A stretch of 62,758 nt of DNA, counting the filler, from Asterionella formosa (lineage: Eukaryota): the NCBI GenBank assembly GCA_002256025.1. It is 12 parts of 12 records of this genome, joined end to end, with 100 filler letters (N's around TTAATTAATTAA, not from the genome) between each part and the next. Parts side by side here need not be neighbours in the genome. Positions count along the whole stretch, not along the records: positions 41,934 to 47,070 come from NKIB01013207.1; 11 more parts are not named here. The stretch is one strand, 5' to 3'. Below, piece after piece: positions 1 through 62,758 of this stretch. How positions within the stretch are numbered: the first letter of the stretch is position 1; the number at the start of each line of letters is the position of its first letter. The translations under genes were made by a program, and so were the position numbers. The notes below the pieces were generated by a model that had not been told where the DNA came from, did no database searches, and saw only the letters and a list, made by a program, of their open reading frames with translations.

Positions 1-3000
1 GGATGGGACCAGAAGTGTTTGTCGACTGCCGTCACAGTATCATTTCCACTAGGAGAAGGCGACGAAGATTTTTATTACTACAAGGAAGTCATTGAGTGGG
101 ACTTGACTGATCCAAGAGCACCGACCGCTATGGCTTTCGCGGCGAATGTGGCCCATGAATATGGACTCAATTTCGGACAAACGATGGATTTGGCAACCGA
201 CATTCAAAAGCAACTTGACGAATTCTTAGAAAACTTGACAATCTATGTAACCCCAATGACCATGAAAGATCCCAATGAACGAGAACGAGGGAAGCTGCCA
301 ACAAGTTCTCGTCGGCTTCAGCTCTATGGTGTCCCTGTTCCAGTTGTTGAAGGTGGTCTCCCACTGCCAACCAAGCAAAAGCAACGAGCAGTAGCAACTA
401 CACGAGCACCAACTCCAGCTCCAGTAAATCAACCTAAGCCACCAAGTATCCGAAAGCTAAATGAAGGAGACGATGATTTTAATATCCGAACTGATGGTCC
501 GTACCGAGCAGAAGTGATGAAACGAGCGAGATTGGCATCTATGAATGATATTGAGAAAATAGCGAGATCCAACGGTGATAATGTGGTTGGGTTTTTGGAA
601 GAAAGAACCAACTGGCATTGTCACATTTGCCACAGTAGAAAACCCATTTCTGCATTGTTTGCTTGCGGAACTTCAACACACTCATATTGTGACACGCATT
701 GCCGCGATCGTTTAGGATTCTCAATTGCTAAGCCCGAGTTCCGGCCCGTAACGTTGGATCATTGTCCAATCTGCTGTTTACGCTGTGAATGCACAAAGTG
801 TCAACGGCGCCTTAATGCTGTTGCTGTCGAGTTCAGAAAGCAATGTATTTCACAAGGTGTAGCCAATCCAGAAGAAGCCGACTTTGACAATATTCTCCTT
901 TACACAGCTGGTCGTGGAGGTGGAGGTGGTGGAGGAGGAGGCGGTGGCGGGACTGTAAAGAAACCTACAATCGCACGAGTGAATAAAACCAGTGGTTTTA
1001 AACTGAATAAGAAAAAGGCCAAGATTCCCTTCCGTGACTTCCCTCGTGAAGTGTGCGCTTCCGTGGACTTGGATCCCGGAACAGCAACTGATTATCTGAC
1101 AGTGTTTTCATCGGAGGGTTCTTTTTTACACAAGGATCCTTGTATTGCAGCAACTGAAATCGAAACCAAGAAGGAATTTGAAGACGATGAATCGAATCTA
1201 CAAGAAGACGGTAGCGTTGACTATTGCCTAATTTGTCGTAAACCTGGCGATCTTCTCTGTTGTGACCGCTGTCCTCGGGCTTATCACATTAAGTGTATTG
1301 GAGACAGTGTTGATCCCCCCGATGGACGATGGGAGTGTCATGAATGTTTGAAAGAAAAAGCAGGGCTGGAACAGGATCTTGTCGACGGAAGGTCATATTT
1401 ACACAATGGTGGACACACTTCTATCGAGAAAATCACTGCATCATTAGTCAATTTTTCAAATAGTGTCGGTTTTATTGAAAGCCATCAAATTCTTTCAATG
1501 ATTCACGAGATGCTGTCGAAACTGATCGACTATGAGTTCGGATTCATTTTCCGCGCACCAGTAGATTGCAAATTTGTCCCCACCTACAGGAAGATTGTAA
1601 AGAAACCCATGGACTTGGGAACAATTTCTTCGAGACTCGAAAATGGGTATTACCCCAGAAAATACTTGAATGCCAAACTTTCTTGGGATGATATCATTGC
1701 TGCTGTATTAGAGGACATCGAGCTTGTATGGCATAATTGTTTTACTTTCAATCTCGAAGGTAGTGCAGTTTATAAAATGGCTGAAGTGCAGCGTCGCAGG
1801 TATCTTGAAATGCGTCGACGAAGCTTCGATCATCTTCTTAGCGATGCTGTGAAGACTCGGGTCAATCAATTTGTTTCCGCGTGCGAGGTGGATCGTGCTA
1901 AAGATGCACCGGTACCAAAGGAAAAAACACCCCAACCAAGTGTTCCTAGCAAATACAAGATTGAAGTAAAGGTATCATATGGTGGTAATCGGCGAATTGT
2001 GGCTATATTAGACCCCGACTCAGGAATGTTGGCAAAACTGTATTCTTCACAAAAATCAGCGTTTATTGCTGCCAATTTTTTACAAAAAATTGGACACACT
2101 CCAGAATGGGAACCGCTCAATGAGTTCCCTTTGAAGAGTTACATTAAAAGCAGTACTCACGATCCCTCCCAACTCCTCTTTGGATACAGGTGGCTCTTGT
2201 TTGATGACTTGCAAGCTGGTTCGGTTGTTTTCGGAAAGGCGCCAAGCAATCTAAAGAGTTTGCTACAGGATGGAAAAGTGTTCAAGAGAGATTGTCCTTT
2301 AGGTTTCGTTGAGATGTTTGATGGTTTCTCCTTCTATATCTTTATTTCAATTGAAGAAGCACTTTGTTTCAGCGGTCTCCCACGAGCAGTTCCTATAGAT
2401 CAAATTCGTTCACGGTTCTGTGAGATGCCGCCAGGCGAATGGAAATCAATAGTTGGTTTCAACTGGAGACGAATAGCGCCCGAAAGCGGCAATAGTCAAG
2501 GCGAGACTGCTGCAAACGAGACCACTACCGGTGTGGGATCAGAAAAGGAAGAAGTCATTGTGAAGAAAGATTCAATCACGGGAAGGAAGCTTCTTGGTTT
2601 CAAGACTATTGCTGCTGCTCACAAGGACTGGATAGGCTGTTGTTTGAATTCTCCCATGTTTCATCAACCATGGAACACGAGCATGGAAGAATTTTCTTCC
2701 AAGTTTCTGGACAAAGATGGCCATGTGGATGGTATTACCTGGCAGTCTATGATGATTGAGCAGTTCACACGTGAACCAAACGAGACCGCCCAAGTAGAAA
2801 TTGAATCACCTGAAAATCCGGAGAAGGAACGTATCCCGATCGATTCGAACACCGAAAATGCGTTGAAATCACCCCCTTCATCAATAGCAGCGACGAATAG
2901 GGAACGATTGCTGGGTGCCAACGAAACAACGACTGTGGAAAGGGTCCACAGTATCGTTGAAGCCAGAACGGTCGATGCTATCATCGCTTTGGATGTTCAT

Positions 3001-3201
3001 CCTCAAGAGACTCCCCCAAATTTGACGAATACACATGCGGAAGATGATTTAATGCATTTTTCAAAGGAGCTGGGGTCTAGAATTGTGATGCACGAACCGT
3101 CGAAATCGACTTGCTTGAAACGGCCCCTTGAAACAAACGATGATGACTTTCCCTCGAAGAAAGCAACGATCCTGGTAACTTTGGAGTCCGCGACTAATTA
3201 A
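1..3201 (+). CDS. Multidomain chromatin protein (SNF5-like repeat, zf-4CXXC_R1-like Zn finger, PHD finger, bromodomain); 5'-partial
   Basis: Frame is open from base 1. EVIEWDL..AFAANVAHEYGL..LATDIQKQL is SNF5-like. CHICH..C..HSYC..HC..CPICC..C.C..C is a Cys-rich finger. CLICRKPGDLLCCDRCPRAYHIKC..WECHEC is a PHD finger. FIFRAPVD..YRKIVKKPMDLGTI..DIELVWHNCFTFN is a bromodomain. Confidence 0.85.
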   Translation, partial: GWDQKCLSTAVTVSFPLGEGDEDFYYYKEVIEWDLTDPRAPTAMAFAANVAHEYGLNFGQTMDLATDIQKQLDEFLENLTIYVTPMTMKDPNERERGKLPTSSRRLQLYGVPVPVVEGGLPLPTKQKQRAVATTRAPTPAPVNQPKPPSIRKLNEGDDDFNIRTDGPYRAEVMKRARLASMNDIEKIARSNGDNVVGFLEERTNWHCHICHSRKPISALFACGTSTHSYCDTHCRDRLGFSIAKPEFRPVTLDHCPICCLRCECTKCQRRLNAVAVEFRKQCISQGVANPEEADFDNILLYTAGRGGGGGGGGGGGGTVKKPTIARVNKTSGFKLNKKKAKIPFRDFPREVCASVDLDPGTATDYLTVFSSEGSFLHKDPCIAATEIETKKEFEDDESNLQEDGSVDYCLICRKPGDLLCCDRCPRAYHIKCIGDSVDPPDGRWECHECLKEKAGLEQDLVDGRSYLHNGGHTSIEKITASLVNFSNSVGFIESHQILSMIHEMLSKLIDYEFGFIFRAPVDCKFVPTYRKIVKKPMDLGTISSRLENGYYPRKYLNAKLSWDDIIAAVLEDIELVWHNCFTFNLEGSAVYKMAEVQRRRYLEMRRRSFDHLLSDAVKTRVNQFVSACEVDRAKDAPVPKEKTPQPSVPSKYKIEVKVSYGGNRRIVAILDPDSGMLAKLYSSQKSAFIAANFLQKIGHTPEWEPLNEFPLKSYIKSSTHDPSQLLFGYRWLLFDDLQAGSVVFGKAPSNLKSLLQDGKVFKRDCPLGFVEMFDGFSFYIFISIEEALCFSGLPRAVPIDQIRSRFCEMPPGEWKSIVGFNWRRIAPESGNSQGETAANETTTGVGSEKEEVIVKKDSITGRKLLGFKTIAAAHKDWIGCCLNSPMFHQPWNTSMEEFSSKFLDKDGHVDGITWQSMMIEQFTREPNETAQVEIESPENPEKERIPIDSNTENALKSPPSSIAATNRERLLGANETTTVERVHSIVEARTVDAIIALDVHPQETPPNLTNTHAEDDLMHFSKELGSRIVMHEPSKSTCLKRPLETNDDDFPSKKATILVTLESATN

Positions 3202-3391
3202 TTAAATAGGTTTGGCGATTGTCATTTGTATTTGGTTGATTACAAGTATGTAGTATTGAACCCGGTGAAGCTTTTCTACTTGCCAGCAAACAGAAAGTTG
3301 AAAAACAAATCTTATCCTATTAGTTTAGTTGCATGCAGTTGACTGAAATGACAGGCCAAGCCAAGCCTTTTCCAAGACACCAAAATATAAT

Positions 3392-4682
<1,291 letters not shown>

Positions 4683-5146
4683 GGTGGAAACAGGGTACCT
4701 GATTTCAAATGAGAATGTGTGGGAGGGGGGCACAAGAGGATCTTTGTGGTCTGCTATTATGATGATATCACTTGCTCGTTCCAAATACCGTACAGTACTG
4801 GTATCTGGTACAGTAGACTACTTATCATAATTTTTTACATTCTTGAGAAGAAAGTCAGCGATCGACAGGATTTACGTACAGGTGCCGGTACTAATATACC
4901 GCCCTCACATGCACTTGCGGTATGACATCATCATCCACCGAATTCTTCCTCCTTGTTCGCCACTGGTGACTTTACTCCTGATTCCTATTTGACTCGTGAC
5001 CACATAGCTTAATGTACTATCGCAATGACGTCAGAGGAATGCGATCTATTACATTGCAAAGAATCCGAACCATCGCTCCACACCACACACATCCAAGCAA
5101 CGGCTCTATCTTTGTGACGTCATACACATATATAGCATACGGTATA

Positions 5147-5246
5147 NNNNNNNNNNNNNNNNNNNNNNNNNNNNNNNNNNNNNNNNNNNNTTAATTAATT
5201 AANNNNNNNNNNNNNNNNNNNNNNNNNNNNNNNNNNNNNNNNNNNN
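5147..5246. other. Artificial contig spacer N44-TTAATTAATTAA-N44 (first of 11; the others start at 10392, 15636, 20876, 26116, 31356, 36596, 41834, 47071, 52305, 57533)
   Basis: Identical 100-bp spacer with a six-frame stop 12-mer; the flanking contigs decrease in length. Confidence 0.98.
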
Positions 5247-5986
5247 CAGTGCATCCAGCTCTGGCGCAATTTCTTCATCAGTGACTTCTTTATATCATCT
5301 CTGTCTTCTTTGTTGTTCTTGTCAATGTTTAGCACATGGCCATTCTTGTATTCATCTTCTTGCACTGTAATAGCACTCACTGTCATGAAAAAGGGGTTAA
5401 ACTTATTCTTTTTCTTTGTTCGTCTTGCTTAGCTCAAAAGCCATTTATACCGGTAACCTGGTAGAGCACCTGGTAAACCTTTTCTATAAAATTATATTTG
5501 CTTGTGGATACGGAGTACACCTGTCAAATAGACAAAGATAAATTATGATATATATAGTATATATATATACCGGTATACCGGTATTTATTTTCCGCGGCCC
5601 GCTTTGAAGCAAGCAATATTACCGGTACTCTGCCACAAACAAGACTACCTGGTACCTTTTCCTGGATTGATTGCGTTCTTCGATATATTCTATAAACTTT
5701 GATTTGCCTGTGATATCGATGAAACACATGAAGAAGAAACTGCACATCATTCAGTAGCGGTGGCATAGTCGTGATTTCGTTCCTTGTCACATTCTTTGAA
5801 TGTGCTTGGACCCTCAAGGGAAAGCGCAAAGGTGACAATGATCCGCCTTGAGAGAGACAAAGACTAAACACGGCTTCGAATAGAAATGCTCACTTTTTCT
5901 AATCACAAAAAGGATTTCTACATTGATGTCTTACATCTCGCCATTTTTGCCACCTCTCGCACTGAACAGAACAAATCCTGATCCAT

Positions 5987-7441
5987 ATGGCGTCCCCGGC
6001 CGAGTCTATTCCCTCACTCGCTGAGCTCTCAACCAGCTCGCAGGACTTTTCTCCGGATGACGGCATTTCGAAGAAGCTCTTTCATACTCCCCCGAAGTTT
6101 AGGTCCAAGTGGGGAGATGTGATGGCAACCATTCCAACGCTGCCCTCTCCCAATCGGCCTATGGGGGATGGGGAGTCTATTCATTCCGACAGTTCAATGG
6201 ATTCTCTCGACATTGCAATTAGCACTTCCTCGATGCTCCAAACTGAGCATGACCGAAACAAGGTGTTTCGGGCTGTCGACGAGGGCCTGGTTTTTTCTGC
6301 TTCCACGAGTGACTTTATGCGACCTGTTGACGATTACTTGCCTTGCCTCGCCAATCCTAGTGAAGGCGGGTCGAGTCAATCAAGTCAAGGCATGAACCAC
6401 TTTACTAAGTTTGATTTGCAGGTAAAAAAGCAGGCTTCATTCGGTGATGATTCTACTGTTGCTGCAGGCAACACAAAACTCAAAGAGATTTCGTTACAGA
6501 CCTGGAGGGATGAAACGAAATCTATGGAAGTGGAAATTCTTGCTCTTAACGAGACTGTTCGTGCCTATTCGATTAATATCCTCAAACTCAAACGCAGCGT
6601 GGATCAGGCGAAAGAAGAAGAAAAGCACCACAGTATTCAGCTCCAAATCCTTACCTCCAGGCTTCGCGCGTTAAAGCTTGAGCTAGAAGAGATGGAGAAA
6701 GCTGCCGACGAACAACACGAACTAGAAAGGCAGCACAACGAGACGATCAGTTTTCTCAAGGCAGAAGTTGATCGACTCACCAAGGCTCAAAACGTGACCG
6801 GCGCCACCATAAATGCCCACGACCAGAGAGTGATCAGCCGACTTTGCTTCGAAAATGATTTGTTTGCAACTCAAATCATTTCGAACGAAGCAGAGATGAA
6901 ACGAATGAAAGGTGCATTGGCGGAAAGGGAATTGGTACTTATTTCTTTGACAGTTGATATGGAGAAAATGAGAACCTCCCTTCAGGATAACTTGCAGCAC
7001 AATCAATTGAAAATAGACACAGATGAGCTCAACTTTAGGTCCACTGTGGAAAAGTTGAGCTCCCAGCGCGATCGAGGGGAACTGGAGCGATTGGATATGA
7101 CAACAGCATATGCGATTGAACGACAGGGGGAGGACAAGAAAATCCAAGTCACGATGGAAAATTTAATTTCAAGGCAGGTGAAGCAAGAGATGGGAGACAA
7201 GATCTACCCTCCTACTCATGAAATTCTGAATACCAATGAGCATGTTAAAGCTAAGGATGAGGGAATGAGCTCCCTATTGGTGGACGATCTTTGCCTTTGC
7301 AACGGCGAGATTCTTGAACATCATCTATGCCGAGCGAAGCCGAATGCAGTTTCGAGCAGGGTTATACACTATGCTTCTTCAACAAGAAGCAAAACGAAAA
7401 AGAGCCCATTCAAAATATTCAAAGGATTTTTCTGTAACTGA
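5987..7441 (+). CDS. Hypothetical coiled-coil protein, 484 aa
   Basis: Long ATG-initiated ORF with a Ser-rich N-terminus and a heptad-rich E/K/L central region. Confidence 0.7.
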   Translation: MASPAESIPSLAELSTSSQDFSPDDGISKKLFHTPPKFRSKWGDVMATIPTLPSPNRPMGDGESIHSDSSMDSLDIAISTSSMLQTEHDRNKVFRAVDEGLVFSASTSDFMRPVDDYLPCLANPSEGGSSQSSQGMNHFTKFDLQVKKQASFGDDSTVAAGNTKLKEISLQTWRDETKSMEVEILALNETVRAYSINILKLKRSVDQAKEEEKHHSIQLQILTSRLRALKLELEEMEKAADEQHELERQHNETISFLKAEVDRLTKAQNVTGATINAHDQRVISRLCFENDLFATQIISNEAEMKRMKGALAERELVLISLTVDMEKMRTSLQDNLQHNQLKIDTDELNFRSTVEKLSSQRDRGELERLDMTTAYAIERQGEDKKIQVTMENLISRQVKQEMGDKIYPPTHEILNTNEHVKAKDEGMSSLLVDDLCLCNGEILEHHLCRAKPNAVSSRVIHYASSTRSKTKKSPFKIFKGFFCN

Positions 7442-7559
7442 TCGAAATGATGAACGGATGAGCTTATATACGATGCTGACAAGTGACTAGCACGCACTTG
7501 CTAGCTTCTATTGCAATCTGCTACAGCAAACCGTAGTTTCCATACCATTTTTAGCAATT

Positions 7560-10391
7560 CTATTTCTTCTTGCTTTTTCCGCTGTTCCCTCCTTGTTTGC
7601 TGCCTCCTTTCTGTTTCTTGATTACTTTGCTGGCACCGGCTGCAGATATCTTCACATCGGCACAAATTACCTGCACCCAGTCATTGTCAGCTACTCGTTT
7701 TATAAGCTCCTTCTCTCGACTAGAGATCGCTGACTTCTCTTTGCTAGTATCCTGAAGGAACATCTCGACGCATTGCTTTGCTGCCTTTCCTCGTTTCTGG
7801 TTTCCTGGCGTGAGCTTCACTCGATATTTATATTGTGCCAAAGTTTGGTACGGAGCGCATACTGGCACGGCGTACAAAAGCGTATCCTCGATTAGAGGTT
7901 TTCCAGTTAGTTTGCCGATTTCGGCAGTATCATCGACCCCATCGTCGCCTCCATCTCCTTCAGTCACACCTTCCTCTGCCAGAGTTTCTTTCCATGCTTC
8001 CTTCTCTGCAATTTTCTCGGTCTTTGTTTTTCGTTTTCCGTCACCTGGGGCTACGTCAAAATCAGTCTCAAGGTTTTGATGTCCAAATTTTCTTATGGTA
8101 CGGATAATACCATTGAGACTAGCAGAAAAGTTATCGATTCGAGACGATTGCTTCAAAAACAATAGACGTTTGGCGGCTGCAAGCTGCTGCTCCTCTTTCT
8201 CTAGGGCGATAACCTGCTCCAACACGTCAGCATCGAATTTCTCCCAGTTCACGGTCTCGTCGCTATTAAAAGCCCCGTCTGCTATATTGGCTGTCACGCA
8301 CTCAGCCAGAACAATCTGTACCTGAATGGGCAACTGCTCTGCAACAACCTTGGAGTCTTTAACCAGGAGAGCAGCAGTGTCTGCAGCGGCTTGTTCTTGC
8401 GTCGCCGAGACCGGCATCATTTGTCTACTGTTCTTCCTTTTCTTATCTTTTTTTTCACCACCCTGCAACACGAGCAAAGCTAGTTCACGGTCTTCGTCGT
8501 CTTGATCCGCATACTTTCGAGCAGCGCGTTTCATCTTTGTAATTTTACCGCGTTTCCCGCCAATTTGACTTCCTTCGGTTTTCTCGGCGCCAACACTGAT
8601 AGAGCTTGATATATCCGATTTTTCTGCCGGTTTCTTCTCCTCAGCCATCGCTCGTTCGGCTACGGCCTTCGCAGCTTCAAGAGAGCCGTATTTCTTGATT
8701 AGTCTCCTGTCTTTCGCCGAGAAGCCCTTCTTTTTTGGTGTGGCTTCTTCTGGACTTGGTTCGTCCATAATTTCGAATTCGCATTCCACATTATCAAAAT
8801 CGTCTTTTTCCTCGTTGTCATCACATCCTGGCTCTTGCAACTTTGGACAGGGAATATTTGCAGAGCTTTCGTCATAGGCACCATTCTTAATTTCTTCTTC
8901 TTCTTCTAGCAAGCCCTCGACTTCCGCTTCCGCGTCATCATTATCATGTTCCTCCTCCGAGATTGCATCGTCAACATTGAGCAGAGCGAAGTCTCGACGA
9001 TCATTCTGGTGGCGAGCAATGCTATCCTCGTCCCCAAGTCGAAACAATACAGCGAGCCCCATTTCTAATGGAGTGGGTGGTAGAAAATTCTTCTTTCCTC
9101 TCACCATAAAAGATCCCACAGTCAAGTACTCTCCACTTGGTGCAGTCTTGCTCACTTGATGTGATTCCACCCACCATGCCGAAGTCACCATTCTTGATCC
9201 CCATGCATTAGATCTACAAATTGTAAAGTTTCCGGCTTCTCTCAAGGCTTGGTCACTAAGAGGAAGAGCTTCAGTTTTGCCATTTCGCTTACGACGCCGT
9301 TTAGCCCGCAAGATACAGGAAGCAGCACCGTGGACATCTGCGTGAAGATAAGCATCCCCGGGTCGGAGATAGCGCTTGACGAGTTGCTCATTCTGGTGTG
9401 CGTCTTTTCCTCCCAACACTAGGTAATTGTCGGAGGTGATAAAGTAATGGAATTTCTCGTAAAATCCTGGTTTACGAGAGATCGATGGCGTCGCAGTCAA
9501 CTTAGCTTTGAGGTGTGCTTCTTGAAGTTGCTTCTGTGCATTTATTTCTGCGGCCTTCAATGCTTTGGTCGCGTTTTCCAAAGTCTTCTCTGATTTTTCC
9601 TTAAATGCTCTGTATTTGGCAAACATTTCTCGCGCATTGCCATAAGCTGAGTCTTGTAGTGAAATGGTTACCAAAACCGTTTGATTTGCATCCGATGCAT
9701 CTGGCAGTGCCACAACCATAGTGTCTTTTTCCAATTCCAATTTTCGGATCAACAGAGCAATGGGATTACCGTTGTCCTGTTCAACTTTAACTAATTGCCC
9801 CAAGGCTTCCCAGTCCATCCCCGTATCAAGCGCACTGTTTATTACACTCAATGCCTTGTCAACATCATCTGCATTGGTTTCTATCAATACTGCATGTGCC
9901 TGCATTCGTTCGATTTCTGTTTGCAGCGCCGTGACACGCTGTTCTTGATCTCGTCGAATCTTTTCCAATTTGTCCTTGGCAGCGCGTTCCGCAGTTTCAG
10001 CCCGTAGTTGTCGTTTTTGCCCTCCAAGATGCGCAAAATAGTCATCCACGGCTTCTGAAAAGTTCGAGTAGTCTATGCACAATCGTCCTGCATGTTGAAG
10101 CAGGATGTGTGGCACAAAGTCTTGCAAAACTTTATTGGAGTGCGGTAAAGTGTCAGATGCTTCGTGATGCCCTGTACTTTCTCTAGGGCGATATAGAATA
10201 TGACCAGTCACATCATTGTTCTTGAGACTTTCCATGACTTTCTTTCCTTCCGTTTTCAAAACGGTTACGAGTTGTTCCCATTCCTTTACAGTTAACGCAG
10301 TATCGAGTGTTTGTGGCGAAATCTTGATATTTGGGTCAATTTTCGCCAGTAAAATGCAATGCTCGATCAAAGACGGTCCATACTGATAGAC
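7560..10391 (-). CDS. NEMF: Ribosome quality-control subunit NEMF/Rqc2 (NFACT family); 5'-partial
   Basis: Open to the contig end (YGPSLIEHCIL). NFACT-R motifs EKFHYFITSDNYLVLGGKDAHQNE, YLHADVHGA and QVSKTAPSGEYLTVGSFMVRGKKNFLPP. C-terminal AVPVCAPY..YKYRVKLTPG.QKRGKA. Confidence 0.95.
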   Translation of the reverse strand, partial: VYQYGPSLIEHCILLAKIDPNIKISPQTLDTALTVKEWEQLVTVLKTEGKKVMESLKNNDVTGHILYRPRESTGHHEASDTLPHSNKVLQDFVPHILLQHAGRLCIDYSNFSEAVDDYFAHLGGQKRQLRAETAERAAKDKLEKIRRDQEQRVTALQTEIERMQAHAVLIETNADDVDKALSVINSALDTGMDWEALGQLVKVEQDNGNPIALLIRKLELEKDTMVVALPDASDANQTVLVTISLQDSAYGNAREMFAKYRAFKEKSEKTLENATKALKAAEINAQKQLQEAHLKAKLTATPSISRKPGFYEKFHYFITSDNYLVLGGKDAHQNEQLVKRYLRPGDAYLHADVHGAASCILRAKRRRKRNGKTEALPLSDQALREAGNFTICRSNAWGSRMVTSAWWVESHQVSKTAPSGEYLTVGSFMVRGKKNFLPPTPLEMGLAVLFRLGDEDSIARHQNDRRDFALLNVDDAISEEEHDNDDAEAEVEGLLEEEEEIKNGAYDESSANIPCPKLQEPGCDDNEEKDDFDNVECEFEIMDEPSPEEATPKKKGFSAKDRRLIKKYGSLEAAKAVAERAMAEEKKPAEKSDISSSISVGAEKTEGSQIGGKRGKITKMKRAARKYADQDDEDRELALLVLQGGEKKDKKRKNSRQMMPVSATQEQAAADTAALLVKDSKVVAEQLPIQVQIVLAECVTANIADGAFNSDETVNWEKFDADVLEQVIALEKEEQQLAAAKRLLFLKQSSRIDNFSASLNGIIRTIRKFGHQNLETDFDVAPGDGKRKTKTEKIAEKEAWKETLAEEGVTEGDGGDDGVDDTAEIGKLTGKPLIEDTLLYAVPVCAPYQTLAQYKYRVKLTPGNQKRGKAAKQCVEMFLQDTSKEKSAISSREKELIKRVADNDWVQVICADVKISAAGASKVIKKQKGGSKQGGNSGKSKKK

Positions 10392-10491
10392 NNNNNNNNN
10401 NNNNNNNNNNNNNNNNNNNNNNNNNNNNNNNNNNNTTAATTAATTAANNNNNNNNNNNNNNNNNNNNNNNNNNNNNNNNNNNNNNNNNNNN

Positions 10492-11014
10492 CAATCGTCA
10501 CCCTGTTGTTTTCATTTATAGCCAAGTTAAAAAGTGCTCCACAACCTTTTTCTTGCACAGTAGCATTGGAGGAATGAGTCTTCATTGCAGACAGAATCGT
10601 AATGATACCTCCTGCTTCAGCAATCGTCACCCTGTTGTTTTCATTATTATAAGCCAAGTTCCAAAGTTCTGCACAACCTTCTGTTTGAATGTTAGCATCC
10701 TGCTCATTCATTCTCATCTTTGAAAGAACTGCAGCAATCGGAGACGGAATTGAAGTGACAGGAGACCCTTGGTTATTCATACAATCTTGATCGCATCTAG
10801 GGCGGCAGTCTCGCACAGTCTCATCAACTCCAAAACAGATTCTCTTTGCGCTCCTAACGAGCTCTGCTTGTACGCCATACTCAGACACAATTGGAGCTTC
10901 ATGCTTATTGCGGTTGTATGAAGCGCTGACTTTGATGTCGCCACACTCTAACCCAATTGCAGCTTCATGCTGAATCTTGGTAGGGACGAATGAAGCATCG
11001 AGGTTGTTCGACAT
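10492..11014 (-). CDS. Armadillo-repeat protein; 3'-partial
   Basis: ARM repeats (Q.EGCAELWNLAYNNENNRVTIAEAGGIITILSAMKTH / QEKGCGALFNLAINENNRVTI). The DNA repeat has a 129-nt period (10492 vs 10621). Confidence 0.8.
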
Positions 11015-14000
11015 GGGTGATTTATGAAAGGACGCTTCTTTATTCGTGGTGGGATTTGATTGTGCCCGTACTGCACTTCTGGTTCCTCCTGGTCGTGTTT
11101 GAACTACGGTACATAATTCTTGTGTTCTTCCACTGCCTCTCGTGGAATTCTACAGTACATGCAAGCTCCAAATTCATTCAGTCATGCTAGTAGCAGTAGC
11201 ACATTTCTACACTGGAATTATTGTCCAACATAAAGAGTATATGTATAAATGGATATATTTAATAATAAGTATGTACAAGACTACATTACCGGTATATAGT
11301 GGTTATTAAAGGGTTTTATTGTGGAGTGTTTTGCCAGTATACCAGTATGTGTATCGAACAATACTATTATTACTGACACATCTATCACATAGATTCTACA
11401 TAAACTTTCGTACCGGGTATGATATACTTATTTTACATAGAATACAGGACGATGGATGACGTTGTTTCATCACGAATGAGATCATGAAGACATTTTGAGA
11501 AATTACGAGCTTAGCTGTGTCCTGAATACCCGCTACACCAGTATCATTTTAAATGCACAGGAGGTCCATTTTTATTGGAAAGAACATACCGGTACTCGTA
11601 GTTGTACCCTACTGATATGTACCTGGTACCGTAATCATTCTTAAAAGGTGGAAGTTTAGTCCAATGTATATACCGGTTTATAAAATGGAGTAAATGAACC
11701 CGAGGGTCATTGTTGCTCATCATTCCGGGCAGTAAGCCAAATTCAGGGAATGATTGAGAATTTTTTCCCATCCACCCATGGTACTAGTACAAGGCTATTA
11801 CATAACAGTACAGACAAAGTTGCAAGAGTGAGACTTGTTTCTTCCTATTTCAGTTCTTCCAAATTCATGTACAGAAAACCCTTTGCCTGTTCTCAATACG
11901 TTTATGTTTGAGAAGGATAAAAACGATGAAAGATTCACATGGACAACTTTTCGTTGTATGGGTACAAAGGATTTTTGATCCCTTATGTTGCCTACTACGG
12001 CAACGTCATTTAGCTTTTTTGTTTACAGTATACTGTAGCGATTTTTTTACTTTCTCTACTTTTTTATCATCGTCGACTAATTTAGCAAATTTTCTTGTCC
12101 CCTGCTTTTATATGCCCTGAACGACCTCCTCCTGATGACTCAGCATGGGAAATCATCACCATGTGAATTGCTACTGGTAGTGTTTGTTTACAACAAGAGC
12201 AAAATATCATCCAGAATGATAGTGGTAGCTAATTAGTACGATGTTGTTTTTGCTACTTGTCTAGAAACAGCTATGCTATGCTACTAGCAGGAGAATAGTA
12301 GAAACACTATATTTATAGAAACTAGCTACCGTAGATGAGAGTTTGTGTTTGTCCCTCGTCTAGAAAATGGGAATTTGGGTTGATTGTTGGATTTCAGCTG
12401 CCCAGCCAGACCAACACGACTGCATTGGACAGTTCTCCTCTAAATTTACGACCTTCTCTTCCACCATGATGCAGAGGAAACCCTTGTCCCAGCACCCTTT
12501 CCAACAAGCAACATTGTTGACCTAATTTCTGAATATTTTGCTTGCTGCCTCATGATTGCTTGAAATTGACCATGATGTCAAATTCGGCTCAGCTGATTGC
12601 AGACTATTATTCTATCCGCTCCTTTGCTTACAAGAGAAACAACGTCAGGACAAGACAACTACACTTACCATGTATTTCCTCACTTGTGTACTTGCTTCGA
12701 TAAAGACGAGCCAGAGGAGAGGCCTTTTTGCTATGATCAAAGCACCAGCAAGCCTCAGTCAAGCTCATCCTCTTGGGCACAGTGGTGAGCTTGGATGCCG
12801 CCTTGACCATTTGGAAGGGCGTTGTTACGAATGGGAGTCTTTCCACATATTCGAGAGCGACGTTTTACCTTGGGACCAGAATTTACTGTGGAAACCTTTT
12901 TGAGCCATTGGAAGAAGATTATGATGTTGATAGTACAATATTGTCACAATGTGGCAGGATCTCAATCAGCAGCCACCTGTGGAGCACTAATGAAAGCAGT
13001 ATTCTTGCACCATGGGAGCGCAAGTGACGAGTGATTTAAATGCTACTAGATCAGGACGACTGCCCAATTTGCAAAGCTTCAGTCCTTTCAAGAATTCAAG
13101 ATACACTCATGTTGATCTCGTCCAATATTGCTACTGTCACTACTTCCAGGAGCAAGGGACAATCAAATCCCGATTCATCATCAGAATCGGACGACCATGA
13201 CACTGAGTTGGATCCATGTAGTGATGAGTGAAAACTATTTCTGACTTGAAGGAGGCAACCTCATTTATTAGACAAGACTAAGCTATGTTTGCATGGCTGG
13301 TCACCGTGATCTCGGTCTCACTGTTGCTCAAGTGCTTGCATGCTTGATGGATTCTGGAAAGAACCTTTGTTGGGATCATTAAATCTAACTTATCACAAGA
13401 AAGGAACCTCGATTATCGAATGGTCTGATGTGAGAAGCGGCCTAACAAATCATCGTCAATGAAAACATTGAAACCACACAAATACGACTATGTAGTCTGC
13501 ACTCCGGTATTCGCCTCAAGCTGTGCCGTGTTGTACCTCTTCATCAACACGGGCATTGGTTGTTCCCTACCGGTATGAGAAAATTACGTGTGAGGTAAGA
13601 GGGTACAAGATACCCAGAACACCCCATGGTACCCCCAGGTACCATTTGTACTGGTACCTGGAGCAATATGTACAAGGTATGTACTCCTTGCCATCATGAA
13701 CAACAGCCGAGCGCTGGCTGGGAGTTCCGGGAAAGTCCGAATACTATTGCGAACATTTGTCCACACATGCATACTGCTGTATGTAACATAAACCATACAA
13801 AACAGTAGACTACCATGGTGCTAGTCTCTATGCTCATCAGTTTGCAGAAGAAGCAGAGGAGGAAGAGATGGAAGCCATTGCATCGGAGGATTTGGCAGGA
13901 GCAATGCTCCCTCAAGATGCCAAGAAAAAGTATGTCGTTGGATCCAGGAAAGAAACTCCGTTTGCAGAGGAGGTGAAAGTGGAAGACCAACAGAAGAAAG

Positions 14001-14885
14001 CCGCAGTTATCGTGCCTCCTCAAGATGACAACGATACGGAAAACCGACTCGCTGTTGTTTTTCATCTTTTTGCGTTCCATAAAGATAAAATCCTGTTTCT
14101 TCGAAGGATACTGGGGGATGCACTACCGGTAGCTATTGACACTGACACTGAAGCATGAGACGACTCTTTGCAGTGACGGATGAGCGATTCCGGCTATTGA
14201 GACAGGAAAGTGATCCATCCGTCTTGGCTCGACCCACCAGCATACACGTAAAGGAGGCATCATTCATGATACAATTCCTGCTGAAGTAAAGCATGAAGAA
14301 GGAGCAAAAGTACGCCGTAGTCGTCATGGTCATGTTCATGTTCATGTTCATGATGAACGAAAGGATAATACTCGACGAGACCTGACATTGCAACATGCCC
14401 AAAGGGAGAAAGCTGTTCAGCTACTACAACAACAACAACAACTACTACTACTACTTTCAATGAGGCATGTAATATCAATGAGACTCGCAAAAAGTCGTTG
14501 CACAGGAAAATCGAGAAAATAAGATACAAGCATCAACAAAGGAGTCAATCACGACCTCCTAGTGAAGTAGTCATTAGGGAGGACCGCGCACCACCACCAC
14601 CACATTATCACCTTTTCCTGTCAACACCTGAGAAAGTGTGGATCAGGTTTGATCATGAGTATCCAGCACCAAGACATTGCTAAGGTCACATGTACAACTA
14701 CCAGGGACCAGAAACATATTTTGGAGGCACCACAGCAGCACCAAGCAATCTTTTCTAATGACGACAATTTGGTAGAGCATTGGTTGGAAAAAGAAAAAGA
14801 GAATCGAACCAGGAGAAAATCACTAGTATGTAGTTATATCTTAATCATTTTTTATCATGACTTCATCAAGAAAACAGATAACATT

Positions 14886-15635
14886 TCACTTAATGTTTTT
14901 CCTCCAAAGTATTGAGCGTTTTTGCTGGTTTTTCATCTTCATGCCATCAAGTTCTTCCTGCAGCTTTGCAATCACATCACTAAAAGCTGTAATTTGTTCT
15001 AACGCTTTCCTTTCTCTTTCCATTACCTCCTTAATATCCTGAGTATTTCTACAAACGTCATCCTTGTAAGCTTCACGATGATCTGCATACATTAGACCAC
15101 CATCACTTTGTGGTGTGGGCTTCATCTTGGCCACATTTTGTTTAACCGCATCTAATTCGCGCTCAAATTTGGCTCTATCTGCAAGAGCATCATTCAACAT
15201 CTGGGAGTATTGCTTCAGAGAATCTTTCAATATCTGCACTTCTTCAGCATGGGAAACTTTCAAGTTTTCCAGTTCCTTGAAAAGAAAACCCACATCAACT
15301 CCACTGGATCCTTGGATGATCAAGGCGTCTTTATCACTGACCACTTTGGTTTTGTCAGTTACGCAGTATTGGATGTCTTGATTCAAAACAGAACCATTAT
15401 TTGCATTCATGGTAGTGACTGCATTTGGAAGTTGAATCTTTGGTAGTTTCTTAACTTCATCAATGGTCATGTTCAAGGTAGTTGCAGCAAGACATTCATG
15501 CAGGTTTTTCTCGAAATTGAAACTATCAAAAAGATTGTAGAGAGGAGTATCTACTCCTGGCTTCATTATGTGAGCAAGAGCACAGTCAGCAACTGCACAT
15601 CCTTTGTCCCTTGCCGGTGTGTTTGCTTTCTCAGC
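14886..15635 (-). CDS. Hypothetical protein with C-terminal coiled coil; 5'-partial
   Basis: Frame is open to the contig end (about 250 codons); no recognisable domain. Confidence 0.45.
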   Translation of the reverse strand, partial: AEKANTPARDKGCAVADCALAHIMKPGVDTPLYNLFDSFNFEKNLHECLAATTLNMTIDEVKKLPKIQLPNAVTTMNANNGSVLNQDIQYCVTDKTKVVSDKDALIIQGSSGVDVGFLFKELENLKVSHAEEVQILKDSLKQYSQMLNDALADRAKFERELDAVKQNVAKMKPTPQSDGGLMYADHREAYKDDVCRNTQDIKEVMERERKALEQITAFSDVIAKLQEELDGMKMKNQQKRSILWRKNIK

Positions 15636-15911
15636 NNNNNNNNNNNNNNNNNNNNNNNNNNNNNNNNNNNNNNNNNNNNTTAATTAATTAANNNNNNNNN
15701 NNNNNNNNNNNNNNNNNNNNNNNNNNNNNNNNNNNTTCCCTCGGGCAGGTTTTTATGTGGCGGAGTCAAAACAAAATGTGACTTTACATGTGCATCAGTC
15801 TGCATCGGTTAGACCCACCAAAAATAGTCAAGACTTCGTAAATCTGGAGCAAATCAAAATGCATCTTAGAGTCCGAACGATACTAGAGTGTCGGTGCGAC
15901 GACACTTAACG

Positions 15912-16572
15912 TGACACACGTAAAATTCTCAATTCTTGCTTTGAAATAGTGGGAAAGTAACGACTAGCTACCGGTATGCATGAATATTTTGTACGGTGAG
16001 ATGGGAGCCAAGCGTGACCCTGTGATAGCTCGTAGTAGTGGTGGATGATAGGTGTAAAATGTGCAAGATGCCGAGGATGAGGCCGCGCCGCCTCGAAAAC
16101 ATGTGAAGATGGTTCTTTCGCTTACAAGTACCGGCATATCATATTTTTAACGGATGAACAGCATCGGAAACCAGACTACCGGTACGCTAGTTATAAAATC
16201 GTTTCGTAGGGCTATGTACCAGGTACATGGTACCATACATGTTTTTAAAGTATCTAGTACGCTTGAGTAGTATACGTCCATATTTATCTCTCAGCTAGCT
16301 ATTTCTCGTGATCTACTTCTAGATCTTTAGTAAACGTCAGAAAATCACTTTCTGATTTACTTTATTGTGAGCTTTCTACTACTTAGAAAGAGCTCCTTCC
16401 TAAGATCCATTTTCGATCTTTCAACTTCTACTTCAATCATCTCGTCATCATCTTTACCAAAACAATTCTGTGGTCCCTGGGAGCCACATTTACTATAACA
16501 CATAGTTGGAGCATAATCATAGTTGCAGTCACTTTTGTGACTCAACTCAAATGATCCCTTCACTATTTGTCA
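15912..16572 (-). repeat. Putative 3' LTR of the copia element (start secure, end tentative)
   Basis: Begins TGACA right after the PPT. An inverted TGTCA terminus at 15912 is only a candidate end. Confidence 0.4.
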
Positions 16573-19500
16573 CTCTCCCTGATCTCTGGTCCAACAGTCC
16601 AGTGTACTGTTTGAGATATTAGACGCATGTAGATCGTGGATTCTGGCTATGACATTCTTTGACAGAAGATCTGATGGATTCTTCTCCGTGTTGACATATT
16701 GAACTCTTATGCCTCCACATTCAACTTTCTCGCGTATAAAGTGATGTCTCACATCAATGTGTTTCGTTCGTCCTCCGGCTTGCTTGTTCTTCGATAGGAA
16801 AATTGCGTCAGTATCATCTGCTGATATAATGCTTGGTAGTTCAACAGTAGCGATTTCGTTTAAAAGATGTGCAGTGAACTTAGTTTCCTTTGCTCCATCT
16901 CTGACATTGACACATATTCAGCCTCAGCGCTTGACAATGTCACAATTGTCTGCCCTTTTGATATCCAATTAACTAGTGCAGTACCGCCAACGGTTCCCAA
17001 ATAGGCACTCGTTGATTTTCTTGTGTCAGGATTATCGCCGAAAGAGCTGTCAACGACATCTTGTACACATAGTTCCTTTGGTGGTCTCAACTTCAATCTT
17101 CGATTTTCGGGTTTAGCACAAATATACCCAAGTATTCTTTCTACTGTGTTCCAGTGCTCATCACTTGGATTATCCAAATGTTGTGACAATTCTCGGCATG
17201 CATTGGAACAAACAGGACCAATCTTTTTAACGTAGTTTAGTAGCTTGCCTACCATAGATCGGTACTCTTTATGCTTCACTGGATTCCCAGTTGACAATCT
17301 CAACATAGTACTGGGGAAAGCCGGAGTTAATGCATCTTTTGGAAAATGTCCAAAGATATCTTTGAAATCGTCTTTCATGCCTTGGACAAAACTTTCCATA
17401 CTACTCTCTAAGTAGCGTCCTGTAGAATCCTCTCCCCTTTGTACCACACGCCCAGGTGTTTCTTCAATTGTCCAAGTTCTTTAATTGTGAAATATTTCTT
17501 TATCTCCTTCCTGAACCACTCTACATCACTAGGCTTTCCGGCCACTGCGTAGTCGTCAACGTGTGAGGCAATTAGTAAGACTAATTTCCCATTCCATTTC
17601 AAATAGAAAATACATGCTTCCACTTGACATTGAGTCAGACCAACTAATTTCAAAATTTCAACAAGTTTCTTAAAAAACTGCAAAGCTCACTGAAATGTCC
17701 CATGTATCGCTTTTTTGAGCAAGATGCAATAATTTTCGGTGTCGGCTTTTGTTTCATAGCCAAGCTCTTCTATTCCTTCTGGCCAGCCAATATAGATTGC
17801 TTCGTCCATATCACCTTCTGGGAATGCCGCTTCCACATCAACAATTTTGCAAATCCATCGTTCGTTAACATCCTTGCTGTGATTATAGAGTGTGATTGCA
17901 AAAACTGTTCTTGTTGTTGTATCTGTTGCAACTGGGGCAAATGACTCCGTGAAGTCGACGCCAGGGATTTGTACATATCCCTTCACAACAATTCCTCCTT
18001 TATAGAAATGGATGGATAAGTCTTGTTCAGAATTCTTCTTAAACAACCATCGACTGCCTAGCATCTTGCGTTCATTGAGCATTTTCCTTGGAAATTTCTC
18101 CCACACTTTGCGTTTGTAGAAATTGTTAATTTCCACTTTAATTGCCTCGATCCACTTATCACGTTCAGGATCAGTCATTGCTTGTTTGTACCCTTTTGGT
18201 TCTCCAGGATCAGATGCTAATGATGTTGAATATATCCAATGTATTCCAACGACTCTGTCAATTTCACTGACCATTGTTGTAAGAACCTTGTCGTGTTGTT
18301 TTGGTGGTGGTGCCATCATAATCAGTGCTCTTCTAGCATTTATCATGGGGATCTGTGTCCATCCATCCAATTTCCTCATTTCTCGTTGCAATTTTACGGA
18401 ATACATCTATTCATGGTAAGTGAAAATAGAATGGAACTGCATGTTGTTGCATAAAAATAATATGACTAACATGTATTTGCTTCGCAGTTGTTACAACATT
18501 CATTAACATGAATACTAATAATGAAGGAAAGCTCTGATACGGAGAAGAAGGGAATGAGGAGAGGCAACCCGCCGCTATCAGCAACATCAGTTCATCCTTC
18601 GGAATCAGACAAGTACAAGGGAAAGGATGAAGTGGGCAGTTACAGTTGTGTCAGAAACGGGGTAGCAGGGAAGAAGCAGACAAGAGAATGAACAGGAGTG
18701 AGACGGTGTGAGATAACGGTTTCTATAGAAAGATTGAAACAATTCTAAATTTAGTAGTTAAATTACAATCCGTTTCCACATATTTTGGACAAATACTTCA
18801 TAGAGATACGATGGTAATAATATGGCTAAAAGATGAACAAATACACAATAAAGGATGTAGTTAAGGTAAATCGATGATGGTCTTGTAAGTACAATTAGTA
18901 ATTCATGGTCATGAGAAGGGCGATTGAAATTCAAAGAGAAGTAATGATTTCGACTTGAGTTGTTGTTACTCATTTACTGTATTTGTATGATTACTTTGTG
19001 GTTATCATTATGAGTCAATATGGATCAATATTAGAACAATATGATCAAATATTATAAGTATAAACATGCTTATCAAATATTCATATATAAAGTATGTACC
19101 TGTAACACAAATAACAAACGCGGTATGATACCCCTGATCTTATATGTACGATACTTTTGTTTGCAGACGTTTGGAAGCACTATCTGTATTCTCTCTCCCT
19201 GCTTCAGGGTTGTCAGCAAAATGCACATGAGGTTTTAAGGGGGGGGGGGTTTGTTGTAGCCAGGGTACTAGCTCAAACACTGGTAGCTAGGGGTACCACA
19301 ATTGCTGGGGGTAGTTTGACATTTTCCATGATGTCATATACAGTCGTATTTGTTGTGATATTGGACTTTCCATGCCACTCTCCCCACTTAATGTTCCTAG
19401 TATTGATCACTTTCTTGGTGTCTGGTCAGTACACTCTATATGTGTCCCCTGCATGGTTGTCAGAGTACCCAATCATTATACACTTAGTTGCTTTAGCCTC

Positions 19501-20568
19501 AAGTTTAGGTCTTTTTCCTGGTATTTTTACCCAACCAATTCTTCCAAATTCAACAAGATTATCATATATCTCGGGACACTTCCCATAGAAAATCCAATCT
19601 GGGCTTTTCTGCATGTTGTTTGTATTGTATACACTATTTGTGAGGCGTGTGTGTGTGTTGATACTTTCTGCCCATAAGAGTCCTTGTGACTCATCAGAAA
19701 ATCCTTCAACATTGCAGTGACGCTTCTGTCTCTAATAGTCACAAATTTGCGTTCCACCATACCGTTTTGCTGTGGGGTGTGTGGAGCAGTAAATTCGATA
19801 GTGATATTAAGCCTGTCACACATTGCAGAAAGTCCCTTGATATTTTCCCCAGCATTGTCACATGCATCGCAGGTACCAAATGATGTAGTTGGCATTGCGT
19901 AATTTAAGCAATAGTGGTTCCACTGTAGCCGCCATCTGCGACTTTTTCTTGACAAAGAAACTCCAGGATTTTCCACTTCATTCATCAACGACCAAAGTCC
20001 AGTAAGTACTCCCAACAATATTCTTCTTGTAAGGGCCACTTATATCTGCACCTAAACGCTCACCTGCCATAGTCGCTTTGTTAGTTGCACCTTTAGGTAC
20101 AGCCTTTGATTTTGCTTTAGCCAAAGCACATCCCTCACATGGCTGTTGGACTCCACTGGTCTCAATACCAATCGACTTCAATGTAGCACGCAGAGCTGCC
20201 TCGCTAGTGTGCCCGAATTTGTCATGTGCAACATTGATGTCCATACTTTTCTTAGGTGTAGGCTTAATAGGGTTGCCAGTCATTGGCGCAGCGTCCTCTT
20301 TGTTGTCCTCTGTGGACAATGCTGTTTCGTTGCCGTGCTTTTTAGTACCATGCATATAGTAGAGCACACCGTTGGCCTTGCTCTTGAAAGTTAGTCCGTC
20401 ATGCTCCCCTTCCTTGCGTAGGGTCATCTTGTCCTTGAGAATACCAACCTCGAAACTGCCATTACGCACAAGCATACCGACACTTAGTGTATTCTTGTGG
20501 AAGGTAGGTGTATAGTACAGGACCTTCTTCAGGAGTAGGACCTTCTGTGTAGCAGTATCAGTGAGGAG
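16570..20568 (-). mobile_element. Degenerate Ty1/copia retrotransposon pol (pre-integrase, integrase, RT, RNase H) with frameshifts and stops
   Basis: KKVLY.PTFHKN.LSVG; H.KFGH..CEGC; DNAGEN..TAPHTPQQNGMVER; GYVQIPGVDFTESFAPV; HVDD; TRKSTS..LSSAEAEY; RHHFIREKV..NPSDLLSKN. Order IN-RT-RH. PPT AGGGAGAG at 16580-16573 is followed by TGACA. Confidence 0.93.
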
Positions 20569-20834
20569 TGTTGAAATTGCGTCCCGAAGCACTCTATGCT
20601 TTCTTGTACCCTGTAAGGACAAGTCAGGGACCAAATAGGCTGTAGATATAACAACGATGTCTCCGTGATCGATTGTAATCGTTCCTAAGAGTTTTAATAG
20701 AATTATGGGTTTTTACTGTTGGCGTAGATTGTTTTCGAATTCTCTGGTACCATATTCTTTCTTGATTCATTCGATTCAATATGTAGTAGGTAATTTATAC
20801 CGGGATTTTCTTTCCTAAAATATTTTCTCCAACA
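20569..20834 (-). mobile_element. 266-bp LTR (TGTTGG...TTTCAACA) of a second LTR retrotransposon nested in the copia pol
   Basis: TGTTG/CAACA termini, preceded by a PPT-like CAGCAGGAGTG. Copia coding homology resumes at 20568. The first 95 bp are identical to 31261-31355 (+). Confidence 0.7.
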
Positions 20835-21249
20835 CACTCCTGCTGGACACGGATGCTCACTTTGAATTCATAATTNNNNNNNNNNNNNNNNNNNNNNNNN
20901 NNNNNNNNNNNNNNNNNNNTTAATTAATTAANNNNNNNNNNNNNNNNNNNNNNNNNNNNNNNNNNNNNNNNNNNNTGCTCGTCATCATTGCCTGCTTGGT
21001 TGTTGTTGTTGGTTCCTATGACAGCAACATTTTCGGCAATTAAATTCGGGTTGTTGTTGGCATTTGTTATGCCAAAAGCAAAATTAGAAACACTGCCCCC
21101 CCCTGAGCATTTGTCATGCTGGCATCTGCCAGGAAAATCGATTCAAGCTTGTCTGCTTCGTCTCTTGCCCATTCCTTTGCTCACAACAGTGTTGGTAAGG
21201 ATGATGGCAATCTGGGTCGCCTTCTTGCTTGTGATGGTTTCCCTTGTCT

Positions 21250-21579
21250 GTGGTGCCACTGTGCATAATAGCATTCCAAGCGGAGAGTCGATTTGGCATA
21301 AAATACGACAATGCCTTTTTGTAGTATTCCAGGGAAGAAGACTGGCCATGTGTTGGATTGTCATCATTGTTTGGATCCTCAGGACAGCCATACAATTTCA
21401 TAGCCATCCATTTGTAGACATCCTCAGGTGTAACTTCCCCAAGTTCCTCTTGACTAAACTTGTAGCTTTGAGAATATTCTATGCCATGCATCTCTGTATG
21501 ACATCATAGCAATAAGGACACTCTTGTAGACAGGGGATTGTGTAGTTTCATTTACTCTTCTTGTTGACATTGTCGCCAT
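21250..21579 (-). pseudogene. Crypton-like tyrosine-recombinase N-terminal fragment, frameshifted and truncated
   Basis: YKSVLIAMMSYRD/..FSQEELGEVTPEDVYKWMAMKLYG..P..DNPTHGQSSSLEYYKKALSYFMPN..W resembles, from memory, the N-terminus of stramenopile Crypton proteins. The catalytic domain is absent. Confidence 0.55.
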
Positions 21580-22900
21580 CTTGATATTTAGTTCAATTAT
21601 TAACATCAATCCCATTTCATACCATGTTGTTTTGTGATAGAATTTCTTGGACAATACCATAGCATACTGCAGGGTTCCACTGTTCTGTTGGTAGAATATT
21701 CTACCAAAATGTCAAAAAAATTCTACATTCAGTACTACTGGGTAGAATTTTTGCCTTTCTCCATACCATATTTTCACCACCACGGTCAAGCAAGGAGGGG
21801 GTATTACTAGATGTACTACTAGTATAGTACAAGCTAGTACCGCTCAGGAAAAAATATGTTTCTTCCTGTTTGTGATCAAAATCTCATCGATTCATACATT
21901 CTCGCATATGTTTTACTCGATGCCACCAGTCGAACAAACGATTGAGGTAATGAGTAGATATTGGCAGGACGCGCAGATGTTGGATATATATGGAAATAAC
22001 ATCCTCTGCAAATGCATTGTTTCATAGATACGAAATTAGTTATGATTTACTAACAGCTAGGTATATGTGTTACGGTTAGATCTCTTCCATTTCTCCTTCA
22101 CACTGCATCATATTTCTCCTTCACACTACTACCCGTAGAAAGGTAATGTTCATAAGGTAGATGAACGTTTTCTTCTCTTGCAGCAGCATGTCTTCTGTTC
22201 GGCTCCTCAGTATGGTAAGCTCGTTCCCTTTTATTGAAAGCAGAGAAATTGCCCGATGTCTCAACATAGCACTCAATGAAATATTTCTTGAATCTTTTTT
22301 TATCAATTCGCTTATACTCGGGAATGTCACTGTCATGGAGATCCTCCATGGTCACCTGGTAGAATGCTTTATAGTTGTTGTTTGCCTTTAACATCTCTTG
22401 GTGTTCTTTGGGAACTGTCAGGTAAGCCATTCCTTGGCGCTTACAATTCATGAAACATTCCATGTTCAACGATGATTTCTAATTAACTTGCACCTGGTTC
22501 AAAGTAGTGGGTGTTTTAGCCGAACTTTTTGCCTTTTTATAAGCTTTTAATAGAACTTCCTGACTTTCCATTCAGTTCATTTTCAGATGGTGTCACATTT
22601 CCTTCCATTGTTGGTAGCAAGGCCACATTGGAGAACCGTTGGAAAGAACCATCAACACGAATTGGATTTATTTATGGGGTGCTGATTCTTTCAGTTGCTG
22701 GTGAAGTGCCCAAAAGATCACTACTTGAAGAGGCTGTGGGATGGATACTAGCGGTACTTGGATTTTTTGCCTTCCCCAGGTCGTTTTGCACCCTAATCAC
22801 TGGTGGCATATAAGCAAGAATTTACCCGCATTAGAATTGCTTGTGATTACAATAGTGTTAGCTAGTAAATGAGAATAATACTAATATTAATAATAACAAT

Positions 22901-24403
22901 TCATTTCTTACCTCCCATTTTAGTCACATTTGTATCCTTCTTTTGCATATTCATGAACATGGACTCCAAAGCAATGCTGTTTGTAGACTCACGTAGTTGC
23001 TCGACTTGATCATAAATTGTATTGAACCTTGCTTGCATATCCCTTTGTTTCCCACCCTCCATACCGTTTGTTGCCAACTCCTCCATGGTTTGTATAGTGG
23101 CACTTCAGCAAAACACCTGAACCATCATCACTGCCAGCAATTTCATTACCAGTATCCCCAGTTGTATACTAGCTCTGGGTCCATACATCCCAACTATTTT
23201 CTAAGACGAGCAAGGCATATGCTTCATCCGATACAGTCATGATGGAGGCCATATTTTTTTGTGTTTTTGGCTAGCATAATTACCATACGTCATTACCCGA
23301 GAAAAATGCACTTCTCTAGAATAATGAAGGGATGCTCTTCAGGGAATGGCTTATGGTATTTGGTTGAGCACGTTGCCTTCTTTGATCTGAGGTTGTGAGG
23401 TTCGATTCCTGCAATTTTTTTGAGAAGCAACGATTGTTGCTTGGGTTTGACTCCCACACTCCTTACCGTCCTGCACGGTCTTGCCTGGTGTGCAAGAAAT
23501 AGTGGATTGCCCCCTTACAAGCAGCTTGTGCCGCCTTCCCCAGGCGGTCGGAGTTTCCCCTAACGCTGCGGCTAAGACAATCATCTTTCGTGAAGGGTGG
23601 TTGGGGACTCACCTACGCTAACAAAACTAGGGAAGCACAGGTCTTGTCGGCAGGCAGCACAATGAATACTTGCCTTGAAAAGGGGAGTAGGAATGGGATG
23701 TGAAACAGATTATCATTTTTGAAGGGATGCTCTTCAACTTTACCAACATCTGGTGGTTCTGTCCTGGACTGAACAATCTTATTCCGGGAAAGGAACTGTA
23801 ACTTTCAATAGTACTCAACCATTCCTGTTTTTATAATTAAGTATTGTTTTGAAAAGGAAGCCAACAGCAAGCACGACACCTCATTTTGAACTTACATTTG
23901 AAACCCTTTCTGATTGATGTTGAAACAGCATTCCTTTTTTCAGACAAAATTTTGTTGATGTCACACTTATATGTGAACCAAAATGATTCAAACTCTTCGT
24001 CAGTACCATTTCTGAGTGATGGGAAATGATTACGAAGAGCACCAGCAATGCTTTTGGGTTCCCTAATTTCCAAATCATAATCACCTGTGACAAATTTAAC
24101 TTTTGGAAACAATTCCTCTCTGACCCACCAGCTAGCCAGAAGGTGTGTCCAATGTTTGCACTGGCCAATTCCACCTACTACTCCAATTGTTATACTGTTG
24201 TTTTCAGCTGCTAATTCACGTAGGCGCTTGATTTCCTGTGTACTCCCAGACAATAGAATTTGGAGTTTATCTCTCTCTTGTTCAGCCGTCAACCTCCTCC
24301 CATCTCCTTTGACACTCTCTTCCGCTTCATTATCCTCCTCAAGTTGATAATCATCATATCCATCCGATGCAGGATTGTCTGGTATGGAATCTGTATCAGA
24401 CAA
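22901..24403 (-). pseudogene. Decayed hypothetical gene of a likely multicopy diatom family, interrupted by a SINE
   Basis: Exon 1 has WVREELFPKVKFV; GT-AG intron at 23895-23825. Beyond the SINE it reads TVSDEAYALLVLENSWDVW..YT..KRYGGW..RFNTIYDQV, with stops and frameshifts. Confidence 0.5.
23342..23719 (+). mobile_element. tRNA-derived SINE, family 1, copy A (378 bp, perfect 17-bp TSD)
   Basis: TSD TGAAGGGATGCTCTTCA at 23325-23341 and 23720-23736. A-box-like TGGCTTATGG; B-box GGTTCGATTCC at 23399-23409. Ends CATTTT. Second copy at 33777. Confidence 0.85.
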
Positions 24404-27400
24404 TGATGCAGAATAGGAATTTTCTCCACTGGAGTGGCAGCTGCTGGAAGGCGACGCACAAATGCGTAGCTATTGCGACCTGACGCACTCTGTCAGCAGT
24501 TTATCTGGTAATCTGTTAGGTAGGTAGCCTTGTAGGTGTGGCTCAAAAACGGCCCATAGTAGTGGCTGTGCTTGGCAGCGTCAATGGTACTTCACGTGGT
24601 AACTGCAGAAGAATACCTACCTATTTGGAACGCACAACAGTTCTTTCCAAAAGCCAATCATAAAAGAATAACTGTAATAACACTAAAATTGACGATGAAA
24701 ATTAAAGTCGCCGATGGCGCCATTTTTATGTAGCTAATTTAGAAATGCACAATTGAAGATGACAATCTTTCTAAGGAATTCGACACTTTCACAGTAGCTG
24801 AAAAATGAATAATACTACGGCTATGACAATAGCATGATGAGCGAGTTGAAGCTAAAGATGTGAAAATCGATCTTTATCAAGTGAGAATTGATTTATTGAT
24901 TGTACCGGCAGTATGTGTAGTCGTTAATGCAGGTATCAGTGCCGACAAAGCAATGTATTATTCTTTGGCAGTTGATACCCAAAAAAAATTTGAAAGCAGA
25001 AAAAATAATAAAGAATCGATATTGGGGACGAATTCATGGGAATTCACATGCATTGTCTTCAATCCTCACGCTTGTACACGCGGGACAAAAGTATAGAGCA
25101 GTACGGTAATTTGTACTAGACTAGTAGAAATTGCCTAATAAGAGTAGACAAAGCTATATCTGAGTATGGGAGAAACGAAGCTTTAGCTTAGTACTCGCCA
25201 GTATCAAAGGTAGGCTAAATTTCTAGTCGCGCCTTTGAGGCTCGAAAACTCGTCCATGTAATAATGCGGACAAGCAATGTGTTCGAGTGTAGTGAGGACT
25301 CAATGCTGGGTGATGGTACGGTGTATGCGTACGAGCCCTGGTAGCTGTCCCAAGTAAGCGTAGCGTGATGGTTGGCGGCTTGATGATCGTTTGTGTGAGA
25401 GGGGTACTATGGTGTGGTTTACTATGGGTAAATTGTTAATTTTTCCGCAGGGTTTGCGCAACAGGAGTACCGGTATCTGCTGTACACCCACTCCCCTTCG
25501 ACCTCCGTGATGGCCGTTGACACATGTGTGTACGGAATCTGATGGATATTGTGGTTATATTTTGTCTAGCGCGTTGTATGCTATGCATATGGTGACCGGT
25601 ATTGTGTCTCAATCGATGAGTAGCCACATGTATGAGGCATTTGTGTGCATCGGTGATAGATGCCGGTACCTGGTACCTGGTAGTATATAAAATATTATAT
25701 ATATAGACAAGCTTTTTGTCGGAATCGGTATACCGGTACCAGGTAATCTGTGTACAAGGTACTGTATAATAACATTTGTAATATACCCGCCACCCGGGAT
25801 GTGAGTCCGGCAGATGGAGTGGTATGCCTATACTATACTGGTTGTTTGTAGGCTGCAGCGCCGGAATATTTGTCCGGTCGGTGATGCAATGGTTTTACGA
25901 GTTCATGTGGATTTTGAAAAACGCGATGTCGGCGTTCGTTGGTTTTGTTGTTGTTTTGATGAAATGAAAGGGCGTCGTTGAATAAGGTTTATAGCGGAAC
26001 GGTACGTCGTCGTGGAGGTGGAGCGTACTGAGCAAATAAACGCGATTTCAATGGGCTGGTGTTGCCTATATTTTTACACTGACTACATGCGTTGCCTTTG
26101 TTCAGGTGGGTAAAGNNNNNNNNNNNNNNNNNNNNNNNNNNNNNNNNNNNNNNNNNNNNTTAATTAATTAANNNNNNNNNNNNNNNNNNNNNNNNNNNNN
26201 NNNNNNNNNNNNNNNAATGGTAATTCAGATCGAAAATTTTTGGCTTGCTAAGATTTAACTTGCTACAAATAGTTCAAAAAGTGCAAATTTACTGTTTTGA
26301 TTTGCTTGGCAATTAGGTCATCATGAAATACAAGACAACTTGTATGATCAAGCAGGACCTGGATTGTTATGTTTTGAGTTGTCTTGTTGGAGAAAATCTA
26401 TGGTCATAATGAAGTAGAAGCCAACACGCGAAAACTAATTTGGGGTTACAACTACCTGACAGATTATGTAAACAATCAATTCTACTTGAGTTGAGCCTTC
26501 CATCATCATGATGAAGAAGAATTCACGTGGAAAGAGAAATTCAATTTGGAGCCAGTGAGCATTCAATCGAAAACAAACATATCGGTCAGGTTTGTGTTGA
26601 CTCGTTCGAAAAGTGCATACATTCTGTTTGTTGTAAAGGATAATCTGTCATTATATGAAGAAAACTAGTGATGATTGATATGGAATGCAAAAATCGATTC
26701 GGGTCTGCTGAGAGTTGAACCAAATAGAATAATTAGGTTTGCGTCGACTATTTGGAAATTAGCTTCGTTGTGTTGGATGATCAAGGGTCATATCATAAGG
26801 GATAATAATTCATATTGAAAGTTAGACTCGGTTTGGGTCTGCTGAGAGTTCAACTCAATGAAACAATATAATCTTTTGTCGAATAATTAAAACTGCAAAT
26901 AATGTGTTGTTTTGAGCACAATGAAAGACTTGCCTACAAATAGGGGATTACAAATGGGCTGTAAAACATACTATCCTTTTTGATTTGTAGGATACTGTCA
27001 TCGTCATGACGAAGTTTATTAGTTCATGAACATTGAGATAGTATGATGGTGGTCCACTGACAGCCAGTTCAACTCGAGAAATGTAATACAATTTGAGTTG
27101 TATCCACTTGTTAAAATGAAAACAAGCATAGCTGGTATTGAGTTGTTGATTCTATAATCATAACATAGGATATTGACAGATGTGGAGAATGAAAATATAT
27201 TTAGGCTTGCTGACAGGTTCATTAAAAATAAAATTCTAATTGAGTGGAGTTTGTTCGAAGAAGGGATCGTTGGAACGATAAGCTGTCAAACATTAAACAT
27301 GGTACTGCTGAGTATAGCCAAATTTTGTGGGCATGATAGAGGGATGGGAAATATTTGTGACAAAAGGAAAATTTACTACGCAAATCTAGAATGAAAAGAA

Positions 27401-30400
27401 TAAAGATTTATTTTAATTTTATGGAACATGCTTTACTACTTAACTTGCTTAGCTTATGCATTTCAACTTACATCAACTATTCAATAACTTCCTGCAAGGG
27501 CTACCAAGCGCAATCAGTGGCTTCTTCATGTCACCTTCATGACAACTTGAAATCGAAGTCGCTCCATGGCACACCGATGTGTCTTGAACTACCAAATCAA
27601 TGCCTCCACAGCAACAAACATGCTTGGTGCGCTGGAGTTCAAGTTTAGATCCTAAATCCAAGCAAGACACAGGAAGCAAGTATCTATTGTCGCTCGCCTT
27701 AAAGATTTCCTAATCACTCCTCATTTGACAAACACTTAGTAAACACTTAGTAACACTCTTTCTGAAACTCGTCTTCTCTTACTACTCTGTCAGGAAAATT
27801 TCTAGAAAACCCCTTGACGGTCAACCTTCTTGCGCCACCCAGCCTCGAACACATGTATACTCGCAGGCATGTAGCCACCTTGGGTGTGTATTGCTGGCTG
27901 AGGCATTTCACAAACTCGCTATCGTCGCACCATTCACTTACCTACTGCCCACTCATCGAGTGTAAATGTCAATTTTAGCTCACTCTAGCTAGCCCATCAT
28001 AAAAAATATATCTTGTTTGTTTCCTATCTTCAGCTCGAAATTCGCAATGGGTCCAATACTGCCCATAATTAAAATATAATTTGTATATTTCCTATGTTCG
28101 CATTTTGGCATTACAATTTGTGCCAATTGCCCCTCGGTTTTCCAGCCCTGGGATTGCCGAAACTGGCAAGGGGCCTATTTAAGGAAACCATATGGTTGCT
28201 ATAATAATTTTAAGTACACGTTATAGAGCCTCGACTATAGTGGAGTTTGTTGGGTCGCACTGTGGCCAAGAAGGCCAGCATTGTAGATGTAGGACATTCG
28301 AGTCGGGCAAGGAGCTGATGTGGCTCTTAGATTGTGGAGAAGAAATGTTTTGTAACAGTAATGGTTGTGAGTCATGCAAGGAGCCCATGTGGCTCTTAGA
28401 GTATGGTGAATAAATTGATTGAACAGAAAGTAATGATTGAGGATAGAACTGACAACATAATGTGTCAAAACAGCTTTAAAGTAGGGGTTGAAAAAACTTG
28501 AATAGATATGTGATGTGTTGTATGAATTGGAAGAAAGAGAGATTGAAAAATAGATTGGAAGCAGTGGAAGATAAAATTGATAAGAGATCAATAATTAGAG
28601 GAATGAAAGGCTGCTGTCAAGATTAATTGATAGCTAATGGAACTCTGGAAGTTTGTTCATATCACAGCTTATTTGTTTTGCTGGATATCAAACGATACGT
28701 TAAAAACAGGGATGGAATCATATTATTGCTGGAAGGGAGGTCTTGACAGTGCTGGGATCTTCGACTTGCTTGTTCTGAGGTGTCATTGAGTAAAATCGGA
28801 TGAGTGGTGACAGGCTTTGGCAAAAAAGAGCAATACTTGATGAAATGATGAATCCAATGGTAGATTAGGATTTGAGACAAGAGGAGAAGCTTGGATTGCC
28901 AATGCAGTAGTGAGATCAGAGAAAAGTGAAAATCCTACAGCCTTTGGTAGTACCCAATGGCAGAGAGTGTGGGCCGCAGCAATAGAAAACAGTTTCTTGG
29001 AATTTCCGGAGGGTCTTGGGGTCTTCAAGGTGACAATGAGAGGACTAGAAGTGGTTGAGAGGGAAAGGAAGCTGGTAGGAGGAAGAATAAGCAGTTGTTT
29101 GACAAGTGTGCTGTCGGAGGCTCGCAAAGTAGGCGAAAGTCGCTTCCTCATGAAGGAACAGGTGGATTTGACTAATTTTTGCTGTGGAGTGACCAGCAGG
29201 TCTAACAGTGAAAGTTGAGCATGAAATAAATGGGGGAGGGGTAATTGAAAGGAGCGGCAGTATCCAAAGAGGTGACTGAAGAGGGTGTCAGCAGCAGTAC
29301 TACAGACTGCTAACGTAGGCTAAGTACTAAGAAAAATAGAGGAAATTCGGGATTGTAACCCAGAAAGTGCAATGTTGCGATGTTGAAACTATGTGGGAAG
29401 GAAACCATTTATATACTCTACAGATTTTATTAATTTATATCTAGAATTCACCTCGTTTTTGTTCGTCTGTGGACTCTGGTAATTCACGTTTCATCATGCC
29501 GATTCTCATCCATCATGAACGGTTTGAAGCAAAATCAGTTCACTGATGAGGCCTGTAGCGATTCTTTGTCTATCGGATGCGGTTGGTTGTTGGATTGCTT
29601 GTCTTGTCGAGGGATTCATGTAGTCGCATCATCCATATTTCGTCGGACAAATGATGATATCGATACATCTGATGTTGGTGGCAAGTTTTTGCTCTGGTCA
29701 TGCATGTGATGATGCTGCTTGTTTAATGGTACCCTGGTAGTCATCTAGTCTACATACGTACGTGGTACTGAAAACAACCATGCATGGTATCAGCTAAACT
29801 TTAACGTTTCAATATTATCTCTGTAGACTCAGTATTAGACCAGAAGCCCAATGCTAAATTATATCGCTCACATATTGATTGATTTTATGTACTATATGTC
29901 CGATTTCGTCCTCACAATTATAATTCTCACTCTATCCTGCCTTCCGTTGCTCTATTTGGGCTTGCAATAGGCAATGTTTGTCTTTCTTTGATCCCGCAGT
30001 CTGCTGCTCGTTATGCTAACAGTTGAAGCGGATTGTTGAGTAGAACAGAGAAACACTGAATGTGGATTGTAGATACGATTGTCGAATTTCCGATTTGATT
30101 GCTTCCATGGTTTTTTTAATCGCTTTTGTCGTTGTTTGTCGTTCTGCACTGTCGTTTTGATTCGATTGTATTCATCTACATAAGAACCAATCTATTTATC
30201 GATGACTAATCTTTGAAGGCGTATTGTTGTTGATCATATTTGTTGATTTGTTTAGTCATTTACCATGATGTCAATATTGCCGCCAAGCGATGCTTTTCTT
30301 GTTGTACTAACGCGCTTTGCTACCTTTCTACTATGAGCGCATATCACAAGCTGCGTAACAATACTCAGCTAGAGGGAGTCAATAGTGCAGGAGCAGTCTG

Positions 30401-30934
30401 GCAATCACGCTTGCTCAGAATAGAATGATCAGGGTTGCTTGTTTGGTGGGAGGAATGACTGTGGCGGAAAGATTGCTACTAGTGGTGTCAGGCTACTACA
30501 GCAATGTGAATTGTTGCAGCAACCAGATCATCTACGCTACATAGGGATGCAGGTCTAATTGGTTTTCGCTTTTTTATTCTCATTTCGGTCTTTGATTTTT
30601 TTGTGGTAATGGAAAGTCAATGTTGCCTGTGTCAGTTCTACAATGATTCACAATGCATGTGTCTCCATTGAAAATCCTATTTTTTACTTCATTTCTAAAC
30701 CTAAACAATTTTTTCTATTTCTTATTTGATGCAACTTATTACATCGCATTTCATACTTTGGTTGCTCCAAACATCATATTCAATTTTCATTGATGTTCAA
30801 ATTTCATTGATGTTGCATGTTACAATCATTCTCGTGTGTTTTACCCTTGTTGTACAATCTTTATGCATATTACCGTTATTCTGGTTGTCATGCTAAAATC
30901 GGCAATTTTATTGCCGAAAAATTCGATGTGCCCC

Positions 30935-31022
30935 ATATTGCCCTTAAATATAAATTACTTAGAGCCTAAAAATTACTTAGAAGTACCCGAATGGCAAGAC
31001 GATAGCTAGGGTGGGAATTGCC
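30935..31022 (-). mobile_element. Terminus of a putative DNA-transposon family (GGCAATYCCCACCCTAGYTATCGTC), copy 1
   Basis: The reverse complement aligns with 37820-37920. Internal segment 29530-29645 also aligns with 38970-39085 in the same relative orientation. Confidence 0.55.
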
Positions 31023-31260
31023 TTCAGCAGTTGACAGACGTTGAAGCAAATTGGCCTGGCCTAGCTACACGTTGTGGCAGGTGCCGACGTTGGTCTCTGA
31101 TTTGTCGGAATGCGACGAACCGTTGGCCAACTACCTGGGGGATGCGAAGAGAAGCAGAAGAATCATTTGTTGTTGCTCCCAACGAAAGCGATCACAATAC
31201 CTCGCAGACAAAGGTCATAAGTGCGTCCTTTAGCCACGTCTATCCCGACGAAGCCCCCTT

Positions 31261-31355
31261 TGTTGGAGAAAATATTTTAGGAAAGAAAATCCCGGTATAA
31301 ATTACCTACTACATATTGAATCGAATGAATCAAGAAAGAATATGGTACCAGAGAA
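31261..31355 (+). mobile_element. LTR start (TGTTGGAG...), cut by the contig end
   Basis: 95/95 identity to the reverse complement of 20740-20834, with a different flank (CCCTT). Confidence 0.75.
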
Positions 31356-31455
31356 NNNNNNNNNNNNNNNNNNNNNNNNNNNNNNNNNNNNNNNNNNNNT
31401 TAATTAATTAANNNNNNNNNNNNNNNNNNNNNNNNNNNNNNNNNNNNNNNNNNNN

Positions 31456-31814
31456 AAATCAAACACCGGCATGAAATCCAGGAACAAAACAAGAAGCAGA
31501 AATTGAATCAACGGTTTTTTGAATTGTCACAGAAGGTACAGGCCATCAGAGAGACTGGAAAGGAAGCTGGAAGCTACAACGTAGCTGAACTGAAAACAGT
31601 GGTGACATGGTACAAGCGCAACGGCGATGCGCCGCTTCCAATAACCAGACAGAACTTGTTGGCAAGATATTTGGAGACTTGTTGCCGTGGAGAAAAGGAT
31701 TCTCCATATCCAATTCGGCCTGTTGATGTTTTGCTTGTGGGAGGGCAGGAGCTTAGTAGGGATGAGGGCGATATTGCAGTGGTGTTGATAGGCGCAAGCA
31801 TTTCATGTGGCTGA
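31456..31814 (+). other. C-terminal ORF fragment with a SAP-like motif, possibly a transposase tail; 5'-partial
   Basis: YNVAELKTVVTWYKRNGDAPLPITRQNLLARY; the frame is open from the contig start. Confidence 0.35.
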
Positions 31815-32945
31815 ATGCATTTGCGTGTGATAGTGATATAAATACTGGATGCGAAAATTCTTAAAAATAATTTTGCGAAAACCAAACGGGGTAATCCGTG
31901 ATCATAATGGTATATAAAATTATATACAATTATAGATAAAAATTTAAGTACTGCTGTGACCCATTACCGGCAAATTTTGTCCACATAAAAGGGTTCGTAT
32001 CTCAGTACCTCGACCTTCAATGAGAATACCGACAGATCCACAACCTGCTGACTCCTTTGGTTAACAAGACCTGGAAGTTTGATTCTCGCAAGGCATGGAA
32101 AAGGTTTAGTCGAACTAATCAAACGAATAGGAGAACTCAGTGGGTCACAGCAGTTCTTTACTGGTACTGTACATTCAACGCCGTTCTTGGAAGGTCTACC
32201 CGGTATTTCCAGGTGCCTCGACCTCCTCGTCGTATTTTTCATGGAACAACATACCAGGTTTCTACGCAAGAAGCCTCGTCATTTACACATTCCGGCTGCA
32301 CTGCCTTCACCAACCCATCAATACTGTGATTTGCTCCCTCCCCCACTCTATACCCAGAAAAGCTGAGATCATGTATATTCATGCCTGGCAAGTTGCGTTC
32401 CCATCATCCACTTACTGCTGCCACATTGTCATCATAAATGATTGATAGCACAAGCTGGCTGCTTTGCTCATTTGAAAATGAGAGCTTGCATTGCAATGAT
32501 GATGTTTCTTGGATACATTCCTTTTTGTTTCCATCAGGCCACTATTCCCAAATTTCTGGCAATACATTATTCATCATCATGTGTGCATGCTTTTGTTGTG
32601 TTGTTGCAGCTGAATTTGTCATTATAATCATCCCTGTTGGCCCATTGATCAAGTTTTCAAGCACCAGAGTTAAATGAATGGAGGTATCTCAGGAGGTCCA
32701 GAGCCCAAGCTTGCCATCGATAATAGGCTCTTCATGCACCATTATGGTCATGCCTTTCTGACCAAGCAACAGCAGATAAAATCAGAACTTTCACACTGTG
32801 GTCCTTGCCATTCAAAATTTTTTTCATCCAGCAAAATACTACTAGCCATTAGTCAAATAACATCCTTGTTTAGGTTTGAAAACAACAACAAAAATTATCA
32901 TCCACTTGAATCTATCAATGATGATTCTACCCCGGGTGGATCATG

Positions 32946-33177
32946 GGGGAATGACTTAGTGGTTAGCACACCCCTGTAGTGGCGGGTTTGATTCCTGCAT
33001 TCTCCACCTGTCTTTTTCATATAGTCCCTAGGGTTCCGGGGGTGCGGCTGATGAAAAGACAGGTCCCGTTGTACAGTACAGACGAATAAAACCGGTACTA
33101 ATTGTGTCCATCTATTTGGTGGGCCCAAGTGCAATTATTGGATAGCTTTAATGTACCAAAAAATTTTAATTTGACAT
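32946..33177 (+). mobile_element. tRNA-Ala-derived SINE, family 2 (about 232 bp, ~20-bp TSD)
   Basis: Acceptor stem GGGGAAT/ATTCTCC-A with G3:U70; A-box TGACTTAGTGG; T-arm GCGGG-TTTGATT-CCTGC. TSD at 32926-32945 and 33178-33197 (17/20, all differences C/T). Confidence 0.8.
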
Positions 33178-33776
33178 TTTATCCTGGGTGGATCATGTGT
33201 AAATGGTGACTAAAACAATATAGGAACTATTTGTCATCCATCCTTTGCTTGTCAGATTCAATATTACACCATCCTTCCCCTGTGCTCGTATCATATCCTG
33301 TCTACTGTCCTTAGCAATTAAAAACCGTGGACATTGGCAGAGAAGCAGGTGCTGGCTGATAGCAGAAGAAGATGATGTGTGGTGTGCTTCATAGACGAAA
33401 TCATGTTCTCGTCATTGTATTTTAGAGGCTACCTAGGCGTATCTTTTTGAAAACAATGCAAAAGATTCAATAACATGAGTTGAGATCGCTATTACATATA
33501 CCTGGTGGTATCATAGTATCTTTATTCTTGCCAAATCTGCATGACAGAAAATTGAAGAGTAACGTAAGGCAAAAAACAGACCTAGCTATCATCTGCCTGT
33601 TTCATCATCAGAAAATGAAAACATCTTATTTGAGTGATGCATCTTAGTCTATGATGAAAATCATGTGATCATAAAAATTCAATATGTTATCTTATATGTA
33701 TGATATTTTTTCCCATACATTAAATATAACACTTTTTCGATTATGCAAAATACAATATTACATGTATCGTTTTCAA

Positions 33777-34067
33777 GGGAATAACTTATGGTAGTTGGTT
33801 GAGCATGTTGCATTTGATCTGAAGTTGTGTGGATCAATTTCCGTAATTTTTTTAGAAGCAATTGTTGGATTCGACTTCAACACTCACACACACACAAGCA
33901 GCTTGTGTCGCCATACAGTCGGAGTTTCCCCTAACGCTGCTGCTAAGACAATGACTTACATACGCTAACAAAACTAGGGAAGCACAGGTCTTTTTGGCAG
34001 GCAGCACAATGAATACTTCCCATGAAAAAGGGGAGTAGGTATGGGATATAAAAAGATTTAGCATTTT
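33777..34067 (+). mobile_element. tRNA-derived SINE, family 1, copy B (diverged, internally shorter)
   Basis: Colinear with 23342-23719 from GGGAAT..CTTATGGTA.TTGGTTGAGCA through GTCGGAGTTTCCCCTAACGCTGC and TACGCTAACAAAACTAGGGAAGCACAGGTCTT to CATTTT. No clear TSD. Confidence 0.8.
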
Positions 34068-35457
34068 ACGCATTTTTTTAATTTTGCTCCTGTACCAGCA
34101 AATGTATTGTTTTTTTGTCATCATCATCATCACTTGCTCCGTTTTCGCCCCATATTCAACACTCCAGCAACAATGACGATCTCAACTGCATGTAAATTAA
34201 AAATTTGAATATTGAAATGTACACAATAATAGCTCCAGTCCCAATAATTAAAATAATGTCAAATTTAGCTTTCACTGTTACTGCCCATCTTCTTTCAATA
34301 TGTTTTGTTATGTTATGCAATGATGCTATGCTAAGAAAAAGATGCTAGGGTGGGTTATTGGCTAGTTATTGGCTAGACACTTTCCCACAATAAAAATTGG
34401 AATCTCCAAAGTTAATGATTCAGCATCAAATAAAGAGTTGGCATGTACCAACACTTTAAACTATGACCAAGCAATGTTTCTAAAAATACGCAAGTGAACA
34501 GTCAGGGTGAAAGTCGCATTTGCTTTCACAATTCGTTGCCTGTGGTGGAGGTAGCTAATAGTGTGAACTTGCTTCTTTATTGAAATATTTTTTATTGACA
34601 TAAATCCCCGTCCTGCTAGGAGGGTTTCAAAGGGTCACAATATCAATAAAATACAAATGAGTTTTGATACCGTTCCTATGACACGTAGAGCATCAACAGG
34701 TTTCTCATATAGACACTGCGAACAAATTCAACGCGGCTACCAGTAGTATCCCGTATACCTCGTACTCCTATGTGGTACCAGCCAGGTACTCGGTATGCAT
34801 GTAGCGTTAATTTATTCTCCACAGCGTCAATGCAGCGACAACCACGACATATTTTGCCCTAGTAATTACCGGTAGTCATCAAATAACCCCAGGCACAAAG
34901 TTCAGGGTATGACGTGCGCAATAGTGAAATTCTGCCATTTTCCTACCAGTACTATACAAATATAAAAAAGTGCAAGCAAAATTGGACCAGAAAGCTAAGA
35001 ACACATCAGCAGTCCCAAGGATTGGATTCGAATCTTATATACAAATAGTCCTTTTAGTCGATGTGACTCAATAGAATACTCAGGAGTACCAGTACCACCA
35101 CCGGTACCATCATACGTGGTACCATCTTACGTGCAACTCCTTTTAGACTACTCCATTGCTTGTATACAAGTACCTGGTGGTACCCTTAAGGAATACAAGT
35201 CACGCCGTCGGAGTCATCATGCATACATACCATTAGTAGGTTGATGACTCATCGCCCCCATTCCTGGTCCCTTTCTAATACATAATGATATGTACCAGTA
35301 TTCACGGTACCAGGTGCTTACAATTTTGCTGACTATGTCGTGCACAGACCATCTAACGAATGAATGTGATGAACCAGAATACACAACTCACAATTTACAC
35401 TTCTAACAAATATTGCAAACAACCAAACCATCCAATAATATCACCGACTCTCTCAAA

Positions 35458-36327
35458 ATGCACTTTTCCACAGTCTCCCTCACTACCTTCTTACTTCTTG
35501 GTCCCACAGCATCTGCCTTTGCTCTTCGTACTGCTACGACTACTAGTGTCACCCGCACGACGTCATCCCTACATGCGGCCTCACTTGACACCCGTCCTGT
35601 CTATGATCCCTTTGGTTTATACCCAGAATCATCAGAAGAACGCGTCAATGGTAGGCTTTTAGTTTTGGAAGATCCCAATATTGAAGTAACGAACCGACTC
35701 GTTTTGGATCCATTGAACATTTATTCACCAGAAAATGATGATGATTTGATGGTCGATGCCAACATTGACATGTCTGCATCTCTGCCTTTTTTGCCTAGAC
35801 CACAGCTTTCCTTTGACGGTACTTCAACTCTGGCAGGTGATGTTGGCTTTGATCCATTCAATTTGGCGGGTGGTACCAAGGAACAATTGTTTATGATGAG
35901 AACTGCCGAGGTGAAGCATGCTCGATTGGCCATGCTCGCGGCTGTGGGGTGGCCAGTATCGGAAGTCGTGCACACGCAACTGGCACATGCTCTTCGTCTT
36001 ACATCATTGTTGGGTCATGGGGATAAGGTTCCGTCGCTGTTAAATGGTGGCCTTGACACGACGTCACCTCTGTTTTGGATGGGAGTGTTGGCAGTTGCAG
36101 GCACTATTGAAGGATTGGCATCCATTGGAGCCAAACAAGCCAGTTTTCCTGGTGATTTAGGATTTGATCCACTGGGTCTATATCCCGAGGATGTAGCTGG
36201 ACAAGAAAGAATGCAACTAGCAGAAATTAAAAATGGGCGATTGGCGATGATGGCAATTACTGGTTTTGCTGTGCAAGAGTTGTTTACCAACATGGCCGTC
36301 ATTCATAATTTGCCATTTCTAAACTGA
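35458..36327 (+). CDS. Light-harvesting complex (fucoxanthin-chlorophyll a/c binding) family protein, probably Lhcz-like, plastid targeted, 289 aa
   Basis: Signal peptide ending TASA|FAL (ASAFAP-type); LAGDVGFDP; MRTAEVKHARLAMLA; PGDLGFDPLG; MQLAEIKNGRLAMMA. Confidence 0.92.
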   Translation: MHFSTVSLTTFLLLGPTASAFALRTATTTSVTRTTSSLHAASLDTRPVYDPFGLYPESSEERVNGRLLVLEDPNIEVTNRLVLDPLNIYSPENDDDLMVDANIDMSASLPFLPRPQLSFDGTSTLAGDVGFDPFNLAGGTKEQLFMMRTAEVKHARLAMLAAVGWPVSEVVHTQLAHALRLTSLLGHGDKVPSLLNGGLDTTSPLFWMGVLAVAGTIEGLASIGAKQASFPGDLGFDPLGLYPEDVAGQERMQLAEIKNGRLAMMAITGFAVQELFTNMAVIHNLPFLN

Positions 36328-36695
36328 TTCCGAACCACTCAAAAGGAAATGTCTGCCTGATCGAGAATCAACTTCGAATTAATAATAGTATGTGAATATA
36401 TATTTTCTAGATGAAACAAAGAGTTGTTCATGTATGGAGCATTGGTAGAACAAATTCCCCGACTAAATTGTTGAAATGGTCCGTACTCCTTCCCGCGGGT
36501 TGGGTCTCTCTTCACGTAGACTCTTACGTGATCGTAGTACTACCTAGTACCACTCACTTTCTCTCTTGTCTCTGCTTCTAGCCTTCCTGCTAGATNNNNN
36601 NNNNNNNNNNNNNNNNNNNNNNNNNNNNNNNNNNNNNNNTTAATTAATTAANNNNNNNNNNNNNNNNNNNNNNNNNNNNNNNNNNNNNNNNNNNN

Positions 36696-37204
36696 CAGTT
36701 CCGCTGCGTTCTCGCCTGCAGCTTGACAAGCGCGCGAGTCACATTTAACGAATGGAACTTGCCAATTGTATCCTTGGTTTTCCAATCCCGTGATAGCCCA
36801 TGGGTTAGAATTATATGGGTTTGCCTGGGCGAAGCATTGACGTTTAGCTTGAATGGCAGTCACGTAATCGTTGAAACTGTATGTGATGATGGCGTCTTCA
36901 TTTGGAGGGAAGCTTGGAGGAACAACTTCAGGGGAAAAACTTGGATTGTCTTGCAAGCTGACCTTGACAGCGACCATTACAAGAATAAAGATAATGGGAG
37001 AGATAATCTCAGCAATCTTAAGTACGTGGATAGAAAATTGCACATTTGGGATGAGTGTGTGAGTGAACGGTCAGGCAAATGCTGGGATTTGTTGAATGCC
37101 AAGCGGTGGACCTTGCAACGTAGACTTACTGAGCCGATGATGTTCCGCTTCCTATAGATGAAGTTGCGCCTCAAGAGGGCACCAAAGGATCTGGCTCTAA
37201 TCAT
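36696..37204 (-). CDS. ABC transporter subfamily A, N-terminus (exons 37204-37130 and 37016-36696); 3'-partial
   Basis: ALLRRNFIYRKRN..|IAEIISPIIFILVMV matches the ABCA N-terminal motif plus TM1; GT-AG intron at 37129-37017. Confidence 0.8.
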
Positions 37205-37819
37205 AGAATGATAAATTCAGGTGATGAAGCTGATAGAAAGACAGAAAGAAAGAGGAGAATGCTTTATGTTTTGTTGATTTATATGTCCTGTTGTTTGTGT
37301 TTTGTGTTCTCAAGATATCCTCAGCATTTTGTAGGAGACGCTGTACACGAGGACGGGAATCAAAACGCAATGATTTATCCATACCGGCATTTGTACCCAA
37401 TTCCTTTTAACGGCCCATATAATACAGCTGTGCATGGTTTGACGGTTCTACGAGTACCTGGATATCAATGTAAATATGCATGCAGTATTAACAGTTGTTC
37501 GTGCTTATCTTAGTTTTGTTATTATCTGCTTCTATCATGTAGGAGTAAATCGTACCGAAATTTTGGAACAATGATGAACACTTTTTTAAATGGATTGATA
37601 GGAACAGTGACGAACACAATAAAATACATACGTCACTCATCGGCAGCTCTTCGGCAGCTCTAAATGATATCGGTACGCCGTACGTATCATAACATATGCA
37701 TGTCAATCAACAGGCCAACACGAACAAGGCAGACGAGCGAGGATGCAAGAAGATTCAGCCACTAAATAAGAATACCGGTACTATGTGGAATAAAAAGACG
37801 GGGTACCGGTATATGCACT

Positions 37820-37920
37820 GGCAATCCCCACCCTAGTTATCGTCGTGCTTTACGATGAGAACTGTGGGTGTCTAAGTAATTTTTGGTTTCTTTAAGTAAT
37901 TTTCATTTAGGGGCAATATC
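37820..37920 (+). mobile_element. Terminus of the putative DNA-transposon family, copy 2
   Basis: GGCAATCCCCACCCTAGTTATCGTC..TCTAAGTAATTTTT..TAAGTAATTT..GGGCAATAT is homologous to the reverse complement of 30935-31022. Confidence 0.55.
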
Positions 37921-39636
37921 TGGCTGGATGGAATGTTTGGGGCCACTGAGTTGACCCTGTAGGCCTGGTATTAGCATAAACCCTAAACCTACTGTATGGT
38001 ATATAATATTTTCCGCCTTGATTGGCATCTTCCAATCACATCCACCATTGTTGTCATCATTCTGTTGCTTTACTCAACAATAGAACATCCTCCCACACCG
38101 CTTCAAATACCTTATTTCTTCCATGACTAGTGCTACTAGTAAAAACAGTAGGCGGCATGCTGGGATGACACAATTTGGTTTACATATGAACTATTTTGTG
38201 TTGGGCACTCAGATCCATGCCTACATGACCAATCATGGTTTCATATGGAAAAGCTCTTGAGCTTGATAGTGGGCAAGCTGGAGCTGAAACTGTAGAAAAT
38301 GTCTGAAATAAGGTCATATAGTAGTTACAATGAAGATACAACAAAAATTTCACACCTATCGCTGTGCACTGGACTTCGATTTCATGTTCATCACCATGGC
38401 TGGTGAACACAACAACAACAAGATCATGGATGCAGAATGTAACAAACTGGTTCAACCAGTGGACAGCGATTTCTTTGCATCATCAGAAAAGGAGGAGTAG
38501 TAGCAAGACGAAGTGCTTTCTTCAAAGGTCTAAAGCTAAATAAATTTGTACTATAATCAGTATGATTGACCATCATGGCGGGGGGAACAACAAGCAAGTC
38601 AAGCATGACAGCAACAATCAACAAGCACATACCTGTCCTCTCTTGCTTGAGAAATACGAGTTGATGTAGACCGCTGGTTCTCATCATGTTCTGTCTAGTT
38701 TGCTGAGTTTGTGAGAGCGCATTGGGATTGACGACTTTTCGTTGTCATTGCAGATGATAACATAAAATTAGCAAAAGTCATATTGTGATAAGAAAACAAC
38801 GATGAAACACTACTATTGTAGAGCAGCAGGATACAAGGAAACACATGATCACTAAAACTTGCTGCTGAGATCTGAATTGAGATATTGTAGGACGTGTAGA
38901 AATAATAGCAAAGGAATATAATTTTATTAAATGGCTGATCATATCTGACGAAAATACTGAAGTATTGGTGCCACCGCGAAGAAGCAAGAACGATGTGACG
39001 ACATGGATCCCACAAGAAGTCGAATCATCAAACAACCAGCCACATCCATTTAATGATGAATCGCTAATTGAATCATCAATGAACACATTTTAAATGAATC
39101 TGAACACGCTGGAAGGCAAGAAAAATGTATATAGTGGAATTGCAATCGACAACACCTTGCAGAAGACAATCATTTCGTGCTTGTTCATGTAGTTCATCCT
39201 ACTCTCTTCCAATTTTGCCAGTACATTTTCCTTAAGTTAACGGTAGTCTATTGGCCTTGAGAGGCTCTAGATATCAGCAATCAATTTCCTTTAAATAAAC
39301 GGCAGTCCACCATTGCGGCAGGCAAATGTAGGGACTATTGATAATATTGAAAGTAGTTTGGCGGTCCAAAAACGGAGCGTATGAAAAAAACAAGTATTTT
39401 TATATGAAGGGCAATTGCAGGATTGAGTAACCCAAAAACTGATCAAATGAAATAAATAATGTTTGTTGCTATATATGAAGGGCGATTGGCTCGTTCGCAT
39501 CCCACATACAAAATATTTTATAACCCGGCTCTGCAAGAAGCAAGGGCAAGGTCAACCTGCGAGGGCCTCCCAAGGTTCTCGAGTACACAAGATCAGGAGT
39601 AGGCAGTCTCCTCCCTTGACAGTACAGACGGTATAA

Positions 39637-40062
39637 GGGGCGATCTTAACAAAGATACAATTCAATTTTCGTTTTGTATCTTAAATCTCGAGTCTTTAGA
39701 AAGAGCACATTTCACAAATATTTCTCAGTGATTGCAAAACATTTTCGTTTTTCTCGTGTCTCTGCAAACATTTGCATCAGACTCAGCTAAGTAATATGAA
39801 TGTGTGCTTCAATTTTACAACCTGTCTGATTATCATCATTACTCAAATGACAATGAAAAAAGTCGACTGAAAGAACTTGACAGTTAGACTGACATTGATA
39901 CTGTTGATTCAGAACAGGAAATAGAAGACCAACAGAGTTTTTTCTCGTGGCATCATTTGATGCTCCAGAAAATGAAAGTTACTCTGTCCCAAGGAAACTG
40001 GATGACCAGTGGTGGGTTGCAAGTACCACCACTCCTTCTAAATTTTTCATTGACAGCAAACG
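39637..40062 (+). mobile_element. One end of a diverged relative of the Harbinger-type element at 42937-45387
   Basis: TAA|GGGGCGATCTTAACAAAGATACAA. 39637-39940 aligns with the reverse complement of 45090-45387; 39961-40062 aligns with 43301-43400. Confidence 0.7.
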
Positions 40063-41933
40063 AAGATTGACTTTTCATTTCAGTATCCAAAAATACACCA
40101 GTAGGGCTCTAATTTTAATGACATAAAAAAATATAAGTTTTTTCATGGTGTGTGCATCAAAGCAACATCAACCAATTCATTCTGGCGGCATTAGACAGAA
40201 ACTTTTATCTGTCTTGATTCTTGACAATTTGCCAATGGCTGTCATCGGCCCTGCTTGTTTGTTTCCAAAGATTTATTGGTGAAACAGATAAGTCATTGGA
40301 TTCTCCCTGAGGTTAACGAGTACAACAGGTATATGGAAGAAATACAAGGAAGGCAATTTTAACTCATCACACAAACACAGGTGAGTATTGATGCTGTGAC
40401 CACCATCCACTACGAGAAACGCACCTCCCCTAACAAAACAATCACTCTTGCTACATATACTGAAGTTTATCTATTTGTTGATTCCTTCATAATTCCTGAT
40501 GGCTTTAAGGTCAAGGTTTTGCGAAAAATTTGCGTCAGATACAAAGCTTGCTTGTAGATGCAAATATGCGAAGAAGGCTTTCACTGTCGGTTTGATAGTT
40601 TGATTTTGAGGAGAGACAGCTTGTCACAGAGACTTTACGCATAAATTTTCAATGTACATGAATTAGACAATTTCTGGGAAAGCGATTATAACAATGAAGA
40701 TGATGATTAAATTAATGAGGAAAACAAAATCAAAGAAGATTGTCACAAGAATGAAGTAAATGGTGTCTATGATGCACATGAGGGAGTGTATCCCCGGCCC
40801 TTTCTCTTCATTCCATTGACCACCATCACCATGTCCTCTGTTGGGCTGATACTAGTCTAGTAGGTAGGGTTCTTTTTGAGCATCTAGGGATAAATATGCC
40901 AGGAAGTACTATGCGGTTGTTTTTATTAGCAATTGAGCAATTTTAAAGCGCTATATAAGTGAAATTTACTATAAAGTACTAGCAATCAGCATTCAATCAT
41001 GAGGCTAGTAAATCTGGCATTCAGAGTGCCGAAGGGAGACCAAAACAAGGGCAATAAATGGATAGCATGGAGGTTGAGGTATTGGCCACAATAAATGTGC
41101 AGAAGTCAAGTAAAACCAAAAACATCGCTAAGCAGAGAATAAGGATCTAAACAAGAGGATAAAAAATTATCAACCTTGACAAGACTGGAGGATTTCAAGT
41201 GGATCACATTGAGCAAGAGGAGAAACAGACAAGATGAAAAAAGCAAACAGAAACAGAATCACCAGAAAAATCTATGGAATGGAGAACCTCTCCAACAGGG
41301 ACAGTAGTAGGCAAAATTGTCCCTCCCCAATCATTGCAGGACTCAGATTCTGAATCCAACACATCAAATCATCACATTGCAGCAATGGGAAGAAGTGTGA
41401 GATCAAATAGCACACAACACAAAAGGACATCAGGATCCAATTCCGATAGGGAGTGCTACTGAAACAATCCTCAATCTAGTAAAAGGAAAGGTAACAGGAA
41501 ACCCTAAAACAAAATAAAACCTAATGAATTAAAATGATAAGGTCTGATCAGAACAACGGTGTTCATAAGATTACTACTTTGTTAATTTCTATTCTTCGTC
41601 TTCATCCATATCTTGCTCGACTTCTTCTTCCTCTTTCAAAATCATGGTCTTGCCAAACAAAGCCTGCCTAGCTTTGGATTCATCAAATGACAGAATTGCT
41701 TGTTGGGGAGCTGGCAATAAACTCAAAATGATACCAGGAGGGTTAGCAGCAGCATAAAATGCTTGCTTCAACCAAATTTTGACTGGGCGAGCTTGTAAGA
41801 AAAATGTCAGTGGGGCACCCAATAGCAGCAAGTNNNNNNNNNNNNNNNNNNNNNNNNNNNNNNNNNNNNNNNNNNNNTTAATTAATTAANNNNNNNNNNN
41901 NNNNNNNNNNNNNNNNNNNNNNNNNNNNNNNNN

Positions 41934-42119
41934 AATTTTATACATGAGAAGACTGAAGATGGATACTATGTTGCTGTGGTCTATGTACAAACATGTGAAA
42001 ATCCTAGTGACCTGCTTTCAAAGAATGTAACTCAGAAGGTGCATGAATTGCATGCATATAATATTTGCAATGGGACAATGGATTATTGGAACTGGAACAG
42101 GGAGGATGTCAAGATTTAG
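41934..42119 (+). mobile_element. Ty1/copia RNase H C-terminus, PPT and 3' LTR start
   Basis: FIHEK..ENPSDLLSKNVTQKVHELHA.NI.NGTMD is paralogous to 16570-16752; PPT AACAGGGAGGA is followed by TGTCAAG at 42107. Confidence 0.8.
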
Positions 42120-43592
42120 TACTGCATGCATATTAGTTCAGTCGAACTAATCAATCTTGAATAATGTTCCAACCAAAATCAAATATTGAAATGCTTTGAG
42201 AATTTGAACAGCATTGATAGCCAAGAGCTATATCAGCAAACCAAGGTAAATATTCGAATGGAGAATGTTCTAAGTAATCAATATTTCAATGAAGGAAAGG
42301 TATATATGAAATGTAGATAGCATTGAATATTCATGATTGCTCTGCTAAGTGAGTGGAGTTGAGTTCTTGTCAGTTGAAAATTGAATGTCTAACAACACAA
42401 TGAATATCTATATACAAATTTGGGACGGTAACCGTAATAATTGGTCATGTGAACGATTACAAGATAGATCAAATAAGCTCACAATAAGGTGGGATGAGAA
42501 CAGAAGGTCTTAATACACTGACTTTTGTCTAGAAAAGAGTTAGCGTTGCAGTCAGACTGCAGAAGAATTTAACATCTTCCTCCTCCAATATGGCACTCCG
42601 GGACCTGGTACCCTGCATGTAATGATAACACTTCTATTACTAGCAGCAGCAGTACACAGACTTTTTGAGCGGTACCAACGTACCCACCAGAGTATTGGAG
42701 TACCAAGCTATACTTACAAATAGACGTGTATGTTAAATTATTCAAGCTTGACGTTGAATTCGTTGCAATGGTTAGTGGTCACGATTCCACTCACTGTTCT
42801 TATAACTTTGATTTTTTCACTTTGCTTGTCAATGAGTAGTTGCTGCTAGAATGCATTCGTCTTAAAAGGGCACTTGCCTTTCTATCACATTGCCTACGAG
42901 ACACACAGTATCATATCTGAAAAACACTTTATGTTAGGGCCAATCTTAACAGAGATGAAAAAAATCAACAAAGTGTTGCTTGGCCAAAATTTTTTCGCAT
43001 CTCACATATCTGGGGGATATGTTGCTTCCAGGAGCACATTTTTCGTTGTTCCGAAATGTCTATCTGTGTGCATCACTGCAGATACAGAATTAAGCAACAC
43101 TAATTTTATATATTTAAGCAATGTATGCCATGAAATTAAATTAATCAACAAAGACACCATTTTTATCTATAACAGCAACAACAGAATCGAATTTTGGGAG
43201 GAGGGATTCTCAGCAGCAAGTATTAGTATCACTAGCTACTCCTGGAATAATGCTTAACATCACTTGTAAAGAACAACTTGCGCAATAGCATGATTTGAAT
43301 CTTCAGACAATGAAACTTACCGGTACTCTGCAGCAAGGAAATAGGATGACCAGTGGGTTGCAAGCATCACTCCTGCTGATTTTTTCATTGACAATGAAGG
43401 GTCATTGATGACGATAAAAGACATGCTCATTCAACAGATATCGCTACAATGACTTCCGTTGTATTTGCGTTCACTTTAAAATCACCGGATAAAGAAACAA
43501 AACAAAGATGATAATGATTACACTCATTAAGAATTAAAGACTCTTGATCTTTGAGACGTCATGGGGTACAACAAAAAGTCATGAAAAGAACC

Positions 43593-43730
43593 AAAGAAGT
43601 ATCTGAAAAGAAACGGCGCTTCCTTTACTCCTGAATCATCAACAAGGTTGTCTCGTCGCCTAAAGAAGTATCTGAAAAGAAAAGGCTCTCCCTTTACTTC
43701 TGAATCATCAACAAGGAAGTCTCCTCTCCT
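43593..43730 (+). repeat. 69-bp tandem duplication inside the Harbinger element
   Basis: AAAGAAGTATCTGAAAAGAAA..CCTTTACT.CTGAATCATCAACAAGG at 43593 and 43662. Confidence 0.85.
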
Positions 43731-43952
43731 AATACTATCATAGCATCTTTCTACTTCTATCAGAGAAGATATTGCCAATGACTCAAGTACAGATTCCGAG
43801 ATATCTCCTTCCCAATTGTCTGCATTTACATCTCCAGTTCCTGCTGATATTTTATTGGATGACGATTGTGAAAAATCCCACCAGATTATTAAGAAACAGA
43901 AACGACCTCCCAAGAATCAGAGGAAAAGAAATGCTGCAACTGCTCCCAAATT

Positions 43953-44499
43953 CATGGCTGCTGTACAGCAATTGTGGCGGTTATCATTGGATGTACACTA
44001 ACTGATGCAAATGCTGGAGATTCCCAAGCTGTCCTTTGTAGGGCGGGTGGAAAGACGGAAGCATTAATTTTTGACCACAAACCACAGCAAGATCGAGAAA
44101 TTGATAGAATTCACAAGGCTGGTCGATTTGTCAACCAATTTGGGCGTGTGAATGGAAACTTGAACCTTTCTTGATCCATTGATGATCATCTGAAATAGAA
44201 GCAAGTTCCTGGAACTACCCCAGCAAGACAAATGATTACAGCGGAACCCGATATTGTTCACGTGATTTTGCATCCAAATGATCTATTCATTATTTTGGGT
44301 TGTGCTGGTATTTGGTATTGCCTCACTCATGAACAGGCGGTCAAAATACGTGAGAGAGCAAATTGACACCAAGACGCCAGTAGAGATTGGAATTAAGATG
44401 CTAGATGAAATCATTAGTGAAGATCCTCGATCTACCCAGCAAGGTATTGGCGGAGATAACATGATGATTATGGTTATTGATTTGCGACCACAGCAATGA
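43953..44499 (+). pseudogene. Captured 3' half of a protein phosphatase 2C gene (stops and frameshift)
   Basis: CTAIVAVI..ANAGDSQAVLCR..DHKP..RIHKAG..GRVNGNLNLS*SIDD..ITAEPDI..LGCAGIW..GGDNM. Confidence 0.88.
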
Positions 44500-44630
44500 G
44501 CCTACCAGTGAAAACTCTATAATTAAAAGTCTCAGTAAAATAAAAATGTCATTATATTTGTCGAATCATTTCTGACAACGGCTGCATGAAGTAGGTAAGA
44601 ACCCAATAGTATAGGGTTGGGCAACCGTTA

Positions 44631-44916
44631 TTAAAGATTCAAATGCTTGGGGTCACTAGGGAACCAGGCTGCCCCTTTGGAATGTTGGGCAGCCCTAAAA
44701 ATAGCATAACGACACGCTTAAGTCCAATACCTCCGCCACCATGGGGAAGAGCACCATTACGGAATGAGTTCACATAATCCTGAATCGTCAATTACATCGA
44801 TTCCCCATGCTTTGGCCTGCACTTCCATCAAGTCTGGGTCATGAACACGCTGAGCCCCCGACAAAATTTCTTGTCCACAAGTGATGTGATGGAAGGTCGA
44901 AGGAGTTCCAGTAGTT
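44631..44916 (-). pseudogene. Captured 3' end of cytosolic aspartyl-tRNA synthetase (frameshifted)
   Basis: Manual translation: NSFD..GQEILSGAQRVHDPDL..GID/..[32 protein letters not shown]/..FPSDPK (class II motif 3). Not in the ORF track. Confidence 0.88.
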
Positions 44917-45481
44917 GATTGAAAGCTTCAAGAGACATGTGATATTCACGATGAAATCTATTCTCATGAAGAAGCTTTGTGACATGTTCATTTCAGTCAA
45001 TTCGTTGATGCTCCCATTTTGGAATTCACACTGGCTTCGACTTTTGTTCATAGGACTCCAAAAATGATAATGTAACTGCTGCAATTAACAAAAAGCTCTG
45101 TTGTTCTGCTTCTTTATCAAGATTGTCAATGACATCCCAACTGTCAGGTTCATCTGGTCGATTTGTTGTTGTCGTTACAGCAATGATAATGGTCAGACAC
45201 GTTGAATAATTGAAGCTCACATTGCAAAATTTTTGTTGAGTCTGATGCACATGTTTGCAGAGACATAAAAAAAACAGCGAACTGTTTTACCATTACAGAG
45301 ATATATTTGTGAAATGTATCTTTGTTAAGATTCATTTTTTCTGAAGATACAACAAAAAATAATTTGTATCTCAGTTAAGATTGGCCCTTAATCTATTAAT
45401 TTGATCTTACATACAATATCAAAATGAAAAAAATGAAGCACATGTTTACCAACCCCTTTTCCTAGCGATTCCCGCATGCCT

Positions 45482-46099
45482 CTATTCATCAGTATTACCT
45501 TCCGCCAACGTCTCTCTCTCTGTCTTACGTTTTTTGCGTTTAGGAGAAACTTCTGAAGATTGAATGGCGTAGGAAGATTCATTGAAGTTGGAATGCGGCA
45601 CACTGAATCGCCGCGGCAGTGCCGAAATCATCCCATTTTTGTGAGCCCGAGCTAGCTCCTCGGTATGCTGAAGCCCCTGCACTACCATGGAAGGAAATAA
45701 CATGCTAGCTACCGCTGAATTGCGTCGTTGATAGCGTTGTCGAGGCGGCGGAGCGCTGTCCGATTGCAATGAACCCGTTGCAACTTGTATTCCAGAGAGC
45801 ATGCAAGCTGCTGCTGAATTTCTTCGTGGACACGACGGTTTCCGCTGCTCTTCCGACTGCAGACATAAAATAGAGTTCATGCCTTCGATCGCCATGGTGT
45901 CGTCCATGTCTTGGTTTGGCTTGCACACCGACTTGTCATTTTTACTCATTCTATGACTGATGTCATCTGTGGTTGAGTCGCTTTCCGCCATCCCTTGCAA
46001 TGTGAAGCCTGTGTAGCAATCGGTTGTTGTCATTGTGCGTTCCAACGAGATCCGGTGAATGTTGTCTTGCTTGTCAATCGAACTGTTCGGTTCAACCAT
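45482..46099 (-). CDS. Hypothetical protein with repeated RRxS motifs, 205 aa
   Basis: ATG-initiated ORF; RRNSAAACML, YQRRNSAVASML, RRFS; basic C-terminal KRKKRK. Confidence 0.65.
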   Translation of the reverse strand: MVEPNSSIDKQDNIHRISLERTMTTTDCYTGFTLQGMAESDSTTDDISHRMSKNDKSVCKPNQDMDDTMAIEGMNSILCLQSEEQRKPSCPRRNSAAACMLSGIQVATGSLQSDSAPPPRQRYQRRNSAVASMLFPSMVVQGLQHTEELARAHKNGMISALPRRFSVPHSNFNESSYAIQSSEVSPKRKKRKTERETLAEGNTDE

Positions 46100-47170
46100 G
46101 AAGACCTACGGTATCATTGAATTTTGTTAGGCAGGTTCGTAAGAGGTTTTCGCTGTTGCTTTCTTGTTTTTTTTAACTCGGCATATGTCATGTTGTAAAA
46201 CAACCAACGACGTTTGCTGTATACAGCGATATTGCACGTACGAACTGCCAAAAAGTTGGCTGGTTCAAGATTTGTCTATTCTTCCTCGTCAGAATTGAGT
46301 GATTCTACCGTGTAACGTACTTTAATTGGCTAACGTCCACGTGGTACTGTTGTTACTGGTAACTCCGAATATTGTATTGACTATCATCGGGTATACCGGT
46401 ACCAGGTACCAGGTACCTGTTACCAGGTACTTTACCCCGGCGGTTATAACATTCTTCGGATTGGAGGTCATTTGTCTTCTTCTACCGGTAACAAGTAAAC
46501 CCCAGGTACGGTACCAGGTGCTCCAAATCTAATGATTCTCTACATACCACACTCACCAACGAACGCCCCTGCCGCTAGACATTTCTGACAACACTCCTAT
46601 GTGAGCTGCACCTTGAGAATTGACTTTCTTTTACGTCATAGTCGCTATACCTCTCGAAAAAGCATGACTTTTCGTGAGCGTGCAGGAGGATATGCAATCA
46701 GTTGGACATTTATCGGTTAAGGCTATTTATGTACATCGCTCATGGCAACGGTAGTTTTACTTGCTACCAGTAGGGTATATATTGTTAGATTCCGGCAAAG
46801 TGCCGGCACTCGCCATTTACGGCACCTGGTACTCCGTACATATTCCTTTCCTTTGGAAAATTCTGTATGAGGTGCCAGCCGTACCGGTATTCCATTCGGG
46901 TCATTTGTCCACTTTGTAGGATCACCTTAAATGTTGGTTTCCTTATGATTACGACCTACATGCACTCACAAGCACGCTGACTTGTTTTACTGGTAAGCAA
47001 AATGTGACAGTAAAAATGTTACATAGGTAAAAAAGCAAGGGGAAGGAAACAATACAAATATTGAGTACCGNNNNNNNNNNNNNNNNNNNNNNNNNNNNNN
47101 NNNNNNNNNNNNNNTTAATTAATTAANNNNNNNNNNNNNNNNNNNNNNNNNNNNNNNNNNNNNNNNNNNN

Positions 47171-47590
47171 TCGTACCCTGAGTTGAACATCAGTATGCAG
47201 TTCCTGAAGCATTGAGTTTCGAATTGCCAACAGATTTCCAAGGTTCTCATTGTTTAGCACCTTTTGGTTAGAGAATTCTTTATCTTTTGTTGCTTCCATG
47301 TCTTGCTCATTTCCCAACAGCTCCAATTGCTTTCTGTAGAGCTCTTCTCGTTTCATCGAGGCGGCTAACTGAGTTTGTAGATCGTACCCATGTTCTCGAT
47401 GGTAAGCATTTTCTGCTTGGAGCTTCTTTACCTTCGCCATATACTCGCTTAGTGAACATCTGTTAGACACTCGGAGCTGGTCAAGCTCATCTATGAGGGC
47501 TTCTTCCTGCTCGGTTCCTTCAGAGAGACGCAATTGGCTTGTTTGTTTATTCATCTGAAGTTGAAAAATGTCGCGAAATAAAAGTTCCAA
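47171..47590 (-). CDS. Coiled-coil protein fragment; 3'-partial
   Basis: Heptad-rich ORF running into the spacer; true start uncertain. Confidence 0.45.
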
Positions 47591-47820
47591 CTACCTGAAA
47601 CTTCTCGTACCGTCGTGGTCTGTCGCCAGTAAAAGCAATTAAGACTATCATACAGCTGATGCGCTAGACTAGGTCCAGGGCACTCGGAGTACCTGGTAAC
47701 CTGGTACTACTCTGGTCGTAATCTCAAAAAATGAACTACCGGTACATTAATTACTACAAAAGTCCGTGACAATTTGTTCTCGCGTAGCCTTCTCAAATGA
47801 CCTCTCTTTAAATGTCATTT

Positions 47821-48460
47821 GACCTTTCTGACAGATCGGTGATCTTGTTATTCCAATTCTGTAATCAAGAATTCATCAAATGCCGGTAATAGCAGGCCTT
47901 CGTTCAACAACTGGGGTCATCCCCCTCGACGAGTCATATTGTAATGGTTGGTCCAATATTTGGTCTACATACTACCGAATACAGAATGATCGTTTGCTCA
48001 AAATGTCATTAACTCATACCAGAATGTGACAGTATGCCTGATGACATTTTCATGTTCTCTTGCTGGCTCATCTCCATGAATAAGCATTCTCTGTTGCCGA
48101 CCAGCTACATCTTCTGCCTAGCAGCAACTTACTTTTCGATCCGATAGCTACCGTACTAGGGTGGGGAATGCATATTCATGGAAATGAGCCACATGCAAGA
48201 GAACATGAAAATGTCATATGAGGCATACTGTCACATTCTGGTAAGAGTTAATGACATTTTGAGCAAACGATCATTCTGTATTCGGTAGTATGTACACAAT
48301 GATCATGCAATATACTGGTTGTATACGCAGTCCAAATATGGGACCAATTATTACAATATGACTCGTCGAGGCGGATGAGTTGTTGCACGAAGGCCTGCTA
48401 TTACCGGCATTTGATGAATACAGAATTGGAATAATACACGATCACTGTATCTTTAAGGTT
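47821..48460. repeat. Long inverted repeat (foldback): arms about 47821-48090 and 48164-48460
   Basis: For example TACATACTACCGAATACAGAATGATCGTTTGCTCAAAATGTCATTAACTC and ATTCATCAAATGCCGGTAATAGCAGGCCTTCGT each have an exact reverse complement in the right arm; a few indels. Confidence 0.92.
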
Positions 48461-49835
48461 TCGGCCCTCGGCTTAACCCTAGCTTGGAGAAAACGCCGCT
48501 AGGGTTGTAAAAATGGCATGGAACAGGGAGTTTGCTGCTATGAGTTCCCATGATTTGAGTGTCCATTTGAATATTTGAATTAAATAGGAGTCCGCACCAG
48601 AAAGGCAGAGTTCCATTTTAAACAAACAAAAATGATATTTAAACGTTAATACTATATCTACGTTGCTGAATGTAGACATTATTTTGTTCCACGCCATAAC
48701 ACATAAATAAAACAGGAGTATGCCTAAATGTATGCTCATGTTATTTTTTATCCATTTATACCGGAGTAACGGTGTACAAGGGTACCTGCAGAATGAATTT
48801 TTTTTCTTTTTTTGTGTCATTCCCCCACCTGACAGATGCGTTCTGACTCGGCAGGTTTTGAGAAATCTTAGTTCGAAACTTATAACGGCTGGCACCGCCG
48901 GCCAAAATAAGCAAACAAGACTATGCAAAATTCGATATTTTCAGATAATTCAGAAAAAACAGATTTGACGAATCGTCATTTCGGGTTAAAGTAATGAAGG
49001 ACTATTTAATTTAAGCAAATGGGCTCTACTTTAAGCAAAACTACCAGTACTTTAAGCAATATTTTGCTTAAACTACCTGTAGAAGTCCTTAATTCATATT
49101 CTGGCTGCTAAAACTATATACCGGTAGACAAACACACCTACCGGTATACTGGCAAACCTTATTTCATACCGGTATAGCTGCCTGCGTCACTACCGGTAAT
49201 GGAGAAGAAACTAATTTACTGGCTATGGTACCAGTACCGGTATTGCAATTCGAGACTTTGGCTTTCTATTCTGGTGTCCCTACATCATTGCAACTTCTAA
49301 GTTGTGGTATTTGTAACATTCTTGTTGTTGACATTGGTACGTTTACCGCTTTAACTGATGTTACTGTTGCGAACGCGTTTGGTGGAAGCCTGTTCTTCGA
49401 CAGCCAACTCTTTGTATATTGCCAGCACATTCTGCTCCATCATGCTGTGACCATCATTTTTTTCCTCATTTCGTTTTCTCTTGTTCTTCGTGCTTTGGAT
49501 GGGTACATAATGTTCCAATGCAGCAGGGTTGAAACTGTAAGTTGAAATACTTGCACCATTCTCGATGACCTCATGTTGACTCTTTCCACCCTGCCCATGT
49601 TTGTCATTTTCTTTTTGTTTATCAGGATTGAGCATAGAAGATTCCAGATGCTGTAAACCCGAATCATTTGGTATCCCATCCTCATTGCCATGGTTGTTGA
49701 TAGACGAAAATGGCCTGAGAGTTTCATCAGTAGAGCTGCCTGGTGTCCAAAAGTTCCACTAGCAATGGATCCATGAATGCCATTCCTAATAGTAATGAAT
49801 GAAAGAAAGTAAGTATCATCATTTCTTATATAGTA

Positions 49836-50395
49836 TCACTTCTTTCCTATCACCATTCTAGACATACAGTTGTGGGCTTCTGTAAGGTTGTCTTCATCAG
49901 AATCATCAGAAGAAATCTCGAGCTTTTCAAGCTGCTTGACCTCTCCAATGATAATCAACTTCCACATTTGAAAGGACATGAGTTGTTTCAATGGAAGTTT
50001 TGAGCCGGTATCATTAGAGATAGGCACCTTCAACATCCGGTACCTCGCTTTCAACTTTGCTGCAACATTGAAATGCTCGAAGGAGCACTTGATTCCAGCA
50101 GGAAAAAAGAAATGAGTGTGCTTTTCAAAATTATCATCTTTGCTTCTAATCTTTGTTGCAGCAACTTTATGAGCACGCATGGTAGGTTCGCAAAGCTCTG
50201 ATTCCATGTCAAGAAGTGATAAATCTCGTTCACCTGCTGAACCATGAACATCGGCACACATGGCTCTGTGATTGTGATCCCACCTCCATTTTCATGAAGC
50301 ACCGCCTTGACCAACTTGGAATCACGTTCATCGAATCGTGGTTTCAGGATGGTCAAAATGTCTTTCAAATCGGATTTCACAACGATTTCGTTCAC
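49836..50395 (-). pseudogene. Frameshifted unknown ORF directly downstream of the DDE transposase
   Basis: Two overlapping ORFs (50395-50051 and 50261-49836) appear to join into one reading by a frameshift. Confidence 0.35.
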
Positions 50396-50399
50396 ACGA

Positions 50400-51404
50400 A
50401 ATGCGAATGTTCCACCTTGATTGTTCCATCACACAGACGGCCTCAAACACCACTTTGTGTTTGTCGACCCCATGACGAAACCTTTCATCAAGAATTCTAA
50501 ACTTCTTAATACGGCCGTTGAACGTTTCATGGCGAGCAAGAGCTCGTTTTTAAATGCCTTCACCGCTGTAGTGTCTATTGCATTGCGGACACTAATTGAA
50601 GGCTCACCTCTGTATCCTTCATCCCCAACAACCCTTTTCCCAGCCGGAATTTTGCTCTTGAGGCCTCCTTCTTCACGGAAGATTGTGACGTCGTGTGTCC
50701 CAGCAGGAAATGGACCATTAATCCATACTAGCTGGTTTCTGAAAATCGAAATACCAAGTTCATAAGCCAATCCAGGCTTGTTGTACTTCTTGGAGTACCA
50801 TCAAGCGCTAGGGTGGTTCCTAGGCTCATTGATGAGACAGTGTGTTCCATCAACAGAGATAATAAAGATTTCCTCGCTATTATTATCAGCTGCATGGAAG
50901 TCCCAAATAATCTAGAAGAGTCAAAACAAACAAAAAACCATTGTAAGTATGTGTTAAAGTACCTTTTGATAGTTGTCAATGTCCATGTTTTTCACTTACC
51001 TTTTCCGCCTTAAGCGCTTGTATTGCAAGTGCATACTCCCAAATACGCTTATGTATGGTCTTCACCACCATGTTGTAGGATCCGGCCAATTCCTCTTCAG
51101 TCTTATAAGTACTCAACCAATCCATTGTGATCAAGAAGAAAAGAGGGTCGGGCTTGTTCACTCGATCTGCACCAATATGATCCATTGACTCCAATGCAGA
51201 AAATATCTTTATACAACTCTGTGGACTGAGACCAAAGAATGAACGAAATCGTCGAAGTTTCGTTGCATCGCAAGTTCTTTCATTCCTATTCTCATCAAAT
51301 CCTGCATGAAGAAGGCCCAGATCAAGAAAATCGGAAGCAGAGAGAGGGAGCATGGTGTGTTGGAAGGAAAGGACAGGCGATTTTGTTTGGTTCAATTTGT
51401 TCAT
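50400..51404 (-). pseudogene. DDE_Tnp_4-type (PIF/Harbinger-ISL2EU-like) transposase pseudogene with one intron (50999-50912)
   Basis: RRFRSFFG; after the intron FIISVDGTHC.INEP..*WYSKKYNKPGLAYELGISI..WINGPFPAG.HD..GDEGYRGEP../RHETFNGRIKKF.IL.ERFRH. One stop and one frameshift. Confidence 0.85.
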
Positions 51405-52404
51405 GGAATCACTGATGCATTATGGGTTTGTTTGAAAATATATTTTGTTTGACTCTATTATTACCACTGTTACTCCGGAGTACCTGTCTTGTGTTTGCCA
51501 GTATAATATGATTATATTACGACAGGTACTACCGGTAATAGGTGGGTGTGATGGCAGTGAAGGGTTGAAATGGTGACATCACACATTAAGCAAAATTGCT
51601 ACTTTAAGCAAACCTATTACCTGGTACTTTAAGCAAAATCAATGGAAGCAAATGGCAGAATAAGCAAAACAGATTGGTCTCAATATTTTAGGCTTAAAAT
51701 AAAATTAATCTAAAAATAATTCGAAACAACAAGCCGGCCGGTTGATTAATCAAAGGGCCGTCAAAGAGATACACATGTATCAACTTGCAAGTGGAATCAC
51801 CATATTGCCGGGAAGACGACGTACATAGCACTACAAGCAAAATTACCGCAACTTGCTGGTACCAGTAGTACATAATCTAGGTTAATGAGGATGGATGATG
51901 AAACTACCGGTAGTACTTATTTTACCTACCAGGTACCGGTACAGTACATCTAAGGGTCGTTCTTATCAATTTCGATTTGGTATCATTTTTTTGAAAAAGT
52001 ATCATGTAACGGATGCTCGATTTAAACCGAAAAAAACCATTCTCCACAAAAATAAAAATGAAATTGTATCACCAAAAAGTATCACGAAAATTCAACGGTT
52101 ACGGGCTGGCTACAAATATGTGCTTTTCCTTCCTGACTACCGGTACATAATGATACCAAACCAGTCCTCAAACCATACTAGAAATCTACGCGAATTATGT
52201 ATATGGACTACTATAGTCAATTGTATTTGTACATGTATTTGTTGTAGTCACGTGATCATTTTCGTATTCTATTGCCTAGTACGTGCTGGTCGAGTGATAG
52301 TAGANNNNNNNNNNNNNNNNNNNNNNNNNNNNNNNNNNNNNNNNNNNNTTAATTAATTAANNNNNNNNNNNNNNNNNNNNNNNNNNNNNNNNNNNNNNNN
52401 NNNN

Positions 52405-53512
52405 TCGCAGCAAATCAGTTGCTACCGTTAGTGACAAGAAAAGTCCAAAGCACAGAAAAAGTATTAGACCCAAGGTGGAAACAGTGACTTCAGAATTAAC
52501 TGATGCCGATCAAAGCGTCGCCAGCAAATTGAGAGGTATTGCAGCACAGAATCAAATGAACATGACTCGAACATCTGCCTTTGACGAGGATTCCGGTGAC
52601 GATCACAGTTTGATAGTGCCTGGTGCCGAGATTCCGATGCTAGTCAATGGTACCGCACCCGATACAAGCTTTCAGTACAAGGCCAATATTGAAGATGAAT
52701 ATGCGGATGGTGGAGACGCGACCGTAGTCCATTTATCTGATACTGACGACGAAGATGATAACTCTCAGGTGAGCCAAGTCGAAGCTGGCGAGGTAATGAT
52801 CTCTCGCTGGCATAGGGATGACCTTGAGAACGTCCTTCTTCAATTTGAACCCTCGGAGAGAGGAAACATTGAACGGATCAATCACATGGAACAGAGTCCC
52901 GGCGAGGTGGTTCGAATTCAGAATTCTGACGGCACCCACATGGAAGGCATAATCACGGGCATGCCTGAAACTTCTTTCACCCGGGCAAACACTCGTGAAA
53001 ACCTGAATGCTGCATCGAAAAGTCAGTTTACAACTGGACCCGAATCCAAGGGTGGTTTGACACCGCATGCGTTGGGACGAAATAAGTCCATGAATCGGCT
53101 AATGAAACGCACAGGTGATTTGTTTCGACGCGATAAGACTGGGGGCGACGATACTTCAACTTGGTCCCCGCATCACAGTATTGGGACTGAGGAAGAAGGT
53201 AAGATTGCAAAAGAATCCGATTATGTGTTGGGAATTGGAGATGCATGTAATAGTTCCAAAGCGAGTCGCCCCCACACGCGGCGTCATAAGAGCGGAAAAG
53301 TAGAATCACCCACGGATGCAAGATCTGGTGCGGAAAGTGCTTCTCGATGCGGTGTGAAAAGCCCCGAAACAAATCGTGCTTTGCCCCAAAGCCTGAGTAA
53401 ATCTTTCAGAAACAGAGGCGATGATGTTTTGGTTTCACATGATGATGTGCCTGCCCCTGACCCGTTGCAAAGGAGGAAGTCATCGCGTGTCAAGCGTCGT
53501 CCTTCCACTTGA
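52405..53512 (+). CDS. Hypothetical low-complexity (S/D/E/R-rich) protein; 5'-partial
   Basis: ORF of more than 345 codons near the contig start, convergent with the MDR gene. Confidence 0.65.
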
Positions 53513-53733
53513 ATGGAATGGGGCAAACCTCGCTTCATCCTTGTCTTTTTATTCACAGGGTAATTCAGTCTAGAAAAAAAAATATATCCTCACCTAAAGT
53601 AATGAATTGCAATATATATTAGTTTACATACTATAGCCACTAGTCCAGGTCATATATTGTAAATGAATGGACCCATGTATTGCTATCTTCGGGTTGTCCC
53701 GCAACAAATAGGCAGCGTATCTTGTGTTAGTTT

Positions 53734-55256
53734 TTAAGCTTCAGGTTGCTCTCGACCCGGTCGGATATTGACCTTTCGCCGTCTCCATGGGAGACAAACA
53801 ATAATTCCCCTAGGTTGAGGACCTACTTCCAAGATAGTTTGAGCTCCTTGCACGTCAGCCAATGCAATGCGCTTGGCAATATGAGGCTTGATTTCTCGCT
53901 TGTTCAACAGGTCAAGAATAGTTGCCAAATCAGCCTATTTATATAATGTTTGAGTACGAGAGTGTGAGCTTCACCCAATTCTGTCATGATCATGACATGA
54001 ACCAACTTACCTTGAACTTCTTAGGATCACTTTTGAAACTTTCCCACACGTCATAAAAATGAGTGCGGCTCATAAAGTATTGGGCCTTGGTCCTTGCCCA
54101 AAATGCAGACAGGGGGGCACCAAAGGCTCCCATGGGTTCATTCTGCAATAAAGACGACATGCCTACGCAAACCAAGGTGCCAGTGTTCTTCAAAGCCTTG
54201 AAGGATGATTCGAATCCATCTTGGCACAAGGAATCAAAGACCACATCCATCTTTTCTTCAACGATGGGTAACCATTGATTTGTGGGCAAAGGAGTCGCAC
54301 CCAAGACTGATCTAACGTAACGGTGGTGACGATCTGGGGCAGTGCAATACACTTGAGTCGCCCCAGCTCGCAAGGAGAGTTGAATCAAGGCTTGTTCCAC
54401 TGGTCCCATGCCAGCCCCCGTCACCAGCACGGTTGAACCTTCGATAACCGCTGCCGATATCATAAGAGATTGGTACGCAGCCATATACACCGATACCATT
54501 GCCACGGCTTCCGAAGCGTCCAGATAACGCGGGACAATCACCAGCGATTGTTGAGGCACTACACAATAGCGAGCGTTCCCACCCGTTCGGACCAAGGCAG
54601 CAACACGATCGCCGACTTTGAAGTCCTGGACTTGTTCGCCAACAGTGACAATGGTTCCGACCAAGTCCATGCCGGGAGTAGCGGGAAGGCATACAGGATC
54701 AGTGACAGAAAAGCAAATGCCTCGACGCATTAAACAATCGTGCATCGAAACAGTGCTGACCTGGAGTTTATAACAACGGACGGAATGGTTGGTCAGATAC
54801 CAAATAAGCAGGTTTGTTTTCACAGAAAAGGTAGATCGAGCAAAGCGTATGGGGAATACCTACTTCAATTCTAACAACCACATCATCTGGACTCTCCACG
54901 GCGGGGATACCATAGTTTGTCCAAGTCATTAGTAAATCCGCATTTCCAAACGAATCATAAACAACCTTCTTTTGATTCTTTGTCCCTTCCTTGCTCCTAT
55001 TCGAAAAGAAAGATCTGTTTGACTTGACAGAAATCAGCGCCGTGTCTGGTTCTTCATTGCGATCCTCGTCGTTAACAGCAGCTGGCGCTTGTTCCTTACT
55101 CTCGCCGGGTTGCGCATCCGCATCAGCATGCTTGGCCTTGTGATTGCGAGCGAAAATACCGAGACGAGCTGATTTCCTTTCGGTCGTTACGGTTGTAACG
55201 GTCCCCTCTTCCTTCGTACCCTCTCCCTTCGTTCCCTTTTTCTGAAACACTGTCAT
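53734..55256 (-). CDS. MDR-family (quinone oxidoreductase / zinc-ADH-like) protein, 3 exons (55256-54864, 54760-54011, 53934-53734)
   Basis: DDVVVRIE|VSTVSMHDC..TPGMDLVG..FKVGDRVAAL..GGNARY..VLVTGAGMG. GT-AG introns at 54863-54761 and 54010-53935 keep the frame. Start codon tentative. Confidence 0.85.
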
Positions 55257-55959
55257 GACGGTCAAACGATGTAGCTTCAAGTATAGGCACCTCTATAAAT
55301 TCCATGAACCATAAGAAAGTGTCAAACAATGTTTTCTTCGCAAGCAATCACTCTTGCCGAACGAACAAAACTGGACTAAATAAATTGGACCATAGTACCG
55401 GTAGTTCGGTACCCTGGTACCGGCATAGAAACTTGCAGCTAGTTTTGAGAGAAGACCATACCCGTTCAGTATCCTTCTTAGCTCGATTCCTCAACGGAAC
55501 ACGTAGTATACTGTTGCGGCGCTGGCTGGATTGGGTGATGGAGCGTTGAAGGATATTCGTATTTGAGCGATAAGTGTCAGCACCACCAACCTGAAAAACA
55601 GAGTTCGGGATAAATATTCTTCCTTTTATGTATATACCGGTAGATATATATGTGTATCTATTATGTGTACATTTGTATGTACCCCCAGGGTAGACATTTC
55701 GGCTGATGGCGACTTGTTAGCGGTGCGCGATCTATAAACGATATGTTACATTTATCCACATGCTAAATTACGACATCGAAATGGTGATGTAGCTATAATA
55801 ATAATTCATACCGGCATATATATATATATTTGGGCACTAAGGACCCACCAATGGCCATGGATCCGCAATGACGACTTTTTAACTGTACCAGGTACTAAAG
55901 CCACTCCTAAACGGAGTGAACGCACGGTTTCAACTTATTCTGCAAGATACGTTAATTAT

Positions 55960-56131
55960 NNNNNNNNNNNNNNNNNNNNNNNNNNNNNNNNNNNNNNNNN
56001 NNNNNNNNNNNNNNNNNNNNNNNNNNNNNNNNNNNNNNNNNNNNNNNNNNNNNNNNNNNNNNNNNNNNNNNNNNNNNNNNNNNNNNNNNNNNNNNNNNNN
56101 NNNNNNNNNNNNNNNNNNNNNNNNNNNNNNN
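55960..56131. other. Intra-scaffold N gap (no linker)
   Basis: 172 N with no TTAATTAATTAA core. Confidence 0.9.
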
Positions 56132-56437
56132 CGTACTTGTATTGTTGCAGTGTGTAAGTTGTTAAAAACAGATTACGGCCCTAACGTTGGTGTCCACGCG
56201 AAATTGCGAAAATTGGATATTTTCACGTTTACTCTGTCATTGAGCTGGCATCGCCTTTTCTATACGTGTATTTATATGTGCAAGAATAATAATACGGTAT
56301 TCTTTCGATAGAATCAATTTACCGGTAGTATACCGGTAATTAAATGTGGGTACAACGTCATTCTGCTTTCGAATAACCGATACACTGTGCTCAGAAGAAT
56401 TCCGTTATGATCCAAGCAGCGCAAAAAGCATACTGTA

Positions 56438-57532
56438 CAGTGAAACCTCCCTATAAGATACACCCTGTTTACTCCTACATTTATGGCCTTTTCGTATCCT
56501 ATAGGGAGGTGTATCTTATAAGGAGGTTCAGCTAGTTTAGGCTGTTTTGTACTCCTTACTTACTACAGTACCAGGGTACATAATATGTACTAAACATTGA
56601 TTTTCATTTGGAAGAAGAAGAAAAAGATTCAATTGGAGGTTGAATAAGCCTAGAATGAGACCTTTTTTGAACAGCGGCAATTATTTCAAGCAATGGAAGT
56701 TCCTGCTCAAATAAATCTATTTCTGTCACATACATCAGTGCTGTTTTTAAACCAAGCAATGCATCTCTTGAGGTTATAGGAACCTTATTGGACACATCAC
56801 TGATTGCTGCCATAGCACTGCCTTCATCCAAGGCACTGTCATCCTCCTCATCCCCTTCATAAATATATTCAGCAACCAAATTTGCAATCAAAGGTTGAGC
56901 ACATGGGATTGCATATTCACCAAAACAATCTTGTACATAATGAATATCAACTTCTCCAAGCCTCTCCATCAGCTCCTCCACTTCATTTTCAGTTTCCTCT
57001 AGTACTGATACACATTCTTCATCACATACTTGTTTAAATCCACATGCTTTAAAGCATTTTTGAATTGTTTCAATCATGACACTTCCCCAGGATGTAGCCA
57101 TAAACTTCATTGCATCAATAACCTGCAATTTCTTAGCCAGATCTGCTGCATGTTCTCCTATTTCAATAAATTGTAATAACTGCAAAACTTGATGCTTACA
57201 AGAAAGAGCTTTCACACTTCTAATGATTCCAGCATCCAAAGGTTGCAACAAACTTGTTAAGTTTGGAGGGAAAGATTGAATCTTTACATGTGTTAGCCTT
57301 GAGCTTGTCTCCTCATCAACAATGTGGACAGGGGCGTTATCCAAGGAAAAAAGAATCGTCCTGTTCTGAGAAGCCATGTATGCATTCAAATCCAATAGAT
57401 ACTCATTAAAAATAGGATTTGTCATCCAAGCTTTGCTACTTGACTTGTACACAACTCCAAGGCGGATCAAATCAATGTTTCGAAAACAACGAGGCTTCTT
57501 GGATTTCCCAATTATGAGCGGTTGCAGCTTTT
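56438..57532 (-). mobile_element. pogo/Tigger (DDE_1) DNA transposon: 3' TIR plus transposase C-terminal part (56604-57532, 5'-partial)
   Basis: IGKSKKPRCF..KAWMT..LDNAPVH..FPPNLTSLLQPLDAGII. TA|CAGTGAAACCTCCCTATAAGATACACC TIR at 56438, with an inverted inner copy at about 56507-56532. Confidence 0.9.
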
Positions 57533-57632
57533 NNNNNNNNNNNNNNNNNNNNNNNNNNNNNNNNNNNNNNNNNNNNTTAATTAATTAANNNNNNNNNNNN
57601 NNNNNNNNNNNNNNNNNNNNNNNNNNNNNNNN

Positions 57633-58359
57633 TATTTGACAAATCTCATTGATTTTAAAGCAAATTCCAACAGTCTCTTTGGTACACTTCCTACAGAGAT
57701 TGGATACCTGAGAGGTCTAACATCATTGTATGTACAGGAAAACCAGTTGACTGGTCCGCTTCCTTCAGAAATTGGCTTTTTGAAAAATATCATTGATTTT
57801 AGAGCAAATTCCAACCGTCTCTTTGGCACAGTTCCTACAGAGATTGGATTCTTGACAGGTCTAACAGTATTAGTTCTTTGGGAAAACCAGTTGACTGGTG
57901 CACTTCCGACAGAAATTGGCAATTTGAAAAATATGGCATTATTTGCTGCAAGCACAAACCATTTCAATGGAACACTTCCTTCAGAAATTGGATTCTTGAC
58001 AAGTCTTACATTATTGCATCTATTTAATAATCAGTTGACTGGTGCACTTCCAACGGAAATTGGCAATTTGACAAGTCTCAATAATTTTCAGATTCATTCC
58101 AATATGTTTACTGGTGCAATTCCCACAGAAATTGGTCTCATGTCATCATTGAGTAAGTTTAGTTTATCTGAAACTGACATTTCTTGACCATTTGTTCTAA
58201 AATTTCACTTTCTTGACAGCCACATTAAATTTTGGAAAGAACAATTTTACAGGGCCAGTTCCAACAGAAGCATGTAATATTGCAACAATAATTTTTTGCC
58301 CACCGCTGATTTGCAACTGTGGTAGCTACTGTTCCGCAATTAAGCTCGATTGTGATTAA
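57633..58359 (+). CDS. Leucine-rich repeat protein, C-terminal part (intron 58153-58219); 5'-partial
   Basis: 24-aa LRRs (N.LTG.LPTEIG.L..L). The spliced last exon gives NNFTGPVPTEAC..C..C.C..C..C*, a Cys-rich tail. Confidence 0.85.
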
Positions 58360-59375
58360 TCATTTTTGCTCTGATGATTTGTGAACATGCATAATAATAA
58401 TTTTCTTTCTTAAAGCTGCCAGTAGTTAAATACCAAGTATCTGCTGGTGTTGATTCGAGTCATTTATATTTCATTTTAAATATTAGCAAATTGTTTGTCT
58501 ATTTTCTGTCCTGGAATCTTGGCATGGCATTGTCTGGTGTTGGCGTGGGCAATTCATCAAAATAAATCCACTAGCTTGCCTGTTGAGCAGTCCATCGTTT
58601 AGTGGGATCCCACTTCATTATATTGGAGAATAACGTGAGACTGACTGGTGATATTCCTAGAAAGCGATCCCACAGTTTTGCAGGTATAATGTATGGTAGG
58701 AAGTTCAATGGTCTCATTTGCAATCAAGGGTAGTTCTAAAATACCTGGCCATATGGCCTCATGTGGTGTGCCTACTGTGAGAATTATGCTGCATTTCTCA
58801 TGTGCCCTTGCTCCCTGGTGCCAGGGGTGCAGTGCCATTGGGTATTCAAATGTTTGACGTACGTGTGATGGTGAGGCTGTGGTATTAAAGTATCTGATGG
58901 GTTTCCGGGTCCCCCCTTCATTTTTGTATTGACGATTCGATTTGTAACTTGCTGCCGGATTGGGTCCGAGCGGATGTGGTTGGGTCTCTTTTGGCAGTTG
59001 GTTGATGGCGAGTCATGCTGCGGTGTAGCGATTCTTCTATTGGCATAATAAGGGTTTTTGGGCGATGTGTTCATTCCACAGTCAGATATATCTGAATGAT
59101 GAGGGTCTTCTCGTCTTGCTGCTGTTTGGTGCATGTTAGACAGGCTAGCGCGCTTTTGCAGACAATGCCCAATGATTATGAGACATATAATTGAAACTAG
59201 ACTAATCTGTTATTGATTTGCGTCTTACTTTGGTTATTGTCAAACTGCATTTATTCGTTTGAATATTTGCTGGTTTCCCTCACGCTTCCCCTGCGCAACA
59301 CGACAACCGTCGTATTGTAGACTATCGTCTATCATTCTTCGTCGATCCTCTCGACTTCGTGGTCTAGAACCTAAC

Positions 59376-62300
59376 ATGGCTCAAGCTCCCAACGCCCATG
59401 CGGCTTTCGTCTTTGCTCTAACCCCAGCTCTCGCAAATCCTGATCCCGTTGATTACAACTCAAATGAAGGGATGAAATTGTACAAGTCTGCAACCGAAAA
59501 ACTCAATCATCCCTTCGATGGTGAAACTGGAGGCCTCCGCCTTTTCCTTCAAGCCTTGCAGCAACGAGCCGACGCATTTGGATGTGCCTCCATCCTCACG
59601 GTCCCTGATGACCACAACGTTGGGCGAAACCTAATCACCGAATATGTAAGGGTCATCATGGCAAATGTGGTTGCTCACGCAGCCACACATGTTCATTCCC
59701 AGACGTGTGACGCACAGAACTGTGCGCAGTTGTTTACGTGCATTTACGATTCACTTTCAATGGAGGCCTTGCTCAAGGTTTCTACAGACTCATCTGCCTA
59801 TCGTCTTACGTCACCTACAGCCCCTACACACATAGTGGCAAGTGGTGCTGCATTCTTGAAACTTCTCATTACGAGATGCACGGTCGATACACGATCCACG
59901 GTGGCTACCATTCGCCGTACCCTCAGCGTGTTGGATGAAAACATGTTATCGGTGGACTGCAACATTGAGAAGTTTAACCTCCATGTCCGTGTGCAACGTG
60001 ACGCACTTATGTCTCGTGGGGAAACTTCTTCTGACCTACTGACAAATCTGTTTACAGCATACGAGGCTGTGGAGGATAAAGTGTTCCATGATTACATGAT
60101 TGGTCAGCAGGATCAGTATCACGATGGACGGGTGGATTTTGATGTGGATTCGCTGATGGACCTGGCCCTAAATAAATATAAATGGTGTGGGCGGTCCCAT
60201 CCCAGTGCTTCTCAAAGGCACGGTGAAGTGGCGCATAGAGGACAACCTGGGGTGTATTCACATTTTTCGTATTCCAGGAACTTATTTTGCCCCGGCGGCC
60301 CCCTTTAGAATGTTTTCTCCTCAACATTGGAGTCAGGAGACTAATAAGTGCCTTAAGCAAGGCCTTAAGGGAGCATGGTGCGCCACCTACGAGGACAGGG
60401 TAACTCTCCACTGGGGTAATGATAAATATGTGCGATCTATCTGGCTGGATCCAAGCACAAATGTGGCAACTGTACAGACTGCACCAGGGTGCACCAGATA
60501 TCAGATCTACGAGGCCATTATAGGATCAACGAAGGAACACAATAGATCTAAAATGTTTTAATGTTAACACTGTCACCGATGATGAATGCTCAGACCGTGA
60601 GGAGGATGTTAAGGTGCGATCTAAGCTTCCCTACAGTTTGAATGAAGATGAACCATCAATAATTGGGGGGCCAGAGAAGGGAGATGCCAGTGGAACACAT
60701 GATCCGTCCGTTAAGGGAGATGCCAGTGGAACACACATTCTTGAGTCTCACCTTGAAACAGTCTTTCATGACGCATCCGCCAAGCCAACTGAGACTGAAG
60801 ATCAGGATGCCCTGACGCCTACCACGGAATTGCTTCGTCTCCACTACCGGCTTGGCCATCTGCCCTTCAGCCAATTGCGGAGCATGGCTGCTACCGGATT
60901 TCTTCCCAAGAGACTCTTGCAGGCCCGCATTCCCAAATGCGCTGCCTGCATGTATGGAAAGGCGACTCGAAGGGCTTGGAGGTCAAAAGCACCACCAAGC
61001 AAGGTGGGGGGCGGAATGGCGACTTTCCCTGGACAGTGCGTCTCCGTGGACCAGATGCAGTCCCCTACACCAGGGCTGATTGGGCAACTCAAAGGAGTTC
61101 CCACCACTCAGCGATATATGGCCGCAACGATCTTTGTTGACCATTTCAGCCGCCTTTCATTTGTCCACTTGCAGCGATCGCTGACCTCGGATGACACCGT
61201 GAAGGCAAAAAGGGCCTTCGAGCGATACTGCGAGTCACACGGCGTGAAGGTGATGCACTACCATGCTGACAACGGTCGATTTGCGGACACGCTGTTCTTG
61301 CAGGACATTGCCGAGCAGCGCCAGAGAATTTCGTATTGTGGTGTCAACGCACATTTTCAAAATGGTGTGGCAGAGAAACGAATTAGGGACTTACAGGACT
61401 TGGCGCGTACTGCGTTATTGCACGCCACTGCCCGATGGCCACGAGTCATGTCAAATTGCCTGTGGCCATATGCACTGCGTACGGCTAATGATGCACTTAT
61501 TAGCGCTCCGCGTCGTGTGGACGGAAGGTCCGCCGCAAGCGTGTTTTCCCGGACTGACGTGTCCCCTAAGTTGGGGTCATTTCGCCCTTTTGGGTGCCCT
61601 ACGTACGTTCTGTCTAACGAGCTGGCTGCCAGGAAAAACATACCTAAGTGGTTAAAGAGAGCAAGGGTAGGCTTGTATCTAGGGCAGTCCCCACAGCATG
61701 CACAGTCCGTTGCTCTAGTGTTAAACATATCGACGGGGCTGGTGTCACCGCAATTTCATGTTGCGTTCGACGACCTCTTCGAAACCGTGGGAACCAAGGA
61801 GGACGTATATGAGATTGGCTCGCTCTCCGCCACGCATTTCTCCGAGAAGTCGTCCGGAGCCAAAGGATCACGAGGGCGCACCAAGCCGGTCGTCGTGGAC
61901 AGTTTAAGTCAAGAGATTTTCCCGCTCCCTCTCCTCCTCTCCCCACAGGGACCGCCACCCCTGGTTATTCCAGTCGTAAATGAGGATGGGGTCCCACATG
62001 AGGCTCTCCTGGAAACCGGGGCAGGACTCCCACTCCTTGCGTCACAGGAGTCCGCCTCTTCAGGAGTGCGTTGGTCACAACGACACAAGCCGTCACGCCG
62101 GTTACAAGAGAGTGTTGAACAGGGCCTGCTGTGCAAGGCATCGGCACTCGAGGATGTGGATGGGGATGAAGAGTATCACCTGCAGGTTATGATGGAAGAC
62201 CCAATTGCATTCGCAGCAAGATCATCCGATCCTGATACGTTACGCGCTGACCAGGCTCTAAGGGAGCCAGACAGAAAGCAGTTTATAGCCGCCATGGAAG

Positions 62301-62758
62301 CCGAGGTCATGGCGCATCACAATAATCAACATTGGAAGGTGATTCCGAAGTCAGCCGTGCCACTCGGAACCAAAATTCTGCCTTGTGTGTGGGCGATGAA
62401 GAGGAAACGCCGGATAGCCTCAAGGGAGGTGTAGAAGTGGAAGGCCAGGCTAAATCTGCATGGCGGGAAACAGGAACATGGGGTGAACTACTGAGAGACC
62501 TATGCGGCTACCCTGTCATGGCCACCCATCTGCTTTATGTTGGTCCTGTCCTTAATGCATGGATGGAGTACCCGGCAGATAGATTTTACACTTGCGTACC
62601 CGCAGGCCGACGTGGAATGCGACTTATATATGGAAATCCCGCATGGGTTCGAGCTACCGGAGGGGGGTCGAAATGGTCATTGTCTCAAGATTCTGAAGAA
62701 CATTTATGGTCAGAGACAGGCAGGTCGTACTTGGTCCTTGCATTTGACTAAGGGGCTA
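59376..62758 (+). mobile_element. CoDi-type Ty1/copia retrotransposon (gag, integrase, RT start), defective and 3'-truncated
   Basis: gag FALTPA..DY..G..Y..AT..L..FDG; integrase H.RLGH..CAAC, SVDQM, YHADNGRF, HFQNGVAEKRIRDLQ; RT VWAMKRKR..KARLNLHGGKQ.HGVNY with in-frame stops at about 62432 and 62492. Confidence 0.93.

Follow-up and report, generated by a model that had tools for sequence, protein, structure and literature searches.

The 378-bp sequence at positions 23342–23719 of the analysed DNA of Asterionella formosa (copy A) is best explained as a recent insertion of a tRNA-derived SINE family (family 1) that was moved by target-primed reverse transcription, and we put the probability of this reading at about 0.7. 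The element is non-coding and about 290–380 bp long. At this locus, an insertion is enclosed by a target-site duplication (TSD) and has an empty-site counterpart, multiple copies of the element lie beside differing flanks, and its head is related to tRNA-like sequence. A preliminary description of the same DNA had already proposed a SINE, and this interpretation is partly supported by the present analysis.

The window is the whole stretch of DNA that was analysed, 62,758 nucleotides in length, and it consists of 12 pieces of about 5.1 kb with N spacers between them, corresponding to about 60 kb of sampled sequence. Among its long intron-poor ORFs are those for a bromodomain/PHD protein, GAPDH, and an NFACT protein. 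Another encodes a chlorophyll-binding antenna protein, which atlas look-ups and a PDB sequence search place in the chlorophyll a/c (red-lineage) light-harvesting type; its nearest atlas clusters were from haptophytes and diatoms, and these searches do not separate the two groups. The host region of copy A (21000–24415) was found by contig mapping to be multi-copy in its own right. The features of family 1 and of a second SINE-like element, element D, are as follows.

23325–23341, plus strand: left TSD copy of copy A, an exact 17-mer with its second occurrence only at 23720–23736 (0 of 300 shuffles)
23342–23719, plus strand: copy A, full length, 378 bp; its ends are the homology limits to copy B; depth excess; no terminal inverted repeats
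23342–23421, plus strand: putative tRNA-like unit 1, with a degenerate A box at 23347–23357, an exact B box at 23399–23409 and a run of seven T (T7) at 23415–23421 in the position of the 3' acceptor strand and trailer
23422–23461, plus strand: linker and second T-arm/acceptor-like fragment, with a B-box-like motif at 23444–23454; aligns with the T arm of element D
23462–23655, plus strand: body of copy A, its origin unassigned to any Rfam family at E up to 10; two of its segments are missing in copy B, and the core common to the ORF clusters falls here
23656–23719, plus strand: 3' tail ending in CATTTT, common to the tail-only copy C (blastn, 81% over 69 nt to 26915–26983)
23720–23736, plus strand: right TSD copy of copy A, an exact 17-mer at which X6 and X12 contigs begin
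26915–26981, plus strand: copy C, tail-only, with a tail match to copy A; TSD at chance level
32931–33197, plus strand: element D, 237 bp (32946–33182), with its 15-bp TSD (32931–32945 and 33183–33197, one mismatch)
33777–34067, plus strand: copy B, 291 bp, colinear with copy A; relaxed ARAGORN match (-ps80) at 33778–33854; TSD at chance level

The boundaries of copy A were defined by its duplication and by its homology to copy B. The whole window contains exactly two occurrences of the 17-mer TGAAGGGATGCTCTTCA, at 23325–23341 and 23720–23736, and in a boundary-anchored search the 17/17 match was reached by none of 300 flank shuffles; the 378-bp insert between exact 17-bp duplicates, as first described, was therefore borne out. 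The element begins with GGGAAT and ends with CATTTT, and its first and last bases are exactly where the homology to copy B (33777–34067) begins and ends. Contigs from three DNA runs and one RNA-library run were mapped on the 5.1-kb piece at 80% likeness. In X2, contigs extending rightwards from 23720 are preceded by 13 letters that agree with 12 of the 13 bases of 23312–23324. This junction is an empty site, in which a single 17-mer is present without the insert, so exactly 378 bp plus one 17-mer were added at the locus. Contigs from X6 (record 28) and X12 (record 12) also start exactly at 23720 and are the longest pieces on that side. Set against the variable duplication of about 7–20 bp and the precise empty site by which insertions made by target-primed reverse transcription are recognised, the duplications measured 17 bp without mismatch in copy A and 15 bp with one mismatch in element D.

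Terminal inverted repeats were not found in copy A, as none of the three inverted pairs detected lies at the ends, and the longest direct repeat inside the element is 18 nt with 78% identity. Short palindromes do exist; the whole-element fold, with a z-score of −0.16, was equalled or exceeded in stability by 44 of 100 shuffles, and the GC-rich hairpin body of the preliminary description is thus no feature of the element. Read on the minus strand, the insert has no GT..AG frame that fits its ends (by eye), and its interpretation as an introner or as bounded by splice sites was dropped for this reason. No Rfam family was listed for the body of copy A at E values up to 10. Copy A is a short insert that is non-coding, dispersed, and multi-copy, with a long TSD and a counterpart in the empty site.

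The repetition of the element was analysed through contig depth in a freshwater metagenome (X6) and a metatranscriptome library (X12). Over 23384–23727, the summed contig depth, which is no copy number, was 4277–5487 in X6 compared with 253–352 in the adjoining bins, and 2435–2744 in X12 compared with 75–175. Expressed as an excess of summed contig depth, and again not as copy number, the element exceeded its flanks 12–37 times in these two runs; the excess in X2 was 4–9 fold. An indel within the element, at 23541, was carried by 23, 17, and 15 distinct contigs in X2, X6, and X12, respectively, compared with a single contig in each of the three for a flank indel at 23167. Run X1 was set aside for this contrast since its flanks are as multi-variant as the element; it says little because those flanks are covered by 26–107 contigs per position. 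The excess of the element over its flanks in the RNA library (X12) was no larger than that in the DNA runs, and contigs of this library cannot reveal transcript starts, ends, or strand.

Further loci were found by searching protein collections with the 66-aa open frame of 23503–23703. The translated element was present in 11 of 12 near-length and 8 of 19 longer candidate ORFs (ENA/JGI metagenome contigs), giving 19 spurious ORF clusters from other contigs that carry the element beside differing flanks. The core LRLRQSPF.KGGWGLTYANKTREAQVL.AGSTM is common to the clusters (alignment and sequences). The residues past the tail differ in at least 11 clusters, and four further clusters differ before the GGGAATGG start (both by eye); two pairs of clusters have a common flank and may represent the same locus. 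No Pfam domains were found in the eight longer element-carrying ORFs. Because the flanks differ, both ends of the element recur beside unrelated sequence. The preliminary description had considered that only two copies might exist or that the sequence might belong to a longer element; instead, the element is present in 19 further ORF clusters, and both of its ends recur without a shared neighbourhood.

Other searches yielded no additional loci. A scan of metagenome DNA with a degenerate tail pattern gave one match (L001), on a GC-rich bacterial contig, which was attributed to chance, and scans of viral and prokaryotic contigs with two body 20-mers and one head pattern gave zero or one chance match each. 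The chance matches of these latter scans, L002 and L003, are not further copies, as their likeness does not extend past 20–21 nt. Within the window of about 60 kb, there are two copies of the family of copy A and one fragment. With regard to the length (under 1 kb) and dispersion named in the SINEBase definition, the two copies measure 378 and 291 bp, are found on separate pieces of the window, and are not in tandem.

The second copy, which had been described as colinear and located on another contig, was confirmed on both points: copy B aligns with copy A along 33777–34067, and the window is composed of 12 N-joined pieces. Copy B has 77% identity to copy A counting gaps and about 90% within the aligned blocks, and two internal body segments of copy A are missing from it. 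Copy B belongs to the same family and is older and shorter than copy A. Its TSD is not significant, since 118 of 300 shuffles do as well.

Copy C consists of the tail without any head or body. The last ~65 nt of copy A recur there with 81% identity and the same C.TTTT end (blastn), and the fragment interrupts a unit of a degenerate tandem repeat (about 145 bp). The TSD of copy C is not significant (102 of 300 shuffles do as well), and a degenerate duplication of 7–10 nt around it, compared by eye with the tandem-repeat units, was unconvincing. One of the three copies of the family in the window therefore has a significant TSD, namely copy A and not B or C. Copy C fits a 5'-truncated retrotransposed insertion into the tandem repeat, a truncation that we infer from this single case; alternatively, copy C may represent a truncated partner LINE or a member of another family sharing the tail. 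The CATTTT end in place of poly-A, noted in the preliminary description, was seen in all of copies A, B, and C, and none of them has poly-A.

The evidence for a tRNA-like head was evaluated with motif, tRNA-gene, and covariance-model searches. The B box GGTTCGATTCC at 23399–23409 is an exact match to the consensus, and the second B-box-like motif GGTTTGACTCC at 23444–23454 has one mismatch, both as first described. However, 10 B-box motifs with at most one mismatch were observed in the window compared with 7.6 expected by chance, so the motifs alone are not rare. The A-box-like and B-box motifs occupy the places that these boxes have in a tRNA. With default settings, ARAGORN found no tRNA genes in the whole window, and the Rfam tRNA model gave no match in copies A and B at E values up to 10. 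With the threshold relaxed to -ps85, ARAGORN reported five matches in the window, among them 23353–23421 (head of copy A) and 32938–33008 (head of element D). At -ps80 there were 22 matches, of which three are the heads of A, B, and D, the match in copy B being at 33778–33854. The loose-end consensus of other copies in X1 has the 5' end GGGAATGGCTTAGTGG, which holds an exact A box, TGGCTTAGTGG; compared with this consensus, copy A is one base short at the A box (both by eye). Ser(tga), which ARAGORN suggested as the parent tRNA at relaxed thresholds, was rejected since there is no long extra arm of the serine type.

Following the ARAGORN match at 32938–33008 led to element D, which shares its piece with copy B. 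Its flanks are CCCGGGTGGATCATG and CCTGGGTGGATCATG, and this 15-bp match with one mismatch was reached by none of 1000 shuffles. The Rfam tRNA model RF00005 aligned with 32946–33006 (61 nt) over model positions 1–71 at 16.9 bits and an E value of 0.55, which does not reach the gathering score of 29, and the alignment starts at the first base past the 15-bp TSD. The alignment has a perfect acceptor stem of 7 bp and a shortened anticodon arm. When compared with family 1, GGGAATGACTTAGTGGT of element D matched the start of copy B at a score reached by 8 of 1000 shuffles, and GGTTTGATTCCTGCA matched the first T arm of copy A at a score reached by 1 of 1000. As judged from these alignments, the head of D is homologous to the heads of A and B, and the window would thus hold two families with one head.

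These results modify two parts of the preliminary description. The tRNA-like head stands insofar as the head of copy A is homologous to that of D, which the tRNA covariance model aligns end to end; in copy A itself the likeness is weak, as default ARAGORN and Rfam at E up to 10 gave nothing and a match came with relaxed ARAGORN settings only. A tRNA origin, which appears weak in copies A and B, is supported by the head of element D. The dimeric head is right in that there are two T-arm/B-box segments, but the second appears to be only a T-arm/acceptor fragment and not a full tRNA unit. The head of family 1 is probably better described as quasi-dimeric, with one tRNA-like unit (23342–23421) and a duplicated T-arm/acceptor fragment, a reading that draws on the resemblance of the T arm of D also to the second B-box segment of A.

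The feature that fits least well is the T run after the head. The T7 run at 23415–23421 directly follows the first tRNA-like unit and recurs in both copy B and the X1 consensus. It is found as well in the eight ORFs covering this position, as judged from the homology of the translated ...IPAIFLRSN... stretch, although one of them seems to have T5. At the same place, element D has ATTCTCC, an intact acceptor 3' strand, with a T5 run 7 nt further on. Given this intact strand in D, the T7 run of family 1, compared by eye, looks like a decayed acceptor strand, changed from C to T, that has fused with the T run of a pre-tRNA trailer. A run of seven T is a strong terminator for RNA polymerase III (Pol III) in the organisms studied so far, and its position inside the element makes full-length Pol III transcripts doubtful. 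This is the main point against plain membership among SINEs, which asks for a full-length Pol III transcript.

The mode of insertion was considered on the basis of the duplications, the ends, and the tail. TSDs of 17 and 15 bp, an absence of inverted repeats, and a copy reduced to its tail all point to a non-LTR element that is specific for a particular 3' end and inserts by target-primed reverse transcription. The polymerase and the reverse-transcriptase partner we infer as follows. The head would have descended from a tRNA or pre-tRNA, retaining the acceptor stem, the D arm with the A box, and the T arm with the B box. Transcription, for which the classical route is Pol III acting on the internal A and B boxes, would give an RNA copy, whose 3' tail would be recognised by the reverse transcriptase of a non-LTR retrotransposon. 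Target-primed reverse transcription of this RNA at a staggered nick in the chromosome would follow, and the expected outcome would be duplications of 15–17 bp and occasional 5'-truncated copies such as C.

A partner element was sought among the stop-to-stop ORFs of at least 100 aa in the window. The preliminary description had pointed to LINE mobilisation, but the scan of 60 of the 83 ORFs turned up no LINE, with or without the shared tail. An RVT_1 or endonuclease domain was likewise found neither in these 60 of 83 nor in the eight longer element-carrying ORFs. In the scanned window ORFs, reverse transcriptase and integrase domains were of the Copia type only, and DDE transposases were also present; within the window, the tail of copy A is common only to copy C. 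RTE-type elements work by recognising a specific 3' end; they are without poly-A, and their SINE partners share their 3' ends. RTE-like elements are a candidate class of partner and may be linked to the tail of copy A. Such RTE-like non-LTR retrotransposons are reported in Thalassiosira pseudonana and Phaeodactylum tricornutum in the sections available of one survey (PMC2806351).

Three other explanations were weighed against a SINE inserted by target-primed reverse transcription. In one of these, which we regard as unlikely, the element is a tRNA-headed non-autonomous retroposon and not a strict SINE. Its head and T run would be a fossil of a pre-tRNA with its U-tail trailer, acquired when a reverse transcriptase changed template from a LINE-tail RNA, and the full-length RNA would be made by Pol II or read-through transcription or by read-through of the terminator, not from a functional Pol III promoter inside the element. 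This accounts for the conservation of the T7 run after unit 1 in A, B, and the X1 consensus, and for the T5 run of D, which lies 7 nt past the tRNA-like end, where the terminator of a tRNA gene sits. The intact acceptor strand of D (ATTCTCC) also suggests that the T7 run of family 1 is a C-to-T decayed form together with the trailer, and the TSD, the tail, and the truncated copy fit as well as they do under the main reading. However, the junction between head and body is identical in A, B, the X1 consensus, and the spanning ORFs, which indicates that the fusion came first and that master copies then gave rise to the family, in the manner of SINEs, and the A and B boxes have been kept at a tRNA-like spacing.

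The remaining two explanations place the insert among elements of other classes. A cut-and-paste non-autonomous DNA transposon (MITE) would also be short, non-coding, and multi-copy with a flanking duplication. Nevertheless, none of the three inverted pairs of copy A is at the ends, so there are no terminal inverted repeats, and the TSDs of 17 and 15 bp are longer and more variable than those of the known DNA transposon superfamilies. A duplication of 17 bp is longer than those made by cut-and-paste or LTR elements, and integration of the LTR type gives 4–6 bp. The tail-only copy C does not fit a MITE either, and we regard this explanation as extremely improbable. It is very unlikely, although a little less so, that copy A belongs to something longer than a self-contained short retroposon, be it a solo LTR, a TRIM-type element, a small-RNA-headed LTR element, or a segmentally duplicated stretch. 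The multi-copy host region at 21000–24415 and the Copia-type fragments which, together with DDE-transposase fragments, the ORF domain scan detected elsewhere in the window would agree with such an origin, and non-autonomous LTR elements with tRNA-like sequences are described in the accessible part of PMC10886601. Against this origin, the empty site shows that exactly 378 bp and one 17-mer were added, and copy B has the same two ends, as do, at the protein level, loci with unrelated flanks. An LTR in particular is opposed by the 17-bp duplication, by the lack of long internal direct repeats, and by ends that read GGGAAT...CATTTT and not TG..CA.

Within the SINE reading, the T run allows a further proposal, which we consider rather unlikely. 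The two SINE families may keep the T run of the parent pre-tRNA between head and body, the heads having been captured as whole Pol III primary transcripts by template switching of the reverse transcriptase. Each dispersed copy may then still serve as a short Pol III unit whose transcript, a tRNA-like RNA of about 80 nt, stops at the T run, and the rarer full-length intermediate of retrotransposition would come from Pol II or from read-through of the terminator.

The element was also compared with known SINEs. In the excerpted text of the SINEBase paper, the definition of a SINE includes at least 60% identity to tRNA, 5S or 7SL RNA over at least 60 nt and 100 copies per genome (PMC3531059). It also names reverse transcription by a partner LINE, often by way of a 3' region that both have in common (PMC3531059). 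By comparison with the tRNA-derived SINEs outlined in that excerpt (SINE2 type, SINEBase), copy A is alike in a length below 700 bp, in the head, body, and tail modules, in the A and B boxes, in a head related to tRNA from base 1, in variable long TSDs, and in copies that differ by internal deletions (PMC3531059). It differs from the SINE2 type, as far as the same excerpt describes it, in its CATTTT end, without a poly-A or simple-repeat tail, and in the T7 run between head unit 1 and the rest of the element (PMC3531059). Family 1 behaves functionally like a tRNA-derived SINE with a specific tail other than poly-A.

The partly repeated head can be compared with other composite SINEs. In Alu, B1, and Twin SINE, a head derived from a small RNA is partly repeated, and a homopolymer linker lies between the parts. 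Family 1 is like them in its partly repeated head and homopolymer linker; unlike them, its second part is a T-arm/acceptor fragment without an A box, and its linker is a T run where theirs is A-rich. Alu, B1, and Twin SINE are named as complex or quasi-dimeric SINEs in the SINEBase excerpt (PMC3531059).

Reports of SINEs in diatoms and their relatives were compared by description alone. For Phaeodactylum tricornutum, the available portion of one study lists a "putative SINE" class of 13 elements with 1,454 bp in total (PMC5859163), and the SINEs of Cyclotella cryptica are given as a RepeatModeler class in the portion available of another (PMC7466962). As far as these portions of the two papers go, such annotations are pipeline classes and counts, with no head, TSD, empty-site, or family structure (PMC5859163, PMC7466962). 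In the oomycete Phytophthora infestans, fifteen SINE families (infSINE; Whisson et al. 2005) are cited in an extract of a later paper (PMC5063351). Judged by that extract alone, the likeness is that several SINE families exist in a stramenopile, although in a different lineage (PMC5063351). Our literature search found no structural characterisation of any diatom or haptophyte SINE family; Repbase or Dfam may already list family 1. For a long time, most unicellular eukaryotes were believed to lack SINEs.

In summary, a tRNA-derived SINE is an ordinary kind of mobile element that is hardly described in this algal group, and the case for it here is built on structure: a tRNA-type head, an empty site, long TSDs, a truncated copy, and two families with one head. 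The conserved T run is a concrete oddity that concerns either Pol III termination or the origin of SINEs. If the proposal of retained pre-tRNA T runs were true, SINEs of these two families would carry a terminator as part of their design, and this in a lineage from which SINEs are practically undescribed. The insertion points to an active non-LTR reverse transcriptase in the genome of this alga. Annotators of chlorophyll-c algae gain a seed with which such elements can be masked and dated, and the element also gives insertion-polymorphism markers for a common freshwater alga.

The window consists of 12 joined pieces, each of about 5.1 kb, and the separators between them are paired runs of 44 N flanking a 12-base spacer; a further run of N lies at 55960-56131. 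Because the window is a concatenation of these pieces, distances between pieces are meaningless. The repeats and element fragments described here are as follows.

16573-20712, 60524-62431, 56604-57470 and 50432-50800: further transposable-element fragments, recognised by protein domains
26500-27240: degenerate tandem repeat, period about 145 bp, its units lying near 26505, 26650, 26792 and 26999
32946-33182 (237 bp; 32931-33197 with the target-site duplication, TSD): element D, a second SINE-like family besides that of copy A, recognised by its TSD and tRNA-like head
43593-43730: 69-bp unit in two tandem copies
57635-58066: 144-bp unit in three tandem copies

Element D, present as one copy in the window, is flanked by a 15-bp TSD with one mismatch. 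Its head was matched end to end by the Rfam tRNA model, scoring 16.9 bits; the acceptor stem is perfect, the anticodon arm is shortened, and a T5 run follows 7 nt downstream of the head. The transposable-element fragments in the four intervals include Copia-type RT, integrase and gag-pre-integrase domains, as well as DDE_1 (pogo-like) and DDE_Tnp_4 (Harbinger-like) transposases. The tail-only SINE fragment interrupts one unit of the degenerate repeat at 26500-27240.

Within copy A, the full-length SINE insert, an internal stretch of 18 nt at 23580-23597 (ATCATCTTTCGTGAAGGG) is 78% identical to 23709-23726 (ATTATCATTTTTGAAGGG), which comprises the 3' end of copy A and the beginning of its TSD. 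This likeness may be due to chance or to microhomology between element and target.

The sequence hosting the copy A insertion (21000-24470) is itself multi-variant or multi-copy. Contigs of X1, a public sequencing run, cover it at 26-107 per position, and the depth of X6, a freshwater metagenome, is 5-10 times higher there than over 24416-26115. The minus-strand ORFs of this region were without a Pfam family. A 210-aa ORF (23840-24469) has five metagenome homologues, the top one with 89% identity and 71 member sequences, and a metatranscriptome library contains contigs of about 94% identity. The host region is a putative repeated gene or transposon.

Follow-up and report, generated by a model that had tools for sequence, protein, structure and literature searches.

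A putative tRNA-derived SINE family with a shortened tRNA-like head in the DNA of a probable freshwater diatom

Positions 32946-33180 of the DNA analysed here very probably (at roughly 90%) hold a tRNA-derived SINE copy that is old and fixed. This DNA, called the window throughout (62,758 nucleotides, fillers included), is not continuous: it is made of 12 separate contigs, arranged by decreasing length (5146 to 5126 bp) and linked through 100-bp N/TTAATTAATTAA spacers, and these contigs could derive from more than one organism, although a freshwater diatom is the most likely host, as judged from the sequences. The SINE copy is located in contig 7 (31456-36595). It is short and non-coding, belongs to a multi-copy family, has sharp ends, begins with a tRNA-like head and is bordered by a target-site duplication (TSD), a set of features that lends strong support to its assignment as a SINE. 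The same assignment had been proposed in an earlier, sequence-only reading, and it is sustained by the repeated occurrence of the element with sharp boundaries, by TSD-bounded relatives and by a head that carries A and B boxes. The copy at 32946-33180 is itself probably inactive, since its two promoter boxes each depart by one mutation from what most family members have, at no fewer than 8 of the 235 positions it lacks the letter that predominates in the run contigs, and the two copies of its TSD have diverged.

Extent, abundance and flanks of the element

The features of the element are listed in Table 1. A single ORF of at least 90 aa (32674-32976) reaches into it, for which Pfam gave no hit. 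At gathering thresholds, Rfam gave no matches in the whole window, the SINE body included.

Table 1. Features of the SINE copy in contig 7 (positions along the window)
Feature	Position	Strand	Remarks
5' TSD copy	32929..32945	+	17 nt unambiguous; 22 nt from 32924 if ATTCT, which resembles the 3' end of the element, is counted
Whole SINE copy	32946..33180	+	235 bp, no ORF of its own; depth profile and 4 other copies aligned over the span
tRNA-like head	32946..33006	+	61 nt; 7-bp acceptor stem, D arm, reduced anticodon arm, T arm, discriminator A
A-box-like motif TGACTTAGTGG	32952..32962	+	A at 32954, G in most copies
B-box-like motif GGTTTGATTCC	32985..32995	+	T at 32989, C in most copies
Long hairpin directly 3' of the head	33007..33063	+	stem of ~13 bp with one bulged T; from folding
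T5 run, sense strand	33013..33017	+	6 nt past the discriminator; potential internal Pol III stop signal
Family-specific body	33064..33174	+	unmatched by Rfam, by the family-1 body and by the L003 body
3' end CATTTT	33175..33180	+	read directly; point of contig divergence
3' TSD copy	33181..33197	+	read directly; shuffle test

The abundance of the element was assessed with Logan contigs from four runs (X1, X4, X6 and X12) belonging to four studies, which were placed on 32400-34400 at a likeness of at least 80%; the runs that contain contig 7 are labelled as algae, freshwater or lake-water metagenomes. Summed contig depth, which is a proxy and not a copy number, increases from the unique left flank to the peak bin of the element from 765 to 870,003 in X1 (~1137-fold), from 6.88 to 2,485 in X4 (~361-fold), from 4.73 to 2,110 in X6 (~446-fold) and from 2.4 to 131 in X12 (~55-fold). 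The excess is confined to the element: in X1, the bins over 32936-33203 pass from a summed depth of 765-797 to 420,199-870,003, which drops back beyond, and in the four runs the steps fall in the bins holding 32946 and 33180. Within these limits body and head do not differ in abundance. By this proxy, the family numbers hundreds of copies, as an order of magnitude.

The same contigs define the ends. Upstream of 32946, the sequences of the other copies diverge in X4 (13 contigs, agreement 0.45). At the opposite end, where the tail of the element finishes in ...ATTGACATTTT, other copies continue through ...AATTGACATTTT before their sequences part (71 contigs in X1, 21 in X4 and 28 in X6; agreement 0.55-0.6), with the divergence in these three runs starting past ...GACATTTT. 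The left junction between flank and element is bridged by contigs in X1, X4 and X6, and the right one in the latter two runs, which means that three studies contain the insertion. Among the joints listed (15 of 45), none skips 32946-33180 as an empty site would.

Self-BLAST detected no second copy of the family within the window. A scan of metagenome contigs with a 22-nt pattern from the head returned eight loci (L001-L008), of which four, on four separate contigs, are copies of the family: L004 (80.1% identical to the window copy over 231 nt), L005 (77.7% over 251 nt), L007 (77.6% over 241 nt) and L008, a truncated copy (80.4% over 163 nt). Thus an element that is single in the window turns out to be multi-copy, on the grounds of these four metagenome copies and of a depth excess of 55- to 1137-fold. 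The loci L001, L002 and L006 were set aside, as they match the 22-nt pattern without any tRNA-like context; so were four loci from prokaryote genome contigs, in which just the 19-20-nt pattern matched. Viral contigs scanned with two patterns yielded 0 matches with each.

Taken at its greatest length, the TSD (32924-32945 and 33176-33197) spans 22 nt with 3 mismatches, a score reached by 0 of 2000 shuffles. Its first 5 nt match up with the ATTTT that terminates the element itself, so that the unambiguous duplication (32929-32945 and 33181-33197) amounts to 17 nt with 2 mismatches. At all 3 mismatches the 5' copy reads C and the 3' copy T, and one of them is at a CpG. Direct reading agrees with the earlier description of a CATTTT end followed by a TSD of ~20 bp with three C/T differences. 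The TSDs are weaker in other copies, in which the observed score was attained by 55 (L005) and 143 (L007) of 2000 shuffles, and by 42 of 2000 in L003, a locus of different make-up described below; the best alignment of L005 lies partly within the tail of the element, and L004 has no 5' flank. A copy of the element family called family 1, in contig 5, is flanked by a perfect 17-bp TSD (23325-23341 and 23720-23736).

Elsewhere on contig 7, at about 35458-36327, lies an intronless gene for a chlorophyll-binding protein (Chloroa_b-bind) with a signal peptide ending in ...ASAF|A, a motif typical of algae with secondary red plastids; among the 120 matches listed for this protein are those of the diatoms Amphiprora, Chaetoceros neogracile and Epithemia clementina, at 47-51% identity. 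Contig 2 encodes an NFACT protein, for which 12 of the 120 matches listed were read as diatoms, at 48-52% identity, including Nitzschia, Pseudo-nitzschia, Mayamaea, Cylindrotheca, Cyclotella, Skeletonema and Seminavis; the best relatives among the matches listed reach 72-74%. LHC matches to solved structures and to a protein atlas pointed no further than to a red-lineage alga, and GAPDH gave no clue to the host.

The tRNA-like head, the hairpin and the related families

The acceptor stem of the head is formed by GGGGAAT (32946-32952) and ATTCTCC (32999-33005), which make seven pairs, G3:T70 included, and is followed by the discriminator A at 33006. The T arm (32982-32998) reads GCGGG/TTTGATT/CCTGC. 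When confronted with the Rfam tRNA model, the window copy (32946-33006) aligns to model positions 1-71 with 16.9 bits (E 0.81), below the cut-off; the head of L004 exceeds the cut-off of 29 with 30.0 bits (E 0.0019), and that of L005 scores 28.3 bits (E 0.0054). The heads of L007 and L003 have no Rfam tRNA row at E<=1, the best row for L003 being tmRNA, of the same clan as tRNA, with 16.4 bits. ARAGORN found no tRNA in the window and none in L001-L008. The anticodon arm of the heads comprises 5-6 nt versus 13-15 in the Rfam model (6 versus 15 for the window copy). It was cut by about 8 nt, and a short palindrome of ~14 nt is retained there in most copies; what had been described as a lost arm is a shortened one. 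On the evidence of its sequence and arms, the head is of tRNA origin.

The promoter boxes of the window copy depart from those of the family at one position each. At 32954, where it has A, G accounts for 96,192 of a depth of 100,533 in X1, and G likewise predominates in X4, X6 and X12. At 32989, where it has T, C accounts for 686,984 of 848,527 in X1 and is found in all five other sequences. The consensus sequences being TRGCNNAGTGG for the A box and GGTTCGANNCC for the B box, the majority letters at these two positions fit both. They restore the consensus, which indicates that the window copy has suffered one mutation per box. Hence the A box, which the sequence-only reading regarded as intact, is not quite so in this copy, and neither is the B box.

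From which tRNA the head derives is a more delicate question. Alanyl-tRNA synthetase recognizes G1:C72, G2:C71, G3:U70 and G4:C69, together with A73, as identity elements. The window copy, L004, L005 and L003 possess all of them (G1:C72, G2:C71, G3:T70, G4:C69 and A73), and L007 lacks the first G only; the G3:U70 pair, said earlier to be retained, is indeed there in the former four. The head may accordingly have descended specifically from a tRNA-Ala gene, with G3:U70 and A73 as inherited alanine identity elements, a proposal to which we give slightly less than even odds. The case for it is confined to the acceptor stem (G1-G2-G3:U70-G4 and A73) and is, to that extent, tentative. Comparisons of the whole head disagree. 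In a phage collection, 13 of the 40 listed matches fall on annotated tRNAs, namely 10 Ala, 1 Cys and 2 Thr; the 10 Ala rows correspond to five Streptomyces phages with two accessions each, and the tRNA matches are limited to head positions 34-62 and weak (E 0.1-2). The E. coli genomes contain no match to the head. Against 40 distinct tRNAs predicted by ARAGORN in loci of one Bacillaceae genome, tRNA-Gly(GCC) came out best for three of five heads, tRNA-Met for one and tRNA-Ile for one, while alanine ranked 26, 12, 9, 21 and 25 for the five heads; these reference sets, bacterial or phage, are a poor proxy for the nuclear tRNAs of a diatom. The Bacillaceae set also contains a tRNA-Ser variant whose acceptor, with G3:T70, is nearly identical to that of the SINE, which makes the pair alone not diagnostic of alanine. 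Finally, the alanine anticodon (NGC) is not present, the anticodon loop having been deleted. The acceptor stem is of alanine type, and the alanine origin is not established.

Directly behind the head, the hairpin announced by the sequence-only reading is in place, its arms being CCTGTCTTTTTCAT (33007-33020) and ATGAAAAGACAGG (33051-33063). In the window copy it folds with -25.4 kcal/mol (z -3.69), 1 of 300 shuffles doing as well, and the hairpin of L004 is comparable (z -3.79); those of L005 (z 0.1) and L007 (z -0.63) are no better than shuffles. The outer 7-bp stem is kept in sequence across four sequences, and no compensatory changes were seen in it among these four. The folding energy of the window copy thus speaks for the hairpin and covariation does not, so that, with L005 and L007 at the level of shuffles, it is a feature of the family and not a proven RNA structure. 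Folding of the full-length element (z -1.28; 24 of 200 shuffles fold as well) gives no evidence of a global structure.

The same head is found in front of other bodies. L003, a marine metagenome record, has the same shortened head, 90.7% identical to the window copy over 75 nt, followed by a body of ~180 nt that is unrelated to the SINE body; an imperfect direct repeat abuts the head. Family 1 is represented in the window by a full copy in contig 5 (23342-23719) and by a second copy at about 33777-34067, ~600 bp from the 32946-33180 element. A profile built from five heads of the type found here (family 2) detected the family-1 head at 23342-23414 with E 2.4e-4; compared with family 2, its anticodon region is ~12 nt longer and its D loop contains an insertion. 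By self-BLAST, the bodies of the two families are unrelated. Each family terminates in CATTTT and is flanked by 17-bp TSDs, and their 3' ends have nothing but ...ATT..CATTTT in common. The homology of the heads of L003 and family 1 to that of family 2 places three or more element families in a single head lineage. A kinship between families 1 and 2 is thus supported for their heads. Related heads, a CATTTT end and an equal TSD length together make a common partner LINE, hence a common mobilizer for families 1 and 2, plausible; none was found in the window.

Mobilization, the internal T run and alternative readings

We propose the following course of events, set in the nuclear genome of an alga from freshwater, most likely a diatom. 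The head would descend from a tRNA gene by removal of ~8 nt from the anticodon arm, and its A and B boxes would recruit TFIIIC and RNA polymerase III. With the endonuclease and reverse transcriptase supplied by a LINE, the SINE RNA would then be copied into further chromosomal sites in a target-primed reaction: the nicked target strand may anneal to the U-rich 3' end of the RNA and so prime reverse transcription, and insertion would duplicate about 15-22 bp of the target, a duplication that is visible around the window copy. The target starts with ATTCT and the element ends with ATTTT, which fits priming by annealing to a U-rich RNA end. Of the 125 window ORFs of at least 90 aa, 95 were scanned (the remaining 30 overlap these, in different frames) and contained no LINE domain of the RVT_1 or Exo_endo_phos type; nor did the window contain a LINE tail resembling the 3' end of the SINE. 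The hits obtained with the window ORFs were fragments of Copia-type RVT_2/rve and DDE transposases.

These transposase fragments, located in other contigs of the window, together with the long internal inverted repeat that forms the hairpin and with the lack of a partner LINE among the ORFs scanned, would suit a repeat of another nature, a MITE-like DNA transposon or a sequence spread by recombination, in which the tRNA fragment is there by chance and retroposition plays no part. The element has no terminal inverted repeats, the inverted repeat being internal, and shows a defined polarity, with the tRNA head and a T-rich tail at opposite ends. Moreover, cut-and-paste transposons usually generate TSDs of 2-10 bp, a range that the 17-22 bp seen here exceed by far. 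We regard this origin as extremely improbable.

The T run behind the head raises a different issue, which bears on how a SINE of this kind would be transcribed. In four of five family-2 copies a run of at least four T (T4-T6) lies 6-7 nt past the head, and both family-1 copies have a T7 that immediately follows the head; the run is absent from L003 and was lost in L007. RNA polymerase III is known to terminate at such runs and should stop here after ~72 nt, ahead of the body. Head and T run together look like a complete tRNA gene with its terminator, and the internal T5 run argues against efficient production of full-length Pol III transcripts. One may then ask whether the functional unit is the head by itself. 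Head, 6-nt trailer and T run would form a Pol III mini-gene for an anticodon-less tRNA-like RNA of ~70 nt, to which the body would be added by occasional read-through or by template-switch fusion. Besides the recurrence of the T run, this possibility is favoured by the identity of the head with that of L003 (90.7% despite an unrelated body), which exceeds the 78-80% shared with the metagenome copies of its own family. It accounts poorly for L003 and L007, with their missing T run, and for the depth profile, in which body and head are equally abundant; besides, promoter function alone would also conserve the head. On balance we think it unlikely. The stronger form of the same idea, that an alanine-type acceptor stem, the rest of the head and the T run constitute a self-contained Pol III gene module, 91% identical across unrelated bodies, strikes us as decidedly unlikely. 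If it were true, hundreds of loci would give rise to a ~70-nt tRNA-like RNA and the SINE bodies would be passengers on a small-RNA gene; such an RNA could be trimmed by RNase P/Z, CCA-ended and perhaps charged by AlaRS, or it could act as a tRNA mimic. For a tRNA-derived SINE, which we prefer, the internal T run could be explained by read-through, by co-transcription by Pol II, or by capture of the head as a whole primary transcript.

Relation to known SINEs

What sets this family apart is its host group, the truncated head common to several families, and the internal T run. It comes with defined ends, a head with its boxes and a TSD, shows a hundreds-fold excess in depth, and has two or more sister families with a common head. 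Presence or absence of its insertions would provide markers for population and phylogenetic work on diatoms, and the family gives a handle for finding the active LINE. Because the T run is inside a clearly amplified element, the family also constitutes a test case for Pol III termination.

The 235-bp element resembles tRNA-derived SINEs in general by its size, its head with A and B boxes, its family-specific body, its dispersed high copy number and its TSDs of variable length. It differs from them in the anticodon arm, shorter by about 8 nt, and in the T5-T7 run and long hairpin directly behind the head. Most SINEs end in an A-rich or simple-repeat tail, in contrast to the CATTTT end found here. 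The classic tRNA-Ala-derived SINE is that of the rodent ID elements and the BC1 RNA gene, which keeps the anticodon region and has a poly(A) end. The likeness of the present family to ID/BC1, by description only, lies in the alanine-type acceptor stem of the head, the hosts being unrelated.

Although the kind of element is well known, SINEs of this sort are hardly described in diatoms, and our literature search met with no description of a diatom SINE family. According to PMC7466962, SINEs were long believed to be missing in unicellular eukaryotes, were added for diatoms solely by later automatic annotation, and have a role in diatoms that "remains poorly understood"; that paper lists them from automatic annotation, at class level, in Cyclotella cryptica v2.0 and Phaeodactylum tricornutum, and its text on these elements gives no family structure, head origin or TSDs, unlike what can be presented for the 32946-33180 family. 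In a haptophyte, 14 candidate SINE sequences are listed, and the account of that class reports no manual check (PMC5963040). Closer at hand are the infSINEs of another stramenopile, Phytophthora infestans, which are likewise non-autonomous SINEs, a comparison made by description only (PMC3429519). One of them, infSINEm, has 32 copies, as against the hundreds-fold depth excess of the diatom SINE, and its expression is ascribed in the same paper to an internal Pol III promoter (PMC3429519).

Elements sharing the family 2 head

Family 1 is a second high-copy SINE of the window, with an excess in summed contig depth like that of family 2, the tRNA-derived SINE under study. The heads (the tRNA-like 5' parts) of the two families are homologous, that of family 1 being the longer, and in family 1 a run of seven T's follows immediately 3' of the head and the element ends in CATTTT. 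The contig-5 copy (378 nt) is bounded by a perfect 17-bp target-site duplication (TSD). At 292 nt, the contig-7 copy is the shorter of the two; it shares the orientation of the family 2 copy, which is about 600 bp away.

The anticodon-shortened head of family 2 is also carried by an element at the metagenome locus L003 (90.7% over 75 nt), the body and 3' end of which are unrelated to those of family 2. The T run is absent from the L003 element, and an imperfect direct repeat adjoins its head.

The AATAAA motif found in the family 2 body (GACGAATAAAACC) is retained in two of the metagenome copies of this family (L004 and L008) and altered in two others (L005 and L007); its presence is probably due to chance.

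Features of the window and of the L003 locus
Feature	Position	Strand	Remark
Family 1 SINE, contig-5 copy	23342-23719		TSD 23325-23341 and 23720-23736
Family 1 SINE, contig-7 copy	about 33777-34067		
L003 element	L003 661-904		record titled marine metagenome
AATAAA motif	33084-33089		mid-body of family 2 SINE
Light-harvesting (Chloroa_b-bind) gene	35458-36327	+	intronless
63-nt unit	26518-27235		four dispersed copies, contig 6
144-nt unit	57635-58066		three tandem copies, within ORF with leucine-rich repeats
Copia-type LTR retrotransposon fragments	16863-20712	-	contig 4
Copia-type LTR retrotransposon fragments	60524-62434	+	
DDE_Tnp_4 transposase fragment	50432-50800	-	
DDE_1 transposase fragment	56604-57530	-	runs into contig end
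Spacers	5147-5246, 10392-10491 and so on		11 in total

Make-up of the window

The window chains 12 separate contigs (5146-5126 bp), arranged in order of length, via spacers of the form N...TTAATTAATTAA...N, and any distances or "repeats" that cross them are artefacts. Entries D1 and I1-I25 of the repeat listing are the spacers themselves.

Neighbouring gene, repeats and mobile-element fragments

The light-harvesting gene lies 1.3-2.3 kb downstream of both SINE copies of contig 7; its product is considerably extended at the N terminus and has a signal peptide that ends in ASAF|A. The other two 144-nt units share 83% and 69% identity with the first; the 63-nt units, 60-75% identical, all fall inside 720 bp. 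The Copia-type fragments contain RVT_2, rve_3, SH3_retrovirus and gag_pre-integrs domains, and those in contig 4 are interrupted by frame changes. Of the transposase fragments, DDE_1 is of the pogo/Tigger type and DDE_Tnp_4 of the Harbinger type.

Follow-up and report, generated by a model that had tools for sequence, protein, structure and literature searches.

The Asterionella formosa DNA studied here carries, between positions 42937 and 45387, the decayed ends of two housekeeping genes, and the question it raises is how these came to lie tail to tail between the inverted repeats of a transposable element. The window is the whole stretch of DNA that was analysed, 62,758 nucleotides of joined genome records including filler, and all coordinates are positions along the whole window. 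The original prediction, made from the letters alone, was that a PIF/Harbinger element had captured the convergent 3' ends of a protein phosphatase 2C (PP2C) and an aspartyl-tRNA synthetase (AspRS) gene. Our results make it highly probable that the window element is one copy of a multicopy, non-autonomous Pack-type PIF/Harbinger derivative in a diatom, which captured its cargo and then multiplied; the window copy itself is most likely functionless.

Ends and backbone of the element

The left terminal inverted repeat (TIR), GGGCCAATCTTAACAGAGAT (42937-42956, plus strand), is identical at 19 of 20 positions to the reverse complement of the right one (45368-45387, minus strand), and TTA stands immediately outside each, the left copy (42934-42936) being a putative 3-bp target site duplication repeated at the right flank (45388-45390). 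These ends had been predicted, and they withstood our shuffle controls: the 14-nt terminus, allowing two mismatches, occurs three times in the window against 0.34 expected (none of 100 shuffles gave three), and 20-nt inverted repeats with at most one mismatch, 300-6000 bp apart, form nine diagonals in the real window and are absent from all 30 block shuffles of it. The insertion is not an assembly artefact, because X2 records 28 and 30, which come from an independent study, span both of its junctions and show one difference each. No empty TTA site was present among the 15 contig joints listed of 56, which is not evidence of absence.

PIF/Harbinger transposons are recognized by short TIRs and a 3-bp target site duplication, typically TWA, and encode a DDE_Tnp_4 (IS5-like) transposase and a second, Myb-like DNA-binding protein, ORF1. 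A TWA flank was found at four of the five family termini seen (TTA twice, TAA at a copy starting at 39637, and TAA at 45332 in an X17 loose end), the remaining one being flanked by CTA. Together with the DDE_Tnp_4 domain of the transposase relatives described below, these flanks support the predicted membership of the element in this superfamily.

The element had also been described as lacking a transposase, and this is true only of the catalytic domain, which is indeed absent from the window copy, because positions 45351 to 44885 on the minus strand hold what is left of the 5' end of a PIF/Harbinger-type transposase gene, some 160 codons interrupted by frame breaks and cut short after LLRPSIT. 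Residues 33-194 of P0008 matched this remnant at 80-88% in tblastn, 11 metagenome ORF fragments match it at 71-94%, and the X1 loose end before 44885, translated by hand, reads VNVVKSNASS, which is the continuation found in P0005. A phmmer search with the remnant returned 1252 matches at E<=1e-3; 14 of the longer proteins among the 150 listed, 34-50% identical to it, were scanned against Pfam, and DDE_Tnp_4 (PF13359, E 1e-5 to 7e-29) was present in 13 of them, with weak Plant_tran matches in six. In a word-based search for a full-length or intact autonomous transposase of the family, none of the 1367 word-sharing candidates above 320 aa scored, and five N-terminal transposase fragments gave only sub-threshold HTH matches in Pfam and no PDB relative.

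On the other side of the cargo, the left backbone arm of the family (42957-43949, plus strand) is supported by X1 depth and by matches to L004 and P0161. It contains a 71-bp tandem duplication (43593-43663 and 43662-43732, 89% identical) and a plus-strand ORF at about 43693-43951, a candidate ORF1, whose continuation is carried by L004; residues 6-95 of P0161 match 43693-43962. This ORF belongs to no Pfam family, and its best Atlas score, 0.89, is of low recognition and under the useful range.

The captured gene fragments

Ten ORF translations were submitted to Pfam in search of gene fragments. PP2C (PF00481) was matched at 43893-44174 (E 1.4e-23) and 44199-44366 (E 7e-10), and tRNA-synt_2 (PF00152) at 44639-44791 (E 6e-8) and, under the family cut-off, at 44757-44927 (E 0.038); of the rest, five had no match and one had a weak, sub-threshold match to TMEM101. 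The predicted decayed PP2C C-terminus was thus recovered on the plus strand and could be refined to 43950-44511, native stop included. It corresponds to residues 287-470 of P0160, a diatom PP2C of 470 aa, to which it is 71% identical over 147 aa and, in a second frame, 51% over 74 aa by tblastn. Its lesions comprise two in-frame stops, a frameshift close to 44345 and, at 44497-44499, a premature stop; the TAG at 44196-44198 is private to the window copy, as 15 other X1 contigs have T at 44198.

For the minus-strand fragment, the synthetase is identified as AspRS because the PDB sequences matched were AspRS in 14 of 15 cases for 44639-44791 (the other being AsnRS) and in 12 of 12 for 44757-44927. 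The original prediction was therefore right about its identity, while the boundary given, 44916, has to be moved: the fragment, the last 80 or so codons of the gene decayed by frameshifts, occupies 44639-44878 and ends where the match to the parental contig described below ends. Six further nucleotides at this right joint (44879-44884) were given by the aligner to neither parent nor backbone. Between the two convergent gene ends lies a captured intergenic spacer of about 127 bp (44512-44638), in agreement with the predicted 130 bp or so. X17 record 21 and L001 both cover this spacer continuously, and its depth (25,672 in bin 44514-44685) is comparable to that of the coding parts of the cargo.

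The parental locus

The source of the cargo can be traced to X17 record 21, a polyA-RNA contig from the probable source sample (2376 nt, depth 220), which covers 43950-44878 in one unbroken match of about 91%, with 74 other letters and 12 gaps, and is unlike the element on both sides beyond the cargo limits. The 30 letters of this contig before 43950, translated by hand, read RLICNLPDHT, and the diatom PP2Cs P0160 and P0162 read R-Q-ICNLPDH-P at the equivalent site; the 30 letters past 44878 read LSNSYDFFIR, and in solved AspRS structures F-[IM]-R-G directly precedes [E]EI.SGAQR. Because the contig continues into conserved coding sequence of PP2C at one end and of AspRS at the other, the parental genes would be arranged tail to tail across the same spacer, and the existence of an expressed parental-type locus with the two genes convergent is supported, as known from an RNA contig and not from genomic DNA. 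A search for parental genes as convergent neighbours had been proposed, and it is in this expressed form that a parental-type pair was found. A contig from a separate study, X12 record 10 (1627 nt), likewise stops at 43950. The unbroken match, together with the capture joints shared among copies, also supports the proposal that two opposite-strand gene ends and their spacer were taken as one contiguous host segment.

As to the nature of these data, the evidence for the parent is X17 record 21, and an RNA-assembly contig that spans two genes is not proof that they share a DNA molecule. By eye, no AspRS-like ORF was seen in the roughly 470-570 bp downstream of PP2C in L002 and L003, which are PP2C genes of another diatom, 71% identical in nucleotides, and this gives no sign of the convergent arrangement being widespread.

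Other copies and the probable spread of the element

The right joint between backbone and cargo recurs in L001 (93% over 43978-44961), P0001 and X17 record 22, and the left one in P0161 and X12 record 9. A cargo-free family member, L004, is 87% identical to 43130-43951 and diverges exactly at 43951; on the right, 16 X1 and 8 X2 contigs begin to match at 44885 and share nothing to its left, the X1 ones running on there as transposase. Yet another kind of X1 contig, seen once, passes from 43878 to 45120 through 31 other letters. Copies bearing these termini and this cargo had been predicted, and contigs and metagenome ORFs now provide them as partial copies. That several share the same capture joints points to mobility after the capture.

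The summed depth of X1 contigs, which is not a copy number, was 21,000-56,000 over the cargo, exceeding that over the unique flanks (about 760-1,200) some 20-70-fold, and 87,000-313,000 over the backbone (87,000-221,000 in the left arm). At 11 listed cargo positions, a letter other than that of the window copy was found in 8-22 different X1 contigs each. A metagenome scan with the PP2C fragment yielded 267 pattern matches and only four confirmed loci, all short.

An alternative reading of this abundance is that the cargo unit had a single origin and owes its further copies to segmental or tandem duplication, so that TIRs bound only the window copy. The other cargo copies are in fact seen as partial contigs or ORF fragments, none of them complete from TIR to TIR with 3-bp flanks of its own, as this reading would have it. 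However, the backbone depth drops to some 760-3,700 where the bins contain the two TIRs, and the repeat unit therefore ends at the TIRs; moreover, TAA follows other termini of the family, and the copies differ from one another by 7-10% and carry private lesions, like dispersed old insertions. We accordingly regard duplication as improbable, and amplification by transposition as the better account.

A model for the capture

In the scenario we favor, an ancestral element would have carried a plus-strand ORF of no assigned family at its left and a minus-strand transposase gene at its right. While a break or gap within this element was being repaired, synthesis would have switched template to the locus where PP2C and a cytoplasmic-type AspRS stand tail to tail, copied some 930 bp (184 terminal codons of PP2C, the spacer of about 127 bp and the last 80 or so AspRS codons) and then switched back, so that the cargo would take the place of the left ORF's 3' part and of everything in the transposase past its first 160 or so codons. 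The family transposase, acting in trans, could then have moved and multiplied the chimera, because its termini and subterminal regions were kept. At the left joint, the match to the backbone extends through 43951 and that to the parent begins at 43950, and this 2-bp microhomology, AT, fits template switching during gap repair.

The same microhomology bears on a route through RNA, in which a read-through transcript over both gene ends would have been reverse-transcribed into a break. RNA contigs do span both gene ends (X17 record 21 and X12 record 12), and the captured part holds no intron that could distinguish DNA from RNA; yet neither joint has a poly(A) tract, both joints lie within coding sequence, the two shared base pairs agree with template switching, and a single RNA that is sense for one gene and antisense for the other is a less economical source, which together leave this route very improbable. 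Least credible is a host locus decayed in place and bracketed by chance by two independent solo transposon ends, which the richness of the neighborhood in family fragments (38825-38870 and 39637-40070) might suggest, but which is already contradicted by the recurrence of the same joints in L001, P0001, P0161, X12 record 9 and X17 record 22, by a cargo many-fold deeper than the flanks, by the full genes at an expressed locus elsewhere and by the matching TTA flanks at the two ends.

Relation to known elements

Pack-MULEs, which are elements of the Mutator superfamily with 9-bp duplications and long TIRs, resemble the diatom element in that, in plants, they hold gene fragments captured between TIRs, chimeric ORFs and decayed pseudogenes, but theirs is a different superfamily from PIF/Harbinger. 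Closer are the Pack-PIF elements already described in maize and rice, which are likewise non-autonomous and PIF/Harbinger-type, with short TIRs, host gene fragments and multi-member families (PMC8903248). Unlike these plant elements, the one described here resides in a diatom, its cargo is one continuous segment with two convergent gene ends and their spacer, and it retains the 5' 160 or so codons of the transposase gene. Fusion of neighboring insertions is favored for some Pack-PIF families in that study (PMC8903248), whereas internal replacement fits the diatom element better, because both of its joints lie deep inside element ORFs.

Pack-TIRs have also been described in 100 animal genomes, and the multicopy ones share host-derived internal filler, short microhomology at the breakpoints and later amplification by transposition; their median microhomology is 2 bp, the length seen at our left joint, and the capture models weighed there are gap filling and fork stalling with transposition (PMC8277862). 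The words Harbinger and PIF are absent from the main text of that paper as searched (PMC8277862). As for diatoms, Harbinger-like transposons place the superfamily in Thalassiosira pseudonana, with captured host gene fragments going unmentioned in the portion of the report available (PMC2806351), and a preprint on a Phaeodactylum MULE mentions Pack-MULEs, in the portion available, solely to say that its element is not one (10.1101/2023.01.02.522487). In line with the original prediction, we found no description of a Pack-type element in diatoms in the literature searched, most subscription journals lying outside it, which is not proof of absence.

Capture of this kind is familiar from plants and animals, so that what is unusual here is the host and not the event; the finding extends gene-fragment capture by PIF/Harbinger elements from those groups to a diatom, a stramenopile. 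It is also an unusually complete natural case, since names can be given to both joints, to the parental locus, to a relative free of cargo and to several daughter copies, which makes the element suitable for testing models of capture by template switching.

Neighborhood and possible consequences

A second, partial and rearranged member of the family lies at 39637-40070 on the plus strand, with the terminus GGGGCGATCTTAAC preceded by TAA. Its first part (39637-39943) is the reverse complement of 45090-45387 at 73%, and 39950-40070 resembles 43288-43408 (73%) in an orientation impossible by simple deletion. A second end of this copy was looked for and not found, and 19 small ORFs scanned over 39637-41833 for other cargo gave one sub-threshold match and nothing credible. 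A single composite element from 39637 to 45387 was considered and rejected, because its flanks would differ (TAA at one end and TTA at the other, read on one strand) and an N linker intervenes.

To the right of the element, an expressed host ORF of 207 codons with no Pfam family (45482-46105, minus strand) has its stop codon 91 bp from the element flank, and two RNA contigs run from it into the right TIR, X17 record 23 (45374-46090, depth 177, two differences) and X12 record 15 (45369-46124). Other RNA contigs match Pack copies at low depth, for example X12 record 11 (depth 7.1, one difference to the window copy) and X17 record 22 (depth 14.7); the depth of genes is 177-220. DNA can occur in RNA libraries, and contigs show neither strand nor level; we therefore make no claim of expression for the element. 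With tens of copies that are sense for PP2C and antisense for AspRS, and with the window copy in the path of minus-strand read-through, the family could feed antisense or small RNAs against the two genes, or a new protein could derive from the fusion seen in P0161, where the backbone ORF is joined in frame to the PP2C part. We consider such a role unlikely; if true, antisense or small RNAs would tie transposon silencing to PP2C and AspRS dosage in a diatom. Pack copies are already catalogued as predicted proteins in metagenomes (P0001 and P0161), and because they resemble PP2C and AspRS genes they can inflate gene counts and mislead the annotation of diatom genomes and freshwater metagenomes.

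Results

The element at 42937-45387 opens with GGGCCAATCTTAACAGAGAT and closes with its reverse complement (19/20 positions alike), and TTA is read immediately outside each end. Because the window has 3 matches to the 14-nt terminus at a tolerance of 2 mismatches, where 0.34 would be expected (0/100 shuffles got 3), and because 0/30 block shuffles of the window gave a 20-nt inverted repeat (at most 1 mismatch, 300-6000 bp), this TIR pair is not due to chance, and the 20-bp TIRs with TTA flanks of the original prediction were borne out. Of the 14-nt matches, the third, at 39637, belongs to a related terminus that follows a TAA. About 40 bp in from the right end, at 45318-45332, there is a second TIR-like core, GTTAAGATT, and another copy in X17, a polyA-RNA contig set, ends ~33 bp earlier than the window copy (loose end at 45332).

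On the - strand, 45351-44885 codes for the first ~160 transposase codons, with frame breaks (tblastn, 80-88% to protein record P0008), so that the element is not, as had been claimed, devoid of transposase as far as the 5' part is concerned. This remnant is matched by 11 metagenome ORF fragments at 71-94%, several of which run beyond ...LLRPSIT as VNVVKSNASSG... and then into a helix-turn-helix-like stretch; a search for longer family proteins did not recover the catalytic domain of the element's own family. Searched with phmmer, 1.84 billion representatives yielded 1252 matches to protein record P0005 at E<=1e-3; from the 150 matches listed, 14 of the longer proteins were picked, of which 13 have DDE_Tnp_4 and 6 also match Plant_tran weakly. 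Based on DDE_Tnp_4 in these relatives, the TWA flanks and the short TIRs, sequence comparison would place the family in PIF/Harbinger. The left-arm ORF at 43693-43951 (+), which carries on in L004, a cargo-free metagenome locus of the family, has no recognisable family in Pfam or Atlas and can thus be no more than a candidate second Harbinger protein. The left arm also holds a 71-bp tandem duplication (89%) at 43593-43732, both units of which are present in L004.

Within the TIRs, Pfam matched PP2C on the + strand at 43893-44174 (E 1.4e-23) and 44199-44366 (E 7e-10), and the class II synthetase core on the - strand at 44639-44791 (E 6e-8) and 44757-44927 (E 0.038, under the cut-off). As PDB matches were AspRS in 14/15 and 12/12 sequences, respectively, the synthetase fragment is AspRS. 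The PP2C fragment spans residues 287-470 of the 470-aa diatom PP2C P0160, relative to which it carries two in-frame stops, one frameshift and one premature stop, in agreement with the decayed gene ends of opposite strand originally described here.

At the left joint, L004 matches the backbone over 43130-43951 at 87% and then diverges, and the parental-type contig match starts at 43950, hence a 2-bp overlap, 'AT'. At the right joint, the parental match stops at 44878, and 16 X1 and 8 X2 contigs, from public sequencing runs, match no further left than 44885, and the consensus ahead of that point (VNVVKSNASS, hand translation) continues the transposase; the six bases at 44879-44884 are assigned to neither parent nor backbone. 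Judging from these boundaries, the host segment probably took the place of the element's inner part, between two points within the element's own ORFs.

The parental-type contig, X17 record 21 (2376 nt, polyA-RNA, same sample as the best-matching DNA run), matches 43950-44878 unbroken (74 differing letters, 12 gaps) and differs from the element for >255 letters beyond both match ends. Its hand translation reads RLICNLPDHT before 43950, vs R-Q-ICNLPDH-P in the diatom PP2Cs P0160 and P0162, and LSNSYDFFIR beyond 44878, where the window reads on as GQEILSGAQR and solved AspRS have F-[IM]-R-G-E-E-I. X12 record 10, a lake metatranscriptome contig, likewise breaks at 43950. Because both end translations of X17 record 21 are PP2C and AspRS coding, there would seem to exist a transcribed locus, represented by an RNA assembly contig, where the two genes stand tail to tail with the same spacer, in line with the convergent parental neighbours foreseen.

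The same cargo is found in other copies, as was also anticipated: the right joint recurs in the metagenome locus L001 (93% over 43978-44961, where one frame carries PP2C, interrupted by only one stop), in P0001 and in X17 record 22, and the left joint in P0161 and X12 record 9. Summed X1 contig depth was 21,000-56,000 over the cargo including the spacer, 87,000-313,000 over the arms and ~760-1,200 over the unique flanks, the drop sitting in the bins containing the TIRs, and a non-window letter was present at 11 listed cargo positions in 8-22 different X1 contigs; as summed contig depth is not copy number, these values say no more than 'many copies'. Only the window copy has the TAG stop at 44196-98 (T at 44198 in 15 other contigs), so decay is independent from copy to copy. 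X2 records 28 and 30, from an independent study, span the two insertion junctions, which rules out an assembly artefact and means that the insertion is not limited to one sample. In P0161, a metagenome ORF of 172 aa, the backbone ORF is in frame with the PP2C fragment, so that a chimeric protein is predicted; in the window copy, by contrast, the two are in different frames.

Discussion

The best reading of these data is a three-step account, in which template switching at microhomology, while a broken or gapped Harbinger element was being repaired, would have led to internal replacement; the chimera would then have been mobilised in trans, and its copies would afterwards have decayed neutrally. 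Capture at the DNA level of one contiguous segment, as first proposed, is supported because a single segment holds two opposite-strand gene ends with their spacer and no poly(A). The repair route could be either a gap filled in after excision or a stalled fork followed at once by transposition (PMC8277862). Gene-fragment capture of this kind is already known: Pack-PIF families are reported from maize and rice (PMC8903248), and Pack-TIRs from 100 animal genomes, where microhomology has a median length of 2 bp (PMC8277862). Harbinger-like elements are reported in Thalassiosira pseudonana (PMC2806351). A Pack-type element in diatoms was not found in the literature searched, where the sole diatom paper naming Pack-MULEs does so to exclude them (10.1101/2023.01.02.522487).

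The window is eukaryotic, with a chlorophyll a/c-type antenna gene, GAPDH, and copia-like and pogo-like elements, and its closest named PP2C relatives are diatom; the public runs containing the stretch are labelled 'algae metagenome', the probable source, and freshwater or lake metagenomes. Between 5147 and 57632 it consists of ~5.14-kb pieces with a linker every ~5.24 kb (44 N, TTAATTAATTAA, 44 N), and a further N run lies at 55960-56131; contiguity across linkers is not certain, and the element lies entirely within the piece 41934-47070. The window is rich in transposons, with ORFs or remnants (pogo-like DDE_1 transposase ORF, copia-like reverse transcriptase/integrase) at 56607-57530 (-), 17690-20712 (-) and 60524-62431 (+). 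Further fragments of the element family lie close by at 38825-38870 and 39637-40070. The one at 39637 is a partial copy whose transposase-side end is linked to backbone segment 43288-43408 in an orientation incompatible with a simple internal deletion; a second terminus was looked for there and not found. Two other very high-copy repeats, 41934-42621 and 46234-46577, flank the unique insertion site, with summed X1 depth up to 808,000 and 162,000, respectively, the latter with numerous loose ends and back-joints near 46394-46430. Lastly, a ~60-nt inverted repeat unrelated to the element (47848-47909 / 48381-48434) bounds a ~590-bp stretch that resembles a MITE from a different family.
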